Source: an uncultured Chloroflexia bacterium
Lineage (GTDB): Bacteria > Chloroflexota > Limnocylindria > Limnocylindrales > CSP1-4
Direction: 5' to 3'
Assembly: GCA_963768655.1 (NCBI GenBank)
Contig: CAVYIM010000004.1
Span: forward strand, 96,001-160,000
DNA length: 64,000 nucleotides
In this document: positions 1-64,000 of the stretch, in pieces
Layout of the letters: the number at the start of each line of letters is the position of its first letter
How positions within the stretch are numbered: position 1 is the stretch's first letter
The notes under the pieces: model-generated
The model's database searches: none
What the model was told of the DNA's origin: nothing
Seen by the model: the letters and a program-made list of their open reading frames with translations, nothing else
Made by a program: the position numbers and the translations under genes

Positions 1-779
1 TGCTGGCCCAGAGGAGCCGTTGCGGTCGGGCGCCCTCGTTCATGAGCCGCGCCCACCGATCGCCGTGGATCAGGGCCGCGTAGGCGTCGTAGGTCAGCTG
101 AGCCGTTGCGATGCCTAGCTTGAGATGGAGATCGGCCGGCAGGTCGCCGGCCAGCGGGCCGTCCCAGCGGCTGACGAAGACGGAGGCCACCGACGGCACG
201 TACGGATTCAGTCCGGCCTCGACGCGCCGTTCGATCGCCCGCGTGTAGGCCTCGGCGGCTGCCAGATACTGCTCGGTGGAAAAGAGCAGGGTCACGTTTA
301 CCGGCACGCCCGCGAAGATCGTCTCCTCGATTGCCTTCAGGCCCGCCGTGGTGCCGGGGATCTTGATGAAGAAGTTGGGGCGGGCGGCGAGAGCGTGGAG
401 CCTGGCGGCGTCGGCCGCCGTCGTCGCCGCGTCATCGGCCAGGAGGGGCGAGACCTCGAGCGACACGAAGCCGTCGACGCCGCCGGTCCGGTCGATACGT
501 CGGCCTGAAGAGGTCGGCCGCGCGCCGCAGGTCGTCCAGCGCCAGGTCGAAGAAGATCTCCTCGGTCCTGGTGCCGCCGGCAGATAGCCGCCGGATCTGC
601 TCGTCGTAGTCCGAGGAGCCGCCGATCGCCTTGTCGTAGATCGATGGGTTGGAGGTCAGGCCCGTCACCGAGAACTCGCGGATGTACTGCTCGAGCTTCC
701 CGCTGTCGAGCAGCGCTCGGGTGATGTTGTCGAGCCAGACGCTCTGCCCCATCCGTCCGAGCTTTGCGGTCCGGTGCAT
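1..779 (-). pseudogene. tal: Transaldolase, frameshifted by one extra base near 494-496; runs off the left edge
   Basis: The N-terminus has GQSVWLDNITR and GLTSNPSI. After ACG TAT there is one extra C (494). The shifted frame then reads DRTGGVDGFVSLEVSP...FIKIPGT (Schiff-base Lys)...VNVTLLFS...QRLLWAS up to the window edge. Confidence 0.85.
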
Positions 780-805
780 GGTGCCTCCAGTCTTGCGGCT
801 GGCTG

Positions 806-2080
806 TCAGCCGTTCAGTACGTCGCCGCGGAACGCGTCGGGATCCTGGAGCCTGCGGCGCAGCGCGTTCAGGAACCGGGCGGCGAGCTCGCCGTCGACGA
901 GCCGATGGTCGGCCGTCAGCGTCAGCTTCATTATCTGCCGGATGCCGATTCCATCCCCGACCGCGATGGGCGTGGGAACGACGCTTGAGACGGCCAGGAT
1001 CGCCGACTCGCCCGGATTGATGATCGCGCAGAACTCGTCGACGCCGAACATCCCCAGGTTCGAGATGGTGAACGTGCTGCCCGTCATGTCGTCGGGCGTG
1101 AGCGCCCCGTTGCGGGCCGCCTCGGCGAGCTCCGCAGCCCGCGCGTGCAGCTCGACGAGTGAGCGTCGATCGGCGTCGCGTACCACCGGCACGACGAGGC
1201 CATCGGGCAGCGCCACGGCCAGCCCGACGTGGACGCGGCGGCGAGGCCAGACCGAAACTCCGTCGGTACGCGAGTTTACGTCCGGGAACTCCACCAGCGT
1301 CTGCGCGGTGGCCGAAACGATGAAGTCGGTGACAGTGAGCAAGGTGCCGGCGGCCTTGAACTCGGTCCGAAGGGCCAGGACGCGCGTCATGTCGACGGCG
1401 ACCGTGACCGTGAACTGCGGGACCGTGGTCGCGCTGAGCGTGAGCCGCTGAGCGATTACGCGGCGCATCCGGCTCATCTGGCGCGGCGCCTCGTCTTCGG
1501 CGTCCGAGCCGTAGGTGGCCGGGGCCGCGGGGGCCACGGCGGGCGCTGCCGGGGCTGCCGACACCGGAGCCGCAGAGGCGGCCTCCAGCGCGGCGCGGAC
1601 GTCACGCTCGGTGATGCGGCCCTCCGGCCCGGTGCCGGTGATGGTCCGCGGATCGATTCCCGAGTCGGCGGCCAGCCGGCTGGCTCGCGGGCTGATACGC
1701 AGTCGGGAGCCGTCGGCCGGGGGCGTAGCTGACGGAGCCGGGGCAGCCGGAGCGGCCGGAACGGCAGCTTCAGCTTGCGCCACGACGGGCGGTACCGCCG
1801 CTCCAGCGGCCGCGGCCGTGGGAACGTCCGGGATCGGCTCGCCGGGCTCGCCGACGTAGCCGCACACCGTGTTGACCGGGACCGTCTGGCCCTCCTCGAC
1901 GACGCGCTTCAGCAGCACGCCCTTCTCGAAGGCCTCCACGTCCATGTTCGACTTGTCGGTCTCGATCTCGAAGAGCACCTCGCCCTTCTCGATCTTGTCG
2001 CCCTCGCGCTTGTGCCAGGCGACGAGAACGCACTCCTCGGTCATCTGGCCGGGCTTCGGCATTAGGATCGGATGAGCCAT
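806..2080 (-). CDS. Dihydrolipoamide acyltransferase (E2) of a 2-oxoacid/acetoin dehydrogenase-type complex
   Basis: Lipoyl domain (EIETDKSNMDVEA), Ala/Pro linker, peripheral subunit-binding motif (SPRASRLA...GTGPEGRITERDV) and catalytic DHRLVDG. Start set at ATG 2080 (MAHPILMPK). Confidence 0.93.
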   Translation of the reverse strand: MAHPILMPKPGQMTEECVLVAWHKREGDKIEKGEVLFEIETDKSNMDVEAFEKGVLLKRVVEEGQTVPVNTVCGYVGEPGEPIPDVPTAAAAGAAVPPVVAQAEAAVPAAPAAPAPSATPPADGSRLRISPRASRLAADSGIDPRTITGTGPEGRITERDVRAALEAASAAPVSAAPAAPAVAPAAPATYGSDAEDEAPRQMSRMRRVIAQRLTLSATTVPQFTVTVAVDMTRVLALRTEFKAAGTLLTVTDFIVSATAQTLVEFPDVNSRTDGVSVWPRRRVHVGLAVALPDGLVVPVVRDADRRSLVELHARAAELAEAARNGALTPDDMTGSTFTISNLGMFGVDEFCAIINPGESAILAVSSVVPTPIAVGDGIGIRQIMKLTLTADHRLVDGELAARFLNALRRRLQDPDAFRGDVLNG

Positions 2081-2114
2081 GGTGTCCCTCGCGGAGTCGG
2101 CGCGTGGCCTGGGT

Positions 2115-4481
2115 CTACAGTAGCGCGGCCACCGCCGCGTAGATGTCGTTGGCGTTCGGCAGGAAGGCCTTCTCGAGACCCTCGGCCTGGGGCGAGATGC
2201 CATTGGCGGCGCCGATCCGGCCGACCGGGGCGTCGAGGTAGTCGAAGGCTTCGAGCTGGATTCGGGCGACGATCTCGTTGACGAAGCTGCCGATGAGGAC
2301 AGCCTGGCTCGCCACGACGCAGCGCCCGGTCTTGCGAACGGAAGTCAGGACGGTTTCCATGTCGAGCGGGACGAGGCTGCGCAGGTCGACGACCTCCGTT
2401 TCGACGCCCTGTTCAGTCTTCAGTCGCTCCGCCGCCGCGAGCGCGTCGATGACCGCCGGACCCCAGGCGACGATGGTCGCGTCGGCGCCTTCGCGGATGA
2501 CCCGCGCGACGCCGAGCGGCTCGAGATAGTCGCCCTCGGGCACGATGCCCTTGGTGCCATACAGGCCCTGGCTCTCGACGAACAGGACCGGGTTGTTCGT
2601 CCGGATCGCCGACTTCAAGAGCCCTTTCGCGTCGGCAGGCGTGGCCGGGTAGACGACGTACAGGCCGGGGATGTGGGTGAAGACGCTCTCCAGCGACTGC
2701 GAGTGCTGGCCGCCGTAGCCCTTGCCGGCGCCCACGGAGGCTCGGATGACCAGAGGCACCTCGGTCTGGGCGCCCGACATGTAATGCCACTTGCCGGCCT
2801 GGTTGGCGATCTGGTCCGAAGCCATGAGCGCGAAGTCCATGTACATCAGCTCGACGACCGGGCGCAGCCCGACCATCGACGCGCCGACTGCCGTGCCGCA
2901 AATGCAGGCCTCGGAGATCGGCGTGTTGAAGACGCGTTCGCGACCGAATGCCTCGAGCAGGTCCTTGGTGAGCTTGAAGGCTCCGCCGTAGTCGGCCACG
3001 TCCTCGCCGTAGACCACGACGCGGCGGTCGCGCAGCATCTCCTCGACGAGCGCCTCGCGGAGCGCGTCCTTGTATGTGGTCACGCCGTTGGCGCGCTTGG
3101 CGACGGGTGGCGCGGCATACGTCACGACGGCGCCCTCCGGGTCCGGGACGATTTCCGCGGACGTGTCCGTGTAGAGGTACTTGAGCACGTCGGCCGGGGC
3201 CGGGTCCGTCGCCTTGGAGGCTCGCACGGCGGCGCGGGCGTTACGCTCGTGGGCCCGAGCCTCGATCGCGGCGAGCGTGGCCGCGTCGGCGACGCCGGCC
3301 GCGATCAGTTGGCCCTTGAGCCGCTCGATCGGGTCGACGGCCCGCCAGGCCGCTTCCTCCTCTCGGGTCCGGTACTCGTTGCGGGGGTCGGATAGGGAGT
3401 GGCCGTAGTAGCGGTATGTGCTCGCCTCGATGAGGACCGGACCGTGCCCCTCGCGGCAGATCGCCGCGGCCCGCTCGATAGCGTCGCGGACGGCCAGCAC
3501 GTCCATGCCGTTGACGGTCTCGGCGTACATGTTGTTCTGGGCGAAGCCGGCCGCACGGCGGGCCAGGTGGTTGACGCCCATTACTTCCTCGTCGGTCCGA
3601 TGGGTCATCCCGTAATGGTTGTTGACGATCAGGTAGATGACCGGCAGGCCGGCTGCGCGTGCACCGGCCAGGTGGTTGGTCCACTGCTCCTGGGCCGCCC
3701 AGTTGAGCGATTCGAGGACGACACCGTTGGCGTAGGCGCCGTCTCCGGCGAAGCAGCACACCACCTTGTCGGAGCCGCGGTAGCGGACAGCCATCGCCGC
3801 GCCCGTGGCGATCGGCACGCTGCCGCCGACGATCGCGTTCGCGCCCAGATGGCCGGTCGAGAAGTCGCCGATGTGCATGCCGCCGCCCCGTCCGCGGCAG
3901 TAGCCCTCTTCCTTGCCGAACAGCTCGGCGATGGTCTTGTAGACGTGCTCCTCGAGGGCGTCGGCGAGGAGGCCGTCATGGTCCCTGGCCTTCGACCAGG
4001 GCGCGCGGGCCCGCAGGGCGTCGTCGGACATCGCCCGGACCGCGGCGAAACCCTTGGCGATGGCGTCGCCGTGGCCGCGATGAGAGCTCGTGATATGGTC
4101 GTCGGGCCGCAGGGCGCCGCAGGCGCCGACGGACGTTGCCTCCTGGCCGATCGAGACGTGGGTCGGGCCGCGGTAGTCGTAGCCCGGCAGTGGGTCGTAG
4201 CCGCCCGAGCGGAGGCGGACGATCATCTCCTCCAGCTCGCGGATGGCCAGCATGTCGTCCAGCAGGTCGAGCGCCGACGCGGCGGTGACCCGCCCCGCGG
4301 CAATCTCGGAGCCGGCGTCGCCGGCGAAGTCGAAGCCGCGGATCGCGCCCAGGGACTCCTCGAACGGCGCAAGATCGGGTCGAGTGTCGCTCCTGTAGGC
4401 CGGCTCCGTGACCATGCTCTGAACCTCTTGCTCTGCTTTGGCTGTCGTCGTATTCATCGGTCTGGCCGTTGTCCTCTTCAT
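2115..4481 (-). CDS. ThDP-dependent dehydrogenase E1, fused alpha+beta subunits
   Basis: Alpha part: HRGHG, GRGGGMH, ThDP motif GDGA...NN, TYRYYGHS. Beta part: GEDV, NTPISE, VVELMYMDF, GGQHSQ, DLRSLVPLD. Start uncertain (ATG options down to MVTEP). Confidence 0.9.
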   Translation of the reverse strand: MKRTTARPMNTTTAKAEQEVQSMVTEPAYRSDTRPDLAPFEESLGAIRGFDFAGDAGSEIAAGRVTAASALDLLDDMLAIRELEEMIVRLRSGGYDPLPGYDYRGPTHVSIGQEATSVGACGALRPDDHITSSHRGHGDAIAKGFAAVRAMSDDALRARAPWSKARDHDGLLADALEEHVYKTIAELFGKEEGYCRGRGGGMHIGDFSTGHLGANAIVGGSVPIATGAAMAVRYRGSDKVVCCFAGDGAYANGVVLESLNWAAQEQWTNHLAGARAAGLPVIYLIVNNHYGMTHRTDEEVMGVNHLARRAAGFAQNNMYAETVNGMDVLAVRDAIERAAAICREGHGPVLIEASTYRYYGHSLSDPRNEYRTREEEAAWRAVDPIERLKGQLIAAGVADAATLAAIEARAHERNARAAVRASKATDPAPADVLKYLYTDTSAEIVPDPEGAVVTYAAPPVAKRANGVTTYKDALREALVEEMLRDRRVVVYGEDVADYGGAFKLTKDLLEAFGRERVFNTPISEACICGTAVGASMVGLRPVVELMYMDFALMASDQIANQAGKWHYMSGAQTEVPLVIRASVGAGKGYGGQHSQSLESVFTHIPGLYVVYPATPADAKGLLKSAIRTNNPVLFVESQGLYGTKGIVPEGDYLEPLGVARVIREGADATIVAWGPAVIDALAAAERLKTEQGVETEVVDLRSLVPLDMETVLTSVRKTGRCVVASQAVLIGSFVNEIVARIQLEAFDYLDAPVGRIGAANGISPQAEGLEKAFLPNANDIYAAVAALL

Positions 4482-5464
4482 GCGGCGAGGAGCAGCCTGG
4501 CCGCTTCCTCATCTGTGATCAATCGATGGATGAGCCCGCTGCGGAGGGCCGCCAGGATCGCGGGCGCCTTGGCAGCGCCGCCGGCAATCGCCGTGACATC
4601 CGGGACGGCTCTCAGTTGCTCCGGGCTGATGGCAATGAAGCGGCCGGGCAACCCGGCGGCTCTCACCTCCGCGCCGTTCGCGTCGAGGACGGTCGAGCAG
4701 ATGTCCGCCACCGCACCGGCCGCGTCGAGCGCCGCAGCGATCTCCTCGGGCAGCGCCGCCCGAACGGTCGACCCACTGGCCGTCCACGCGCCGATGCCGA
4801 CCACGGCCTTCGTGAGGCGATCGAACATGGCGATGGTCCTGTGGACGTGCGGGTCGGCCCGGAGAGCCGAGGCCATCTCCGGGCTGTCGACCAGCAACGG
4901 CACGTAGAGCGGATACACGGGGCCGCCGGCGCAGTCGGCCACACGCCGAACGAGCTCCATAGAGTTGACGTCGAGCTCGAGCGTCGGAACGCTGCCCACG
5001 ATCTGGACGACCGTGCAGCCGGGCAGCCTGGCAAGGTGCCCGACCATCGAGTGGAGCGTCCGGCCCCACGAGATCCCGAGGACGTCGTCCGCCTCGAGGG
5101 TTTGCGTCAGCAGCTCCGCGCAGGTCCGGCCGAGCTGCTCCCTCTTGAACTCCTCGGGTCCGTCGATCGGCCGGACGACGATCGCATCCACGAGGCCGTG
5201 CCGCGCGGCGAGTTCGCCGGAGAGCTCCAGATCGATCTCGGGGGGTGCTCCGACCTCGATTCGCACGATCCCATCGCGGCGCGCGGCGTCGAGCAGGCGG
5301 GCGACCTTGAAGCGCGAGATCCCAAGTTCCTGGGCGATCTCGCTCTTGCTCGCGCCGTCCAGGAAGTAGCGTCGCGCAACGAGCACGGTCGTCACCACCT
5401 GGAGGCGCGTGGCGCGTCCTTCAGATCGGGCCAGCGGGTTCATCTGCTCCTCGTTCTCTGCCAC
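4478..5464 (-). CDS. SorC/DeoR-family sugar-binding transcriptional regulator
   Basis: N-terminal HTH (ARRYFLDGASKSEIAQELGISRFKVARLL) and sugar-binding domain (GISWGRTL, AVVGIG, AGGAAKAPAI, LITDE). Confidence 0.92.
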   Translation of the reverse strand: MAENEEQMNPLARSEGRATRLQVVTTVLVARRYFLDGASKSEIAQELGISRFKVARLLDAARRDGIVRIEVGAPPEIDLELSGELAARHGLVDAIVVRPIDGPEEFKREQLGRTCAELLTQTLEADDVLGISWGRTLHSMVGHLARLPGCTVVQIVGSVPTLELDVNSMELVRRVADCAGGPVYPLYVPLLVDSPEMASALRADPHVHRTIAMFDRLTKAVVGIGAWTASGSTVRAALPEEIAAALDAAGAVADICSTVLDANGAEVRAAGLPGRFIAISPEQLRAVPDVTAIAGGAAKAPAILAALRSGLIHRLITDEEAARLLLAA

Positions 5465-5526
5465 CCGGCGGCACCGAGAGGTTCTTTCGGCCGCCTCGAC
5501 GAGCGCGGCGAAGCCATCCTAGCATT

Positions 5527-5559
5527 CTCACATCTGAGCGGCAAGCGCTCAAACGAGCG
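5527..5559. promoter_or_regulatory. Two short palindromes in the divergent promoter; candidate SorC-family operators
   Basis: CTCA-catc-TGAG (5527-5538) and CGCTC-aaac-GAGCG (5546-5559) lie upstream of the regulator. Confidence 0.4.
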
Positions 5560-5866
5560 CCGACGTCACGACACTCAGAACTGGGCCGGCGGCGAGGGCC
5601 GCCGCCCGGACCGTGCGACCGAGGCGGTGGGCGCCTCCGTCTGACGTGGCACCTGGCTACCGAAGTTTGTGGCTTGATAGCCGACTCGCGGGCACGTAAC
5701 ATGGGACCCGCCGGCAACTAATCGTAAAGAGCCGAAACTAAATGGAAGTAGCCGAAAGAAAGCGCCCAGAAAGAGCCACGCAGGCTCGCCTCCGTCGTCG
5801 GCCTTGAAGACGGGGAGCACGCGCCGGCGGCGCCGGTCGAAGGGAAAGGTGTACGACAGTCCTCGC

Positions 5867-7090
5867 GTGAGCGGCGACTGGAAGGCCCGATCGGAACGAC
5901 CGATCGTCAATACACACGTCCACTTGCCGCCCAACTTCTCGGCGTTCGATACTGCCGAACAGGCGGTTCGGATCGCCGCTGCCGAAGGAGTCGCGGTCCT
6001 CGGAAGCTCCAACTACTACGACTTCGGCGTCTATCGGTCCTTCGCGGCCGCAGCGGCCGCAGCGGGAATGGTGCCCCTCTTCGGCGTGGAGATCATCACG
6101 CTCATCGGCGACCTGCCGGCCGGCGGCTCGCTCATCAACGATCCGACCAATCTCAACCGGATGTACCTGTGCGGCAAGGCGCTGAACCGTCTCGACCCGC
6201 CGGTCGTTTCGGCCGCGCGTCGCATGGCCGCGATCCGTGCAGTCAGCGAAGACCGCATGCGCCAGATGACCGCACTCGTCGCGGCTCGCTTCGAGCAGGC
6301 CGGTCTGGACGGGGGCGTGACCGACAAGCAGATTGCGGCATCGGTGGCGCAGCGATGCGGCGTCCCGATCGAGTGGGTGTCGCTGCAGGAACGACACCTG
6401 GCGCAGGCATTCCAGGAACTGCTCTTCCGGGACGTCGAGCCGGGCGGCCGGGCTGCCGCGCTGGGCCGGTTGTTCGAGGCGCCGACGAGTGTCGACACGG
6501 CCGATGCGATCGCCGTCCAGGAGGCGGTCCGCTCGAACTTGATGAAGGCCGGCAGGCCGGCGTTCGTGCCCGAGGCGGCCATCTCGTTCGAGGACGCCTA
6601 CCGGCTGATTCTCGAGCTGGGCGGCATCCCCTGCTACCCGATCCTCGCCGACGGCGCAGCGCCGATCTGCACCTTCGAGCAACCGGCCGAGGCACTGGCA
6701 GAGCGGCTGCTCGGTCGCGGCGTCTACTGCGCCGAGCTGATCCCCGGGCGAAACCGGCCCGAAGTCGTCGATCGCTACGTGACCGTGCTCCGCAGCGCCG
6801 GAATCGTCATCATGGCGGGCACGGAACACAACACGAAACGAATGCTCCCGGTCGCGCCGACGGCGTTGGGCGGCGAACAGCTGTCCGACCTGGCGCGCGA
6901 GGCCTTCTGGGAGGGCACCTGCGTCGTGGCGGCACATCAACATCTCCGCGCATCCGGCCGTCCCGGCTACGTTGATGACGATGGGCGGCCGATTGCCGGG
7001 TTCGCCGACGGTGAAGCGCGCATCCGATGGTTCCGCGAGGCCGGCGCCGACCTCATCACTACTCGATTCGCTGCGAGGGCCCAAGCTTGA
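5867..7090 (+). CDS. PHP-domain-like metal-dependent hydrolase of unknown function
   Basis: N-terminal NTHVH (HxH), GVEI and C-terminal GTEHN resemble the PHP fold. Its stop overlaps the next gene's TTG. Start uncertain (5804, 5849 or 5867). Confidence 0.65.
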   Translation: MSGDWKARSERPIVNTHVHLPPNFSAFDTAEQAVRIAAAEGVAVLGSSNYYDFGVYRSFAAAAAAAGMVPLFGVEIITLIGDLPAGGSLINDPTNLNRMYLCGKALNRLDPPVVSAARRMAAIRAVSEDRMRQMTALVAARFEQAGLDGGVTDKQIAASVAQRCGVPIEWVSLQERHLAQAFQELLFRDVEPGGRAAALGRLFEAPTSVDTADAIAVQEAVRSNLMKAGRPAFVPEAAISFEDAYRLILELGGIPCYPILADGAAPICTFEQPAEALAERLLGRGVYCAELIPGRNRPEVVDRYVTVLRSAGIVIMAGTEHNTKRMLPVAPTALGGEQLSDLAREAFWEGTCVVAAHQHLRASGRPGYVDDDGRPIAGFADGEARIRWFREAGADLITTRFAARAQA

Positions 7091-9135
7091 ACACCCAATC
7101 CACGCCGGAGGGGCGGTCCGTCGTCGAAGCCCTTCTGAACGACACGATCGCGCTCTCGCACCGGTTCGGCGCGGACCCGGAGTACACGCGCGGCGGCGGC
7201 GGCAACATCTCGGTCAAGGCCGACGGGGTCCTGTACATCAAGCCGAGCGGCACGTCTCTCGCGACGCTGACGGCGGAGTCGGTCATCGCCCTCGATGTCC
7301 GGCCGCTGCTGGAGCTCCTCAACGCATCGCCGGATCTCCCGGTCGAGCCCGGCACGGATCTGGTCATGCAAGTAGCCATGGGTGCCCGCCTCGGCGCGCG
7401 TGACGATCGACGCCCGTCCGTCGAATCCCTGTTTCACGCGCTTCTACCGGAGCGATTCGTGCTCCATACGCATCCGACGATCGTCAATGCCGTGACGTGT
7501 GCGACCCACGGGGCCGAGATCGTCGAGCGGCTGTTCGGCGCGGACGCCTTGTGGGTTCCCTACACCGATCCCGGGCTGCCCCTCGCCCGCGCCATCCGCG
7601 ACGCGAGGAAGAGTCACGAAGAAGGGATGGGGAAGTCCGCGCCCCGGGCGATCTTCCTCCAGAATCACGGCCTGATCGTCGCCGCCGACTCGACTGCGGA
7701 GATCGACGAGGCGTCCGCCCGGCTGATCGCGGTGATTCGGGCTCATCTGGCGGAGCTGCCGGCCATCTCGTGGGGCAAGGCCGAGCGACTGGAGGCCAGC
7801 CGGGCCCGGGCGGCGTTGCGTGCCGTCGGTCCTGCGTTGCGGGCGCTCCTGGCCACGGGCGATCGGCTCAAGGTCGTCACTTTCGACGACTCGCCGCTCT
7901 CCGTATCGATGGCCGGTTCGGCGCTGGGGCGGGAATTCGCGCTCGGCGGTCCGCTTACGCCCGACCAGATCGTGTACACCGGCTCGTTCCCTCTCCTCCT
8001 GGAAACTCCTGCCGGCGCGACGCCGGACCTCCTCGTCGATGCGCTGGCCGGCGCGATCGCCGCGCGGGCGGCGACCGATGCCGGGGCGCCGGCCGTCATC
8101 CTGGTGCCGGGGCTCGGGCTGTTCGCGGCAGGCGATTCGGCCGCCCAGGCCGAGATGGTCCAGCAGGTCTTCCTAGACGCCGTCGCCGTGTCGGTTGATG
8201 CCCACCGCCTCGGCGGGGTCAAACCGCTCGCCGACTCGGAGCGCCGGTTCATCGAGCGCTGGGAGGCCGAGGACTATCGCCGCCGCGTTGCCGTCGGCCG
8301 GTCAGTCGCCGGCCGGGCGAGAGGCCTGGTCGTCGTGGTAACCGGCGCAGCCCAGGGCTTCGGGCATGCGATCGCGGCCGACCTCGTATCCCAGGGCGGC
8401 CACGTCGTGCTGGCCGACATCAACGTCGAGCTGGCGCGGCACCAGGCGGAGGCTCTCGCGTCCGAGTTCGGTTCCGGGCGAGCCGTCGGCGTCGCGCTGG
8501 ACGTCACCGACGACGCGTCGGTTGCGGCCTGCTTCGACGAGGTCGTGCGCCGTTTCGGTGGGCTCGATCTTCTCGTCTCGAACGCCGGAATCCTCCGAGC
8601 CGGCAGCGTCACGACCCAGCCCGTCGCGGAGTTCGACGCCGTCACGCGCGTCAACTACCGGGGCTATTTCCTGTGCGTCCGGCACGCGGCGCCCATCCTG
8701 GCCCGCCAGCATAGGGCGCGGCCGACCTACTGGGGCGACATCATCGAGATCAACTCGAAGTCCGGCCTGGCCGGCTCGAGCCGAAACAGCGCCTACTCCG
8801 GCAGCAAGTTCGGCGGCGTTGGCCTGACGCAGTCGTTCGCCCTGGAGCTTGTCGGAGATGGCATCAAGGTCAACGCCATCTGCCCGGGCAACTTCCTCGA
8901 AGGGCCGCTCTGGGCCGATCCGGAGAACGGCCTCTTCGTGCAGTACTTGCGCGAGGGCAAGGTGCCCGGTGCGAAGAGCATCGACGACGTGCGCCGGTTC
9001 TACGAAGCGAAGGTGCCGATGGGTCGTGGCTGCACTCCGGCCGATGTCCTCGAGGCCCTCTACTATGTCGTTGCCCAGCGGTACGAAACAGGGCAGGCCA
9101 TTCCGGTCACCGGCGGCCAGGTGATGCTGAAGTAG
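7087..9135 (+). CDS. Bifunctional class II aldolase-like domain + SDR (sorbitol-6-phosphate dehydrogenase SrlD/SorD-like)
   Basis: Aldolase part: GGGNISVK, KPSG, PSVE, HTH, QNHGL. SDR part: TGAAQGFG, NAG, INSKSG, YSGSKFGGVGLTQS, KVPMGRGC, TGQAIPVTGGQVM. The TTG start overlaps the upstream TGA (TTGA). Confidence 0.85.
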   Translation: MNTQSTPEGRSVVEALLNDTIALSHRFGADPEYTRGGGGNISVKADGVLYIKPSGTSLATLTAESVIALDVRPLLELLNASPDLPVEPGTDLVMQVAMGARLGARDDRRPSVESLFHALLPERFVLHTHPTIVNAVTCATHGAEIVERLFGADALWVPYTDPGLPLARAIRDARKSHEEGMGKSAPRAIFLQNHGLIVAADSTAEIDEASARLIAVIRAHLAELPAISWGKAERLEASRARAALRAVGPALRALLATGDRLKVVTFDDSPLSVSMAGSALGREFALGGPLTPDQIVYTGSFPLLLETPAGATPDLLVDALAGAIAARAATDAGAPAVILVPGLGLFAAGDSAAQAEMVQQVFLDAVAVSVDAHRLGGVKPLADSERRFIERWEAEDYRRRVAVGRSVAGRARGLVVVVTGAAQGFGHAIAADLVSQGGHVVLADINVELARHQAEALASEFGSGRAVGVALDVTDDASVAACFDEVVRRFGGLDLLVSNAGILRAGSVTTQPVAEFDAVTRVNYRGYFLCVRHAAPILARQHRARPTYWGDIIEINSKSGLAGSSRNSAYSGSKFGGVGLTQSFALELVGDGIKVNAICPGNFLEGPLWADPENGLFVQYLREGKVPGAKSIDDVRRFYEAKVPMGRGCTPADVLEALYYVVAQRYETGQAIPVTGGQVMLK

Positions 9136-10862
9136 TGAGGAGCGCAAGAGTGACCGGAGGGGAGCCGAAAGAGCGGCCCATTCCCGCCACCCAGCACGCG
9201 ATCCAGATCGTCGACGCCGGCCGGACCGTCCACAACCGCGGGAAGGTTGTGCCGCGGCCCGGGCCGTACCAGGTCCTCGTTCGGATGGAGGCGTGCGGGA
9301 TCTGCTTCTCCGACACGAAGCTCCTCCACGCCTTCACGAGCCATCCCCGCAAGAGCGAGGTTCTCTCGGGACTCGACGCAACCGTGCTGGCCGAGATCCC
9401 GTCGTACGTGCCCGGCCGGCTGCCGACGGTCCCCGGCCACGAGCCCGTCGGACGCATCGTCGCCGTCGGCGATCGGGTGCGCCGCCATCGCGTCGGCGAA
9501 CGGTGCCTGATCCAGACCGACTACCGGCACCTTCCGACGGCGGCCGCGAACGCGGCCTTCGGCTACAACTTCGAAGGCGGGCTCCAGGAGTACGTCCTGC
9601 TCGACGAGCGGATGATCGTCGAGCCCGGGACCGATGAGCGGTTCCTCATCTCCGTCGGCGAGGAGCCGAGCGCATCGGCGGTTGCCCTGGTCGAGCCGTG
9701 GGCGTGCGTCGAAGCCTCGTACGTGTTCCGAGAGCGGCGCGGCCCGCTGCCGGGCGGCCGCCTGCTCGTCGTCGCGGACGCGGGCCACGAGATGGATGGA
9801 ATTGCGGCGCTGCTCGATCAGGCCCGGCCGGCGGTTCTGGCTGTGATGGCCGACGCTGCCGGAAGTCGAGCGCTGAACGCGGCCGGCCTCACTGTGACGA
9901 GCGTCCGCGATCTGGCGGCCGCTCCCCGCCAGGCGTTCGACGACGTTGTGTACTTCGGCGCCGATGCCGCCACGATCGAGGCGCTCCAGGACTGCCTCGC
10001 GTTCCGGGGCCTCATGAATGTCGTGACCGGTGGAGTCGCGATCGGCCGGCCGGTCGCGCTCGACGTCGGCCGCGTCCATTACGACCTCACCCGCTGGACG
10101 GGGACGACGGGCGCCTCGTCGACCGAGGGGTACGCGACCATCCCGGTCGACGGCGAGGTCCGCGCCGGGGATCGCATGGCCGTGATCGGGGCCGCCGGTC
10201 CGATGGGTCTCATGCACGTCGTCCGAGCCGCCTCGGCTGGCCTGCCCGGCCTTTCGATCGCCGCCATCGACATCGACGACGCCCGTCTGGCCAACCTCGA
10301 GCGGGCGGCCGGGCCGATCGCCCGATCGCGCGGGGTCGAGCTGACGGCGGTCAACTCCCAGACCGCCGAGGTCAATCCGGGATTCAGCTACGTCGCGCTG
10401 ATGGTGCCGGCGCCGGCGCTCGTGGGCCAGGCGCTCTCGCTCGCGGGCTCGGGCTGCCGGATCAACATCTTCGCCGGCTTCGCGACCGGGACCAGGGCGG
10501 CCATCGACTTCGACCGCTATCTCGAGCGGCGCTGCCACTTCCTCGGCACGAGCGGCTCGGGGATCCGTGACATGAAGGCAGTCCTCCGCAGGGTCGAGGC
10601 CGGCGAGCTCGACACGAACATCTCGCTCGACGCGGTGACCGGCTTCGAAGGAGTCGCCGATGCGCTGGCGGCTGTCGAGGGCCGAACCGCCGCGGGCAAG
10701 ATCATGGTCTATCCGTCTCTGCCGGACCTCGGGCTGGTGCGTCTCTCCGAGCTGGGCGAGCAATTCCCGAGCGTCGCCGCCGCGCTAGACGATGGCCGCT
10801 GGACGAAGGCGGCCGAGCAGGAGCTGCTGGCTCTGGCCGGCCGGTCCGGGGTGTCGTCGTGA
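9135..10862 (+). CDS. Elongated MDR-family reductase, L-sorbose-1-phosphate reductase (SorE)-like
   Basis: CFSDTK, GHE, LVEPWAC, IGAAGPMG, NIFAG, GTSG, KIMVYP and WTKAAEQELL follow the SorE motif order. It is 575 aa and lacks the structural-Zn Cys cluster. Confidence 0.7.
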   Translation: MRSARVTGGEPKERPIPATQHAIQIVDAGRTVHNRGKVVPRPGPYQVLVRMEACGICFSDTKLLHAFTSHPRKSEVLSGLDATVLAEIPSYVPGRLPTVPGHEPVGRIVAVGDRVRRHRVGERCLIQTDYRHLPTAAANAAFGYNFEGGLQEYVLLDERMIVEPGTDERFLISVGEEPSASAVALVEPWACVEASYVFRERRGPLPGGRLLVVADAGHEMDGIAALLDQARPAVLAVMADAAGSRALNAAGLTVTSVRDLAAAPRQAFDDVVYFGADAATIEALQDCLAFRGLMNVVTGGVAIGRPVALDVGRVHYDLTRWTGTTGASSTEGYATIPVDGEVRAGDRMAVIGAAGPMGLMHVVRAASAGLPGLSIAAIDIDDARLANLERAAGPIARSRGVELTAVNSQTAEVNPGFSYVALMVPAPALVGQALSLAGSGCRINIFAGFATGTRAAIDFDRYLERRCHFLGTSGSGIRDMKAVLRRVEAGELDTNISLDAVTGFEGVADALAAVEGRTAAGKIMVYPSLPDLGLVRLSELGEQFPSVAAALDDGRWTKAAEQELLALAGRSGVSS

Positions 10863-11866
10863 AGTCGCTCCGGTTGTTCGGGCCCGGCGATCTGCGTCTC
10901 GTGGACGAGGCCGCGCCGCTACCCGGCCCGGGCGACGAGCTCGTTCGTGTGACCGCGGTCGGCATATGCGGCTCCGATCTCCACTGGTACGCGGAGTCTG
11001 GGATCGGCGACACGAAGCTCTCCCGGCCCACCGTCCTGGGTCACGAGGCCGCCGGCGTGATCGAGTCGGGTCCGCGCGCCGGTCAACGGGTCGCGATCGA
11101 TCCAGCCATTCCGTGCGAGACGTGCGAGCAATGTCGTGCCGGCCACACCCATCTCTGTCTCCGCCTGCGTTTCGCCGGCGACGGCACCACCGACGGCTTC
11201 CTGCGTGAGCTGGTGGCCTGGCCGGAGGCGAGCCTGGTTCCCGTGCCCGACAACCTGAGCGAGGCCGACGCCGCGATGCTCGAGCCGCTCGGCGTGGCGC
11301 TCCATGCGGTCAGGCTGGCCCAGATCCGGCCCGGGGAGCGGGTCGGCGTGTTCGGCTGCGGCCCGATCGGGCAATTCCTGATCCAGCTCGCCCGCGCATC
11401 CGGAGCCACGACGATCGTCGCCACGGACGTGCTGCCGCATCGCCTGGCGGCCGCCCGCGCGTCCGGCGCGACCGCCGCGGCTCTCGTGGCCGGCGGCTCG
11501 GAGCGTGTGGAGCTCCGCGCGGCGACCGGCGGGCACGGGGTGGACGTCGCCTTCGAGGCTGCCGGCGTAGACGATTCGGTCGAGACCTCCGTCGCCCTCG
11601 CGGCGCCGGGCGGCACGGTCGTCGTCGTCGGCATTCCCTCCGGAGATCACACCACCTTCACGGCCTCCACGGCTCGCCGCAAGGGTCTCACCATCAAGCT
11701 GTCGCGCCGCATGAACCGGGTCTACCCGGAGGCCATCCGTCTCGTCGAGGCAGGGCTGGTCGACGTTCGATCGGTCGTGACCGCGAGTCACCCTTTAGGC
11801 GAGTACAGGACCGCGTTCGCGGGCGCCGCCGGGCGGGACGGCTTGAAGGTCGTCATCCGGCCGTAG
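10859..11866 (+). CDS. Zn-dependent polyol (sorbitol/L-iditol-type) dehydrogenase
   Basis: GICGSDLH, GHE, CxxCxxCx7C structural Zn site, EPLGV and GCGPIG. The GTG start overlaps the upstream stop. Confidence 0.88.
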   Translation: MKSLRLFGPGDLRLVDEAAPLPGPGDELVRVTAVGICGSDLHWYAESGIGDTKLSRPTVLGHEAAGVIESGPRAGQRVAIDPAIPCETCEQCRAGHTHLCLRLRFAGDGTTDGFLRELVAWPEASLVPVPDNLSEADAAMLEPLGVALHAVRLAQIRPGERVGVFGCGPIGQFLIQLARASGATTIVATDVLPHRLAAARASGATAAALVAGGSERVELRAATGGHGVDVAFEAAGVDDSVETSVALAAPGGTVVVVGIPSGDHTTFTASTARRKGLTIKLSRRMNRVYPEAIRLVEAGLVDVRSVVTASHPLGEYRTAFAGAAGRDGLKVVIRP

Positions 11867-11911
11867 AGCGCCTCTTCGCGCCGCCTTCGGGCACCAAGTT
11901 CCGGATCGGGT

Positions 11912-13659
<1,748 letters not shown>

Positions 13660-13851
13660 CCGCCGCGACCGTCGTCTGCGCGAACGTTTCGGCCTCGACG
13701 TGCGTCCTTATGAGTGGAGAACGACCGTATCGCACGCGGAGCGCATGAGGTCGACCGGCTCGGGGGCGCGAGAGCCGGTTGAGGCGGCGACCTCACCGCT
13801 GCTCGCCCCAACCTCGATCGAGCCACGGCGTCTCCGCCCGGCGGCTGGCCC

Positions 13852-13900
13852 CGCGCCCATCGGCGGCGCGCCTCGCGCCCATCGGCGGCGCGCTTCGCGC
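13852..13900. repeat. Short tandem duplication (about 22 bp unit)
   Basis: CGCGCCCATCGGCGGCGCGC occurs twice, followed by a partial third copy. Confidence 0.6.
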
Positions 13901-14025
13901 ATCCTCCCGCACCGCCTGGACCTCCCCGCCGCGGTGATACGATCCCTGCTGCGTCGACCTTGCGCGAGGGCTCCGCGTCGGCCGGGATCCCGCAGGTCAG
14001 CCGACTTGACACTGGGAGCTGCTCG

Positions 14026-14949
14026 ATGACCTCGGCCGGTGCCTCCGGGACAGGAGCCGTCGGCGCTCATGGCCGCCTGGACTCCATTCCCCCGGAACTC
14101 TTGATCCTGACGGGGACCCTGTCCGTTCAGTGCGGTGGCGGACTCGCTTCGAACCTGATCCGTGAATACGGGCCCCTGCCCGTGGTCACGATGCGGATCC
14201 TGTTCGGCGCCGTAATGCTCGTCGCCTTCCAGCGGGCCCATGTGCGCGGCACGCCACGCTCTGCGCTGCTGAGTTGCCTGGCGCTCGGGCTCATCCTCGC
14301 GGCGATGAACTCACTCTTCTACGTCGGCCTGTCGAGGATCCCGCTCGGAGTTGCCGTCACCATCGAGTTCTGGGGCCCGCTGACCGTCGCCGTCATCGGC
14401 TCGCGCCGATGGCTCGACCTCGTCTGGGTCGCGATGGCGGCGGCGGGCATATACATCCTCGCCGGCGGTCGTCTGGAGGCGGACGATCTGGTTGGCGTGG
14501 TCGCCGTATTCGGAGCCGGCTTCTGCTGGGCGATGTACATCGGAATCGGCGGCCGTGTGGCCCGGGAATGGCCCGACGGCCGCGGCCTGACCCTAGCGAT
14601 GCTCGTGGCCTCGGCGTTGATCCTGCCGGTGGCTGTGGGTCTCTCTGATCTCCGGCCGGTGCTGGTGGCGCCCCTGGCTCTCGCCGGCGGCGTGGTCATC
14701 GCTCTGTTCAGCAGCGTGATCCCGTACACGGCCGAGATTGCCGCGCTGCGGCGCCTTCCCGCGGCGACTTTCGGCGTGCTCATGAGCCTGGAGCCCGCGA
14801 TCGCGGCTGCGGTCGGCTTCATCCTGCTCGGGCAGGTTCTGGCTCCGCCGGACCTGCTGGCGATCGCGCTGGTGGCGCTGGCGAGCGCCGGCGCCAGCGT
14901 CTCGGCCCGGCGCCTGGCCACCGCGCCGGGCGAGCTCGAGTCGGCGTAG
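14026..14949 (+). CDS. EamA/DMT-family exporter (RhtA-like)
   Basis: About 10 TM segments, with RIPLGVAVTIEFWGPL, SSVIPY and FGVLMSLEPAIAA. Confidence 0.9.
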   Translation: MTSAGASGTGAVGAHGRLDSIPPELLILTGTLSVQCGGGLASNLIREYGPLPVVTMRILFGAVMLVAFQRAHVRGTPRSALLSCLALGLILAAMNSLFYVGLSRIPLGVAVTIEFWGPLTVAVIGSRRWLDLVWVAMAAAGIYILAGGRLEADDLVGVVAVFGAGFCWAMYIGIGGRVAREWPDGRGLTLAMLVASALILPVAVGLSDLRPVLVAPLALAGGVVIALFSSVIPYTAEIAALRRLPAATFGVLMSLEPAIAAAVGFILLGQVLAPPDLLAIALVALASAGASVSARRLATAPGELESA

Positions 14950-15207
14950 AGCTCAGACGAGGGCGAGGAAGCCCTCGCCGGGGCCCTGGCTCCATGCCGG
15001 GGCACCAATGCCGCGTCCAACACTCTCACCAGGCGTAGGTGACGGATCTGGACGGGTTCGGGACTCGGCTGATTGGGAGCGACGGTTGCGGCGGCAGAGG
15101 CAGCCGACGGACTCAGCGGCCGCCGCGCGGCCGGGTATCCCGGGACGAGCGAGCGCACAGAGGCGAGCTCTCGGCCGCTGACAGATCCCCCTGCGCCGCG
15201 GCCCGTT

Positions 15208-16962
15208 CTACCGCCGGTAGGTCGCGCGAGGCCGGTAGCTGGTGTGGAGCAGTTCCTCGGACTTCTCGCCGAGCGGCTCGCCCAGGAAGTCCTCGTACAG
15301 TTTCTGGATGTACGGGTTCTCGTGGGCGCAGCGCCACAGGCCGGACTGGTCGTCCTGGTAGAGCCCCGCGGCCCGCTTGGCCCGCAGGTTGTCCGTGACG
15401 CCGTACGGCTGGCCGCCGCCGCCGACGCAGCCGCCGGGGCAGGCCATGACTTCGATGAAGTGATAGGGCGGCTCGGTGCCAGCGTCGCGCGCCTGGCGCA
15501 CCTTCGTCAGCACAGTCTCGACGTTGCCCAGGCCGTGGGCTACGGCGAACCGCACCTCTTGCCCCGCAATGTCGACCTTGCCCTCCTTGACACCGTCCAG
15601 GCCGCGCGTCTTGAGGAACTCGAGGCGGGCCGGGTTCTCGCCGGTCATCAGGTAGTAGGAGGTCCGCAGTGCGGCTTCCATCACGCCGCCCGTCGCGCCG
15701 AAGATCGTCCCGGCGCCCGTGTAGGCACCCAGCAGATGATCGGGCTGCTCCTCGGCGAGGGCGCGGAAGTTGATGCCCGACTGTTTGATCATGCGAGCCA
15801 GCTCGCGGGTGGTCAGCGAGACGTCGACGTCCCAGAACCCCGACGAATGCATCTCCTTGGATCGAATGATCTCGAACTTCTTGGCCGTGCAGGGCATGAC
15901 CGAGACGACGTACACCCTGGCGGGGTCGAGCCCCATCTTCTCCGCGTAGTAGGTCTTCGCCAGGGCGCCGACCATCGCCTGCGGGGACTTGCAGGACGAG
16001 AAGTGGGGGATCATGTCGTCGTGGAACTTCTCCATGAAGTCCACCCACGACGGGCAGCACGTCGTGATCAGCGGCAGGACGGCTTTCGCGGTGGTGAAGC
16101 GCCCGACGAACTCGTGGGCCTCTTCCATGACCGTCAGGTCGGCCCCGAAGTTCGTGTCGAAGACGGCCTTGAAGCCCATCCGCCGGAGGGCGGCGTAGGT
16201 CTTGCCGGTGAGGTTCGTCCCGACCGGGAAGCCGAAGGCCTCGCCGATGGCGACTCGGACGGCCGGCGCCAGCTGTGCGACGCAGAAGGCGTCCGGGTCC
16301 AGGAGCTTGTCCCACACGTCCTGGGTCTCGTCGTACTCGACGATGGCGCCGGTCGGGCAGTGGGCCGAGCACTGGCCGCAGCGGACGCACGGTGAGTCGG
16401 CCAGGCTGATGTCGCCGGCGGCGGCGATGCGGGTGTCGATGCCGCGCTGGAGGAAGCTGAGCGCCCACACGTCCTGGATCTGCTGGCAGACCTGGATGCA
16501 GCGGCCGCAGGTTATGCACTTGCGCGGGTCCAGAGTGATGGCGCGGGTCGAGTTGTCGATCGGCAGGTCGGGAACGATGCTGTCCAGGCAGATCTCGCGC
16601 AGGCCGAAGTCGGCGGCGATCGTCTGCAGCTCGCAGTTCTGGTTCCGGCCGCAGGTCAGGCACTCGTTGGGGTGGCGCGACAGGATCATCTCCACTACGG
16701 TGCGGCGGACCTGGATGATCTCCGGGTCTTCCGTGGTGATCTCCATGTCCGGCTCGACCGGCGTGCAGCAGGCGCGCAGCATCTTGTTCGAGCCGGCGAC
16801 GCGGACGATGCAGATGCCGCAGGCGGCCGTGGCCTCGAGGTCGGGGTGCTTGCACAGGGTCGGGATGTGGACGGAAACCTGGCGCGCCGCGTCGAGGATG
16901 GTGGCGCCCGGTGCGACCTCGACCGGCAGGTTGTTGATCGTGGCTTGGATCATCTCGGTCAC
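15208..16962 (-). CDS. hydA: [FeFe]-hydrogenase catalytic subunit (group A, multi-FeS)
   Basis: H-cluster motifs TTCCPSW, MPCTAKKFE and EVMACPGGCVGGGGQP. N-terminal [2Fe-2S], HxxxCxxCx5C and two CxxCxxCxxxC clusters. Start is GTG 16962 or ATG 16953. Confidence 0.96.
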   Translation of the reverse strand: MTEMIQATINNLPVEVAPGATILDAARQVSVHIPTLCKHPDLEATAACGICIVRVAGSNKMLRACCTPVEPDMEITTEDPEIIQVRRTVVEMILSRHPNECLTCGRNQNCELQTIAADFGLREICLDSIVPDLPIDNSTRAITLDPRKCITCGRCIQVCQQIQDVWALSFLQRGIDTRIAAAGDISLADSPCVRCGQCSAHCPTGAIVEYDETQDVWDKLLDPDAFCVAQLAPAVRVAIGEAFGFPVGTNLTGKTYAALRRMGFKAVFDTNFGADLTVMEEAHEFVGRFTTAKAVLPLITTCCPSWVDFMEKFHDDMIPHFSSCKSPQAMVGALAKTYYAEKMGLDPARVYVVSVMPCTAKKFEIIRSKEMHSSGFWDVDVSLTTRELARMIKQSGINFRALAEEQPDHLLGAYTGAGTIFGATGGVMEAALRTSYYLMTGENPARLEFLKTRGLDGVKEGKVDIAGQEVRFAVAHGLGNVETVLTKVRQARDAGTEPPYHFIEVMACPGGCVGGGGQPYGVTDNLRAKRAAGLYQDDQSGLWRCAHENPYIQKLYEDFLGEPLGEKSEELLHTSYRPRATYRR

Positions 16963-16976
16963 GGCTGGCACCCGGC

Positions 16977-18629
16977 TCAGTTGCTGCCCGAGGTCAGCCG
17001 ACCCCGGAATTCGGGTTCGAAGTAGCGCAAGGCTGAAAGGACCGGGTTGGGAGCACCCTGCCCGAGCCCGCACAGCGAGGCCTTCTGCATGGCGTGGGCC
17101 AGCCGCCGGATCGTGGCGATGTCCCCCTCGCTGCCCTTGCCGGCCGCGATCCTGTCGAGCAACCGCAGCATCTGCGTGCCGCCGATGCGGCATGGGGCGC
17201 ACTTGCCGCACGACTCATCGACGCAGAAGCCCAGGTAGAACCGGGACAGCTCGACGAGATCGTCCGTCTCGTCCATCACGATCATGCCGCCGGAGCCCAT
17301 GTACGAGCCGAGCTTCTGGAGGTGCTCGTAGGTGATCGGCGTGTCCAGCTCTCTGGCGGGGATGAGCCCGCCCGATGGTCCGCCCGTCTGCACCGCCTTG
17401 ATGGGGCTGCCCGTAGCCGAGCCGCCGCAGATACCCTCCACGACTTCTCGAAGGGTCATGCCCATCGGAATCTCGACCAGGCCGGCGTGCTTGACCTTGC
17501 CCGTCACCGCGAACACCTTCGTCCCGGTGGACTTGCCCATGCCAATTCCGGAGAACCACTCACCACCGCGAAGGATGATCTGGGTCAGGTTGGCCAGGGA
17601 CTCGACGTTGTTGATCATCGTCGGCTGGCCCCACAGGCCCTTGACCGACGGGTAGGGCGGGCGAGGCGACGGAGTGCCGCGCTTGCCCTCCACGGATGCG
17701 ATCAAGGCCGTCTCCTCGCCGCACACGAAGGCTCCGGCGCCGAGTCTGATCTCGACGTTGAAGCTGAAGTCTGTGCCGAGGATGTTGTTGCCCAGCAGGC
17801 CGGCGGCGCGAGCCTGACGAAGCGCCCTCTCGATGCGCTGGATGGCCAGCGGGTACTCGGCCCGGATGTAGAAGAAGCCACTCTTGGCTCCGATCACGTA
17901 GCCGCCGATGATCATCCCCTCGAGGACTGCGTGAGGGTCGCCCTCGAGAACGCTGCGGTCCATGTACGCGCCCGGGTCGCCCTCATCGCCGTTGCAGACG
18001 ATGAGGTGCTCCTCGCCCTCCGACTCGCGGGTCAGGCTCCACTTCAGCCAGGCTGGGAAGCCGGCCCCGCCGCGTCCGCGCAGGCCGGCGACCTTCAGCT
18101 CCTCGATGACCTGCTCGGGCGTCATCGTCGAGAGGACCTTGGCCAGGGCCTGGTAGCCGCCTCGATCGAGGTACTCGTCGATCTCCTCCGGATCGATCAC
18201 GCCGCAGTTGCGCATGACGATGCGGTACTGTCGCGGCCCGCCTTCGGTGGCCACCGGCTCGCCGGCGATGCGAGCCAGGTCGGCGATGCCGGGGACCCGA
18301 TTCTCCGCCGGCAGTGGCTTGCCTTCGGCGCAGGCCGCCGCGAGCCGGCCGGCGAATTCGGGCGACACGTCGCCGAACATCACGGGGGCCTGGCCCGGCA
18401 GCGTGACCTCGACGAGCGGCTCCATGCTGCACATCCCGGCGCAGCCGGTGCGGGCGACTTGCCACTCGACCGATCTACGTTTGAGCTCGGCCTCGAGGGC
18501 GGCGAAGATAGGTTCGGCGCCGGCGGCAATACCGCACGTGCTCATCCCGACCTTGATCTTCGGATGGCTCAGAGTTCGGGCGTCGGCGGGCGCGCGGGCT
18601 TCCAGATCGGCGACGGTCAGGCGTGGCAT
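16977..18629 (-). CDS. hydB: NuoF-like flavin/NAD(H)-binding hydrogenase subunit, without the C-terminal 2x[4Fe-4S] domain
   Basis: GLRGRGGAGF, NGDEGDPGAYMDR, GAGAFVCGEETAL, GGPSGG and ESCGKCAPCR...CGLG. N-terminal thioredoxin-like domain with Cys (TC...GCAGMC). Confidence 0.93.
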   Translation of the reverse strand: MPRLTVADLEARAPADARTLSHPKIKVGMSTCGIAAGAEPIFAALEAELKRRSVEWQVARTGCAGMCSMEPLVEVTLPGQAPVMFGDVSPEFAGRLAAACAEGKPLPAENRVPGIADLARIAGEPVATEGGPRQYRIVMRNCGVIDPEEIDEYLDRGGYQALAKVLSTMTPEQVIEELKVAGLRGRGGAGFPAWLKWSLTRESEGEEHLIVCNGDEGDPGAYMDRSVLEGDPHAVLEGMIIGGYVIGAKSGFFYIRAEYPLAIQRIERALRQARAAGLLGNNILGTDFSFNVEIRLGAGAFVCGEETALIASVEGKRGTPSPRPPYPSVKGLWGQPTMINNVESLANLTQIILRGGEWFSGIGMGKSTGTKVFAVTGKVKHAGLVEIPMGMTLREVVEGICGGSATGSPIKAVQTGGPSGGLIPARELDTPITYEHLQKLGSYMGSGGMIVMDETDDLVELSRFYLGFCVDESCGKCAPCRIGGTQMLRLLDRIAAGKGSEGDIATIRRLAHAMQKASLCGLGQGAPNPVLSALRYFEPEFRGRLTSGSN

Positions 18630-18630
18630 G

Positions 18631-19185
18631 TCACGCTTTCCCGTCTTCGGCCGTGGTGGGCGTCAGCAGGTGAGCCTCGAGGGACTCGCCCGTCACCTTG
18701 GCAAGCAGCTTCTCGTTCACCGTCACGACCGGCGCCAGGCCGCAGCACCCCACGCACCGGACGATCTGCAGGTGGAACTCGCCGTCGGCGGTGGTCTCTC
18801 CGGGTTTGATGCCCAGCTCCTCCGAGGCCCTGGCGAGAAGCTGGGGCGCGCCCTTGAGGTAGCAGGCCGTGCCCATGCACACCGAGACGACGTGCTTGCC
18901 GGGCGACTTCAGCCGGAAGTAGTTGTAGAAGGTCAGGACCTCGTAGATGCGCGCCAGCGGCACGTCCATCTGTTCGCCGAGGCTCATCGCGGCTTCGCGC
19001 GGCACGTAACCGTACCTGTCCTGGAGCCCGTGAAGGGCCATGATCAGGCTGCCGCGCTTGTTCTTCCAGCGTTTGGCGATTGCCGCAACGTCGTCTTCGG
19101 TCTTGGTTGGGCTCAAGTCGGTCTCCGCCTTGGTGCTCGTGGAGCAGTCTCGTTCGGTGCGCGCGGCAGCGGGGGTGTTGTCCAC
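18631..19185 (-). CDS. hydC: NuoE-like [2Fe-2S] hydrogenase subunit
   Basis: LQDRYGYVP, VLTFYNYF and CMGTAC...CVGCCGLAP. The real gene is the 3' third of the 565-aa track ORF; the rest is antisense to rho. GTG start inferred. Confidence 0.9.
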   Translation of the reverse strand: MDNTPAAARTERDCSTSTKAETDLSPTKTEDDVAAIAKRWKNKRGSLIMALHGLQDRYGYVPREAAMSLGEQMDVPLARIYEVLTFYNYFRLKSPGKHVVSVCMGTACYLKGAPQLLARASEELGIKPGETTADGEFHLQIVRCVGCCGLAPVVTVNEKLLAKVTGESLEAHLLTPTTAEDGKA

Positions 19186-19394
19186 GACGCTACGCCCTGG
19201 GCGCAAGCGCCGCTCAGGGCCGTTGTTCGTGTTGTCGCCGGGCCGGGTCGGTCGCAACGGCACCCCCAGACCTTGCGAGAGGGTGCCGGATGACGGTCCG
19301 AAGGCTCGGGCCCAGTCCGAAGCCGCCACGAGGCCCACACGAATCCACAACGCGCTCGCAACGCGCACGGAGCGACAGCCCGGAACGAAGCCGA

Positions 19395-19423
19395 TTGACG
19401 CCATTCGCCGGGCCGGGTATTCT
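19395..19423 (+). promoter_or_regulatory. sigma70-type promoter upstream of rho
   Basis: TTGACG-17 bp-TATTCT. Confidence 0.55.
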
Positions 19424-19509
19424 GCGCGTCGCCCCGACCGTGCACCCGCTGCGGAATGATTCCGCGCGAACAGCTTGCACGGCACCTTCCCCAAATGAGC
19501 TTTGCACTC

Positions 19510-20874
19510 ATGCCTGTCAACGGTCCCGACCAACGCTCCCGCAATCGCCGACCCAGGCGCCGTCCTGCCGGCCGGACGCCTATGGGTGACTACGACGACT
19601 ACCAGGAAAGCGATACTCGCGAGCTCGATATAACCGAACTCAGCGAGATGAACGTCAACGAGCTCCAGAACATCGGCCACGATCTCGAGATGGATGCCGG
19701 GGCCGGCGGCAAGGAAGAGCTCGTCGACCGCATCCTGGTCCGGCAGAGCGAGCTGGCCGGCCACGCCTATGCGACCGGGATTCTCGACGTCGTCGACGAG
19801 GGCTTCGGCTTCATGCGCCGCCACGGCTTGATGCCGAGCCAGGACGACGTCTACGTCTCGTCCAGCCAGATCCGCCGCTTCGGGCTGCGAGTCGGAGACC
19901 GCATCAGCGGCTCCGTCCGCGCCCCTCGCGAGGGTGAGAAGTACTGGGGCATGATCCGAGTCGACCGCGTAAATGGCATCGATCCCGAGACGGCCAAGCG
20001 CCGACCCCAATTCGCGGATCTGACGCCGGTTCACCCCGACGTCCTGATCAACCTCGAAACCGATCCCAAGAACCTGAGCCAGCGCCTGATCAACCTGGTC
20101 AACCCCATCGGCAAGGGCCAGCGCGCGCTCATCGTCAGCCCGCCCAAGGCCGGCAAGACGATGCTGCTTAAGCACATCGCCAACGGCATCAGCACGAACT
20201 ACCCGGACATCCTCCTGATGGTCGCGCTCATCGGCGAGCGGCCGGAGGAAGTCACCGACATGCGCCGCTCGGTCAAGGGCGAGGTCATCAGCTCGACGTT
20301 CGACGAGCCGACCGAGAACCACACCCACGTCGCCGAGATGGCCCTGGAGATCGCCAAGCGGCAGGTGGAAACCGGCCGCGACGTCGTCATCCTGCTCGAC
20401 TCGATCACCCGCCTCGCGCGCGCATACAACCTGGCCCTGCCGCCGTCCGGTCGAACGCTTTCGGGCGGCCTCGATCCGATCGCCCTCTATCCGCCCAAGC
20501 GTTTCTTCGGCGCCGCCCGGAACATCGAGGAGGGCGGCTCGCTGACGATCATCGGCACGTGCCTGGTCGACACCGGCTCGCGCATGGACGACGTCATCTA
20601 CGAGGAGTTCAAGGGCACCGGCAACAGCGAGCTGATCCTCGATCGCAAGCTGGCCGAGAAGCGCATCTTCCCGGCGATCGACGTCCAGCGCTCCGGCACC
20701 CGCCGCGAGGAGCTGCTCCTCGAGGAGCCGGTTCTCAAGATGGTCTGGACGATGCGCCGAATGCTCTCCGCCGTCGGTACCAACGAGGGCATCGAGCTCC
20801 TGCTCAATCGTTTGTCCAAGACGGACAGCAACGTCTCGTTCCTGGCGACCCTGACCAAGAGTCTCGACGCCTGA
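19510..20874 (+). CDS. rho: Transcription termination factor Rho
   Basis: [48 protein letters not shown] and SGTRREELL. Start is 19510 or 19582. Confidence 0.98.
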
Positions 20875-20996
20875 CCTGACGGGACCGTCGCTCGGGTGAA
20901 GGCCACGCGGCGAAAGGCCCTTCGATTGCGGGCTTCTGCCCTCTCTGATACGGTTGCGCCCGGCCGGTGCCCGTCCCGCGCCGCAGGAGTTCTGTA

Positions 20997-22274
20997 TTGC
21001 CTTCGCCCGCGAGTCCCACGCTTCGAGCTCTGCGCAGACTGGTCGCGCGCGATCCTGAGGCGCCGATCCGCCTGAAGCTTGGCGTTACGCGAGCCTCGCT
21101 GACCGCTTCGCTGCGCGACGCCGCCCGCCCGGCAGGCGATTCGATCCGCGAGCTTCTGGGCGGCGCTCTCAGGGCGGGAGCCTCCGGGTCGGAAGGAGCC
21201 ACGAGCCCGGCCGGAGCGCTCGGTGGACCGCTGGCTGGAGTCAGGCGCCACCGCCACGTCCTTCCACTGGGCGCCTGCCTGCTTCTCGTCGCCGTCGCCG
21301 CGGTCAGCGCCATGACCCCGGTCTCGGCCGTCGGCGCTCCGGCCGCGACTCCGGGCGACAGCCCGGCCGTCGCCAGCGCCGACAGCGGCACGGACCAGAC
21401 CACGGACCAGACAACGACGGATACGAGTGCCGAGTCGGACCAGGGCGACAGCAACGTCTACAACGTCATCCAGACAGTTGCCATCCCGCCCGGCTCCAGC
21501 GACTACCAGCTCTACGTGGTCCAGGGCGGCGACAGCCTCGGCAAGATCGCCGCGAAGTTCGGGCTCAGCGTCAACACCGTCTATTGGGCCAACACCAGCC
21601 GCCTTCCGAACCCCTCATCGATCCGCGTCGGCTTGAAGCTGCTGATCCCGCCGGCCAACGGGGTCACCGTGACCGTCAAGGTCAACAACACCGTCAGCGG
21701 GTTCGCGGCCAGGTACAAGGTGTCGACCCAGAAGATCATGGTGGCCAACGGCATGTCCGATGCCACGCTCACCGTGGGACAACTGCTGGTCATTCCGGTC
21801 GCCCAGATCCCGGCCATCCCGACGCCCAAGCCGGCCAGCGGGTCCGGCGGCGGTACCAGCACGGCGTGGCACGGCGGAAAGCTCCGCTGGCCCGTGCCCG
21901 GCCACACCACGCTCAGCCAGGGCTACTGGTCCGGCCACCGCGCCATAGACATCCCGGCACCCATGGGCAGTCCCGTCGTGGCCGCGTATGCCGGCACCGT
22001 CATCTTCGCCGGCTGGAAGTACGCGGGCTCGGCCGGCTACGGCGGCGGTCTCGTCGTCTGGATCTCGCACGGCGGGAAGCTGTGGACGACCTATAACCAT
22101 CTTTCCGCCGAGTTCGTCCACGTGGGACAGGTGGTATCGGCCGGGCAGCGCATCGGCAGCATCGGCATGACCGGCAATGCCACCGGGCCGCACCTTCACT
22201 TCGAGGTCTGGGCCTGCTACCCCTGGACGGGCCTCACCACGGCCTGTGCCAGGAACCCTCTCAACTACTTCTGA
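20997..22274 (+). CDS. Membrane-anchored LysM + M23 peptidase
   Basis: TM segment, two LysM-like repeats (YVVQGGDSLGKIAAKFGLS...) and M23 motifs HRAID and PHLHFE. SD AGGAG precedes TTG 20997. Confidence 0.88.
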   Translation: MPSPASPTLRALRRLVARDPEAPIRLKLGVTRASLTASLRDAARPAGDSIRELLGGALRAGASGSEGATSPAGALGGPLAGVRRHRHVLPLGACLLLVAVAAVSAMTPVSAVGAPAATPGDSPAVASADSGTDQTTDQTTTDTSAESDQGDSNVYNVIQTVAIPPGSSDYQLYVVQGGDSLGKIAAKFGLSVNTVYWANTSRLPNPSSIRVGLKLLIPPANGVTVTVKVNNTVSGFAARYKVSTQKIMVANGMSDATLTVGQLLVIPVAQIPAIPTPKPASGSGGGTSTAWHGGKLRWPVPGHTTLSQGYWSGHRAIDIPAPMGSPVVAAYAGTVIFAGWKYAGSAGYGGGLVVWISHGGKLWTTYNHLSAEFVHVGQVVSAGQRIGSIGMTGNATGPHLHFEVWACYPWTGLTTACARNPLNYF

Positions 22275-22401
22275 GCTGGCGCGTCTGAGCTGGCGCGATC
22301 GCCCGATCGCCCGCCGGATCAGAGTGCGCTCTAAGGCCCCGGTCGCCGATTCATGACACGGCTGCCCGGGTCTCGTCCGAGCCGCATGCGAGAATTGACC
22401 G

Positions 22402-23694
22402 GTGTTCTTCGATTCTGTCCGCGTCTGGATACGTGCCGGTGACGGCGGCGACGGCGCCGCGACCTTCCGGCACGAAGCCCACGTGCCCCGCGGCGGCCCC
22501 GACGGCGGCGACGGCGGACGGGGCGGGTCGATCTACCTGACCGTCGATCCGGGCGAGACGAGCCTGCGCGACTACCGCCACCGGTATCATTTCAAGGCGG
22601 CGGCCGGGGGTCGTGGCAGCGGTCAGAAGAAGCACGGCAAGGCCGGCGACGACCTGATCCTGAAGGTTCCGCCCGGTACGGGCGTGTTCGACGAATTGTC
22701 AGGCGACCTGCTGGGCGACCTGGTCGCGTCGGGGCAGACCCTGATGGTCGGGCGCGGCGGACGGGGCGGCCTCGGCAACGTGCATTTCGCGACCTCCACC
22801 AACCAGGCCCCCAAACATGCCCAGAACGGCGAGCCGGGCGAAGAGCGCCAGGTCCGGCTGGAGCTGCGGCTCCTCGCCGACGTGGGCCTGGTGGGGCTGC
22901 CCAACGCCGGCAAGTCCACGCTCCTCGCGGCGCTGACGGCGGCCCGGCCAAAGATTGCCGACTACCCGTTCACGACCCTCGAGCCGAACCTGGGCGTTCT
23001 GGATCTCGGCGACGAGGACAGCCGTCGACCGACGATCGCGGACGTGCCGGGCCTGATCGAGGGAGCCAGCTCCGGAGCCGGGCTGGGCCATGCCTTCCTG
23101 CGTCACGTCGAACGGACGCGTGTCCTGGTCCATGTCGTCGACGGCTCGGATCGCGACCCGGAATGGAGCTACAACGTCATCCGCGACGAGCTCGGCGCGC
23201 ACGATCCGGCGCTGCTGACGAAACCGCTGCTCGTGGCGTTCAACAAGATGGATCGGCTCGCCGCCGCCGAGACATGGCCGGCGTTCCGGGATGCCCGTGC
23301 CGCGCAGAGCGTCGCCGCGGTCGCGATCTCCGCCCAGACGGGCGCCAATCTGGCGGAGCTGCGAGAGCGACTGTCGAAGCTGTTGCCCTCTGCCGAGGAG
23401 CTGGCCGAGCCGCCGGAGCCGGCGGGCATCGTCGTCCACCGACTCGAGTCGGCCGGCAACGCATTCACCGTGGCCCGCGAGGACGGCGTGCTCGTGGTCC
23501 ACGGCCGAAGGATCGAACGCCTGGCCGCCCAGACCAACTTCGACGTCGAAGAGTCGGCCGAGCGCTTCCAGGAAGACCTGATCCGCCTCGGTATCGACCA
23601 CGAGCTGCGACGCCAGGGCGTGGCGCCGGGCGATACGGTGCGCATCGGCGGCAGCGAGCTCGAGTGGGAGCCGGACGCGTGGGACGAGCGGTGA
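22402..23694 (+). CDS. obgE: GTPase ObgE/CgtA
   Basis: Gly-rich Obg fold, GLPNAGKST, YPFTT, DVPG, NKMD and a C-terminal OCT-type domain. Confidence 0.98.
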   Translation: MFFDSVRVWIRAGDGGDGAATFRHEAHVPRGGPDGGDGGRGGSIYLTVDPGETSLRDYRHRYHFKAAAGGRGSGQKKHGKAGDDLILKVPPGTGVFDELSGDLLGDLVASGQTLMVGRGGRGGLGNVHFATSTNQAPKHAQNGEPGEERQVRLELRLLADVGLVGLPNAGKSTLLAALTAARPKIADYPFTTLEPNLGVLDLGDEDSRRPTIADVPGLIEGASSGAGLGHAFLRHVERTRVLVHVVDGSDRDPEWSYNVIRDELGAHDPALLTKPLLVAFNKMDRLAAAETWPAFRDARAAQSVAAVAISAQTGANLAELRERLSKLLPSAEELAEPPEPAGIVVHRLESAGNAFTVAREDGVLVVHGRRIERLAAQTNFDVEESAERFQEDLIRLGIDHELRRQGVAPGDTVRIGGSELEWEPDAWDER

Positions 23695-24407
23695 ACGGGC
23701 GGAGCGGCGGCCCGGCCCCCGGACCGTCCACTGGCCCCGGTGCCGGTGCGGCGCTCGCGCCCACGGATCGGCGCGTCGGGATCCTGGGCGGCACCTTCGA
23801 CCCTGTTCACTACGGCCACCTGGTCATCGCCGAACAGGTCCGCGAGGCCCTGTCGCTGGATCGCGTGCTGTTCGTCCCGGCGGCCGTTCCGCCACACCGG
23901 ATCGGTCTCTCGATCACGTCGGCGGAGCATCGGGCGGCGCTGGTGGAGCTGGCCATCGCCGGTAACCGGAGGTTCGCCGTCAGCCGGATGGAGCTCGAGC
24001 GCGGTGGCCCCTCGTATACCGCGGATACCCTGCAGATCCTGGCCGAGGAGGCGGCTCGGCAGGGAGTGGCCCGGGACCTCTTCTTCATTCTCTCGACCGA
24101 AGCCCTTGCCGCTCTGCCGGACTGGCACGATCCGGAACGGGTTCTGTCGCTGTGTCGTCTGGCGGTCGTCCCGCGCCCGGGCGCTCCGCTGCCTTCGGCG
24201 GCGGAGCTGGCGGCCCGTTTCGGCGATCAAGCCGGCCGGATCGTCGCGGTCGAGACCGTGCCGCTGGCCCATTCCGCCTCGGCCGTGCGTGCCCGCGCCG
24301 CCGCCGGTCAATCGATTCGCTATCTCGTGCCGCCGGCCGTGGAGGCCTACATCTGCGACCATCGGCTGTATCGTTCCGACAACCCCTCGGAGGATTGCCC
24401 GAAGTGA
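23691..24407 (+). CDS. nadD: Nicotinate-nucleotide adenylyltransferase
   Basis: GILGGTFDPVHYGH, SYTADTL, WHDPE and SIRYLVP. The GTG overlaps the obgE stop. Confidence 0.95.
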   Translation: MNGRSGGPAPGPSTGPGAGAALAPTDRRVGILGGTFDPVHYGHLVIAEQVREALSLDRVLFVPAAVPPHRIGLSITSAEHRAALVELAIAGNRRFAVSRMELERGGPSYTADTLQILAEEAARQGVARDLFFILSTEALAALPDWHDPERVLSLCRLAVVPRPGAPLPSAAELAARFGDQAGRIVAVETVPLAHSASAVRARAAAGQSIRYLVPPAVEAYICDHRLYRSDNPSEDCPK

Positions 24408-24964
24408 CCGACCCCACGCCCTCGACGAACGCGATGCCCAGCCCGGACGGCCTGCCGAGGCGGCGCAAGCCGCTCGTCCGCGCCGCCGCGGCCGCTCCGT
24501 CAGAGGAAGCACTGGCCGAGCGGGAGGCCGCCGCCTTTGAGGCCGACGAGGCCGCCGCCGAAGCCGCGGCGCCTGCCGAGCCGCCGATCGAGGAAACCCT
24601 CCTGCAGCGTGGCCTGCGCCTGAGCTCGCTCGAGATTGCCCGCAAGATCGTCGACGCGGCCGAGGACAAGAAGGCCGCCGACATCGTCCTGCTCGACGTG
24701 TCCGAGCTGACCTCCATGGCGGACTACTTCGTCATCTGCTCGGGCGGTTCGGAGCGCCAGCTGGGCGCCATCGGCGACGGCATCGCCGAGAAGCTGCGCG
24801 CGGAGGGCGTCCGGCCGATCGGCCGCGAGGGCGGATCCAACTCGCACTGGACGTTGCTGGACTTCGGCGCCGTCATCGTCCACGTCTTCGCCCCGCCGGA
24901 ACGCGACTACTACCAGCTCGAGCGCCACTGGGCCAAGGCGAAGACGGTGCTACGCGTCCAGTAG
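24404..24964 (+). CDS. rsfS: Ribosome silencing factor with an N-terminal extension
   Basis: DKKAADIVLLDV, DYFVICSG, WTLLDFGAVIVHVF and RDYYQLERHW, in the usual nadD-rsfS order. Confidence 0.93.
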   Translation: MTDPTPSTNAMPSPDGLPRRRKPLVRAAAAAPSEEALAEREAAAFEADEAAAEAAAPAEPPIEETLLQRGLRLSSLEIARKIVDAAEDKKAADIVLLDVSELTSMADYFVICSGGSERQLGAIGDGIAEKLRAEGVRPIGREGGSNSHWTLLDFGAVIVHVFAPPERDYYQLERHWAKAKTVLRVQ

Positions 24965-25098
24965 GATCGCCGTTCCGGCCGGACGGGCGCGCGATGTGAA
25001 CCGAATCGATCAGCTGTCTGCGCCCGGCCGCTCGATTCCGTAAACTGCATTAGCCGGCGATCACCTGCCGGACACCGCAAGTCTGTGGAGACTCCGCC

Positions 25099-25515
25099 AC
25101 GACCACGCCCTACGCACCCGAACGACGCCCGCACCGCGCCCCCACGATCGTCGACTACGTCAACATCCGGTGGGTCGACGAGTGGTGCAAGCGCTGCAAC
25201 ATCTGCGTCGAGATCTGCCCCAAAGCCAGCCTGCTGCTGACTCACGACGCGATCATCGAAGCCACGGACTGCATCCGCTGCGGCCTGTGCGAGCGCTACT
25301 GCCCGGACCTCGCGATCGAGATCCTGCCCAAGCGCGACGAGAACGGCAGGCTTCCGGCCGCCGCCCAGGCGGAAGAGGCTGCCTCCGCGCACAACGTCGC
25401 TCCGCAACACATTCCCGACGTCGCCCGGGGTCCGGCGGTCGCCGGTACCGATCCACATCGCGGCATCACCGACACGGAGAGCGCTCCGAACGTCGACCGC
25501 GACAATCCGACCTGA
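25099..25515 (+). CDS. 2x[4Fe-4S] ferredoxin-like delta subunit of the 2-oxoacid:ferredoxin oxidoreductase; no canonical start codon
   Basis: Frame 1 encodes WCKRCNICVEICP and CIRCGLCERYCPDLAI and stops at TGA 25513-25515. No in-frame ATG/GTG/TTG follows the TAG at 25051. GGAG lies 8 nt upstream of ACG 25099. Absent from the ORF track. Confidence 0.85.
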   Translation, partial: TTTPYAPERRPHRAPTIVDYVNIRWVDEWCKRCNICVEICPKASLLLTHDAIIEATDCIRCGLCERYCPDLAIEILPKRDENGRLPAAAQAEEAASAHNVAPQHIPDVARGPAVAGTDPHRGITDTESAPNVDRDNPT

Positions 25516-25531
25516 TCGGACAGGACACACG

Positions 25532-26623
25532 ATGACCAAGCGACTCGTCCAGGGCAACGAGGCCGTGCTGCTCGGCGCCATCAAGGCTGGAGCGTCTCAC
25601 TTCGCCGGCTATCCGATCAGCCCGTCGTCGGAGATCCTGGCCCAGGCCTCCGTGTATGCCGCGAGCCATCCAGAGTTCCGCTTCCTGCAGGAGGAGGACG
25701 AGATCGCCAGCGCCAACGCGATCCTGGGCGCCAGCCTGGCGGGTGCGAAGTCGTTCACAGCCACCTCCGGGCCGGGCTTCAGCCTGATGCAGGAGGCGAT
25801 CGGCTACGGCCATAAGGTCGGCATTCCCTGCGTCCTCGTGGACGTCATGCGCGTCGGACCCGCGACCGGCATGCCCACGATGCCCGGCCAGGGCGATCTC
25901 AACCAAGCCCGCTACGGTTCCACGGGCGACTACACGAGCTTCGTCTTCTACCCGTCGACCGTGGCCGAGTGCTACGAGTACACGATCCAGGCCTTCAACG
26001 CCGCGGAGGAGAGCCGAAGCCCGGTCATTCTCCTCTCCGACGCGTTCCTCGGCCATCTCAACGAAGTGGCGGACCTGGACGCGATCGACGTGCCGGTGGT
26101 CCCACGGACGCTCGAGCCTCTCGCCTCCGGCGGCACCCGGCTTTTCTCCGGCGTGGCCACATACCCCGACGGCGAGCCGGCCACCGCGGACGCCGACGAG
26201 TTCATCCGCCAGTACAACGAGTCCCGCGACCATCGCATCAAGGTTGCGGAGAAATACGCGTTCTATGAGTACGACTGGAACAAGGACTCCGAGACGCTGG
26301 TGATCGCGTTCGGCATCACCCGCCGCATTGCCCAGCCGCTCGCCGCTCATTTCGCACTCTTCCGGCCGATCCGGATCTGGCCCACCCTGGACCGCGAGCT
26401 GACCGAGATTGCCCCGCGCTACAAGAACATCATCGTCATCGAAGGCAGCGATGGGCAGTACGCCAACGTCGTGGAGCGGATGCTCTTCCGCCGCGTCGAG
26501 CGCGTGCCGCTGCTGGGCGGCCGGATGAGCCTCGAGGCCATCCGCGAAGGCCTCGCCCGCATCGGCATGCTTCCGGCAGAGCTCATGCCGCCCGCCTCCC
26601 AGTCGCCGGCCCACGACGGCTGA
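25532..26623 (+). CDS. korA: 2-oxoacid:ferredoxin oxidoreductase alpha subunit
   Basis: GNEA, AGYPISPSSE, EDEI, TATSGPGFSLMQE and RVGPATGMPT. Substrate not determinable from sequence. Confidence 0.88.
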   Translation: MTKRLVQGNEAVLLGAIKAGASHFAGYPISPSSEILAQASVYAASHPEFRFLQEEDEIASANAILGASLAGAKSFTATSGPGFSLMQEAIGYGHKVGIPCVLVDVMRVGPATGMPTMPGQGDLNQARYGSTGDYTSFVFYPSTVAECYEYTIQAFNAAEESRSPVILLSDAFLGHLNEVADLDAIDVPVVPRTLEPLASGGTRLFSGVATYPDGEPATADADEFIRQYNESRDHRIKVAEKYAFYEYDWNKDSETLVIAFGITRRIAQPLAAHFALFRPIRIWPTLDRELTEIAPRYKNIIVIEGSDGQYANVVERMLFRRVERVPLLGGRMSLEAIREGLARIGMLPAELMPPASQSPAHDG

Positions 26624-26649
26624 CCGCGTCCCCGCAGAGGTTCACCGCA

Positions 26650-27435
26650 ATGGCTGTCAAGGACAAGCTCAAGACCGATCTCTTCCCGACGATCTGGTGC
26701 CCCGGCTGCGGCATCGGCCTGATCATGCAGCAGCTGGCCACCGTCATGGACGAGCTCGGCCTCGACAAGAACAACACCGTCCTGGTGACCGGGATCGGCT
26801 GCACCGGCCGAATGGGCGCCTACATGAACTTCGAGTCCGTGTACACGCTCCACGGTCGAACGTTGCCGGTGGCAGAAGCCATCAAGATGGTGCGACCCGA
26901 GCTGCACGTCCTGGTCGTCTCCGGCGACGGCGACATTGCCTCTATCGGTGGCAACCATTTGCTCCACTCGATCCGCCGGAACCCGAACATCACAGTTCTA
27001 TGCAACAACAACGAGATCTACGGCCTGACGGGCGGTCAGACCGGACCGACCACGCCGACGGGCACGAACACGATCTCGTCGCCGGCAGGCGCAACCTACA
27101 CGCCGATCAACCTGCAGGGCGTCGTCAACACCAACCCGAACGCTTACTACGCCAAGACCACGGTCTACCACCAGGGGCCGATGCGCAAGGCGATCAGGGA
27201 AGCGATCGAGTGGCCGGGCTTCGCGTTCGTCGACATCGCCAGTCAGTGCATCGAGAACAACGGCCGGCGGATCGGGTTCGCGAGCGCGAACGACATGCTG
27301 CAGCACTACCGTACCGAGTACAAGGCGGCGCCTCCCGGCTCGACGCACCTGGAGCCGCATCAGACCGGCATCATCAAGGGTCAGCCGCTGCCCGTGGCGG
27401 GTTCGGCCCGGTCCGGCAACGGGTCGGGCGAGTAG
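26650..27435 (+). CDS. korB: 2-oxoacid:ferredoxin oxidoreductase beta subunit (ThDP-binding)
   Basis: WCPGCG, GIGC, HGR, SGDGD...NN and YGLTGGQ. Confidence 0.9.
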   Translation: MAVKDKLKTDLFPTIWCPGCGIGLIMQQLATVMDELGLDKNNTVLVTGIGCTGRMGAYMNFESVYTLHGRTLPVAEAIKMVRPELHVLVVSGDGDIASIGGNHLLHSIRRNPNITVLCNNNEIYGLTGGQTGPTTPTGTNTISSPAGATYTPINLQGVVNTNPNAYYAKTTVYHQGPMRKAIREAIEWPGFAFVDIASQCIENNGRRIGFASANDMLQHYRTEYKAAPPGSTHLEPHQTGIIKGQPLPVAGSARSGNGSGE

Positions 27436-27460
27436 GCCCGGGCAGGGCGAGGAGGATCGG

Positions 27461-28075
27461 ATGGCGGCCAAGTCCATCGTCATCGACGGCGTCGGGGGTC
27501 AGGGCGTCCGGGTTATCGGCAGTACCATGGCCAGCCTGCTGGCGGTCATGGGCTATGAGGTCACGCTCCTGTTCGACTACGACTCGTCGGTCCGCGGCGG
27601 CATGAGCGAAGCTTTCCTCGAGTACGACCGCGAGCCGATCTCCAACTTCGTCGTCGAGTGCGCCGACGTCGTCTTGCGCCTCGCCGACCGCGGCCCGAAT
27701 CACCTGACTGCGGACTACGTCATCGCCGACATCGGCCTGACCAGGGCCGGCGAGCGCGGCGAGGAGATCCCGTTCCTGCAGCTGGGCGTCGAGAAGTTCG
27801 GGCGGGATCTCTTCGGCAACATGATCGCCCTGGGCCGTTTGCTGTGCATCTGCGACGTCGACTTCACCGACCAGCACCTGACCGAGGCGCTGCCCAAGAA
27901 GTACATCGACGAGAACATCGCGGCCATCAAGTACGGCTACGGGCTGGACCGCGACTCGATCAAGGCCATCGTGCCCGAGCAGGCCGCCAGCAGCTTCGCC
28001 GAGCGCTACGCCCAGCGCGTCCTGGCCGGCACCGCGCCGACCGAGGCCGTCGAGCAGGCCGCGGCTCGCAGCTGA
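27461..28075 (+). CDS. korC: 2-oxoacid:ferredoxin oxidoreductase gamma subunit
   Basis: GVGGQG, Y...VRGGMS, NMIALG and ENIAAIKYG. Confidence 0.85.
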   Translation: MAAKSIVIDGVGGQGVRVIGSTMASLLAVMGYEVTLLFDYDSSVRGGMSEAFLEYDREPISNFVVECADVVLRLADRGPNHLTADYVIADIGLTRAGERGEEIPFLQLGVEKFGRDLFGNMIALGRLLCICDVDFTDQHLTEALPKKYIDENIAAIKYGYGLDRDSIKAIVPEQAASSFAERYAQRVLAGTAPTEAVEQAAARS

Positions 28076-28785
28076 TGAGCCCGCGCCACAGGGGCCGCGG
28101 TCGGCGGGGCGGCGGCCCAGGGGGACCCGGAGGCGCCGCCGGCGTCGTGACACCGAACGGGCAGGGGAGCGGCGCAGGCCTCGAAACAGCCGGCGAGGGA
28201 ACGGAGCCGGTCGAAGCGCCAGCGGACGAGGGCGCCACCGGTTCGGGGAATGGGCTCGCCCCCCTGCAGGGGAGTCGACCGAATGACGCGGCCGGCGGCT
28301 CTGCCGGAGGTCCGTCCGGCGGGGGTGGCGGATTCGGCGGCGGCCAGCCCGGTGGGCAGAGACGCCAGCCTCGGGGTCGCCCGACGGGCCGCGCATCCGG
28401 TCCCCGTCCGGCGCCCGTCTCGGCGCTTGCCTCGGCGCCGGCTCCGGCGACTCCAGCCCCTGCGATCGAGGTCGACGAGGACGGCAACCCGGTTCCCGGC
28501 AGGCGTCCCAACTGCACGCTCGCGCAGATGCGCCGCTTCATCAAGAGCCGCCCCTACGTGCCGGTGCACGAGCTTCGCCGCCGTTTCGAGATCGAGGGGA
28601 TCGAGGACGAGGTCAGCCCGGTCGCCACCGAGCACGGCACGATCTATGTGGGCCTTCCGCCCGAGCAGGCCCAGTTCCTGGGAGACCTGATCAGGTCCGG
28701 CGACGTGGGCTGCGAGATGCTCCTCGACCCCGACAGCCCCGGCGTCATCGGCGTCTTCCCGATGAGGCCCATCGCGCGGCAATAG
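28075..28785 (+). CDS. Hypothetical protein: disordered Gly/Pro/Arg-rich N-terminus and a compact C-terminal domain
   Basis: The ATG overlaps the korC stop (TGATG). The C-terminal about 95 aa (CTLAQMRRFIKSRPYVPVHELRRRFEI...) have normal host codon usage. Confidence 0.75.
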   Translation: MSPRHRGRGRRGGGPGGPGGAAGVVTPNGQGSGAGLETAGEGTEPVEAPADEGATGSGNGLAPLQGSRPNDAAGGSAGGPSGGGGGFGGGQPGGQRRQPRGRPTGRASGPRPAPVSALASAPAPATPAPAIEVDEDGNPVPGRRPNCTLAQMRRFIKSRPYVPVHELRRRFEIEGIEDEVSPVATEHGTIYVGLPPEQAQFLGDLIRSGDVGCEMLLDPDSPGVIGVFPMRPIARQ

Positions 28786-28886
28786 CGGCGGTCTCGGTCC
28801 CACTCCAAGCGCGACGCCGACCGCAACCAGCCGACTGCCCCACGACCGTCGAACGCGGTCGCTGCTCGCGGCGGAGAGCTTGCGGA

Positions 28887-29810
28887 TCAGTGGCCGGCTG
28901 TCACGGAGATCGGCTGGGCCTGCAGGTCGATCAAGGTCCGGCTGCCGAGCGGCTTAGCGAGGGTGACCTGGGCTGTCCGGAGCGCGCCAACGGCTGAACA
29001 CATGGCGGGCACGGTGTTCCGGTGCTGCCACACGATCACCACGACCGCGGTGTCCGACTCCACGGCCTCGGCGGTGTAGTCGGCTCCACACGGCTTGTCG
29101 CCGGGATCCGGAGCGCCCTCGACTGTGACCGTGAGGGTCATGCCGCTTGCATCGACGCTGGCCGATTGCACTTGAGCGACCCACGGCTGAGCCACTTGCT
29201 GGCCGGAGGCCTGGTCGTTTGGGGTGGGCACGGGCGGCGCCGTGAACTGGTCTCCCACGGCGACCTGGTCCAGCTTGACGTCGGTGTCCTTCAGGCTGAA
29301 CTCCCACGCAGGGGCCTGGGCCGGTCCTCGGCTGGTCTGGAAGGTGGCGGTCGTGAGTCTCGCGCCGGTGATCTGCAGCGGAGTGCAATCCGGGCAGGGC
29401 CATTGGTTGGTAGCCTTCATGTCGGAGAGGGCCTGCTGGGCCGAGATCACCGGAACGGTGTGGGTCGTTCCGTCCTGCCACTCGATCGTGCCGTCCGGGG
29501 GCGCCCCGGATGGAAGTGGATCCGCAACTACAAAGAGGCCGGCGCCCCACGCTATCTTGGCGTTGTTGCCGTCGATGTTCGGGCCCCAATCGTCGCCGAC
29601 CATGAGGGTGGACTCGCCGACGAGGACGAAGCCCGATCCTCCGGAACCTGCCGCGACGGCGGCGTCCCAGCGGGCGAGCGCCTCCTGCGCCTGCAGATGG
29701 ATCGCAGCCACCTGCGCGCTCGACGCGGGTGCTGCGGTGCATCCCGAGACACCGACGACCAGGCCAACGACGGCGACTATGCGGAATCCTCGCAAGCGTG
29801 CCATCTCCAT
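28887..29810 (-). CDS. Putative lipoprotein of unknown function
   Basis: Signal peptide with lipobox-like VSGC, a CPDC and two further Cys; SD-like GAGGGAGG upstream. Confidence 0.75.
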   Translation of the reverse strand: MEMARLRGFRIVAVVGLVVGVSGCTAAPASSAQVAAIHLQAQEALARWDAAVAAGSGGSGFVLVGESTLMVGDDWGPNIDGNNAKIAWGAGLFVVADPLPSGAPPDGTIEWQDGTTHTVPVISAQQALSDMKATNQWPCPDCTPLQITGARLTTATFQTSRGPAQAPAWEFSLKDTDVKLDQVAVGDQFTAPPVPTPNDQASGQQVAQPWVAQVQSASVDASGMTLTVTVEGAPDPGDKPCGADYTAEAVESDTAVVVIVWQHRNTVPAMCSAVGALRTAQVTLAKPLGSRTLIDLQAQPISVTAGH

Positions 29811-29991
29811 CCTCCCTCATGGGCCCTTCATCCTTGAGTACGGAATCGAGCTTTGAGCGGATCAAACGGAGGCCAGCTGATCCCTGGTTCAGCTTCCGGC
29901 AACGTTCGCTCGACTTCGAGAGAGCCCGTCGACACGTCTTCCTGCCCAACTGAAGATTGAACCGAAGTGCTCGATCGACGCTCTTCCCCTT

Positions 29992-30564
29992 GTGGAGGGC
30001 TTCACAATTCGCGTCGAGGTGGGAGACGAAAGGGCGGTCGTTTCGGGAGCCAGCGCGCAGTTGGTCGGTGCGGCCTGCGCCGGTGGCAGGGATGCCTTCG
30101 GGCGGCTCGTTCGACCGTATCTCGCGTCCGCGGTGGGCGCCGCGACGCTCATTACGGGCAACGATTCAGACGGTGCCGACGCCGTCCAGGACGCGCTCCT
30201 GATCGCCTGGCAGCGGCTTCCACAGCTTCGCAACCCGGGGCTGTTTCAGGCCTGGTTCCGAAGCATCGTCCTCCGATCCGCGCTGCGCACGGCACGACGG
30301 ACCCGACGCATCGTAGAACTGGACCTCGAAGTGGCGGCGCCGGTCGATCAGCTCGACCGAGCCCTCGATCTCCGAACGTTGCGTCGGGCGCTCGCCCGAC
30401 TGGACAGCAAGGATCGTGTGTTGCTGACGTTGCACCACTACTGGGACCTCCCCGTCGCAGAGACGGCCCGTTTGCTCGGAGTGCCCGAAGGGACGGTCAA
30501 GTCGCGAGTCCACCATGCGCTGCACCGGCTTCGCGCCGCCCACGAGGCGGAGGAGCGACGATGA
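29992..30564 (+). CDS. ECF RNA polymerase sigma factor
   Basis: DAVQDALLIAW, LRNPGLFQAWF and region-4 ETARLLGVPEGTVKSRVH. Confidence 0.92.
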   Translation: MEGFTIRVEVGDERAVVSGASAQLVGAACAGGRDAFGRLVRPYLASAVGAATLITGNDSDGADAVQDALLIAWQRLPQLRNPGLFQAWFRSIVLRSALRTARRTRRIVELDLEVAAPVDQLDRALDLRTLRRALARLDSKDRVLLTLHHYWDLPVAETARLLGVPEGTVKSRVHHALHRLRAAHEAEERR

Positions 30565-32081
30565 ACGACGAACCGAGCGACATCTTCGAGGCCGACGCGG
30601 CCGCTGGCCTCAAGGAACTGGGCGCGGCCGATCCTGTCCTTGTCGAGCGCGTGGAAGGGACGGTGGCGGGCCTGCCCGATCGCAGGCGGCGGCCGGCGTT
30701 CCGGAGCGTGGTCAGCGCTGGGCGGATGCTCGGCCTGGGGGCCGCCATAGCTGTGGTCGCGATCGTCGCCGCCACCGTTCAGCTGGTTGTCTTGCGGCCC
30801 GCCGGCCCCGGCAGCCCGAGCCCGACAACGGATCTGAGCCCCATCCAGTTCGCGAGCGATCCCCGCATGCTCGCGTGCGAGAAGGCAGGCAACCGGACGC
30901 TCGACGACGTGCTGTACGCGTTCGAGCTGGCGCACGGAAAGGACTACCGGGCGAACCTCCAGATACCGGTCGAACCGGACCTGGCCAGTGCGGAGCAGCC
31001 GGCACTGGTGGTCGTCTTCACGACCGGCGACTCAATTGGCTTCCCGCAGCCGCCGCCTGGTGGCCTGGTGATCCCCCCGCCGCCCGGCTCGCACACCGTC
31101 TGCGTTGGACTCACCGGGGTGAAGGATCCCGTCATCATCACGAACTTGGACGAGTCCAAGATCGTCCTGCCGCCGGCTTCGGCACCACCGGGCCCGATCG
31201 CGAGCGTCTTCGCCGACACCAACAGCGTGCTCGCGGCGATGACCTGGGACCCAAGCCGGCAGTCGCTCTGGATCGTGACCTGGAATACCGGGCCCACGGC
31301 CGAACTCACGCGGGTCGGACTCGACGGCAAGAGCGAGAGCTGGCCGCTGCCGAACGGGCCGAACGTCCAGCCTCAACCGGAGATCCAGGGCGGACTCATC
31401 GTGCAGCCCATGCCGGCCGCCTGGTATGGCTGGGAGGCGACGGACGTGGTCGTCGACGGCGAGGGCAAGGTCTGGATCGCCGCCGGGTACGGGCTGATCC
31501 GTTTCGACCCGGACACGGGCAAGAGCCAGCTCCGGACATTCACGGAGTCGGATGCGACCAAGGTGTATCTGGATGGCGGTCACTGGCTCTCGGCGATCGC
31601 GGCGGATGGCGACGGTGTGCTGGTCGCGCGCGACGGCGAGTCAGCTCTGACCAGGATCGACGAGTCCCTCGCAGATGCGGGCACCGTCGCCCTGCCATCG
31701 AATTGGGCGGGCGTGCGCGGCATCGCGGTTCTCGGTGATCGAATTCTCGCGGGCTGTGTCTCCGGACTCGGCGTATTCGATCAAACCGGCGTCCAACTCG
31801 TCCAGGCCAGCGTCGCGGTCCAGTTCGCGTCGCTGCGGCCCATGGGCTCCGATCGGGCTGCCATCCTGCCAACGACGATAGGGGACAGCGATGCGACCGT
31901 GGTCGACGCGAGCGCCTCAACCATCGGCACGATCACGATCCCGATGGAGCCGATCAGGAGCAACCTCGCCTACGACCGCCTGGTCATCGCCACCGACTGG
32001 ACTGACCACGTCTGGTACGGCGAGTGGGGCGACGAACAGCCGGTGTACCTCGTACAGGCGGCTCTGCCCGCTACGCATTGA
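30561..32081 (+). CDS. Single-TM protein with a large extracytoplasmic domain; putative anti-sigma/sensor
   Basis: ATGA overlap with the ECF sigma gene. Short cytoplasmic N-terminus, one TM helix, then beta-rich propeller-like segments (VVVDGEGKVWIA...LIRFDP). Confidence 0.7.
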   Translation: MNDEPSDIFEADAAAGLKELGAADPVLVERVEGTVAGLPDRRRRPAFRSVVSAGRMLGLGAAIAVVAIVAATVQLVVLRPAGPGSPSPTTDLSPIQFASDPRMLACEKAGNRTLDDVLYAFELAHGKDYRANLQIPVEPDLASAEQPALVVVFTTGDSIGFPQPPPGGLVIPPPPGSHTVCVGLTGVKDPVIITNLDESKIVLPPASAPPGPIASVFADTNSVLAAMTWDPSRQSLWIVTWNTGPTAELTRVGLDGKSESWPLPNGPNVQPQPEIQGGLIVQPMPAAWYGWEATDVVVDGEGKVWIAAGYGLIRFDPDTGKSQLRTFTESDATKVYLDGGHWLSAIAADGDGVLVARDGESALTRIDESLADAGTVALPSNWAGVRGIAVLGDRILAGCVSGLGVFDQTGVQLVQASVAVQFASLRPMGSDRAAILPTTIGDSDATVVDASASTIGTITIPMEPIRSNLAYDRLVIATDWTDHVWYGEWGDEQPVYLVQAALPATH

Positions 32082-32201
32082 TACCGGCGGTCCAGCGTGG
32101 GCTGCACCAAGTTGGCGACCGACACCTCCCCGCGGCAAGCTTGTGATCTCGGCCTCAGGTCCCTCTCGCCCCGACCAGACTCTGCCGGAGTACGAATTCG
32201 G

Positions 32202-32999
32202 TCAGGCCGAAGGCTCGCCCGGCGCCCGCAGCAGGGCCAGCATCCGCTCGTGGAGATGGCCGTTGGAGACCAGAATTGAGGCGCCGCTGACGAAGTCCTC
32301 GCTCCCATCGGCGGTGGACGCGCGACCCCCGGCTTCCTGCGCGATCAGCGCGCCCGCGGCGAAATCCCAAGGCTTCAGCCCGAACTCCCAGTACGCATCA
32401 AGCCGTCCGGCGCCAACCCAGGCGGCGTCGAGGGCCGCGGAGCCGGCGCGCCGGATCCCCTGCACCTGCATGTGGATCTGCTCGAATTCCCTGAAGTTGT
32501 TGCGCGGCGCGTTCCTCAAGTCGTACGTGAAGCCCGTCGCCAGCAGGGCTTCCTGAAGCGTCGTTTCTTCAGAGACGCGGATCGGGGCGCCGTTCAGGGT
32601 CGCGCCCTTGCCGGCCTCGGCGGCGAACAACTCGTCTCGCATCGGGTCGTAGACGACGCCGAGGATCGGCCGACTGTCCAGCGTGAGCGCTATCGACACC
32701 GCGAAGGTCGGCAGGCCGTGCGCGAAGTTGGTCGTGCCATCGAGCGGATCCACCAGCCAGCGGTAGCCACCGGAAGAGCCGTCTCCGCCGCTCGCGCCGC
32801 TCTCCTCCGCCAGGACGGCGTGATCGGGAAAGCGTGCCCTCAGCGCGGTCAGGATCAACGCCTCCGATCGGCGGTCGTAGTCGGTGACAAGATCCGTGGT
32901 GCCCTTGTGCTCGATGTGCGTCACGCGGCCGAAGCCGTCGCGAAGCATCGCTCCGGCCTGGCGGGCAATCTCCTGGACCAGCGTCAGCGTCTCGCTCAT
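32202..32999 (-). CDS. suhB: Inositol monophosphatase family protein
   Basis: DLVTDYD, AEES, WLVDPLDGTTNF, RRAGSAALD and WDFAAG. Confidence 0.9.
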   Translation of the reverse strand: MSETLTLVQEIARQAGAMLRDGFGRVTHIEHKGTTDLVTDYDRRSEALILTALRARFPDHAVLAEESGASGGDGSSGGYRWLVDPLDGTTNFAHGLPTFAVSIALTLDSRPILGVVYDPMRDELFAAEAGKGATLNGAPIRVSEETTLQEALLATGFTYDLRNAPRNNFREFEQIHMQVQGIRRAGSAALDAAWVGAGRLDAYWEFGLKPWDFAAGALIAQEAGGRASTADGSEDFVSGASILVSNGHLHERMLALLRAPGEPSA

Positions 33000-33022
33000 G
33001 GCCGAAGTATGCGACGCGGCGA

Positions 33023-34024
33023 CTATTCGCGGCCCATCGTCAGCACCGCGGCGCCGCGGATCGAGCCGGCGGCCAGAGCCCGAAGGGCCTCGTTGCCGGC
33101 CTCGAGCGGGAACAACTCGACCGCGGTTCGGATCGGGATCGATGCGGCAAGCTCCATGAACTGGGCCGCGTCGCGGCGAGTGACGTTGGCGACGCTGCGG
33201 AGCTGGCGCTCCCACCACAGCAGGTCGTACGGGAACTCGGGCACGCGGTCCAGGTGGATGGCGTTGACGGCGACGATGCCGCCGCGATCGACGGCGCGGA
33301 GAGCGGCGAGGACCACGTCACCCGCCGGGGCCGTGGTGATGGCCGCGTCGAGGGGCGGCGCGGGATCGTCGTAGCCGCCGACTGACGCCGCGCCGAGTTC
33401 CTCCGCCCGCTTTCGTTCGGCCTCGGAACGCGCCCGAACGTGAACCTCGCAGCCCCAATGGCGCGCCACCTGGATGCACAGCGAGGCCGAGGCGCCGAAG
33501 CCATAGAGGCCGAGCCGCCCGCCCGGCTCGATGCCGGAGACGCGTAACGCCCGGTAGCCGATGACCCCGCCACAGAGCAGGGGAGCGGCGTCGAGATCGT
33601 CGAACCCGTCGGGGATCCGGACGGCGACGTCGGCTCTCACGACCATCGCTTCGGCGAAGCCGCCGTCGCGGTCCCAGCCGGTGAAGGCCGCCGCCTCGCA
33701 CAGGTTCTCGCGCCCGCCGCGACAGAAGCGGCACGTTCCGTCTGTGCCGAAGAGCCAGTAGGCGCCCGCCCGATCGCCGATCGACCAGCCGGTCACACCC
33801 TCGCCGATGGCGGCCACGCGCCCGACCGCCTGATGACCGGGCACGATCGGCAGCCGCCTGGCCGCCAGGTCGCCCTCGGCCAGCTGGAGATCGGTTCGGC
33901 AGACCGCACACGCCGCCACGCGCAGCAGCAGCTCGCCCGGCCCGGGCACGGGCTCATCCCGTTGGGTCAGACGAAGCGGGCCTTCGGCCACCGGTCCTGG
34001 CCGCTGGATCTCGAGCGCACGCAC
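33023..34024 (-). CDS. Zn-dependent alcohol dehydrogenase family protein
   Basis: CRTDL, PGHQ, CRFC...ENLC, APLLCGG and GLYGFGAS. Confidence 0.92.
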   Translation of the reverse strand: MRALEIQRPGPVAEGPLRLTQRDEPVPGPGELLLRVAACAVCRTDLQLAEGDLAARRLPIVPGHQAVGRVAAIGEGVTGWSIGDRAGAYWLFGTDGTCRFCRGGRENLCEAAAFTGWDRDGGFAEAMVVRADVAVRIPDGFDDLDAAPLLCGGVIGYRALRVSGIEPGGRLGLYGFGASASLCIQVARHWGCEVHVRARSEAERKRAEELGAASVGGYDDPAPPLDAAITTAPAGDVVLAALRAVDRGGIVAVNAIHLDRVPEFPYDLLWWERQLRSVANVTRRDAAQFMELAASIPIRTAVELFPLEAGNEALRALAAGSIRGAAVLTMGRE

Positions 34025-34063
34025 GGCGCCAGGGTACCGCGCGCCGGCGTGCCCGCGCCTTTC

Positions 34064-34120
34064 TTGACAGTTCTACGTCGTAGAGCTAGTGTTCTACACC
34101 GTAGAGGTCTACGATGTAGA
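34064..34120 (+). promoter_or_regulatory. sigma70 promoter overlapped by three TCTAC-N3-GTAGA palindromes (putative TetR operators)
   Basis: TTGACA (34064-34069)-17 bp-TAGTGT (34087-34092), with palindromes at 34072-34084, 34093-34105 and 34108-34120. Confidence 0.8.
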
Positions 34121-34133
34121 GGTGCACACCAAG

Positions 34134-35087
34134 ATGCTGGAGATCAGCGGCCTGAAGAAGGCCTACGGAGACAACGAGGTCCTGCGGGGCGTGGATCTCG
34201 AAGCGCGGGCAGGCGAGATCGTCGGGCTGCTCGGGCCCAACGGCGCGGGCAAGACCACGCTCGTCTCGATCGTCGCGGGCCTGCGTCGGGCGGACGCGGG
34301 CGCGGCCAGGGTGGACGGCATCGACGCCCTGGCCCATCCGGAGAGGGCGCGAGAAGTGCTCGGGCTGGCGCCACAGGAGCTGGGCATCTACCCGGTGCTT
34401 TCGGTCGAACGGAACCTGGCCTTCTTCGCCGAGCTGGCCGGGCTGACCGGTCGAAAGCTGCGCGCGCGGGTCGCCGATGTCGCCGATGCGCTCGACCTGA
34501 CCAAGCTGCTGGGCCAGCGGGCGTCGACGCTCTCCGGCGGCCAGAAGCGGCGGCTCCACACGGCCATGGCTCTCGTCCACGAGCCGAAGGTTCTCTTCCT
34601 CGACGAGCCGACCGTCGGCGCCGACGTCAAGACGCGCACGCAGATCCTGGCGGTCGTCAGGCAACGGGCCGAGGCCGGGTGCGCGATCGTCTACACGTCG
34701 CACTACCTGCCCGAGATCGAGGACCTGGGCGCCACGGTGGCGGTGCTCGAAGCCGGCCTGATCGTTGCCCGCGGGCCGCTGGCCGATCTCGTCGCGGAGC
34801 ACGGCAGCCCCGCGTTGAGGCTCACGTTCGAAGGCCCCGCCCCCGCGCTCGAAGGCTTCGAGGTCGCCGGCTCAGTCGCCACCCTTCGGACGCCCGATCC
34901 GGCGCATGCGGCGGCCGGGATCCTGGGCCGCCTCAACGGCTCGACAGAGAGACTCCGCAGCGTGGACATCGTTCGGCCCAGCCTCGAGGCCGCTTACCTG
35001 GCGCTCACCGGGCGCCGCTCAAACGACGAAACCGCCGCGGGTACCGCCCGCGACACCGAAAGGGTCATCGATGAGCTGGTCGCGTAG
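34134..35087 (+). CDS. ABC-2 type exporter, ATP-binding protein
   Basis: GPNGAGKTT, LSGGQ, FLDEPT and TSHY. Confidence 0.93.
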   Translation: MLEISGLKKAYGDNEVLRGVDLEARAGEIVGLLGPNGAGKTTLVSIVAGLRRADAGAARVDGIDALAHPERAREVLGLAPQELGIYPVLSVERNLAFFAELAGLTGRKLRARVADVADALDLTKLLGQRASTLSGGQKRRLHTAMALVHEPKVLFLDEPTVGADVKTRTQILAVVRQRAEAGCAIVYTSHYLPEIEDLGATVAVLEAGLIVARGPLADLVAEHGSPALRLTFEGPAPALEGFEVAGSVATLRTPDPAHAAAGILGRLNGSTERLRSVDIVRPSLEAAYLALTGRRSNDETAAGTARDTERVIDELVA

Positions 35088-35844
35088 CCGGGTCTTGATG
35101 CGGCACAACTGGGCGTTGCTGATGGCCGATCCCGGCCCGATCGTCATTCTCACGGCGATGCCGATCGTGATGATGACCTTCCTGCAGGGCACGAGCCGAG
35201 CGGTCCTGCTCGGGGCCGGTTACGCCGACGCCAGCGGGTCGGAGCTGATCGTGCCGGGAATGACGGTGATGTTTGCCTTCTTCGGCGTGGGGTTCATCGG
35301 CACGGCCTTCTTCTCCGAGCACGGCTGGGGGACGTGGGATCGACTGCGGGCCAGCCGCGCGACCACGATGGAGATCGTGCTCGGCAAGATCCTGCCCTCG
35401 GCCGTGCTGATGCTCGGGCAGCTGATCGTCCTGTTCGGCGTCGGCATCGTCGCCTTCGGCATGCGCATCAACGGCTCAATCGCGGGGGTCGGCGTGATGA
35501 TGATCGCCTGCGTGGCAGTTCTCGTCGCCTTCTCCATGCTGCTCACGGCGGTCCTGCGGACGGCTAACCAGCTGATGGCGGTCGTGAACCTGGCGGCGAT
35601 GGTCCTGACCGGCATCGGCGGGGCGATCGCACCGGTAGACCTCCTGCCCGGTTGGGCCCAGGTCCTGGCTCCGCTGAGCCCGGCCTACTGGATGCTCAAG
35701 GGCTTTCGCGCGGTGATCCTGGAGAAGGGCGGCCTGGACGCTACCATCGTTCCTGCGGCGGTGACGCTGGCCTTCGCCGCGGGGCTGGCCGCCATCGCCG
35801 CCTGGCGGTTCTCGGTCACCGACGAGAAGGTCTGGGAGGGCTGA
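35071..35844 (+). CDS. ABC-2 type exporter permease
   Basis: Six TM segments, with EHGWGTWDRLRAS and LGKILP. Confidence 0.9.
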   Translation: MSWSRSRVLMRHNWALLMADPGPIVILTAMPIVMMTFLQGTSRAVLLGAGYADASGSELIVPGMTVMFAFFGVGFIGTAFFSEHGWGTWDRLRASRATTMEIVLGKILPSAVLMLGQLIVLFGVGIVAFGMRINGSIAGVGVMMIACVAVLVAFSMLLTAVLRTANQLMAVVNLAAMVLTGIGGAIAPVDLLPGWAQVLAPLSPAYWMLKGFRAVILEKGGLDATIVPAAVTLAFAAGLAAIAAWRFSVTDEKVWEG

Positions 35845-36554
35845 TGGCGAGACGGACGAGTGAGTCCGGCACGACGACGCAAGACCCCGGGTCGCGGCGC
35901 GAACACCTCACGAGGAAGCGCGTAGTTGCTGCCGCCCTGGCCATCGTCGATCGCGACGGGCTGGACGGGCTGACGATGCGCTCCCTGGGCCGTGAGCTCC
36001 GCGTCGATCCGATGGCCGCCTACCACTGGTTCCCGAACAAGCCCGCGATCCTCCAGGGCGTCGCCGAGGCGATCCTGTCGGAGATCGCGGTGCCCGCGCT
36101 TGACGCCGGCGTGCCATGGCAGCAGATCGCGATGGGGATGGGCCACGAGTACCGCGCGGCACTTCTGCGCCACCCCAACGCCCTTCCGGTCGCCTCGACC
36201 CAGCCGGTTCTGACGCCGCGGGGCTTCGAGCTGATCGAGTGGGCCGCGGCGGCGCTGGTCGGCAGCGGGCTGACGCCGGGTGCCGCCCTGGAGGCCATCA
36301 ACACCGTCGCCGCTTTCGTGATCGGGACCGCCCTGGTCGACGTCGGCGTCACGCCCGGGAGCGAGCCCATCGAGGACGAGACGATCTCGAACGCCTACTC
36401 GAACATCGATGTCGAGCGGTTTCCGACACTGGCCGCGGCGATGGGCGAGGCAATGGCCCTGCTCGCCGACGACGAGGCCCAGTTCGAGACGGCCCTGGAC
36501 GCTCTCGTGCGCGGCCTCGATGCCAGCCTCCGGGAGCGTGGGCTGCTAGGCTGA
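35844..36554 (+). CDS. TetR-family regulator (TetR_C-type ligand domain)
   Basis: HTH LTRKRVVAAAL...LTMRSLGRELRVDPMAAYHWFPNK, plus LLRHP and FETALDALVRG. Confidence 0.92.
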   Translation: MARRTSESGTTTQDPGSRREHLTRKRVVAAALAIVDRDGLDGLTMRSLGRELRVDPMAAYHWFPNKPAILQGVAEAILSEIAVPALDAGVPWQQIAMGMGHEYRAALLRHPNALPVASTQPVLTPRGFELIEWAAAALVGSGLTPGAALEAINTVAAFVIGTALVDVGVTPGSEPIEDETISNAYSNIDVERFPTLAAAMGEAMALLADDEAQFETALDALVRGLDASLRERGLLG

Positions 36555-36578
36555 GGCCCCCCACACGAAAGGAAGGGC

Positions 36579-37502
36579 ATGGGCTGGAAGGCGAGCGACA
36601 TCCCCGATCAATCGGGCAGGACGGCGGTCGTAACTGGAGGCAATAGCGGCCTGGGGCTGGCGACGGTGAGCCATCTCGCGGCTCACGGCGCCCACGTCGT
36701 CGTCGGTGCGCGAAACCTGGACAGGGCGGAGGACGCCCGAAAGACCGTCGAGGCGGCAGTGCCGGGCGCGTCGCTCGAGATTAGCAAGCTCGACCTGGGC
36801 TCGCTCGCCTCGATCGCCGAGTTCGCCGCCGCGGTGAGCGCGGCCCATCCCAGGATCGATCTGCTCTTCAACAACGCCGGGCTGATGGCCGTGCCCGAAG
36901 GCACGACGGCCGACGGGTTCGAGACGCAGTTCGGGACGAACCACCTGGGGCACTTCGCCCTGACGATGCGGTTGCTGCCCGCACTTCTGGCCGCGCCTGC
37001 CGCGCGCGTCGTCGGCACGACTTCGCTCTACCGCTTCTCCGCCGGCAAGTACGACCTGACGAACCCGCACATGCACGGCTGCTACAAGCCCTGGGTCGCC
37101 TACGGGATTTCGAAGCGCGCCTGCCTCCAGTTCGCCCTGGAGCTCAACCGCCGGCTCGCCGGCCGGAGCGTGACCGCCTACGCCGCGGACCCCGGCTTCT
37201 CGAAGACCAATCTCCAGTCCACCAGCGCGAAAGCAAGCAACGGCCTGCAGCAGCGGTTCTGGGTCGTCGCCGCTCCGCTGGCCGCTCAGCGTGCCGCCGA
37301 TGGGGCGTTGTGCCAGCTTCGGGCCGGCACCGATCCAGCCGCGGTCGGAGGCTCGCTGTATGCGCCGCGCTGGTTGTCCTTCGGCGCGCCGGTGGTGCGC
37401 AAGGTCGGCTCGAAGATCGATGACCCGGTGCAGCTCGCCGCGCTGTGGGAACTCTCCGAGCGCGAGACCGGGCTGTCGCTGCAGGCCGCGCTGGCTTATT
37501 GA
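36579..37502 (+). CDS. SDR oxidoreductase (retinol dehydrogenase/protochlorophyllide reductase-like)
   Basis: TGGNSGLG, NNAG, FGTNHLGHF and YGISK. Confidence 0.92.
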   Translation: MGWKASDIPDQSGRTAVVTGGNSGLGLATVSHLAAHGAHVVVGARNLDRAEDARKTVEAAVPGASLEISKLDLGSLASIAEFAAAVSAAHPRIDLLFNNAGLMAVPEGTTADGFETQFGTNHLGHFALTMRLLPALLAAPAARVVGTTSLYRFSAGKYDLTNPHMHGCYKPWVAYGISKRACLQFALELNRRLAGRSVTAYAADPGFSKTNLQSTSAKASNGLQQRFWVVAAPLAAQRAADGALCQLRAGTDPAAVGGSLYAPRWLSFGAPVVRKVGSKIDDPVQLAALWELSERETGLSLQAALAY

Positions 37503-37530
37503 TCGGCGCCCGACAGGCGATCGGACGCCG

Positions 37531-38493
37531 CTACGCTCCGAGGACCTCGCCGGGGCGAGGCAGACCCGGCAGGCATGTCACGTGCCGGTTGCCGCCGCCC
37601 CGCTTGGCGAGATACATGGCGTAGTCTGCTGCCCTCACCAGCGTATCCGCGTCGCCGCCGTTGTCCGGGTAGAAGCTGACGCCGATGCTGATGGTGGCCT
37701 TCACCCTCTGTCTCTGCAGGGCGAAGGGCCGGGCAATCGCGTGCAGGACCTTGAGGGCGACCGTGTCCGCGTCCGAGACCTGGTGGACCGTTTCGAGGAT
37801 GATCACGAACTCGTCGCCGCCGATGCGGGCGACCGTGTCGCTCTGGCGCACGCTCCTGGTGAGCCTGAGCGCGATGGCGCGCAGCAGGAGATCGCCGAAC
37901 TCGTGTCCGTGGGTGTCGTTGAAGTCCTTGAAGCGATCCACGTCCATGAACAGGACGGCGAACGCGGTGTTCGATCGTCGGGCCCGCGACAGGAGCTGAC
38001 TGAGCCGGTCCTCCATCAGGAAGCGGTTGGGCAGGTTGGTGAGTGTGTCGTGGGTGGCCAGGTGCTGCAGGGCGACCTCGGTCTGCCGCATCTCGTTGAT
38101 CTCGCGCGTGATGCCAACGAGCCCGATCACTTTCCCGGCTTCGTCATGGAGCGGTAGCTTGGTGGTCAGCGTCCAGTTCGTCCGGCCGTTGTCGAGCAGT
38201 CGGCTCTCGACCTCGCCGACGATGGGGCGGTCCGTCTCCATGATCCGCTCGTCGTCGCGCCGGGTCGCCAGTCCGAAAGCCTCTCCAAACAGATCGACGT
38301 CCGTCTTGCCGACCAGCTCGGCCGGATCCGCGAAGCCCAGGTCTTGAGCCATCTTTCGACTGACGCGCAGCAGACGGTACTGCCGGTCCTTGAAGTAGAT
38401 GCTGTCCGCGGTGCTCTCCATCAGGGCATGGAATAAGAACACATCGTTCGGCAGCTTGGGAAGTGACATGCTCGCTGTCCTCTGGGTGCTCAT
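37531..38493 (-). CDS. PAS-GGDEF diguanylate cyclase, in frame with the upstream ogt and with no stop between them
   Basis: PAS (SIYFKDRQ...ELVGKTD...TTKLPLHDEAGKVIGLVGI), HDTLTNLPNR, I-site RQSD and intact GGDEF. It has its own ATGs at 38493 and 38469. Confidence 0.88.
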   Translation of the reverse strand: MSTQRTASMSLPKLPNDVFLFHALMESTADSIYFKDRQYRLLRVSRKMAQDLGFADPAELVGKTDVDLFGEAFGLATRRDDERIMETDRPIVGEVESRLLDNGRTNWTLTTKLPLHDEAGKVIGLVGITREINEMRQTEVALQHLATHDTLTNLPNRFLMEDRLSQLLSRARRSNTAFAVLFMDVDRFKDFNDTHGHEFGDLLLRAIALRLTRSVRQSDTVARIGGDEFVIILETVHQVSDADTVALKVLHAIARPFALQRQRVKATISIGVSFYPDNGGDADTLVRAADYAMYLAKRGGGNRHVTCLPGLPRPGEVLGA

Positions 38494-38583
38494 CCGCTGG
38501 CCTGTATCTGGTTTCGGCGATCGAGCGGTGAGAGTCAAGTCGCGGCGTCGGCCCGACGCCGGGCCGAGCTCGGATGCGGGCCG

Positions 38584-39156
38584 GACTCCCTCCAGGGCGA
38601 GCAGCCTGCGCTTGATGGCGAGAGCGGTCTGGCGGTCGGCGTAGTTCGAGCCGCCGTATCCGCCGAGCGTGCCGTCTCCGGCGATGACCCGATGGCAGGG
38701 GATCAAGAGCGGCACCGGGTTGCGGCCCATCGCGCCACCCACTGCCTGTGCCGCGCCCGGCCGGCCGATGCGTCGGGCCAGCTCGCCGTAGCCGACCGTC
38801 TCGCCGTACTGGAGTCGCGCCGCGCCGTCGAGGACGAGCCGGTCCCAGTTCGAGACGCGCAGGTCGATCGGCACCTCGAACCTCCGGCGTTTGCCGGCGA
38901 ACCACTCGCCGATCTGCCGCGTAGCCGCGCCCAGCGTGGCGCGCCACTCGGCGGGCACGTCGCCGTCCTCCGCGGGGAGCACGCGGCCGTGGAGCCGGCG
39001 CGTCAGGCCGTCGACGAAATCGGGCGTTTCGGAGTCCAGGTCCACGGCCACGATCCCGGACGCGGTCGCGGCCACGTGGAGCTGGCCCCAGGGCGCCGGG
39101 CACGTGGTGAAGGCGGCGGCCGGGCCGGCGACGCGGCCGGCGGTAGACGTGGTCAC
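38584..39156 (-). CDS. ogt: Methylated-DNA-[protein]-cysteine S-methyltransferase domain; reads through into the GGDEF ORF
   Basis: [23 protein letters not shown], active-site PCHRV and [12 protein letters not shown] start at 39156 inferred. Confidence 0.88.
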
Positions 39157-39211
39157 GGCGGATAGTCTGATACCGGAGCGGCAACGGCGGAAGGGCCTGG
39201 CTGACGGCTCG

Positions 39212-39252
39212 TTGCCCGATGCAGACGGCGGGCCTATACTCCCGGGGAGTAT
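39212..39252 (+). promoter_or_regulatory. copA promoter with a CsoR-type operator
   Basis: TTGCCC-17 bp-TATACT. The palindrome ATACTCCC-G-GGGAGTAT (39236-39252) overlaps the -10 and the ATG. Confidence 0.75.
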
Positions 39253-41614
39253 GTCGGTCATCGGAACAACCGCCCCCACCTCCGCTTCTGCCCCGGTCGC
39301 GCCCACCGTCGCGCCGGTGGCCGAGATCCAGCTCCCGATCGAGGGCATTAGCTGCGCCTCGTGCGTCAACCGGATCGAGCGCTACCTGCGCAAGACGCCT
39401 GGCATCGCCGAGGCCAACGTCAATCTCGCGACCGAAGTCGCGACGGTGCGCTACCTGCCGGAGATCGCCGGGCTCGACGAGATATCACGGGCCATCGAAG
39501 CGGCCGGGTACGAGATTCGACACCTGCCCGAACCGGCGGCCGGCGGTGCCCGTGCGAGCCTGCTTGACGAGGCGGACGCAGAGGCGGCGGTTCGAGCGCG
39601 CGAGCAGCGAACGCTGGGCCTGACCGCGGCCGCGTCGCTCGTCGTGGCGGCGCTGACGATGCTGGTCATGTACCTGCCCAACGCGCCCTGGACGATGGAA
39701 CAGGCCGCGTGGCTGCTCATCGGCCCCGCCACGGCCGTCCAGTTCCTGGCCGGCCGCCGCTTCTACCGTGCGGCCCTGCGGGCGGCCCGTCACGGAACGA
39801 CGAGCATGGACACGCTCGTCGTCGTCGGCACCAGCGCGGCGTGGGCGTTCAGCGTGCTGGTGACAGTGGCTCCCGGCGTGCTCCGCTCCGCCGGCATCGA
39901 GCCGCAGACCTACTTCGACAGCTCGACCGCCATCATCGGGCTCATCCTGACGGGCCGCTGGCTGGAGGCCCGGGCGAAAGGCCAGACGCTCGGCGCGGTC
40001 AAGGCGCTGATCGGGCTTCAGGCCCGCTCGGCTCGAATCGTTCGGAGCGGCGCCGAGTTGGACGTGCCGCTCGAGGACGTGCGCGTCGGAGATCTCGTGC
40101 GCGTGCGCCCGGGCGAACGCGTGCCCGTCGACGGCCGCGTCGTGGACGGCGCCTCCGCGGTCGACGAGTCGATGCTCACCGGCGAGCCGATCCCGGCCGA
40201 GAAGGTGTCCGGCTCCGAGGTGATCGGCGGGACCATGAACGGCCGCGGGACCTTCCTGTTCCGGGCCACGCGGGTCGGCCGCGACACCGCCCTGGCGCAG
40301 ATCGTGGACCTCGTTCGCCGGGCCCAGGGGTCCAAGGCGCACATCCAGGGGCTGGCCGATCGGATCGCGGCCGTGTTCGTGCCCTTCGTGCTGGCCGTGG
40401 GCGCAGCCACCTTCGGGCTGTGGTTCGTTCTTGGCCCCGAGCCCCGTCCCACGCACGCCCTGGTGGCGTTCATCACGGTCGTCGTGATCGCCTGCCCGTG
40501 CGCCATGGGGCTGGCCACGCCGACGGCGATCATGGTCGGGACCGGCAACGGCGCCGAGGCCGGCATCCTGATTCGGGGCGGCGAGGCGCTCGAGCTGGCG
40601 GCCCGGATCGACGCGGTCGTCTTCGACAAGACGGGCACACTGACGCGCGGCCGGCCTTCGCTCGACTCGGTCGTGGTCGCGCCGGGCTTCGGCGCCGACG
40701 AGGTCCTGGATCTTGCGGCATCGCTGGAGCGGGGGAGCGAGCATCCGCTGGCGGCGGCCATCCTCGCGGCCGCCGGCTCGCGCGACCTCGGCCGGCGCCC
40801 CGTCGAGGACTTCGAGGCGGTCGCCGGGCGCGGGGTGCGTGGCCTGGTGGATGGTCGCCTGGTGCTCGTCGGCACGGCGGCGTTCCTCGCGGCCGAAGGG
40901 GTCGAACTCGGCGAGCTCGGCGGGCTCGCATCGGCGGCCGACCTGCCCGCGGCCGTTTCGTACGTGGCGGTTGACGGTCGAGCAGCCGGCCTGCTGCCCA
41001 CCATCGACGAGATCAAGCTCGAGGCAGAACCGGCCGTGCGCGAGCTCCAGGCTTTCGGGATCGAGGTCTGGCTCGTCACCGGCGACCAGGCTCTTACCGC
41101 CCGAGCCGTCGCGGCTGCCGTCGGCATCCCGGACGAGCGCGTCATGGCCGAGATCCTGCCGGCCGGAAAGGCGGCCGCCGTGGCTTCGCTGCAGGCCCGT
41201 GGGTTGCGAGTTGCCATGGTCGGCGACGGCATCAACGACGCCCCGGCGCTCGCCCAGGCGGACGTCGGGATCGCCATCGGCACCGGGGCGGACGTGGCCC
41301 TGGAGGCGTCCGACATAACGCTCGTCGGCGGCGATCCGCGGAGCGTGGCGGCGGCGATCCGGCTCTCCCGCCAGACGCTGCGGGTGATCCGCCAGAACCT
41401 GGCCTGGGCGTTCGGCTACAACGTCGTCCTCATCCCCGTGGCCATGGGCGCGCTCTACCCCTTCGCCGGCATCACCCTCGACCCGGCGCTGGCAGCCGGA
41501 GCGATGGCCCTCTCATCGGTCAGCGTGGTGACGAACTCGCTTCGGCTGCGGCGCTCGACGAAGGGCCGGAGCCGCCGGGCCAGGCCGGACGGCGTCGCGG
41601 TGACCGTGCTCTAG
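39251..41614 (+). CDS. copA: Copper-translocating P1B-type ATPase
   Basis: HMA domain with CASC, TGE, CPC, DKTGT, SEHP, GDGIND, YN and MALSS. Confidence 0.95.
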
Positions 41615-42120
41615 CCGACGTACGGGCCGATCAGCGCCAGGGCGAGGGCCACGACCGCTCCCGCCAGCACGGCTCGCAGCCCGGAGGAGTGGCCGAAGCC
41701 GAGCTCGGATGCGACGGGCCCGACCATGATCGCCGTCACCGCGACCGGGATGGCGAGGACTGCCGCGACGACGCCGAGAGGCAGGCTGCGCGAAAGCATG
41801 TGGACGACGATCTGCTGGCGCGAGACGAACGAGACGGCCATCAGCAGGTCGGCGGCAACCAGGAATCCGGCGACGGCGCCGAGGATGGCCTCCGTCCTGG
41901 TCGCGGCGAGGAAGACCGGCACGCCGACCGCCAGGACCCCCAGGGAGAGCAACGCGGGAACGAGGATCAGAGAGCCGTCGATTCCCTGCGGCAACGCAAC
42001 GCGTGGCTCAGGCCGCCCGAGTCGAAAGGCGAGCAGAGTCCCGCCCGACAGAAGCGCCCCAATGGCGCCGGCCTCGAATCCGCGGCGTAGCCAGGGCGGG
42101 AGAAATCGGCGGCGCTCCAC
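41611..42120 (-). CDS. Hypothetical membrane protein
   Basis: 169-aa ORF with about five hydrophobic segments that fills the gap between copA and fabF. Confidence 0.65.
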
Positions 42121-42305
42121 GCGGCCATCCTACACGGTCCGGCTCGCCGGTCAGCCGACGCGACCCGGCGTTGGCTCCTCCGCTTCTTGCTCACGCACGT
42201 TCAGGTGCGCTCGCTGCGGTGCGCGGCCCGCCCAGGACTGCGTCCGGCGGCCCGGCGCCGGGACCCCTCCGGGCTCCGCCGGGCCGGCCGGCGCCGAGTG
42301 CGTCC

Positions 42306-43577
42306 TCAGATGTGGAAGCGGCGGAAGACCGCGACCGCGTTCTGGCCGCCGAACCCGAAGCCGTTGATGATGGCCGTGTCGACCTTCTTGACCCGCTTCA
42401 CGTTCGGCACGTAGTCCAGGTCGCACTCCGGGTCCGGGTTCTCCTGGTTGATCGTCGGCGGGATCACGCCCTCGCGAATGGCGCCTATGGCCGCGAGCCC
42501 GCTCACGGCTCCGGCCGCTCCGAGGAGGTGGCCGACCATCGACTTCGGCGAGCTGATCGCGACCCTGTAGGCATGGTCGCCGAAGGCCGACTTGATCGCG
42601 CGCGTCTCGGTCGCATCGTTGAGCGGCGTTGAGGTTCCATGGGCGACGATGTAGTCGACTTCATCGGGCGCGACGTCCGAGCGGCGGAGGGCCTTGGTCA
42701 TCGCGGTGGAGGCGCCGCGGCCGGTCGGCTCGGGGGCGCTGATGTGGAAGGCGTCCGCCGTCAGCGCTCCGCCCATTACCTCGCACTGGATCTTGGCCCC
42801 GCGGGCCAGGGCATGCTCGGCCGACTCGAGAACCACGACCGCCGCGCCCTCCCCGAAGACGAAGCCGTCGCGATCCTTGTCGAACGGCCGGGAGGCGCGG
42901 GTCGGGTCGTCGTTCCGGCGCGACAGCGCGCCCATGTTGCCGAGGGCCGCGAAGGCGATCGGCACCAGGTTCCCCTCCGCGCCGCCGACGATGGCGACGT
43001 CGACTTCGCCGGCCTCGATCAGGCGCTGGCCGTCGATGAAGGCGATGACGCTGCTGGCGCAGGCCGCCACCTGGGTCATGACCGGGCCGGTTATGCCGTA
43101 CTTGATCGAGACCTGGCAGGCGGCCATCGAGCCCGAGAGAGCCGGGATGGCAAACGGCGAAACCTGGCCGTTGCCCTTCTCGGCGAGGACCTTGGTGCCC
43201 TCGATCACCTGCTCGACGCCGCCGCCGCCGGTGTTCACGATGACGGCGACGCGATCGCGCTCCTCCTGGGTGTAGGTCGAGAAATCGATCCCGGCGTCCT
43301 CGACGGCCTCGGTGGCGGCGCCCATGGCGAAGTGGACGAAGCGGCTCATGCGGCGGGCCATCTTGCGGTCCATCGCGGCCGCGGGGTCGAAGCCCTTGAC
43401 CTCTGCCGCGATGCGCACGTCAAGCCCCGAGGGATCCCAGCAACTGATCGTGTCAACACCCGAGGTGCCGGCGATTAGGTTCTCCCAGTAGGAGCGGGCG
43501 GTGATGCCGATCGGCGTGACGGCCCCGAGACCGGTTACGACGGCGCGGCGAGAGAGATCCTTGTTGGGCACGACCAT
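42306..43577 (-). CDS. fabF: 3-oxoacyl-ACP synthase II (copy 1)
   Basis: VVTGLG, AACASS, RPFD, AHGTST, KSMVGHLLGAAG and GFGFGGQN. Confidence 0.93.
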   Translation of the reverse strand: MVVPNKDLSRRAVVTGLGAVTPIGITARSYWENLIAGTSGVDTISCWDPSGLDVRIAAEVKGFDPAAAMDRKMARRMSRFVHFAMGAATEAVEDAGIDFSTYTQEERDRVAVIVNTGGGGVEQVIEGTKVLAEKGNGQVSPFAIPALSGSMAACQVSIKYGITGPVMTQVAACASSVIAFIDGQRLIEAGEVDVAIVGGAEGNLVPIAFAALGNMGALSRRNDDPTRASRPFDKDRDGFVFGEGAAVVVLESAEHALARGAKIQCEVMGGALTADAFHISAPEPTGRGASTAMTKALRRSDVAPDEVDYIVAHGTSTPLNDATETRAIKSAFGDHAYRVAISSPKSMVGHLLGAAGAVSGLAAIGAIREGVIPPTINQENPDPECDLDYVPNVKRVKKVDTAIINGFGFGGQNAVAVFRRFHI

Positions 43578-43759
43578 CTCCTACGAAGTGACAGCTGGCG
43601 GGGCGGCTGCCGAAGCTCGTGCGCTGCGGCTCGTCGACCCCACGGATGGGCTCGGGTGCCCTTCGGCGGGACGGCGTCCGGGCGGTCGCGGGCTGGATTG
43701 CCGCGCGACCTGCTGGAGGGATTGTACCGGCTGGGGGAGGGCAGAGGGCGGCGGAAGCC

Positions 43760-44362
43760 CTAGTCGGGCCGGCGCATCAGGTCGATGACCCGGCGCAGAA
43801 AGAGGCGGACGGCCTCCCGCTCGTTCTCGGCGAGCGGCTCCAGGGCGCGCTGGACGGCCTCGCCACGCCAGGCGTAGGCGCGCTCGACCTCCTCGAGGGC
43901 GGCGTCGTCGAGTCGAACCCGGACGACGCGGCGATCGGATGGGTCGTGGTCTCGAACGATGTAGTGAGCCGCCTCGAGCTCATCCACCACCCGGCTGGCC
44001 CAGCCGTACGAGATGCCGAGGCCGGAGGCAAGCTGACCGACGGTCCGCTCGCCGTGCTGATAGACGTGGATGGCCGCTCGAACGGCGTGGGCCGATATCG
44101 GCGGCCGGGCGGCGTTCTCTTCGGAAGTCGAAGCCGACGCCGACGCCGACGCCGAAATCGAAATCGAAGTCGAAGCCGAGGCCGAAGCGGACCCCGGCGC
44201 ATCAGCCCGGGCGCCTTCGCCGCCGGCCGTCTCGGCGCCTTGACGCCGCGTCGCGTAGGACGCATGAAGGAACTCGACCAGGAGCTTGCTGGTCTCGAGA
44301 GCCTCGTCCGATATCTGGTGCTTCGTCAGCCGGCGGTCCGTCGTCGCAGCTCTTGTCAACAC
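43760..44362 (-). CDS. MarR-family regulator with a Ser/Ala low-complexity insert
   Basis: TVGQLASGLGISYGWASRVVDELE...DPSDRRVVRVRL; divergent from the MFS gene. Confidence 0.85.
   Translation of the reverse strand: MLTRAATTDRRLTKHQISDEALETSKLLVEFLHASYATRRQGAETAGGEGARADAPGSASASASTSISISASASASASTSEENAARPPISAHAVRAAIHVYQHGERTVGQLASGLGISYGWASRVVDELEAAHYIVRDHDPSDRRVVRVRLDDAALEEVERAYAWRGEAVQRALEPLAENEREAVRLFLRRVIDLMRRPD
44121..44190. repeat. Degenerate 6-bp microsatellite inside marR
   Basis: CGAAGC/CGACGC/CGAAAT units encode SASASASTSISISASASASAST. Confidence 0.7.
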
Positions 44363-44417
44363 CGGCAGACTATACCATAATCAACTTACTAATTATTGCC
44401 TCAGACAAGGACTTTAC

Positions 44418-46175
44418 GTGACCGTGAACCCGATATCCACTACCGATCCGCGCCGGCGCTGGCTCGGCCTGGCCATGCTCAGCGTGGGCGTCGCCATGAT
44501 CATCGTCGACGCGACGATCGTGAACGTCGCTGTTCCATCCATCGCGCGGGACCTTGCGCTATCCGGCACCGGAACCCAGTGGGTCAACACGATCTACGCC
44601 CTCGTCTTTGCCGCCTTCCTGGTGACGCTGGGCCGAATCGGGGACCGGATGGGACGGCGACGGACGTACGTCGCGGGCTTGATCCTGTTTCTGTTCGCCT
44701 CGGCGCTCGCCGGATTCGCCCAGTCTGGCGAGGAGCTCATCGGGGCGCGCTTCCTGCAGGGGCTTGGCGGCGCCGCGATTCTGCCGGCTACGCAGTCCAT
44801 CCTGAACAGCAACTTCCGCGGCCGCGATCGGGCCATAGCCTTCGGCATCTGGGGCTCCGTGATCGGCGGAATGGCTGCTCTCGGGCCCCTCATCGGCGGG
44901 TGGCTGACGACGTACCTGTCCTGGCGATGGGCCTTCTACGTCAACATCCCGTGGGGCCTGCTGGCCATCTTCGGCACGCTGGCCTGGATCGACGAGTCCC
45001 GCGACGAGAATGCCAGGGCCGGCTTCGACCCGTTCGGCTTCCTGTTCATCACCGTTGGCCTGTCGTCTTTCGTCTTCGCCCTGATCGAGGGCTACACCTA
45101 CGGCTGGACGTCGCCTTCGCAGCCGTTCGAGGTCCTTGGCTGGCGCTGGCCTCTCGATTCGATCTCGATCATCCCGTTCGCCTTCGCCCTCGGGCTCGTG
45201 TGCCTGGTGGGCTTCACGGTCGTGGAGATACGGCGTGAGCGCGCCGGTAAGTTCTTCCTCTTCGACTTCGCGCTGTGGCGCTATCCGGCGTTCCGATTCG
45301 GCAACCTGGCCGGGACGATCGTCTCTCTGGGAGAGTTCGGCCTGCTGTTCGTGCTGCCGCTCTTCCTGCAGGCGGTCCTCGGGATGTCCGCGTTCGAGGT
45401 CGGGCTGCTGCTCCTGGCGCTGGCGGTCGGAGCGTTCTTCGCCGCGCCGGTCGCCGCGGGGTTGGCCCGCCGCTACGGCGCACGCCGCGTGGTGACGCTG
45501 GGCATGGGCCTGGAGGCGGTCGGCATCTTCGCCACGGCGACCCTCATCTCTCGCGATCTCAACGTCCTGCTTCTCGTTCCGCCGCTATTCGTGTACGGGC
45601 TGGGCGTTGGTTTCGCCACGGCGCAACTGACGAGCGTGGTTCTGTCGGACATCCCGGCGGAAGTCTCCGGCCTGGCTTCGGGGACGAACTCGATGATGCG
45701 CCAGATCGGCTCCGCGCTCGGCATCGCCGTCCTGGGCTCGGTGCTTTTCGTGTCGCTGGGCGTGGGCACCGCGGATCGGCTGGCTCAAGTCCCGGGCATG
45801 CCGCCGGTCGCCCAGGTCGCCGTCCGCCAGGCGATCGAGCAATCGGCCGGCCAGGCTCTCATTGGCTTCCGGACCGGGCAAGTCGACCCGGCCGTCGCCT
45901 CACAGCTGGGCGGCGGGATCGACCCCCACCAGCTCGCGGGCTTCGGTAAGCAGGTTGCGCCCCCGATCGAGGATGCCTTTGTGCAGGCCGCTCATCTGGC
46001 GGGCTACGCAGCCACGGGCTTCGTCCTGCTGGGCCTGCTGTTCTCCCTGTTGCTGCCCAGGACGAAGCCGCAGACGTCAGTCGAAGAGGAGGCGGCCGCC
46101 GGGTCGGAGAGGAGCGCGAGAAGGGCGGCATCCGCGGCCGCGGTGACGGCGAGTGAAGGAGCGGCCGGCACCTAG
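44418..46175 (+). CDS. MFS efflux transporter, DHA2/EmrB type
   Basis: DATIVNVAVPSI, GRIGDRMGRR, RFLQG, GPLIGG, WRWAFYVNIP and RQIGSALG. Confidence 0.92.
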   Translation: MTVNPISTTDPRRRWLGLAMLSVGVAMIIVDATIVNVAVPSIARDLALSGTGTQWVNTIYALVFAAFLVTLGRIGDRMGRRRTYVAGLILFLFASALAGFAQSGEELIGARFLQGLGGAAILPATQSILNSNFRGRDRAIAFGIWGSVIGGMAALGPLIGGWLTTYLSWRWAFYVNIPWGLLAIFGTLAWIDESRDENARAGFDPFGFLFITVGLSSFVFALIEGYTYGWTSPSQPFEVLGWRWPLDSISIIPFAFALGLVCLVGFTVVEIRRERAGKFFLFDFALWRYPAFRFGNLAGTIVSLGEFGLLFVLPLFLQAVLGMSAFEVGLLLLALAVGAFFAAPVAAGLARRYGARRVVTLGMGLEAVGIFATATLISRDLNVLLLVPPLFVYGLGVGFATAQLTSVVLSDIPAEVSGLASGTNSMMRQIGSALGIAVLGSVLFVSLGVGTADRLAQVPGMPPVAQVAVRQAIEQSAGQALIGFRTGQVDPAVASQLGGGIDPHQLAGFGKQVAPPIEDAFVQAAHLAGYAATGFVLLGLLFSLLLPRTKPQTSVEEEAAAGSERSARRAASAAAVTASEGAAGT

Positions 46176-46301
46176 CCTGGCGCTTGGCAACTACTCGATC
46201 GGTTCCGAGCCCGACCGGACGGGCCAGCGTGCGGGCCAGGTGTCAGCCATCTCGAGAGCGGAACGCCGGGCGGCGCGGGCGCCATCCGCGAAACGACCGG
46301 T

Positions 46302-46391
46302 TCGAAGCCGCCCGAAGCCGCCGAGGCCGCCGAGGCCGCCCGAACCGTCCGAAGCCACCGAAGCCGCCCGAAGCCGCCCGAAGCCGCCCGG
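46302..46391. repeat. Tandem array of about nine 9-10 bp units (CGAAGCCGCC and variants)
   Basis: Directly visible in the convergent intergenic region, with no spacers between units. Confidence 0.8.
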
Positions 46392-46763
46392 TTTGCGTCA
46401 TCTACGCCTGGCAGGAGTGCTGGCCGCGAACTCTGTGCCCGGCGCCCCGATATAGGGCCCCTACGAGGGCTTCTTCATCCGCGGCTGAGCGTGGATCGCG
46501 CTCCTCGAGGGCCGTCTCGCTCGATCGGGAGCGCTGCGTCCGCGGACAACACGCCTGGTGGGCGTATCTGCCAGAAACCCGCGCTGGCCCGCCAAACCCG
46601 CGCCGCCCGGCCCAGCTCGCCCGGCCGGCCTGGCCGGCATGGCCCGCCCGGCCCAGCCCGCGCGGTCTCCAGCCCATCCACGGTCGAAGACCGCCCCGCG
46701 TCCGTCGGGGCGCGTCGTGACACCGAATGGCCCGCCAGGCATGCGGGGCCGAGTGAGGCTGGC

Positions 46764-48026
46764 TCAGTTGCCCGTGTAGCGCTCGAAGATGACCGCCGCG
46801 TTGTGGCCGCCCAGGCCGATGTTGTTCGAGAGCGCGTAGCGGAGCGGTTTCTCGACCGTCTCGGTGGCGACATTGACGTTGCATTTCGGGTCGGGCTCGC
46901 GGTAGTTGAGCGTGCCCGGAATGGCCTGGTGGTAGAGCGAGAGAACCGTCGCTATGCCCTCGAAGGCTCCGGCGGCCCCCATCATGTGGCCCGTCATCGA
47001 CTTGGTGGCGGAGATCAGGACGTTCGGCGTGTGGCTGCCAAACGCCGCCCAGACAGCCTCGCTCTCGCACTTGTCGCCGACTGGCGTGGAGGTGCCGTGC
47101 GGGTTGATCATGCCGACCTCGTCGGCCGGCACTCCGCGTCGCTCGAGGGCCATCTTCATCGCCCGCGCCGAGCCCTCGCCGCCGTTGGCGGGGGCGATCA
47201 TGTCGAAGCCGTCGGCCGCCGAGCCGTAACCCACGACCTCGGCATAGATGCGCGCGCCGCGCGCCTTGGCCAGATCGAGGTCCTCGAGGATCAGCGCGCC
47301 GGCGCCCTCACCGAGGACGAAGCCATCGCGGGTGCGATCGAATGGCCGGCAGACGGTCCCGATCGGCTGGCCCGGCAGCGGGGTCCCCATGCCGCGCATG
47401 TTGGTGAATCCGATGTGCACCAGCTCCAGGAGCGGCGATTCGGCCGCACCGGCGATCACGGCCGTGCAGTCGCCCCGGCGGATCGCCTCGGCGGCCTCGC
47501 CGATGGCCGTCGTACCGGTCGAGCATGCCGAGACGGGGCAGAAGTTGTGGCCCTTCGCGCCGGTCTCGATGGCGATCGTGCCCGAGCTGGCGTCCACCAG
47601 GCCGTTGGCGATGAAGAACGGACTGACCGCTCGAATGCCCCTGGTGTGCCAGATCTCCTGGTTGGTGATGAAGAGGGCCTGGCCGCCGCCGCCCGAGCCG
47701 TAGATGACGCCGATGTCGTAACGATTGTCGTCGTTGATCTCGAGGCCGGCGTCGGCCACGGCCATCCTTGAGGATGCGACCGCGAAATGGACCGTCGTCT
47801 CTGTCCGGCGGGCGTCCTTGAAGTTCCAGTACTTGGTGATGTCGAAGTCGTGCACCTCGCCGCCGGCCTTGTGCTCGTAGGGCGTGGTGTCGAAGTGGGT
47901 GATCTCGCCGATCCCGGAGCGGCCGTTGGCCAGGTTGTCCCAGACTGTGTCCAGATCGTTGCCGATCGGGCTCACGACCCCCATTCCGGTGACGACGACT
48001 CGTCGGTTGTAGTCAGGCTTGCGCAC
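46764..48026 (-). CDS. fabF: 3-oxoacyl-ACP synthase II (copy 2)
   Basis: RRVVVTGMG, SACSTG, RPFD, NPHGTST, KSMTGHMMGAAG and GLGGHN. AGGAGG lies upstream of GTG 48026. Confidence 0.9.
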   Translation of the reverse strand: MRKPDYNRRVVVTGMGVVSPIGNDLDTVWDNLANGRSGIGEITHFDTTPYEHKAGGEVHDFDITKYWNFKDARRTETTVHFAVASSRMAVADAGLEINDDNRYDIGVIYGSGGGGQALFITNQEIWHTRGIRAVSPFFIANGLVDASSGTIAIETGAKGHNFCPVSACSTGTTAIGEAAEAIRRGDCTAVIAGAAESPLLELVHIGFTNMRGMGTPLPGQPIGTVCRPFDRTRDGFVLGEGAGALILEDLDLAKARGARIYAEVVGYGSAADGFDMIAPANGGEGSARAMKMALERRGVPADEVGMINPHGTSTPVGDKCESEAVWAAFGSHTPNVLISATKSMTGHMMGAAGAFEGIATVLSLYHQAIPGTLNYREPDPKCNVNVATETVEKPLRYALSNNIGLGGHNAAVIFERYTGN

Positions 48027-48131
48027 GGGGGTCAGATCCTCCTGGGGCTTCTCGCGCCGCTGCCGCGGCGACGGGGGTAATGGGGTGAGATGCGCCGCTG
48101 CCACGGCGACAGGGGCATGAGGCGGGGTGGT

Positions 48132-49091
48132 TCATGCGTCGAGGAACGGCACGGCGATGCCGCCGGCCGCCGAGGTGTCGTCGGTGGCGAGCGCCGTTGC
48201 GTCGGGCGCGATGCGCTTGACGAGGCCGGTCAGGACCTTGCCGGGTCCGACCTCGACGAAGGTCGTGACGCCGTCGGCGGCCATTCGCTGGACGGCGGCG
48301 ACCCAATCGACGCCACGAGTCAGGTGTTCGATCAACTCCGCCCGAGCGCCGGCGGCCGTCGTGATCGGCCGCGCGTCGGCGTTCGCGAGCAGCGGCGTGG
48401 AGGGCTCGGCGAAGGCGATCGGCGCCAGGACGCGCGTCATCCCCTCGGCCGCTTCCTTCATCAGCGACGAGTGCGCCGCCACGGATACGGGCAGTACGAT
48501 CGCCCTCCGGGCCCCGAGCTCGCGCGCCCCTGCGACCGCCGCCTCGACCGCGGCCCTGTCGCCGGAGATCACGACCTGGCCAGGGGCGTTGCGGTTGGCC
48601 ACGGTCAGACTGCCGAAGGGCTCACCCAGGGCGATCAGCTCCGGAAGGCGCGCGTCGTCCAGGCCGATCAGCGCGGCCATGGCGCCGCTTCGTCCCTGGC
48701 CCGAGGCCTGCATCTGGCGGCCGCGTTCCCTGACCAGCCGAACTGCGTCACCGAGCGAGATGACGCCGGCAGCCACCAGCGCCGAGTACTGGCCCATCGA
48801 ATGGCCGGCGCAGTAAGCGGGAGCCGGGGCGGCGATGCCGGCGGCGGCCCAGCGCTCGCGCAGAGCGAACAGAAACGCGATCGAAGTGGCGACGAGGGCC
48901 GGCTGCGCGTTGACCGTGAGGTCGAGCTGCTCGGCCGGGCCTTCGAACGCCAGCCGGCTGATCGGCTCGCCGAGAGCTTCGTCGGCCTCGGCCATGACGC
49001 CAGCGGCGGCCGGCGACGATTCGACCAGGGTCTTGCCCATCCCCACGAACTGGGACCCCTGCCCCGGAAACACGAACGCTATTCGGTCCAT
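48132..49091 (-). CDS. fabD: Malonyl-CoA:ACP transacylase
   Basis: FVFPGQGSQ, AQPAL, GHSMG, VSVAAHS and EVGPG. Confidence 0.95.
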   Translation of the reverse strand: MDRIAFVFPGQGSQFVGMGKTLVESSPAAAGVMAEADEALGEPISRLAFEGPAEQLDLTVNAQPALVATSIAFLFALRERWAAAGIAAPAPAYCAGHSMGQYSALVAAGVISLGDAVRLVRERGRQMQASGQGRSGAMAALIGLDDARLPELIALGEPFGSLTVANRNAPGQVVISGDRAAVEAAVAGARELGARRAIVLPVSVAAHSSLMKEAAEGMTRVLAPIAFAEPSTPLLANADARPITTAAGARAELIEHLTRGVDWVAAVQRMAADGVTTFVEVGPGKVLTGLVKRIAPDATALATDDTSAAGGIAVPFLDA

Positions 49092-49284
49092 GAGCCTGTG
49101 TCTGATCTCCTCCGGCCGGCGAACGCCATCTGACGGGGGTAGCGCCGCTCCTGCCGAGCTGGTGCCTGATGTGCTGCCGCTGCGAGGGCGGAATTGTGGC
49201 GCCAGAGTACGGCGATGCGAGGGCGTCGTGCGGAAATCGTGTGCACGTTTGCAAGTATCGAGCGTCAGGGCTACCCTGGACCTG

Positions 49285-50118
49285 ATGCCGCAGTTCCGCC
49301 CCAAGCTCCCCGGTCTGGTCCAGCGCTCGCCCGACGAGGCGCCTGGTACCCCGACGAGCGCGCCGCCCGATGCGCCGCGGGCCGGCTCCGGGCACCCCCC
49401 GACCGACCCGCAATCCGCCACGGCACCACTCGACAGGGACCCGCGTGCCGCCAGTGGGGCTCCGGTCGAAGGGCAGCCCGACGCGTCTCCCGGCTTGGCC
49501 GGCGCCCCGGCACGGACGTCGCTCCGGCTGCTGCGTGGATCGCCTCGACCGTTTCTGCACATGCCGTCGCTGTCCGTCCCGAGCCGCGCCGCAGTGGAAT
49601 TGGCCGCGCGGGAGTTGCTGTCAGCGCCCGTCGAGGCGGCTCGCCATCGGATCCAGAACCCGCGCGAGCTATCCGATCGGATCGCCATGGGCCGGGCAAT
49701 CTGGCGAGACCTCGTGATCGGCTTTGCCGCCCAGCTGGGCGAGCTGAACCTGGGCTTCACGCAGCTGGCGGGGATGTACGCCCTGGCGGACGGCGGGACG
49801 ATGACGGTGGCGGATCTCGCCGACTCTCTGGGCCGTTCGCCGTCGGCGGTGAGCCGGATGGTGGACGCCCTCGTCTCGCGGCAGCTGATCGAGCGGCGGC
49901 AGGATTCGGAGGACCGTCGACAGCGGACCCTGACCCTCACGGGCCGCGGCCAGGCTCTGCTGGGGCTCGTGGATCGGGCCCGAGCGGAGGAATTCCTATC
50001 CATCGTGCGGCCGCTGCCCACGGCCGAGCGAGCCGTCGTGGCGATGGGAGTCGCGGCGCTCTCGACTCATGCCATGACGCGGCGCGGTCGGCTGATCAAG
50101 CAACGGGCGCGCCGCTAG
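49285..50118 (+). CDS. MarR-family regulator divergent from fabD
   Basis: MTVADLADSLGRSPSAVSRMVDALVSRQLIERRQDSEDRRQRTLTLT. Start uncertain (49285 or 49561). Confidence 0.8.
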   Translation: MPQFRPKLPGLVQRSPDEAPGTPTSAPPDAPRAGSGHPPTDPQSATAPLDRDPRAASGAPVEGQPDASPGLAGAPARTSLRLLRGSPRPFLHMPSLSVPSRAAVELAARELLSAPVEAARHRIQNPRELSDRIAMGRAIWRDLVIGFAAQLGELNLGFTQLAGMYALADGGTMTVADLADSLGRSPSAVSRMVDALVSRQLIERRQDSEDRRQRTLTLTGRGQALLGLVDRARAEEFLSIVRPLPTAERAVVAMGVAALSTHAMTRRGRLIKQRARR

Positions 50119-50163
50119 GCAGGGTCGGGGCGGCGCTCCGCAATCGGTGGATTCGGGCTGCGG

Positions 50164-52437
50164 CTACTCGGTGTCCAGGAGTTCACGCACCTTGCGGGCC
50201 AGGCGCTCGGGGGTGAAAGGCTTGGGCAGCAGCTGGATCGCCCGGGCGCCGTCGTCGCGGAAGGCTTCGCTCGTGCCGGCGTGCCCGGACACGAGCAGCA
50301 GCCTGATGTTGGGTCGCGCCTCTCGAAGCCTGAGCGCCAGTTCCGGGCCTCGCATGCCCGGCATGATGACGTCGCTGACGAGCAGATCGATCGGGACGGA
50401 CGCAGCCGCCAGCTCGAGTGCCTCGGCGGCGCCGGCCGCCTCGATCACCGTGTATCCGTTGGAGCGAAGGCCGAGCACGGCCAGCCGTCGAACGCTGGAG
50501 TCGTCCTCGACGACCAGCACCGTCTCGGTCCCGGTCGGCGGAGGCAGCGAGACGCTCGGCTCTCGTGCGGGCCGGTCGACGCCCTCCGCCACGGGCAGGA
50601 GGATCGTCACCTCGGTTCCAACGCCGAGCCGGCTGTGAACCCAGATATGGCCCCCACTTGCCCCGACGATGCCGTGGCAAGTGGCGAGGCCGAGGCCCGT
50701 GCCTTCGCCCTGGCGCTTGGTGGTGAAGAACGGCTCGAACAGGTGACCCAGCACCTCGTCGCTCATGCCGGTGCCGGTGTCGGTCACGGCCAGGGTGACG
50801 TACTTGCCCGGGACCACGTCGGGGTGGACAGCGCGGTACTCCTCGCCGACCGCAAGGTTGGCGGTCTCGATTACGAGCCGCCCACCGTCGGGCATGGCGT
50901 CGCGGGCATTCACGGTCAGATTGACCAGCAGCTGCTGAACCTGGCCCGGGTCGGCCGTGATGATGCCCAGGCCCTCGTCCAGCTCGGCCGTGATCTCGAC
51001 GTCTTCGCCGAGCAGGCGCCGCAACATCTGGATCGATCCGGCGACGACGGCGTTGAGATCGAGCGGAACAGGCTCGATCAGCTGCTTGCGGGCGAATGAC
51101 AGGAGCTGTCGTGTGAGACTGGCTGCCCGTTCGGCCGCCTGGACGATCTCTCGCACGCCCTCACGCGCGGGATGCCCCTCCGGCAGGTCCATCATCGCCA
51201 ACTCGGCGTTGCCGAGGATGGCGGTGAGCAGGTTGTTGAAGTCGTGCGCGACGCCCCCGGCCAGCTGGCCGATGCTCTGCAGCTTCTGGGCCTGGGCCAG
51301 CTGCTGCTCCAGGACGCGCCGCTCCGTGACGTCCTGCAGCAGCCCGTCGTACGCGACCAGGGCGCCGTCCGGCGCGTACTGGGGGACCAGCGTGCTGCGC
51401 ACGAGCCGAACGGCGCCATCCTTGCGCACGATCCGATGCTCGACCGGTTGGGCCGACCCCTTGCCGACCACGTCGGCCGCCTGGCCCAGGGCCTTGTCCC
51501 TGTCCTCCGGCACGACCATCTCGATCCACAGGTCGGGATTCGCCGCGAACTCCGCGGCCGAGTAGCCCGTGACGGCGACGCTGCCGGGGCCGTGGTGAGT
51601 CTCGAGGCCGCCGCCCGGCGTGACCCGCACCGTGAACATGTAGTCGGTGATCGTTTCGGTGATGCGGCGGTATCGCTCCTCGCTCTCCCGGAGCTCGGCC
51701 GTGCGCTGGACGACCCGGTCTTCCAACTCGTCGCGGGCTGCCCGAAGCTCCTCGCGTATGGCCGTGTCCTCGATCGAGATGGCCGACTGACTGGCCATCG
51801 CGGAGAGCAGGTCAAGGTCGGCCTGGTCGAACTCCCGGTCTCCAGGCTGATTGACCGCGACGATGAGGCCGAGGGCTCGGTCTCCGTACAGGATCGGGGC
51901 GACCATCATGGGACCGTGGCCGAAGGCCACGCGCCGCGCGTGAACCCGGTCCGACTCGCGTGGGTCGCGAACGTTGCCCGGCGAGAGGGTGGCTTCGCGA
52001 TGGATCATCACCCAACCCCCGAGCCCCTCCATGATCTCGTCGTAGTCGATCAGGGCCAGCTCCTGGCTTCCTCGGCCGCCGAGGTAGTTGCCCGTGACCG
52101 CGCGCCGGTCCGAGTCGATGGCGAATAGATTTACCCGGTCGGCCGGGAGCGCCTCGGCCACGACGTCCACCAGGCGCTGGAGAAGCGTCTCGAGGGTCTC
52201 CGCTGCCACCTGCGAACTGCTGATTCGATACAGAGCCTGGGCTTTGGCCAGGGCGGCCTGGGTGGCCGCGAGCGCCTCTCCGTACCGCGCTTCCGAGGCT
52301 CGCAGCGCGCTCTCGGCCTGCTCTCGCGCGCCGAGAGGCGCCTCGCTCTCGTCGAGACGGCCTCCACCGACCGCGGCCTGGCCCGACCGGTCTTCTTCTG
52401 GGGTCTCGGAGACACGATTGTCGCGGCCTTTGTACAT
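50164..52437 (-). CDS. Cytoplasmic hybrid histidine kinase (GAF-PAS-HisKA-HATPase-REC)
   Basis: GAF, PAS (EHRIVRKDG), AHDFNNLL, NARDAMP, DTGTGM, PFFTTK, GTGLGL and REC (VEDD...DVIMP...KPF). Start inferred. Confidence 0.9.
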   Translation of the reverse strand: MYKGRDNRVSETPEEDRSGQAAVGGGRLDESEAPLGAREQAESALRASEARYGEALAATQAALAKAQALYRISSSQVAAETLETLLQRLVDVVAEALPADRVNLFAIDSDRRAVTGNYLGGRGSQELALIDYDEIMEGLGGWVMIHREATLSPGNVRDPRESDRVHARRVAFGHGPMMVAPILYGDRALGLIVAVNQPGDREFDQADLDLLSAMASQSAISIEDTAIREELRAARDELEDRVVQRTAELRESEERYRRITETITDYMFTVRVTPGGGLETHHGPGSVAVTGYSAAEFAANPDLWIEMVVPEDRDKALGQAADVVGKGSAQPVEHRIVRKDGAVRLVRSTLVPQYAPDGALVAYDGLLQDVTERRVLEQQLAQAQKLQSIGQLAGGVAHDFNNLLTAILGNAELAMMDLPEGHPAREGVREIVQAAERAASLTRQLLSFARKQLIEPVPLDLNAVVAGSIQMLRRLLGEDVEITAELDEGLGIITADPGQVQQLLVNLTVNARDAMPDGGRLVIETANLAVGEEYRAVHPDVVPGKYVTLAVTDTGTGMSDEVLGHLFEPFFTTKRQGEGTGLGLATCHGIVGASGGHIWVHSRLGVGTEVTILLPVAEGVDRPAREPSVSLPPPTGTETVLVVEDDSSVRRLAVLGLRSNGYTVIEAAGAAEALELAAASVPIDLLVSDVIMPGMRGPELALRLREARPNIRLLLVSGHAGTSEAFRDDGARAIQLLPKPFTPERLARKVRELLDTE

Positions 52438-52618
52438 CACCAATCTCTGCGCGCCCGGACGGGTCGGGAGCGGCCGAGACGGCCGAATCTCGCCCCTTCG
52501 GCCGCGGTCGCAATGCGGGACGAGTGTAGCGCGCCGCCGGCTGCCGGCCCCGACCAGTTGACGAATGTCAGGATGTGTCGCATTCGGGAGGCTACACAAG
52601 GTCTTGGAGGTTCCAGCT

Positions 52619-54070
52619 TCAGAATCGAGACCGGTGGGCCACGACCGCCGCCGAGGCGAGATGGCGGACGCTCCGATGCAGGGCGATCGTCTCGACGTCC
52701 CGCGCAACCGCCGGCAGCAGCGTTCCGTCGGCCGTCGCCCATCTGGCCGCCACGTCCACCGGGGCTTCGTGACGCAACACTGCAGCGGCCTGGACGGCGG
52801 CGCCCATGCCGACGACCTCCCGGACGTGGGGAACGGCGATCGGTCTGCCGGACAGTCGCTGGGCGACGAGCTGCCACGTGTCGCCACGTGCGCCACCGCC
52901 GACCAGCATGAGCGGCGCCTCCGGATCCACGCCCGATGAGCAGGCGTCGATGGCCTCCAGGGCGTCGAGCAACCCGACGATCGCCCCTTCGTAGGCGGCC
53001 ATCAGAATGGCCCGCGGGTCGGTCGTATGGCGAAGTCCGAGGACCGCGGCCGAGGCGTCGGGCAGGTTGGGCGTGCGCTCGCCGTCGAAGTAAGGGAGCA
53101 CCACCACGCCGGCGCTCGGTACGACGTTGTCACGGTCGATGTTCAGCCACGCGGCTACGCGGTCGACGGCGAGGGTGCAGTTCAGCGTGCAGGCCAGCGG
53201 GAGGAACCGCCCCGTGGCGTCGGCGAAGCCGGCCACGTCACCGGTGGGATCGGCGGCGCGAGTCTCCGACACGAGGAACACCGTGCCCGACGTGCCGAGG
53301 CTCAGTACCGGGACGCCGGGCCGAAGTCCGAGGCCGAGAGCCGCGCCCATATTGTCCCCGGTGCCCGGGCCGACTGCCGCTCCCGCCGGCAGGCCCAATT
53401 CCGCGGCCGCGGCGGCCGTCACTACCCCGGCCTGCTCCGTGGGCCCCAGGACGCGCGCCAGTCGATCCTCCGTCAGCCCGAGAGCCGGGAGAGCGAGGAC
53501 CTCGGGGCTGTAGCGGCCCGTCTCAGTCGACCACCAGGCCGTTCCGGAGGCGTCGCCGCGATCGGTGACGCCCGCACCGCAGAGCCTCTCGGTCAGGAAG
53601 TCGTGCGGCAGCCGGATCGCCGCGGTCCGTTCGGCGATCGCGGGCTCGCGCCGCCGCAGCCAGGCCCACTTCGAGGCGGTGAACGAAGCCACTGGAACCA
53701 CGCCCACCCTGGCCGCCCAGTGAGTGGGGCCACCGAAAGCTTCGACAAGCGCCGCCGCGTCCGGGGCAGCACGCGTGTCGTTCCACAACATCGCCGGGCG
53801 GAGGGGCTTGCCGGTCTCGTCCAGGCAGACCAGGCCGTGCTGCTGACCGGCCACCGAGATGGCCGCGACCTCGCCGGCGAGGTTCGTCTGGTGCAGCGCG
53901 GACAGGAGAGCCTGCCACCACACGTCAGGATGCGTCTCGCGGACGCCCTCGCTGCCCTCGACCGAATGCTCGGCCCGCCCGAACCCGACGGTCTCGCCCG
54001 TGTCGACATCAACGACTACCACCTTCGTTGCCTGCGTTGAGCAGTCGACCCCGGCAACTAAAGTCCTCAT
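52619..54070 (-). CDS. xylB: Xylulokinase
   Basis: GVDCSTQATK, GQQHG, LWND, GDNM, SLGTSG and GERTP; directly downstream of xylA. Confidence 0.93.
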   Translation of the reverse strand: MRTLVAGVDCSTQATKVVVVDVDTGETVGFGRAEHSVEGSEGVRETHPDVWWQALLSALHQTNLAGEVAAISVAGQQHGLVCLDETGKPLRPAMLWNDTRAAPDAAALVEAFGGPTHWAARVGVVPVASFTASKWAWLRRREPAIAERTAAIRLPHDFLTERLCGAGVTDRGDASGTAWWSTETGRYSPEVLALPALGLTEDRLARVLGPTEQAGVVTAAAAAELGLPAGAAVGPGTGDNMGAALGLGLRPGVPVLSLGTSGTVFLVSETRAADPTGDVAGFADATGRFLPLACTLNCTLAVDRVAAWLNIDRDNVVPSAGVVVLPYFDGERTPNLPDASAAVLGLRHTTDPRAILMAAYEGAIVGLLDALEAIDACSSGVDPEAPLMLVGGGARGDTWQLVAQRLSGRPIAVPHVREVVGMGAAVQAAAVLRHEAPVDVAARWATADGTLLPAVARDVETIALHRSVRHLASAAVVAHRSRF

Positions 54071-54121
54071 TGGCGTCTCCTCGCTGCTCGCGACGTCCGG
54101 CGTGTTGCTGTGGCCACCTGC

Positions 54122-55477
54122 CTACGTGTCGGTCCGGGCCCGGCGTTCCGCCGCCCAGATCTGCTGGTTCACCAGGTTCTCGAGCAGCTCCTGCCTGCCC
54201 GACACCGGCCTGGGGTCGATCTCGCCCGCGCTTACCCGGCGCTCGAGATCTTCGAGGCTGATGCCGCCCGACAGGATCGATGTCCCGAGCTCGCCGGCCC
54301 AGCCGGCGTAGCGCTCCTCGCGCAGGCGTTCGAGCGTCCCGTGCTCGACCATCGCCCCCGCCACGAGCAGGGCCTGGGCCAGCGTGTCGATGCCGCCGAT
54401 GTGGCCGTGGAAGAGGTCGGTCCGGGCCATGCTCTGGCGGCGCAGCTTGGCGTCGAAGTTGAAGCCGCCCGTGGTCAGGCCCCCGCCACGGAGGATCTCG
54501 TACATCGCCAAAGAGAGCTCGTCGACGGAGTTGGGGAACTGGTCGGTGTCCCAACCGTTCTGGTAGTCGCCGCGATTGGCGTCGATGCTGCCCAGCATGC
54601 CGTTCGCGACGGCGTAGGCGATCTCATGGTGGAAGCTGTGGCCGGAGAGCGTGGCGTGGTTCGCCTCGATGTTCAAGCGGAATTCGTCGGCCAGGCCGTG
54701 GCGGACCAGGAACCCGTGGACGATCGCGGCGTCGTGGTCGTACTGGTGCTTGGCCGGCTCGTGGGGCTTGGGCTCGATGAGGAGCGTGCCGGCGAAGCCG
54801 ATCCTGTGCTTGTGCTCGGCGACCAGGCCGAGGAAACGGGCCAGCTGCGTTTGCTCGCGGGCGAGGTCCGTGTTGAGCAGCGTGTCGTAGCCCTCGCGCC
54901 CGCCCCACAGGACATAGTTGGCGCCGCCGAGCCGCTTCGTCGCCTCGAGCACGAGCTTCACTTGCGCCGCGGCGCAGGCGAAGACCTCGGGATCTGGGTT
55001 GGTGGCGGCGCCGGCCGCGTACCGCGGGTGTCCGAACAGGTTGGCGGTGCCCCACAGCAGCTTCACACCGGTCCGGGCCATCTGCCCTGCGGCGTAGTCG
55101 ACCATCGCCTCGAGGTAGGCCTTCGTTTCGGCGGCCGTCGCGCCCTCGAGGGCGATGTCGCGGTCGTGGAAGCAGTAGAACGGGACACCCAGCTTGGCGA
55201 TGAACTCGAACGCGGCATCGAGCTTGGCCCGCCCGGCGGCCAGCGGATCCAGCCCAGGCTCCAGCCAGGGCCGGTCGAACGTGCCGGAGCCGAACATGTC
55301 TGCGCCGGGAGAGGCGAATGAATGCCACAGGCAGACGGCGATCCGGAGGTGGTCTTCCATGCGCTTGCCGAGCACGAGCCGATCGGGCTCGTAGACCTTG
55401 TACGTCAGCGGCTCGCTCGACTCGAGGCCGCCGAAAGGGATGCGCCCCGCCACCTCCGAGAAGAAGTCCTGAGTCAC
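54122..55477 (-). CDS. xylA: Xylose isomerase (class II)
   Basis: [31 protein letters not shown] and WDTDQF. SD GGAGG precedes GTG 55477. Confidence 0.97.
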
Positions 55478-55539
55478 GGTCTGTCCTCCATGCGCCTGGC
55501 CCTTGTCTTCGCGCCGGTGGACCGGAGTGCCGCCGGGGG

Positions 55540-55642
55540 CGAAGCGCTCGACTTGCAGTTTGGACCTTGACACGGCCATACGTGCCGCGCTAACTTGCCC
55601 GTCGAAGCGCTTCGACTATACGTTTCGACTACGCGCTTCGAT
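55540..55642. promoter_or_regulatory. LacI-type operator(s) and promoter between xylA and the LacI gene
   Basis: Perfect palindrome GTCGAAGCGCTTCGAC (55601-55616) with central CG. Degenerate copies at 55540-55552 and 55617-55642. TTGACA (55567)-18 bp-TAACTT. Confidence 0.78.
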
Positions 55643-55689
55643 GCAAGATGTTACTCCCCGCGTGGATGGCAACTCGACCGGAGTAACGG

Positions 55690-56748
55690 ATGTCGGCGCC
55701 GACGATGCAAGAGGTGGCCAAAAGGGCGAACGTCGCCTTGAGCACCGTTTCCTATGCACTGAACGGCACCCGGCCGGTCTCCGAGGAGACCCGTCAGCGG
55801 ATCTGGCAGGCCATGGCTGAACTCGGCTACCAGCCGCATGCTCTCGCGAGAGGCCTGGCGAGCAAGCGGAGCCACATCATCGCCCTGCTGTTCCCGGCCC
55901 TGCCGCGTGGCTTTGGGGCCACCGAGCTCGAGTTCGTCACCGGGGCGGCTGAAGCCGCCCAGAGCCACGGCTACCACCTGGTCCTCTGGCCGACCGAGAT
56001 CCACGCCGTCAGCGAGTTGCAGCAGCTCATCCGCCAGAGCCTCGTCGACGGTGTCCTGGTGATGGAGGTCCGTCTGAAGGATGAGAGGATCGAGCTGCTT
56101 CAGCAGATCGGCGTCCCGTTCAGCATGATCGGACGGCCATCCACGGCCTCCGACATGAGCTTCGCCGACATCGATTTCGAGCAGACGACCCGCGATGCCG
56201 TGGCATACCTGGTCCAGCTCGGCCACCGGCAGATCGCCTTCCTCAGCCACTCTCAAGAGCTGTTCGACGCCGGGTACGGTCCCTCCGTTCGGGCGGCCGC
56301 CGGTTTCGAGCAGGCGGCCAGGGCTGCCGGCCTGACGCCGATCAGCCGGTTCTGCGGCGACACCGCGCTGGCCGGGCAGGAGGTGTTCGAGGAGCTCATC
56401 CAGGCCCATCCGGAAGTGACCGCACTGGCCTCGATGAACGAGCGTGCGACGGTCGGCGTAATGCAGGCGGCCGCCTCGCGCGGCTGGAAGATCCCGGACG
56501 ACCTTTCGATCGTGTCTCTCGTTTCGTCGGCGCGGGTCGCCGAGATGACGCTGCCGCCCCTTACGGCTCTGACTCCGCAAAGCGCCGAACTCGGCCGCCT
56601 CGGCGTCGAGACGCTCATCGGTCAGCTCGAGGAGGACCACAGCGAGCTCGTCCAGCGGCTGCTGCCATGCCGCCTCGTCATTCGTGGCAGCGCCGGTCCA
56701 TCGCCGGACATAACCCGCCGTTCATTGCTCACCGCCAGCACGGACTGA
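55690..56748 (+). CDS. LacI-family transcriptional regulator
   Basis: TMQEVAKRANVALSTVSYALNG, LGYQP..LARGL, LGHRQIA and IPDDLSIV. Confidence 0.95.
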   Translation: MSAPTMQEVAKRANVALSTVSYALNGTRPVSEETRQRIWQAMAELGYQPHALARGLASKRSHIIALLFPALPRGFGATELEFVTGAAEAAQSHGYHLVLWPTEIHAVSELQQLIRQSLVDGVLVMEVRLKDERIELLQQIGVPFSMIGRPSTASDMSFADIDFEQTTRDAVAYLVQLGHRQIAFLSHSQELFDAGYGPSVRAAAGFEQAARAAGLTPISRFCGDTALAGQEVFEELIQAHPEVTALASMNERATVGVMQAAASRGWKIPDDLSIVSLVSSARVAEMTLPPLTALTPQSAELGRLGVETLIGQLEEDHSELVQRLLPCRLVIRGSAGPSPDITRRSLLTASTD

Positions 56749-57072
56749 CGGCAGGTCGAGCGCCGGCCGGCCGTCACGGGCGCCATCCACGAATCGAAAT
56801 GGGCAAGGAGGTGTCGAGGAGGAATGACTGGGAAGGCCCGCCTGGATGGTCCCGCTGTTCACTGCCTATTCCGCCAAGCGAATTGGCCTTCAGGAAACGC
56901 CCCGACTTCAAGGAGGTGAGAACAGGCACAGGGATTGGCCGACGAGCGCCGTCCGCCACCTACTGATGCAGGCGCCGGCGCCGTCACAAGAGGGACAGCA
57001 CAAACACCGTTCTCTCGATCGGGTCCACGCTGATAACTCGTCTAAAGGCCCAATACGGAGGAGTAGGGAAAC

Positions 57073-58482
57073 ATGCCTGACAACGAACGTCCAGTATCGC
57101 GCCGCGAGATCCTCAAGAAGGGAGCACTGGGCGCAGTCGGTCTGACCGTGCTGCCGTCAGTCCTCGCAGCATGCTCTTCCAGCGCCACGCCCAGCCCCGT
57201 GCCCACGCCTGCGCCCACGCCGACGCTCCCCCCGAACGTCACGCCCGGTCCGACGATCGTCCCGACACCAACGGCCCCGAACTACACGGGTCGCACGCTC
57301 ACGATCTGGGACTACAAATCGGCCGACAGCGCAATGGGCCAGTCCTGGGCCGCTGCGATCGACACGTTCAAGGCGACGCACCCTGGCGTCACGGTTACTC
57401 ACGAAGCGAAGGCGTTCGAGGATATCCAGTCGAACGCATCGATGATCCTCAACTCCAACGCCGCGCCGGACGTCATGGAGTACAACAAAGGCAATGCGAC
57501 CGCGGGCCTCCTGTCGACTCAGGGGTTGCTCACGGACCTCACGAGCGTCGCCACGGCCCGGGGCTGGGACAAGATCCTCACCCCGAGCCTGCAGACCACG
57601 TGCAAGTACACCGACAAGGGAATCATGGGTGGTGACAAGTGGTTCGGCGTCACCACCTACGGCGAATACGTGATGGTGTACTACAACCAGGACATGTTCA
57701 CCAAGTACAACATCACGGTCCCGACCACCCTCGCCGATTTCGAGACGGCGATGGACACCTTCGTCAAGGCCGGCATCACGCCGGTCGCCACGGGCGGCGC
57801 CGAGTATCCAGCCCAGCAGGTCTTCTACCAGCTGGTCCTGAGCCAGGCGGATCGCCAGTGGGTCAACGACTATGAGATGTATGCGAACCCGGTCGACTTC
57901 CACGACGCGGCACTGACTTTCGGTGCCAACGAATTCAAGAAGTGGATGACGAACGGGTACATGACCAAGAACGAGGTGTCCCTGACTGCCCAGCAGGCGG
58001 GCGACAGCTTCGAGGCCGGAAAGGCCCCGATCTTCCCCACCGGCAGCTGGTGGTATGGCTCGTTCATCACAGAGATCACCAAGTTCAAGTGGGGCATCTT
58101 CCTCTTCCCGGGCAACAAGCTTGCCCCTGGTTCGAGCGGCAACATCTGGGTCATTCCGACGGGTTCGAAGAATGCGGACCTGGCGGAGGACTTCATCGAC
58201 ATCACTCTGACGACACCGATTCAGAACATCATGGGTCGGGCCGGTGGCCTGCCGGTCAACGCGGATCCGACGGCTATCACCGATCCTGCTCTTCAGGCGT
58301 TCAACCAGAGCTTCCAGACACTCCTGAAGAACGATGGCCTGGCCTACTATCCTGACTGGCCTGTCGCGGGCTTCTACAACGTGCTCGTTTCGAACGTGCA
58401 GAACCTGATGAATGGCCAGGATCCGTCGGCGTTCCTGGACTCAATCGGTAAGGCGTACAACGCCGGCAAGCCGTCCCTCTAG
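57073..58482 (+). CDS. Carbohydrate ABC transporter solute-binding lipoprotein (Tat signal)
   Basis: SRREILK twin-Arg signal, lipobox LAAC, Pro/Thr linker and CUT1-type SBP body. Confidence 0.92.
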   Translation: MPDNERPVSRREILKKGALGAVGLTVLPSVLAACSSSATPSPVPTPAPTPTLPPNVTPGPTIVPTPTAPNYTGRTLTIWDYKSADSAMGQSWAAAIDTFKATHPGVTVTHEAKAFEDIQSNASMILNSNAAPDVMEYNKGNATAGLLSTQGLLTDLTSVATARGWDKILTPSLQTTCKYTDKGIMGGDKWFGVTTYGEYVMVYYNQDMFTKYNITVPTTLADFETAMDTFVKAGITPVATGGAEYPAQQVFYQLVLSQADRQWVNDYEMYANPVDFHDAALTFGANEFKKWMTNGYMTKNEVSLTAQQAGDSFEAGKAPIFPTGSWWYGSFITEITKFKWGIFLFPGNKLAPGSSGNIWVIPTGSKNADLAEDFIDITLTTPIQNIMGRAGGLPVNADPTAITDPALQAFNQSFQTLLKNDGLAYYPDWPVAGFYNVLVSNVQNLMNGQDPSAFLDSIGKAYNAGKPSL

Positions 58483-58540
58483 GCCAGGGCGCCAGTCCGC
58501 TAGTGCGGCTTCAACTGGTTGCTCGGTAAGTCGATGGGCT

Positions 58541-58590
58541 GAGCGCCGCCGGACCGCCGGACCTCACTCCGGCTGGTCCCGGCGGCGCTC
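58541..58590 (+). terminator. Long GC-rich stem-loop after the SBP gene (mRNA stabiliser or partial terminator)
   Basis: GAGCGCCGCC-GGACC-GCCGGA pairs with TCCGGC-TGGTCC-CGGCGGCGCTC; there is no U-tract. Confidence 0.6.
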
Positions 58591-58699
58591 GCCGAACCCT
58601 CTAGAATCGGTCGCCAGCTGCCGCGCCTGCGGGTCAAGCGGGGCACGTCCGTGCCAGGACGAAGCGAACCCGGCCATGGGGCGAAAGGAGAGCAATGGC

Positions 58700-59602
58700 A
58701 TGAGTCGGCGGTCCTCCCTGGACGGTGGCTATGCGATCTTCATGCTGCCGGGATTGGTCGCCTTCCTGGTCGTGATGGTTGGCCCCTTCCTGGCCACGAT
58801 TGCCGTCAGCTTCACGACATGGAACGGCGTGCAAGTACCGAAATGGACCGGCGTAGACAACTACGTCAACTTGCTCAGCGACCCGTACTTCGTGGCATCG
58901 TTCCAGAACACCTTCGTTCTGCTCCTGGCCATGGTCGTCATACCGACGATCTTGGGCTTGCTCCTGGCCGGTCTGCTCTACAGCTTCGTCGGCCGCAGGT
59001 TTGGTCCGAGAACCGCCAGCTTCTTTCGTGCAGGCTTCTATCTCCCGCAGGTGATGCCCGTCGCGGTCGCCGGCGTCGTGTGGGGCTGGATACTCACTCC
59101 CGACGGGGCCTTGAACTCGATCCTCCAGTCCGCAGGCCTCGGCGTCCTGGCCCAGAATTGGCTCGGCAACCCGGACATCGCTCTCTTCTCGGTGATGGGA
59201 ATGATGGTGTGGTTCCAGATCGGGTTCCCGCTGGTCATCTTCTTCACCGCACTTCAGCGAATGGATCAGACGATCATTGAGGCAGCGGCACTCGACGGAG
59301 CTTCTGGCTGGCAAACATTCATACACGTGACGATCCACCAGATACGACCGGAGATATTCGTGGTTGTCCTGATGACGACCATTGCCACGTTCAAGGTATT
59401 CGCCCAGGTCTTTGTCCTGACAAGAGGTGGGCCTGGCACGGCCACCTACGTGCCGTCGTACTACACGTACTTGAACTTCTTCCAGAAGGACCAGGTCGGG
59501 CTTGGGTCGGCCGTAGCCACGATCGTGACCGTGGTCGTTCTCGTCGTTGCCGCAGTATTCATCAACTTCCAGGCGAGACGTGACCTTGCGAAGGAGTCCT
59601 AG
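58700..59602 (+). CDS. Carbohydrate ABC transporter permease 1
   Basis: Six TM segments and the EAA motif EAAALDGA. Confidence 0.92.
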   Translation: MSRRSSLDGGYAIFMLPGLVAFLVVMVGPFLATIAVSFTTWNGVQVPKWTGVDNYVNLLSDPYFVASFQNTFVLLLAMVVIPTILGLLLAGLLYSFVGRRFGPRTASFFRAGFYLPQVMPVAVAGVVWGWILTPDGALNSILQSAGLGVLAQNWLGNPDIALFSVMGMMVWFQIGFPLVIFFTALQRMDQTIIEAAALDGASGWQTFIHVTIHQIRPEIFVVVLMTTIATFKVFAQVFVLTRGGPGTATYVPSYYTYLNFFQKDQVGLGSAVATIVTVVVLVVAAVFINFQARRDLAKES

Positions 59603-59603
59603 C

Positions 59604-60509
59604 GTGGCCACGACCAGCGCTGCTGAATCGCGACCGGTACCGGTGGCCAGAGCTCCCCGCCGCCGGATGTCCATGTGGTCACGCGTCCTCGACGTCGTCC
59701 AGGCCTACGGAATCCTCCTCGGGCTTCTTGCACTACTCGTCGTGATGTTCGCGCCGTTCGCCATAATCGCGATCAATGCCGTTAAGACCCCGACGGACCT
59801 CGCTGCAAACGGGCCGTTGTCGTTGCCGCAGAATCCCACCATGGACAACATAGTCACGTTCTGGAACGCGGTGGACTTCGGCGGGGCACTGAGGAACAGC
59901 TTCGTCATCAGCTTGTTGGTGGCGATCTTCGCGACGATCCTGTCTCTGCTGAATGCCTTCGCGCTGGGAATCGGAAACGTGCGGGGCTCCGTGTGGTTGC
60001 TTGTATTCTTCATGCTGGCCAACATACTGCCCAATGAGGCCGTCGTGTATCCGCTGTACTACATGGCAAAGACGGTTGGCCTCTACAACACGCAGCTGGC
60101 TGTTGTCATCATCTTCACGGTGATTCAGAGTGCCTTTGGCACGTACTTCCTGGCGTCAGTCATGCGAGCGTTTCCACGGGAGATCCTGGATGCGGCCAGG
60201 GTCGATGGCTGCGGGAAGCTACAGCTTCTGGTCAGCGTCGTCGTGCCGATCATGCGACCGACCCTGGCGGTGCTGATGGTCTTTGCGTTCATCTGGACGT
60301 GGAATGAGTTCTACCTGCCCATGGTCTTTCTCATTTCCAACTCTCAGTACACGGTGCCGGTGGCAGTGGCCGTGACCCAGGGCCAGCACATGATGAATGA
60401 GAGTCAAGTGGCTGCGTCTGCGTTGTTGGGCGTTCTGCCTTGCGTATTGTTCTTCCTCGTGTTCCAGCGAACGCTGACGAGGGGGATCTACGCAGGGTCC
60501 TACAGGTAG
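59604..60509 (+). CDS. Carbohydrate ABC transporter permease 2
   Basis: Six TM segments, DAARVDG and FIWTWNEF. Confidence 0.92.
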   Translation: MATTSAAESRPVPVARAPRRRMSMWSRVLDVVQAYGILLGLLALLVVMFAPFAIIAINAVKTPTDLAANGPLSLPQNPTMDNIVTFWNAVDFGGALRNSFVISLLVAIFATILSLLNAFALGIGNVRGSVWLLVFFMLANILPNEAVVYPLYYMAKTVGLYNTQLAVVIIFTVIQSAFGTYFLASVMRAFPREILDAARVDGCGKLQLLVSVVVPIMRPTLAVLMVFAFIWTWNEFYLPMVFLISNSQYTVPVAVAVTQGQHMMNESQVAASALLGVLPCVLFFLVFQRTLTRGIYAGSYR

Positions 60510-60648
60510 GAAGGCAGCCCTTCGAGAACGACAAGAGCCGTGGTCGGCGAGGAGTCTTGCAGGTTCGCTCTGGCCTTGGAGGCCTACCCCTGGGTGGCGT
60601 CCGGTCCGCGGTGGACGTGGATGGCAGGTGTTCGAGAAGCGAGGATTC

Positions 60649-63048
60649 ATGAAGTTCAGGGACGGCTACTGGCTGTTGCGTGACGGCGTACGGGCGTACC
60701 ATCCGGCGGTCGTCCACCGCGTCACCGCCGCCGAAGACACGCTGACAGTCTTGGCGCCCGCAGTCGCGCCGCAGGATCGCTCCGAGATGCACGATCTCGT
60801 AGCCCTGACGATTGAGCTGTCGTCCCCCACGGTCAACGTCATCCGCGTTCGTCTGACGCACCATGCCGGCGGGCGAGCCAGTGGGCCCTACTTCCCGATC
60901 TTCCCCGGCCACGCCCCGGACGTCCGAGTTGAGGTCGACGAGTCGGTGGCGAGCCTCCAGTCGGGCCGGCTCGTCGCGCGCATCCATCGAACGGGTCCCT
61001 GGAGCCTGGACTTCGTAGCCGACGGTCGGATTCTCACCAGCAGCGACGCGACGAGCATGGCCGCGATCGAATGGCATGGCCACGACGGGCATGGCCAGGA
61101 CGGCAGGGAGGCGGGGCACTTCATGGCCGACGCTCTCTCGCTCGGCGTGGGCGAGCACGTCTACGGTCTGGGCGAGCGCTTCGGCCCGTTCGTCAAGAAC
61201 GGCCAGTCGATCGACATCTGGAACCGCGATGGCGGCACGGGCTCGGAACAAGCCTACAAGAACGTGCCGTTCTACATGACCGACGCCGGCTACGGCGTCT
61301 TCGTCAACGAGCCGGGAAAGGTCGACTTCGAGGTCGCGACGGAGCGCGTCGACCGGGTCGGCTTCAGCGTCGAGGGCCAATCGCTCGAGTACCTCGTCAT
61401 CTACGGCCCCAGCCCCAAGGAAGTGTTGGAGAGGTTCACCGGCCTAGTGGGCCGGCCGGCCCTGCCCCCGGCCTGGTCGTTCGGGCTGTGGCTGTCGACC
61501 TCGTTCACTACTGATTACGACGAGGCGACTGTGACGAGCCTGGTCGAAGGCATGGCCGAGCGGGACATTCCCCTGAGCGTCTTCCACTTCAATTCGTTCT
61601 GGATGCGCGACTTCCAGTGGGTCGACTTCAGCTGGGACGAGCGGACGTTCCCCGACCCGGCCGGCATGCTCGCCCGGCTCCATGAGCGCGGTCTGCGGAT
61701 CTGCGTCTGGATCAACCCCTACGTCGCCCAGGCTTCGCCACTCTTCGCCGAGGCGGCCGCGGCCGGTTACCTGCTCCGCCGCCCAAACGGCGACATCTGG
61801 CAGAGCGACCAGTGGCAGCCGGGCATGGGCATCGTGGACTTCACCAACCCCGACGTCCGAGCCTGGTACCGCTCGAAACTCGCCGCTCTGCTCGACCAGG
61901 GCGTCGACTGCTTCAAGACCGATTTCGGAGAGCGCATTCCGACCGACGTCGTCTGGCACGATGGTTCAGACCCGGAGCGGATGCACAACTTCTATCCGTA
62001 CCTGTACAACGAGACGGTCTTCGAGTTGCTCCGCGAGCGCCGCGGCCGCGGCGAGGCGGTTGTCTTCGCCCGCTCGGCGACGGCCTGCAGCTGGCTGTTC
62101 CCGGTCCACTGGGGCGGCGACTGCGAGAGCACATTCCTGTCCATGGCCGATACCCTGCGCGGCGGGCTGTCTCTCGGCCTGTCCGGCTTCGGCTTCTGGA
62201 GCCACGACATCGGCGGTTTCGAAGGTACGCCCCCGGCGGCTGTCTACCAGCGCTGGGCCCAGTTCGGTCTGTTGAGCTCGCACAGCCGGCTCCACGGCAG
62301 CAATTCCTACCGCGTTCCGTGGCTGGTCGACCATCAGTCCGTCGAGGTGGTAAGGGCCTTCGCACGCCTCAAATGCCGCCTCATGCCTTACCTGTATCAG
62401 GCGGCCGTGGAGACTTCGCGGGGAGGCGTGCCGATGATGCGCGCCATGTTGCTGGAGTTCCCCGACGACCCGACAGCTGCCTTTCTCGACCGCCAGTACA
62501 TGCTCGGGGAGTCGCTGCTGGTGGCGCCGATCTTTGCCGCGGACGGCCAGGTCACCTACTACGTCCCGGCAGGGCGCTGGACGAACCTCGTCAGCGGCGC
62601 CACGCTGCGGGGGCCGGGTTGGATCAAGGAGCGCCACGATTTCTCTGGCATGCCTCTCCTGGTCCGGCCCGGGTCGGTGATCGCCATGGGCGCCCGGAGC
62701 GACAGGGCCGACTATGATTTCGCGGACGGCGTGACTCTCCGCGCATACGAACTGGCGGAGGCGGTGAAGGTGACCGTCGCGGTGCCCGAGGTGCACGGCG
62801 GCGCCGACTCCGCCTTCGAAGTGACCCGGGCCGCCGGGGCCGTCCTCGCGGTGCGGGTTCGGGGGTCCAAGTCGTGGCGGTTCTTGCTGGCCAACGAGAC
62901 GTCCGTTGGGGAGGTCACGGGCGGCTCCGTCGAGAGCACGCCTGAAGGGATACTCGTCACAGCCGCCGCCGACTCGGATCGAATCGAGATCGAGCTGCCT
63001 CACGATCGGTCACAGTCGGGGGGCGGCCACTCAACTGGCGAAAGGTGA
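60649..63048 (+). CDS. yicI: GH31 alpha-xylosidase (copy 1)
   Basis: MKFRDGYW, YGLGERF, YKNVPF, WLSTSFTTDY, nucleophile KTDFGE, HWGGD, WSHDIGGF and HSRLHG. Confidence 0.93.
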   Translation: MKFRDGYWLLRDGVRAYHPAVVHRVTAAEDTLTVLAPAVAPQDRSEMHDLVALTIELSSPTVNVIRVRLTHHAGGRASGPYFPIFPGHAPDVRVEVDESVASLQSGRLVARIHRTGPWSLDFVADGRILTSSDATSMAAIEWHGHDGHGQDGREAGHFMADALSLGVGEHVYGLGERFGPFVKNGQSIDIWNRDGGTGSEQAYKNVPFYMTDAGYGVFVNEPGKVDFEVATERVDRVGFSVEGQSLEYLVIYGPSPKEVLERFTGLVGRPALPPAWSFGLWLSTSFTTDYDEATVTSLVEGMAERDIPLSVFHFNSFWMRDFQWVDFSWDERTFPDPAGMLARLHERGLRICVWINPYVAQASPLFAEAAAAGYLLRRPNGDIWQSDQWQPGMGIVDFTNPDVRAWYRSKLAALLDQGVDCFKTDFGERIPTDVVWHDGSDPERMHNFYPYLYNETVFELLRERRGRGEAVVFARSATACSWLFPVHWGGDCESTFLSMADTLRGGLSLGLSGFGFWSHDIGGFEGTPPAAVYQRWAQFGLLSSHSRLHGSNSYRVPWLVDHQSVEVVRAFARLKCRLMPYLYQAAVETSRGGVPMMRAMLLEFPDDPTAAFLDRQYMLGESLLVAPIFAADGQVTYYVPAGRWTNLVSGATLRGPGWIKERHDFSGMPLLVRPGSVIAMGARSDRADYDFADGVTLRAYELAEAVKVTVAVPEVHGGADSAFEVTRAAGAVLAVRVRGSKSWRFLLANETSVGEVTGGSVESTPEGILVTAAADSDRIEIELPHDRSQSGGGHSTGER

Positions 63049-63058
63049 GCAACCGGCC

Positions 63059-64000
63059 ATGAAGTTCTCGGATGGCTACTGGCGGATGCGCCCCGGCGTC
63101 ACGGCCTGGCACCCGGTCGAGGCGTACGACGTGTGCGAGTCGCTGGACGCGCTCACGATCTACGCGCCGACCCGCAGGATCGAGCACCGCGGCCACACCC
63201 TCGGCGGCCCCCTCGTGACCATCCGGCTGAGTTCGCCGCTGCCCGATGTCATCGGCGTCCGCCTGACGCACTTCGAGGGCGAGGTCCGGCAGAAGCCCGA
63301 ATTCCAGCTCGCGGCCGCGCCGGGGCCTGTCGTGGTATCGGCGACCGACGAGTCCGCGGAGCTCACGTCGGGCAGGCTGACGGTCCGGGTGGGCCGCGAT
63401 GGCGAGTGGGGTATCGACTTCGAAGCCGACGATCGAGTTCTGACCTCGAGTGAGCCCAAGGGCATCGGCATCGTCGAGTCAGACGGCCACCACTACATGG
63501 TCGAGCAACTCGGCCTGGGGGTCGGGGAGTGCGTATACGGGCTCGGTGAACGGTTCGGGCCGCTGGTGAAGAATGGGCAATCGATCGACGTCTGGAACAG
63601 GGACGGCGGAACGAGCAGCGAGCAGGCCTACAAGAACATACCGTTCTACCTGACCAACCGCGGCTACGGCGTGTTCGTGAACCATCCGGGCCTGGTCTCG
63701 TTCGAGGTCGGTTCGGAGGCCGTCTCCCGCGTCCAGTTCAGCGTCGACGGCCATGCGCTCGAGTACTTCGTCATCTACGGCCCGAGCCCGAAGGAGATCC
63801 TAGAGAAATACACCGCCCTCACTGGCCGGCCCGCCCTGCCGCCGGCCTGGTCGTTCGGGCTGTGGCTGAGCACGTCGTTCACCACCGCGTACGACGAGAC
63901 GACGGTGATGAGCTTCATCCGGGGCATGACCGAGCGCAATCTACCGATGAGCGTCTTCCACTTCGATTCGTTCTGGATGCGTGAGTTCAACTGGTGCGAC
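63059..64000 (+). CDS. yicI: GH31 alpha-xylosidase (copy 2), truncated by the window edge
   Basis: MKFSDGYW, YGLGERF, YKNIPF, WLSTSFTTAY and HFDSFW. The frame is open to the end of the window and is missing from the ORF track. Confidence 0.9.
   Translation, partial: MKFSDGYWRMRPGVTAWHPVEAYDVCESLDALTIYAPTRRIEHRGHTLGGPLVTIRLSSPLPDVIGVRLTHFEGEVRQKPEFQLAAAPGPVVVSATDESAELTSGRLTVRVGRDGEWGIDFEADDRVLTSSEPKGIGIVESDGHHYMVEQLGLGVGECVYGLGERFGPLVKNGQSIDVWNRDGGTSSEQAYKNIPFYLTNRGYGVFVNHPGLVSFEVGSEAVSRVQFSVDGHALEYFVIYGPSPKEILEKYTALTGRPALPPAWSFGLWLSTSFTTAYDETTVMSFIRGMTERNLPMSVFHFDSFWMREFNWCD

Follow-up and report, generated by a model that had tools for sequence, protein, structure and literature searches.

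A conserved gene set that seems to extend L-rhamnose breakdown through a pyruvate-dehydrogenase-like complex

Introduction

Two described rhamnose systems stand closest to the gene cluster considered here. In one, RhaEW was shown experimentally to act as a rhamnulose-1-P aldolase/lactaldehyde dehydrogenase, according to the available text of the report (PMC3870299). In the other, the rhamnose locus of C. bescii, the text available describes an acetoin-dehydrogenase-like enzyme predicted to take L-lactaldehyde (PMC8579813). A preliminary description of our locus called its pathway undescribed, and this stands: the sole related statement that we found in print is the C. bescii prediction, as far as the accessible part of that paper goes (PMC8579813).

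Our cluster comes from a soil Chloroflexota genome (Limnocylindria) and occupies positions 1-11866 of the window, the 64,000-nucleotide stretch of DNA that was analysed. Judged from gene content and context, it seems to represent a conserved gene set that extends L-rhamnose breakdown through a pyruvate-dehydrogenase-like complex.

Two divergent operons

The cluster consists of two divergent operons: a left arm (-) with a SorC-type regulator, a fused E1 alpha-beta, an E2 and a transaldolase, and a right arm (+) with a PHP-fold protein, a class II aldolase/SDR fusion and two Zn-MDRs, of 575 and 335 aa. Domain searches found every gene that the preliminary description had named, at about the positions it gave:

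<1-779, - strand: transaldolase; TAL_FSA and NF002881 matches on both pieces
806-2080, - strand: E2 dihydrolipoyl acyltransferase, 424 aa; Pfam PF00364, PF02817, PF00198
2115-4481, - strand: fused E1 alpha-beta, ThDP-dependent, 788 aa; PF00676, PF02779 and PF02780
4478-5464, - strand: SorC/DeoR(Bacillus)-type sugar-binding transcriptional regulator; PF04198, 201.9 bits
5465-5848, no strand: divergent control region; promoter-like site and hexamer array
5849-7090, + strand: PHP-fold metal-dependent protein, 413 aa; fold match, without Pfam match
7087-9135, + strand: class II aldolase and classical SDR fusion (RhaEW-like bifunctional); PF00596 and PF00106
9135-10862, + strand: long Zn-MDR dehydrogenase, 575 aa; ADH_N and ADH_zinc_N_2
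10859-11866, + strand: Zn-MDR dehydrogenase, 335 aa; ADH_N and ADH_zinc_N

Downstream lies pyrG. No PTS, kinase or E3 gene lies within 1-11866, as had been noted, and read as a gap in the pathway this absence disappears: contig C3 of the same genome carries a mutarotase, isomerase, kinase, RhaD-like aldolase, ABC transporter and DeoR regulator, and E3 is found with LipA on contig C5, unlinked to E1/E2.

The translational coupling that had been proposed is borne out by start/stop overlaps, with slight corrections. The likeliest start of the aldolase/SDR gene is TTG 7087, overlapping the PHP stop (7088-7090); the long MDR starts at GTG 9135, overlapping TAG 9133-9135, and the 335-aa MDR at GTG 10859, overlapping TGA 10860-10862. 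On the left, the SorC stop and E1 start share ATGA (4478-4481); E2 starts at ATG 2080, not 2203, behind a GAGGGA site and 33 nt past the E1 stop.

The PHP-fold protein has zero matches in Pfam and NCBIfam. It carries an N-terminal NTHVHLPPNFSAF motif and an AGTEHNT motif, and belongs to a conserved family of at least 2018 homologs; among the ESM Atlas clusters, PF02811 is found on 12% of members. Its AlphaFold model (pLDDT 90.1) finds PHP phosphoesterases as best PDB matches (2yb1, 9etk and 3e0f; Foldseek, target TM about 0.7), so that the earlier reading as ‘PHP-like’ is upheld by the fold. In the fusion, the aldolase part keeps GGGN, KPSG, E...H, HTH and NHG motifs, and the SDR part TGAAQGFG, NAG and YxxxK. 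The long MDR is of the polyol/secondary-alcohol dehydrogenase type, with an extra domain of ~140-200 aa between the catalytic and Rossmann domains and with C57, H102-E103, E187 and GAAGPMG invariant; the best folds for its model (pLDDT 86.9) are B. subtilis (2R,3R)-butanediol dehydrogenase, RspB and threonine/sorbitol dehydrogenase, the top matches being nearly tied. The 335-aa MDR resembles threonine, idonate and sorbitol dehydrogenases, and has GHE, a structural-Zn Cys cluster and GCGPIG. The fusion, the RhaD-like protein and both MDRs score under all NCBIfam equivalog cut-offs.

In the left arm, a lipoyl, an E3-binding and a catalytic domain make up E2, which keeps the lipoyl-lysine motif ETDK and the motif DHRLVDG; the domains of the fused E1 are E1_dh, Transket_pyr and Transketolase_C, and it carries GDG...NN. 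The regulator scores under the cut-offs of the NF053881 and LsrR models. The transaldolase, actinobacterial-type and of about 362 codons, runs past the window start and is broken into two frames (N-terminal 432-779; C-terminal from about 466-655 to position -307 of contig C4). Three-frame translation against an intact ortholog locates one extra base near 495, which appears as a 1-nt gap against 6/6 relatives in blastn. The transaldolase had been cast as recycler of an aldose, a role that finds no support: the gene is frameshifted here, and its association with E1/E2 is confined to this bacterial family.

The control region is kept across 10 relatives in alignment. It contains a promoter-like site (5674-5702, +), four NCGWAA-like hexamers at 10-bp spacing (5722-5757), with direct repeats (5716-5755) that enclose the array, and an AAGGGA ribosome-binding site upstream of the GTG (5849) of the PHP gene. 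The four-site array, found nowhere else in the genome, may serve as a repressor operator and is similar to the RhaR operator of C. aurantiacus as described in the accessible text (PMC3870299).

Rhamnose genes and E1/E2 as neighbours

We surveyed the neighbourhoods of 80 PHP homologs. At coverage >60%, the aldolase/SDR is present in 50 of the 80 loci and the long MDR in 49; at looser thresholds the module is recognized in 58. At least one rha gene accompanies 27 of these 58, E1/E2 28, either 45, and both 10. The two arms thus co-occur elsewhere, as the preliminary description expected: E1/E2 lie within 10 kb of the module in those 28 loci, from four phyla (Chloroflexota, Planctomycetota, Acidobacteriota and Actinomycetota) and in three different gene orders, sometimes with E3. 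Because it recurs in many genomes and several phyla, the arrangement is beyond chance. In Armatimonadota, the PHP homologs are alone amid unrelated genes.

The rhamnose genes adjoining the right arm in relatives are rhaI or rhaA, rhaB, rhaM, rhaSTPQ, a rhaD-like gene and a DeoR regulator; in many loci a separate RhaD-like aldolase lies directly upstream of PHP. The neighbouring RhaI scores 646 bits with TIGR02635, over the cut-off of 531; rhamnulokinase (429), RhaS (322.6) and RhaM (76.9 bits) are all under theirs. In a genome of the same genus, the window genes and the rha genes found here on contig C3 form one locus. An Anaerohalosphaeraceae locus reads E1-DeoR-E2-E3-PHP-MDR-aldolase/SDR-RhaB, with RhaA, RhaT and alpha-L-rhamnosidase adjoining; an Acidimicrobiaceae locus runs co-directionally as rhaSTPQ-like/rhaI/rhaB/PHP/aldolase-SDR/long MDR/E2/E1.

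These neighbours speak against a first idea, that of a sorbose-type pathway acting on a rare hexose or hexitol: the genes conserved beside the right arm are L-rhamnose genes, so that reading is unsupported. The aldolase/SDR is RhaEW-like and not a sorbose-operon enzyme, in the terms of the available description (PMC3870299). Nothing supports glycolyl-CoA as the specific product.

A proposed accessory route

The reading that we prefer, at about an even chance, is an accessory 6-deoxyhexose branch in which a C3 fragment derived from lactaldehyde would be oxidised to acetyl-CoA via E1/E2, as their candidate substrate. The contig C3 genes would take up, isomerise and phosphorylate L-rhamnose; the RhaD-like enzyme, the aldolase domain or both would cleave rhamnulose-1-phosphate to DHAP and L-lactaldehyde. 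Lactaldehyde may then pass, by action of the SDR domain and the two Zn-MDRs, via lactate or methylglyoxal to pyruvate or a related methyl ketone, and E1 alpha-beta/E2 with the unlinked E3 would turn this C3 oxidation product into acetyl-CoA, with formation of NADH. The PHP-fold protein may hydrolyse a phosphoester or act as a metal-dependent isomerase, at a step of the route that is not placed. DeoR/SorC-type repressors probably hold expression off by binding to the array of tandem hexamers in the leader of the PHP gene. Two points count against this pyruvate route: we know of no MDR that is a lactate dehydrogenase; and, because the genome has PFOR-like genes (four with POR_N), a private pyruvate dehydrogenase is not obviously needed.

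Distribution and ancestry of E1

Among 151 genomes of the class, 9 have PHP, and the identical 9 have long-MDR orthologs; the E1 ortholog is present in 9/9 of these and RhaI in 8/9. Within the window's genus, PHP, long MDR and E1 occur together in 5 of 10 genomes. The other five have none of these and no E1 match; since they are without any E1 as well as the module, E1 is not housekeeping in the genus. Rhamnose catabolism, for its part, can do without the module, as 7 of the 15 RhaI-positive class genomes are without both PHP and an E1 ortholog.

It could be supposed that the arms are functionally separate and merely share a carbon-catabolic island: the right arm a rhamnose/fucose side pathway, the left the cell's own pyruvate dehydrogenase plus a pentose-phosphate gene, with sugar-responsive regulators. 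E1 is the only one of the genome (the sole PF00676 gene found); of the solved structures, PDH E1 alpha comes nearest to its alpha domain (151 bits for human PDHA, 68 bits for BCKDH), and PDH models score best among those of NCBIfam. Of 17 class genomes with an E1 ortholog, 8 are without PHP, long MDR and RhaI with the queries used; in these, DeoR or GntR regulators adjoin E1/E2, as do transaldolase and a split-transketolase subunit. Neighbours of the transaldolase and transketolase kind suggest central metabolism. A scan of 80 E1-centred metagenome loci, many on short contigs, found a PHP homolog in none; other traces of the module were confined to L119, L143 and L148 (aldolase/SDR-like), L152 (long-MDR-like) and L125 (RhaB-like). 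Both counts tell against a strict link between E1 and the module, whereas the order long MDR-SDR-E1-E2 in L119 speaks for a link. However, separate arms would have to accommodate E1/E2 beside the module in four phyla and three gene orders, in one case as an unbroken co-directional series; the five genus-mates devoid of both; the SorC- or DeoR-type sugar regulators that adjoin E1 (DeoR or GntR where the module is missing); an E1 clade to which the reference PDH of S. meliloti and S. aureus does not belong; and the PFOR-like genes. We regard separation of the arms as unlikely.

The trees, built quickly and with only a few characterised references (B. subtilis and Pelobacter AcoAB and the C. bescii genes are not among them), place E1 in its own 22-row clade with rha-linked E1s of other phyla; the SH-aLRT support is 96 in the alpha and 99 in the beta tree. 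The PDH of S. meliloti and S. aureus, the BCKDH of Rhizobium and the aco operons of Klebsiella and Acinetobacter all lie elsewhere. An alpha-domain insertion of ~40 aa is common to the clade, and no Caldicellulosiruptor protein is among the 120 alpha-domain homologs listed. Such a tree had been proposed as a check, and E1 indeed groups with none of the references used for PDH, BCKDH and acetoin dehydrogenase.

E1/E2 may cleave a ketose oxidatively, as the preliminary description suggested. A version of this idea in the style of acetoin dehydrogenase, which we hold to be doubtful and place behind separate arms, would have E1/E2 yield acetyl-CoA and a C4 aldose(-phosphate). A Zn-MDR would make the necessary CH3-CO-CHOH- motif from the 6-deoxy end of rhamnulose(-1-P) or from a 1-deoxy-ketose derived from hydroxyacetone; the C4 product would enter the pentose-phosphate pathway via transaldolase or transketolase; and the PHP protein and aldolase-like domain would trim phosphate or stereochemistry. 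Two MDRs and an SDR beside E1/E2(/E3) mirror the layout of clusters for butanediol and acetoin, the Acinetobacter aco locus among them, and a butanediol dehydrogenase is the long MDR's best fold match, but in a nearly tied field. The E1 clade, with its insertion, differs from the 2-oxoacid dehydrogenase references, but E1 is outside both aco references as well. Transaldolase, a split transketolase subunit or both stand beside E1/E2 in the bacterial family, module or not, but the transaldolase is frameshifted here and missing from the clusters of other phyla. The dehydrogenases outnumber the needs of a lactaldehyde-to-pyruvate route. The RhaD-like aldolase upstream of PHP and the intact class II metal/phosphate motifs of the aldolase domain favour ordinary cleavage to DHAP and lactaldehyde, and to our knowledge no such sugar-cleaving reaction has been described for these complexes.

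Direct use of L-lactaldehyde by E1/E2, to give lactyl-CoA or acetaldehyde plus a formyl unit, is improbable: neither the SDR domain nor either MDR would then have a role, and we know of no ThDP/lipoyl complex with an aldehyde as physiological substrate. In its favour is the recurrent pairing of E1/E2 with an aldehyde-releasing sugar-phosphate aldolase (class II here, DeoC/LacD in metagenome locus L122, deoC in a Nitratireductor plasmid). The published prediction for Athe_0702-4 of C. bescii is of this kind, in the text at hand (PMC8579813), and the reaction would take the place of the aldehyde dehydrogenase found in the Planctomycetes-Verrucomicrobia microcompartment; formation of lactyl-CoA from lactaldehyde is discussed for microcompartments and the pvm operon in the part of that literature available (PMC11958385).

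Comparison with known systems

The phosphorylated RhaEW pathway for L-rhamnose (B. subtilis yuxG, C. aurantiacus Caur_2283), as set out in the available text of Rodionova et al. 2013 (PMC3870299), shares with our cluster the class II aldolase-SDR fusion, rhaI/rhaA, rhaB, rhaM, a CUT2 ABC transporter and a DeoR-family regulator. In contrast, the fusion here scores 323.9 bits with TIGR02632, under the equivalog cut-off of 567.75; it always has the PHP-fold protein before it and the long MDR after it, is often accompanied by a separate RhaD-like aldolase, and is frequently joined by E1/E2(/E3). These extras lie outside the RhaEW pathway as that text describes it.

Athe_0702-4 of C. bescii is likewise a ThDP/lipoyl-type dehydrogenase in a DeoR-regulated rhamnose locus, likened here by its description in the accessible text (Rodionov et al. 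2021, PMC8579813). It was proposed for the lactaldehyde end as the authors' prediction and listed as unassigned; it has three subunits, unlike the fused E1 here, and that portion of the account mentions neither PHP-fold protein nor long MDR.

The aco operons of Klebsiella michiganensis (L101) and Acinetobacter variabilis (L106) also set E1 alpha/beta, E2 and E3 beside an SDR and an MDR secondary-alcohol dehydrogenase, with acetyl-CoA as predicted product in both cases; here, however, E1 is fused, has the clade-specific insertion, groups with neither operon, and has a deoxy-sugar rather than a butanediol gene context. The heterotetrameric-E1 pyruvate dehydrogenases (S. meliloti pdhAB, L198; S. 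aureus pdhAB, L103; human) have the same domain set and cofactor motifs, whereas neither domain tree puts the E1 here among the PDH references; it is accessory within its own genus and not universal, and stands under SorC/DeoR regulators with E3 unlinked.

The enteric sor (L-sorbose) operon shares a SorC-family regulator and Zn-dependent/SDR sugar dehydrogenases at superfamily level only; in our cluster a PTS is absent, the neighbours are rhamnose genes, and no sorbose-enzyme-specific model is among the NCBIfam matches listed.

Finally, the PHP phosphoesterases (the Cv1693-type 3',5'-nucleotide bisphosphate phosphatase 2yb1, RNase AM 9etk and BAD_1165 3e0f) have the same fold as our PHP-fold protein and, in common with it, the N-terminal HxH motif and conserved Glu/His positions. 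The Asn residues invariant in our family (N29, N55, N97/N101) presumably stand at several metal-binding Asp/His positions of canonical PHP enzymes, as mapped by eye. In contrast to those enzymes, the protein here is without a Pfam PHP match, is ~130 residues longer, with a helical insertion, and belongs to a sugar operon.

Organization of the locus

The assembly that carries the cluster (G000) comprises 3.37 Mb in 9 contigs at 68.7% G+C, and the window is 96001-160000 of its contig C4; the named sources of homologs are Candidatus Limnocylindrales and other Chloroflexota MAGs. Genes were mapped from an ORF listing, GC3 filtering and family scans (Pfam, NCBIfam), and the ORFs, domains and junctions bear out the genes and the divergent arrangement given in the preliminary description.

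Genes of the two arms (window positions)
<1-779, minus: transaldolase, running off the window start
806-2080, minus: E2, start moved to ATG 2080 on reading the junction
2115-4481, minus: fused E1 alpha-beta
4478-5464, minus: SorC-type regulator
5849-7090, plus: PHP-fold protein, 413 aa, with no Pfam or NCBIfam match
7087-9135, plus: class II aldolase/SDR fusion, start moved to TTG 7087 on reading the junction
9135-10862, plus: long MDR, 575 aa
10859-11866, plus: MDR, 335 aa

As read at the junctions, stop and start codons overlap throughout the right arm and also between regulator and E1. The next gene after the 335-aa MDR, pyrG, is unrelated to the cluster. The PHP-fold protein, the aldolase/SDR fusion and the long MDR are called the module below.

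The transaldolase gene carries one extra base near 495 (within 432-520, minus strand), absent in 6/6 relatives, and is split into two frames; the copy in this genome would be either a pseudogene or an assembly error. Assembly indels are plausible, because the genome has a second E2 gene, on another contig, that is likewise broken across two frames. A search for sequencing runs turned up six, which contain only 5-6% of the sampled words, and none from RNA. Upstream of the window (L001 14043-17527), genes encoding myo-inositol-1-phosphate synthase, a HAD phosphatase and an EamA transporter are convergent with the transaldolase gene, with transketolase, RpiB and a PGI-like gene further upstream. 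A link to inositol was considered and dropped: the Ino1-HAD-EamA genes are convergent, and their position is kept in close relatives only. Elsewhere in the window, an [FeFe]-hydrogenase large subunit with ferredoxin-like domains adjoins a Nuo51/NuoF-like flavoprotein (15208-18662, minus), a pair that points to an anaerobic or facultative way of life; near 25574-26113 there is a POR_N (PFOR-like) gene.

Association with rhamnose genes

A pattern scan centred on the PHP gene covered 185,579 species genomes and confirmed 282 relatives; all window proteins were then searched by tblastn against the best 80 of these loci.

Window proteins at the best 80 PHP loci (tblastn, >60% coverage)
Aldolase/SDR fusion: 50/80
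Long MDR: 49/80
MDR: 41/80
E1: 24/80
E2: 24/80
SorC-type regulator: 18/80
Transaldolase: 12-13/80
pyrG: 6/80

At looser thresholds the module is present at 58 of the 80 loci. Rhamnose genes, at least one per locus, accompany it at 27 of these, E1/E2 at 28, either at 45 and both at 10; for the 43 module loci of at least 15 kb the figures are 26 with a rha gene, 21 with E1/E2 and 37 with either. The two arms therefore do recur together in other genomes.

The neighbours were identified by clustering all called ORFs and scanning the recurrent ones against Pfam and NCBIfam. L-Rhamnose isomerase is among them (RhaI, TIGR02635, 646 bits, above cut-off; RhaA replaces it in one Planctomycetota locus), along with rhamnulokinase, L-rhamnose mutarotase, a RhaS-type binding protein with CUT2 ABC components, a RhaD-like aldolase and a DeoR regulator; FucI, a PfkB kinase, LacI, RhaT and alpha-L-rhamnosidase occur in a few loci. 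Arrangements differ among lineages. The divergent two-arm form is found also in Limnocylindria close to the window, and G122, a genome of the same genus, has aldolase/SDR, PHP, rhaB, rhaI, ABC, rhaM, rhaD-like, SorC, E1 and E2 genes in a single locus. Phycisphaerae, Anaerohalosphaeraceae and one Acidobacteriota MAG share the order E1(-) DeoR(-) E2(+) E3(+) PHP aldolase/SDR long-MDR, which in one locus continues into rhaB, rhaA, rhaT and rhamnosidase. An Acidimicrobiaceae MAG has a co-directional run from a transporter through rhaI, rhaB, PHP, aldolase/SDR and long MDR to E2 and an unfused E1.

We place the system with L-rhamnose catabolism; the most likely reading, at about an even chance, is that a C3 fragment derived from lactaldehyde is oxidised to acetyl-CoA. 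The sorbose-type reading put forward earlier, with a rare hexose or hexitol as substrate, is rejected, because the conserved neighbours are rhamnose genes. What survives of the earlier proposal is its core, that sugar redox enzymes are linked to a ThDP/lipoyl complex; this link is real, conserved and undescribed. The proposal named the wrong sugar and was wrong about functions thought missing. The rha genes of this genome lie on contig C3 (526665-536711) and the E3 gene on contig C5, which explains why no kinase, transporter or E3 had been seen.

Proteins of the right arm

The PHP-fold protein represents a large and well-conserved family, with at least 2018 homologs among 8000 scored candidates and cross-phylum identity of 47-52%. 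Neither PF02811 nor any other Pfam model matches it at E<=0.001, and the best result of a PDB search with its profile was E=0.9, to 3e0f, so that a fold search was needed. The AlphaFold model, built on 35 sequences (pLDDT 90.1), is matched by Foldseek to the phosphoesterases 2yb1, 9etk and 3e0f/3o0f (E 4.6e-10 to 6.8e-09, target TM ~0.7). A PHP fold is predicted on this model, and the original 'PHP-like' label holds at fold level. HxH, E81, H327 and H363 are invariant in the family, and several other positions, which would correspond to Asp/His metal ligands of canonical PHP enzymes, are invariant Asn, so that the protein may have a non-hydrolytic role.

Homologs in Armatimonadota (loci L048, L057, L061, L073, L081 and others; ~50% identity) stand alone among unrelated genes such as DsbD, VanW, PQQ dehydrogenase, nadC and PRAI. 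No conserved partner was found in those loci, and the family may thus have a role outside rhamnose clusters. nadC also adjoins the module in L075, a Phycisphaerales locus.

The fusion protein combines Aldolase_II and SDR domains, the domain and motif make-up of RhaEW. Its aldolase motifs (GGGN, KPSG, Glu, HTH, NHG) and SDR motifs (TGxxxGxG, NAG, YxxxK) are intact, and it can be described as RhaEW-like. Both MDRs retain the Cys/His-Glu/Glu zinc ligands and the GxGxxG NAD site, and fall in the polyol dehydrogenase branch of the Zn-MDRs. For the long MDR (model pLDDT 86.9), the best folds are nearly tied among Bacillus subtilis (2R,3R)-butanediol dehydrogenase, RspB, and threonine and sorbitol dehydrogenases; the model indicates a polyol/secondary-alcohol dehydrogenase into which an extra domain is inserted.

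The E1/E2 complex

E1 has the domains of an alpha/beta-type 2-oxoacid dehydrogenase E1 (E1_dh 193, Transket_pyr 149 and Transketolase_C 110 bits) and an intact ThDP-binding motif (GDGAYANG...VNN). PDH-type models give it the better sequence scores, yet it falls below the cut-offs of the PDH E1 equivalogs (TIGR03182, 269 vs 393.85; NF008854, 361 vs 454); the sole PDH model that it passes is the subfamily-level NF006667 (358 vs cut-off 321). Among solved structures, human PDH E1 alpha is closest to its alpha part. It is the only PF00676 gene of the genome, which also has four POR_N (PFOR-like) genes. E2 has a lipoyl domain with the DK lysine (ETDK), an E3-binding domain and the catalytic DHRxxDG motif (DHRLVDG).

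The complex is not encoded at a single locus: window 1-11866 has no E3 gene, and the only one of the genome (G000:C5:212562-212888) lies near LipA. The surrounding segment (L092, G000:C5:209783-214000) holds this E3, lipoyl synthase and the second E2, whose lipoyl/E3-binding and catalytic parts are in different frames; no second E1 was found in the genome to partner it. E3 is adjacent in 8/80 loci, in Planctomycetota and some others.

Separate quick maximum-likelihood trees, with SH-aLRT support only, were made for the alpha and beta parts of E1. References came from plasmid-collection records with annotation: the aco operons of Klebsiella and Acinetobacter, PDH of Staphylococcus aureus and Sinorhizobium meliloti, BCKDH of Rhizobium, a pdhAB-like pair from Cupriavidus, E1s from Azospirillum and Nitratireductor and a fused E1 from Fuscovulum, along with class paralogs and metagenome rows. 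HSPs under 200 aa for alpha and under 250 aa for beta were removed, as were beta rows below 30% identity, namely the transketolase-like subunits L097_5252 and L098_11797; these filters also took out the fragmented copy of locus L038 and, at L110 and L056, the beta and the alpha part respectively. In both trees the E1 of Limnocylindria groups with the PVC-like E1s from metagenomes and with those linked to rha genes in Actinomycetota, Acidobacteriota and Planctomycetota (22 rows; SH-aLRT 96 for alpha and 99 for beta, from quick trees), and every named reference lies outside this clade. The window E1 is thus apart from the PDH, BCKDH and aco references used, S. meliloti and S. aureus PDH included; the clade comes, however, from quick trees with few characterised anchors, the aco side being represented by the Klebsiella and Acinetobacter rows, without Firmicute or Pelobacter AcoAB or the genes of Caldicellulosiruptor bescii. 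An alpha-domain insertion of ~40 residues is common to all 16 clade rows then aligned and absent from the references.

How strict is the link?

The association of E1 with the module is only part of the picture, and the evidence against a strict link carries equal weight. Of 151 genomes sampled evenly across the class, 140 have some E1-like match and 9 the PHP gene; long-MDR orthologs (at least 61% identity) occur in exactly those 9; orthologous fused E1 (at least 74% identity) is found in 17, all 9 PHP genomes among them, and RhaI in 15, including 8 of the 9. The sample includes seven genomes flagged as unpublished (G106, G096, G091, G067, G112, G123 and G087), none positive for PHP, long-MDR ortholog, RhaI or E1 ortholog; they affect the denominators and the 140/151 count only. 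PHP, long MDR and E1 are all present in 5 of the 10 genomes of the window's own genus; the other five, 91-94% complete, have no PHP, no long MDR and no E1 match at E<=1e-20, so that E1 is accessory there, not housekeeping.

Eight of the 17 genomes with the E1 ortholog gave no PHP, long MDR or RhaI with the queries used. In the four of these that were inspected, E1/E2 lie next to transaldolase, a split-transketolase subunit and a regulator of the DeoR or GntR type. One PHP-less genome (G015, L098 9870-11390) has a calcineurin-like metallophosphoesterase immediately upstream of the orthologous E1-E2, and another (G080, L099 5122-6222) has an MDR there; the phosphoesterase may take the place of the PHP protein without being homologous to it. 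Conversely, seven RhaI-positive genomes of the class lack both PHP and the E1 ortholog.

A scan of metagenome contigs centred on E1 took as query PVC-like E1 alpha sequences, whose fused E1 genes reach 67% identity with that of the window, and returned 80 loci; none of the 80 has a PHP homolog, and the usual content is DeoR-E1-E2-E3 alone. Two contigs are exceptions of interest. One (L119) has long MDR, a stand-alone SDR and, directly behind, E1 and E2; another (L122) has a DeoC/LacD-family aldolase and an SDR divergent from DeoR-E1-E2-E3. A 333-aa protein beside DeoR-E1 in L122 was considered as a PHP relative and rejected (hhalign probability 0.1). The best plasmid match of E1, on a Nitratireductor thuwali plasmid (L107), lies beside deoC, aldehyde dehydrogenase, FucU and a sugar ABC transporter; deoC and the DeoC/LacD-family gene of L122 both stand for aldolases that release an aldehyde.

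From this mixed context a recurring theme emerges: a sugar-phosphate aldolase and at least one dehydrogenase, joined to this type of E1/E2 under a DeoR/SorC regulator. The PHP protein and the long MDR are a tighter pair, specific to the rhamnose-linked version.

A candidate operator between the arms

The divergent region of 384 bp contains a promoter-like site at 5674-5702 (1 found vs 0.0 expected in shuffles). Downstream of it, in the PHP leader, two 20-nt direct repeats make up an AT-rich array of four NCGWAA-like hexamers at 10-bp spacing (5716-5757), which occurs nowhere else in the genome and is a candidate DeoR/SorC operator. An alignment of 10 relatives shows promoter, repeats and ribosome-binding site to be conserved. 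The operator of RhaR, a DeoR-family regulator of Chloroflexus aurantiacus, consists of four tandem TCGAAA within 38 bp and was confirmed by EMSA (Rodionova et al., PMC3870299). By analogy the likeness fits a rhamnose regulon; it is not proof. In a search for an operator shared with the rha locus, no further copy of the PHP-leader 20-mer turned up in the genome at <=4 mismatches. The 12-mer core of the array has 3 matches in the genome, about as base composition predicts; one falls in the rhaI/deoR intergenic region and is kept as a hint only.

Proposed role and comparison with known systems

L-Lactaldehyde, the distinctive product of deoxy-sugar breakdown, is toxic; its known fates are lactate, 1,2-propanediol, and lactyl-CoA inside microcompartments. 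The cluster points to one more solution, widespread among soil and peat members of Chloroflexota, Planctomycetota, Acidobacteriota and Actinomycetota, which would enlist a dedicated ThDP/lipoyl complex, an unusual long MDR, and a PHP-fold family that has thousands of members and no Pfam model.

A bolder reading, which we consider unlikely, is that the E1 clade, with its fused E1 alpha-beta/E2(/E3) complexes from several phyla, is not a 2-oxoacid dehydrogenase but a sugar-catabolic cleavage system for an alpha-hydroxy carbonyl from 6-deoxyhexoses. The new PHP-fold enzyme and the domain-inserted Zn-MDR would then prepare the substrate; L-lactaldehyde, hydroxyacetone, methylglyoxal hydrate or a 5-keto-6-deoxy-ketose phosphate would be the candidates presented to E1; and a C2 or C3 acyl group would be delivered to CoA. 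If so, lipoyl-dependent complexes would carry out a new class of reaction, and deoxy sugars would reach acyl-CoA by a new route. Any E1 substrate other than pyruvate would extend the chemistry of 2-oxoacid-dehydrogenase-type complexes; even if the substrate is pyruvate, the rhamnose association gives functional context to three unannotated protein families, and it would improve models of carbon flow for uncultured peatland bacteria.

Full-text literature searches found no paper on PHP-fold or long-MDR genes in rhamnose clusters. For E1/E2 acting on lactaldehyde, or tested with deoxy-sugar products, the same kind of search, covering article text as distinct from supplementary tables, found as its only precedent a prediction in PMC8579813; Rodionov et al. 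list the acetoin-dehydrogenase-like enzyme of the C. bescii rhamnose locus as functionally unassigned. RhaEW has been established to act both as rhamnulose-1-P aldolase and as L-lactaldehyde dehydrogenase (PMC3870299); the window fusion differs in falling below the equivalog cut-offs (TIGR02632, 323.9 vs 567.75; NF006189, 262.6 vs 634) and in often occurring alongside a separate RhaD-like aldolase. The enteric sor operon couples SorC, SorD and SorE to a PTS; the present system departs from it, with no PTS genes in window 1-11866 or in the related loci examined, and its neighbours are genes for rhamnose.
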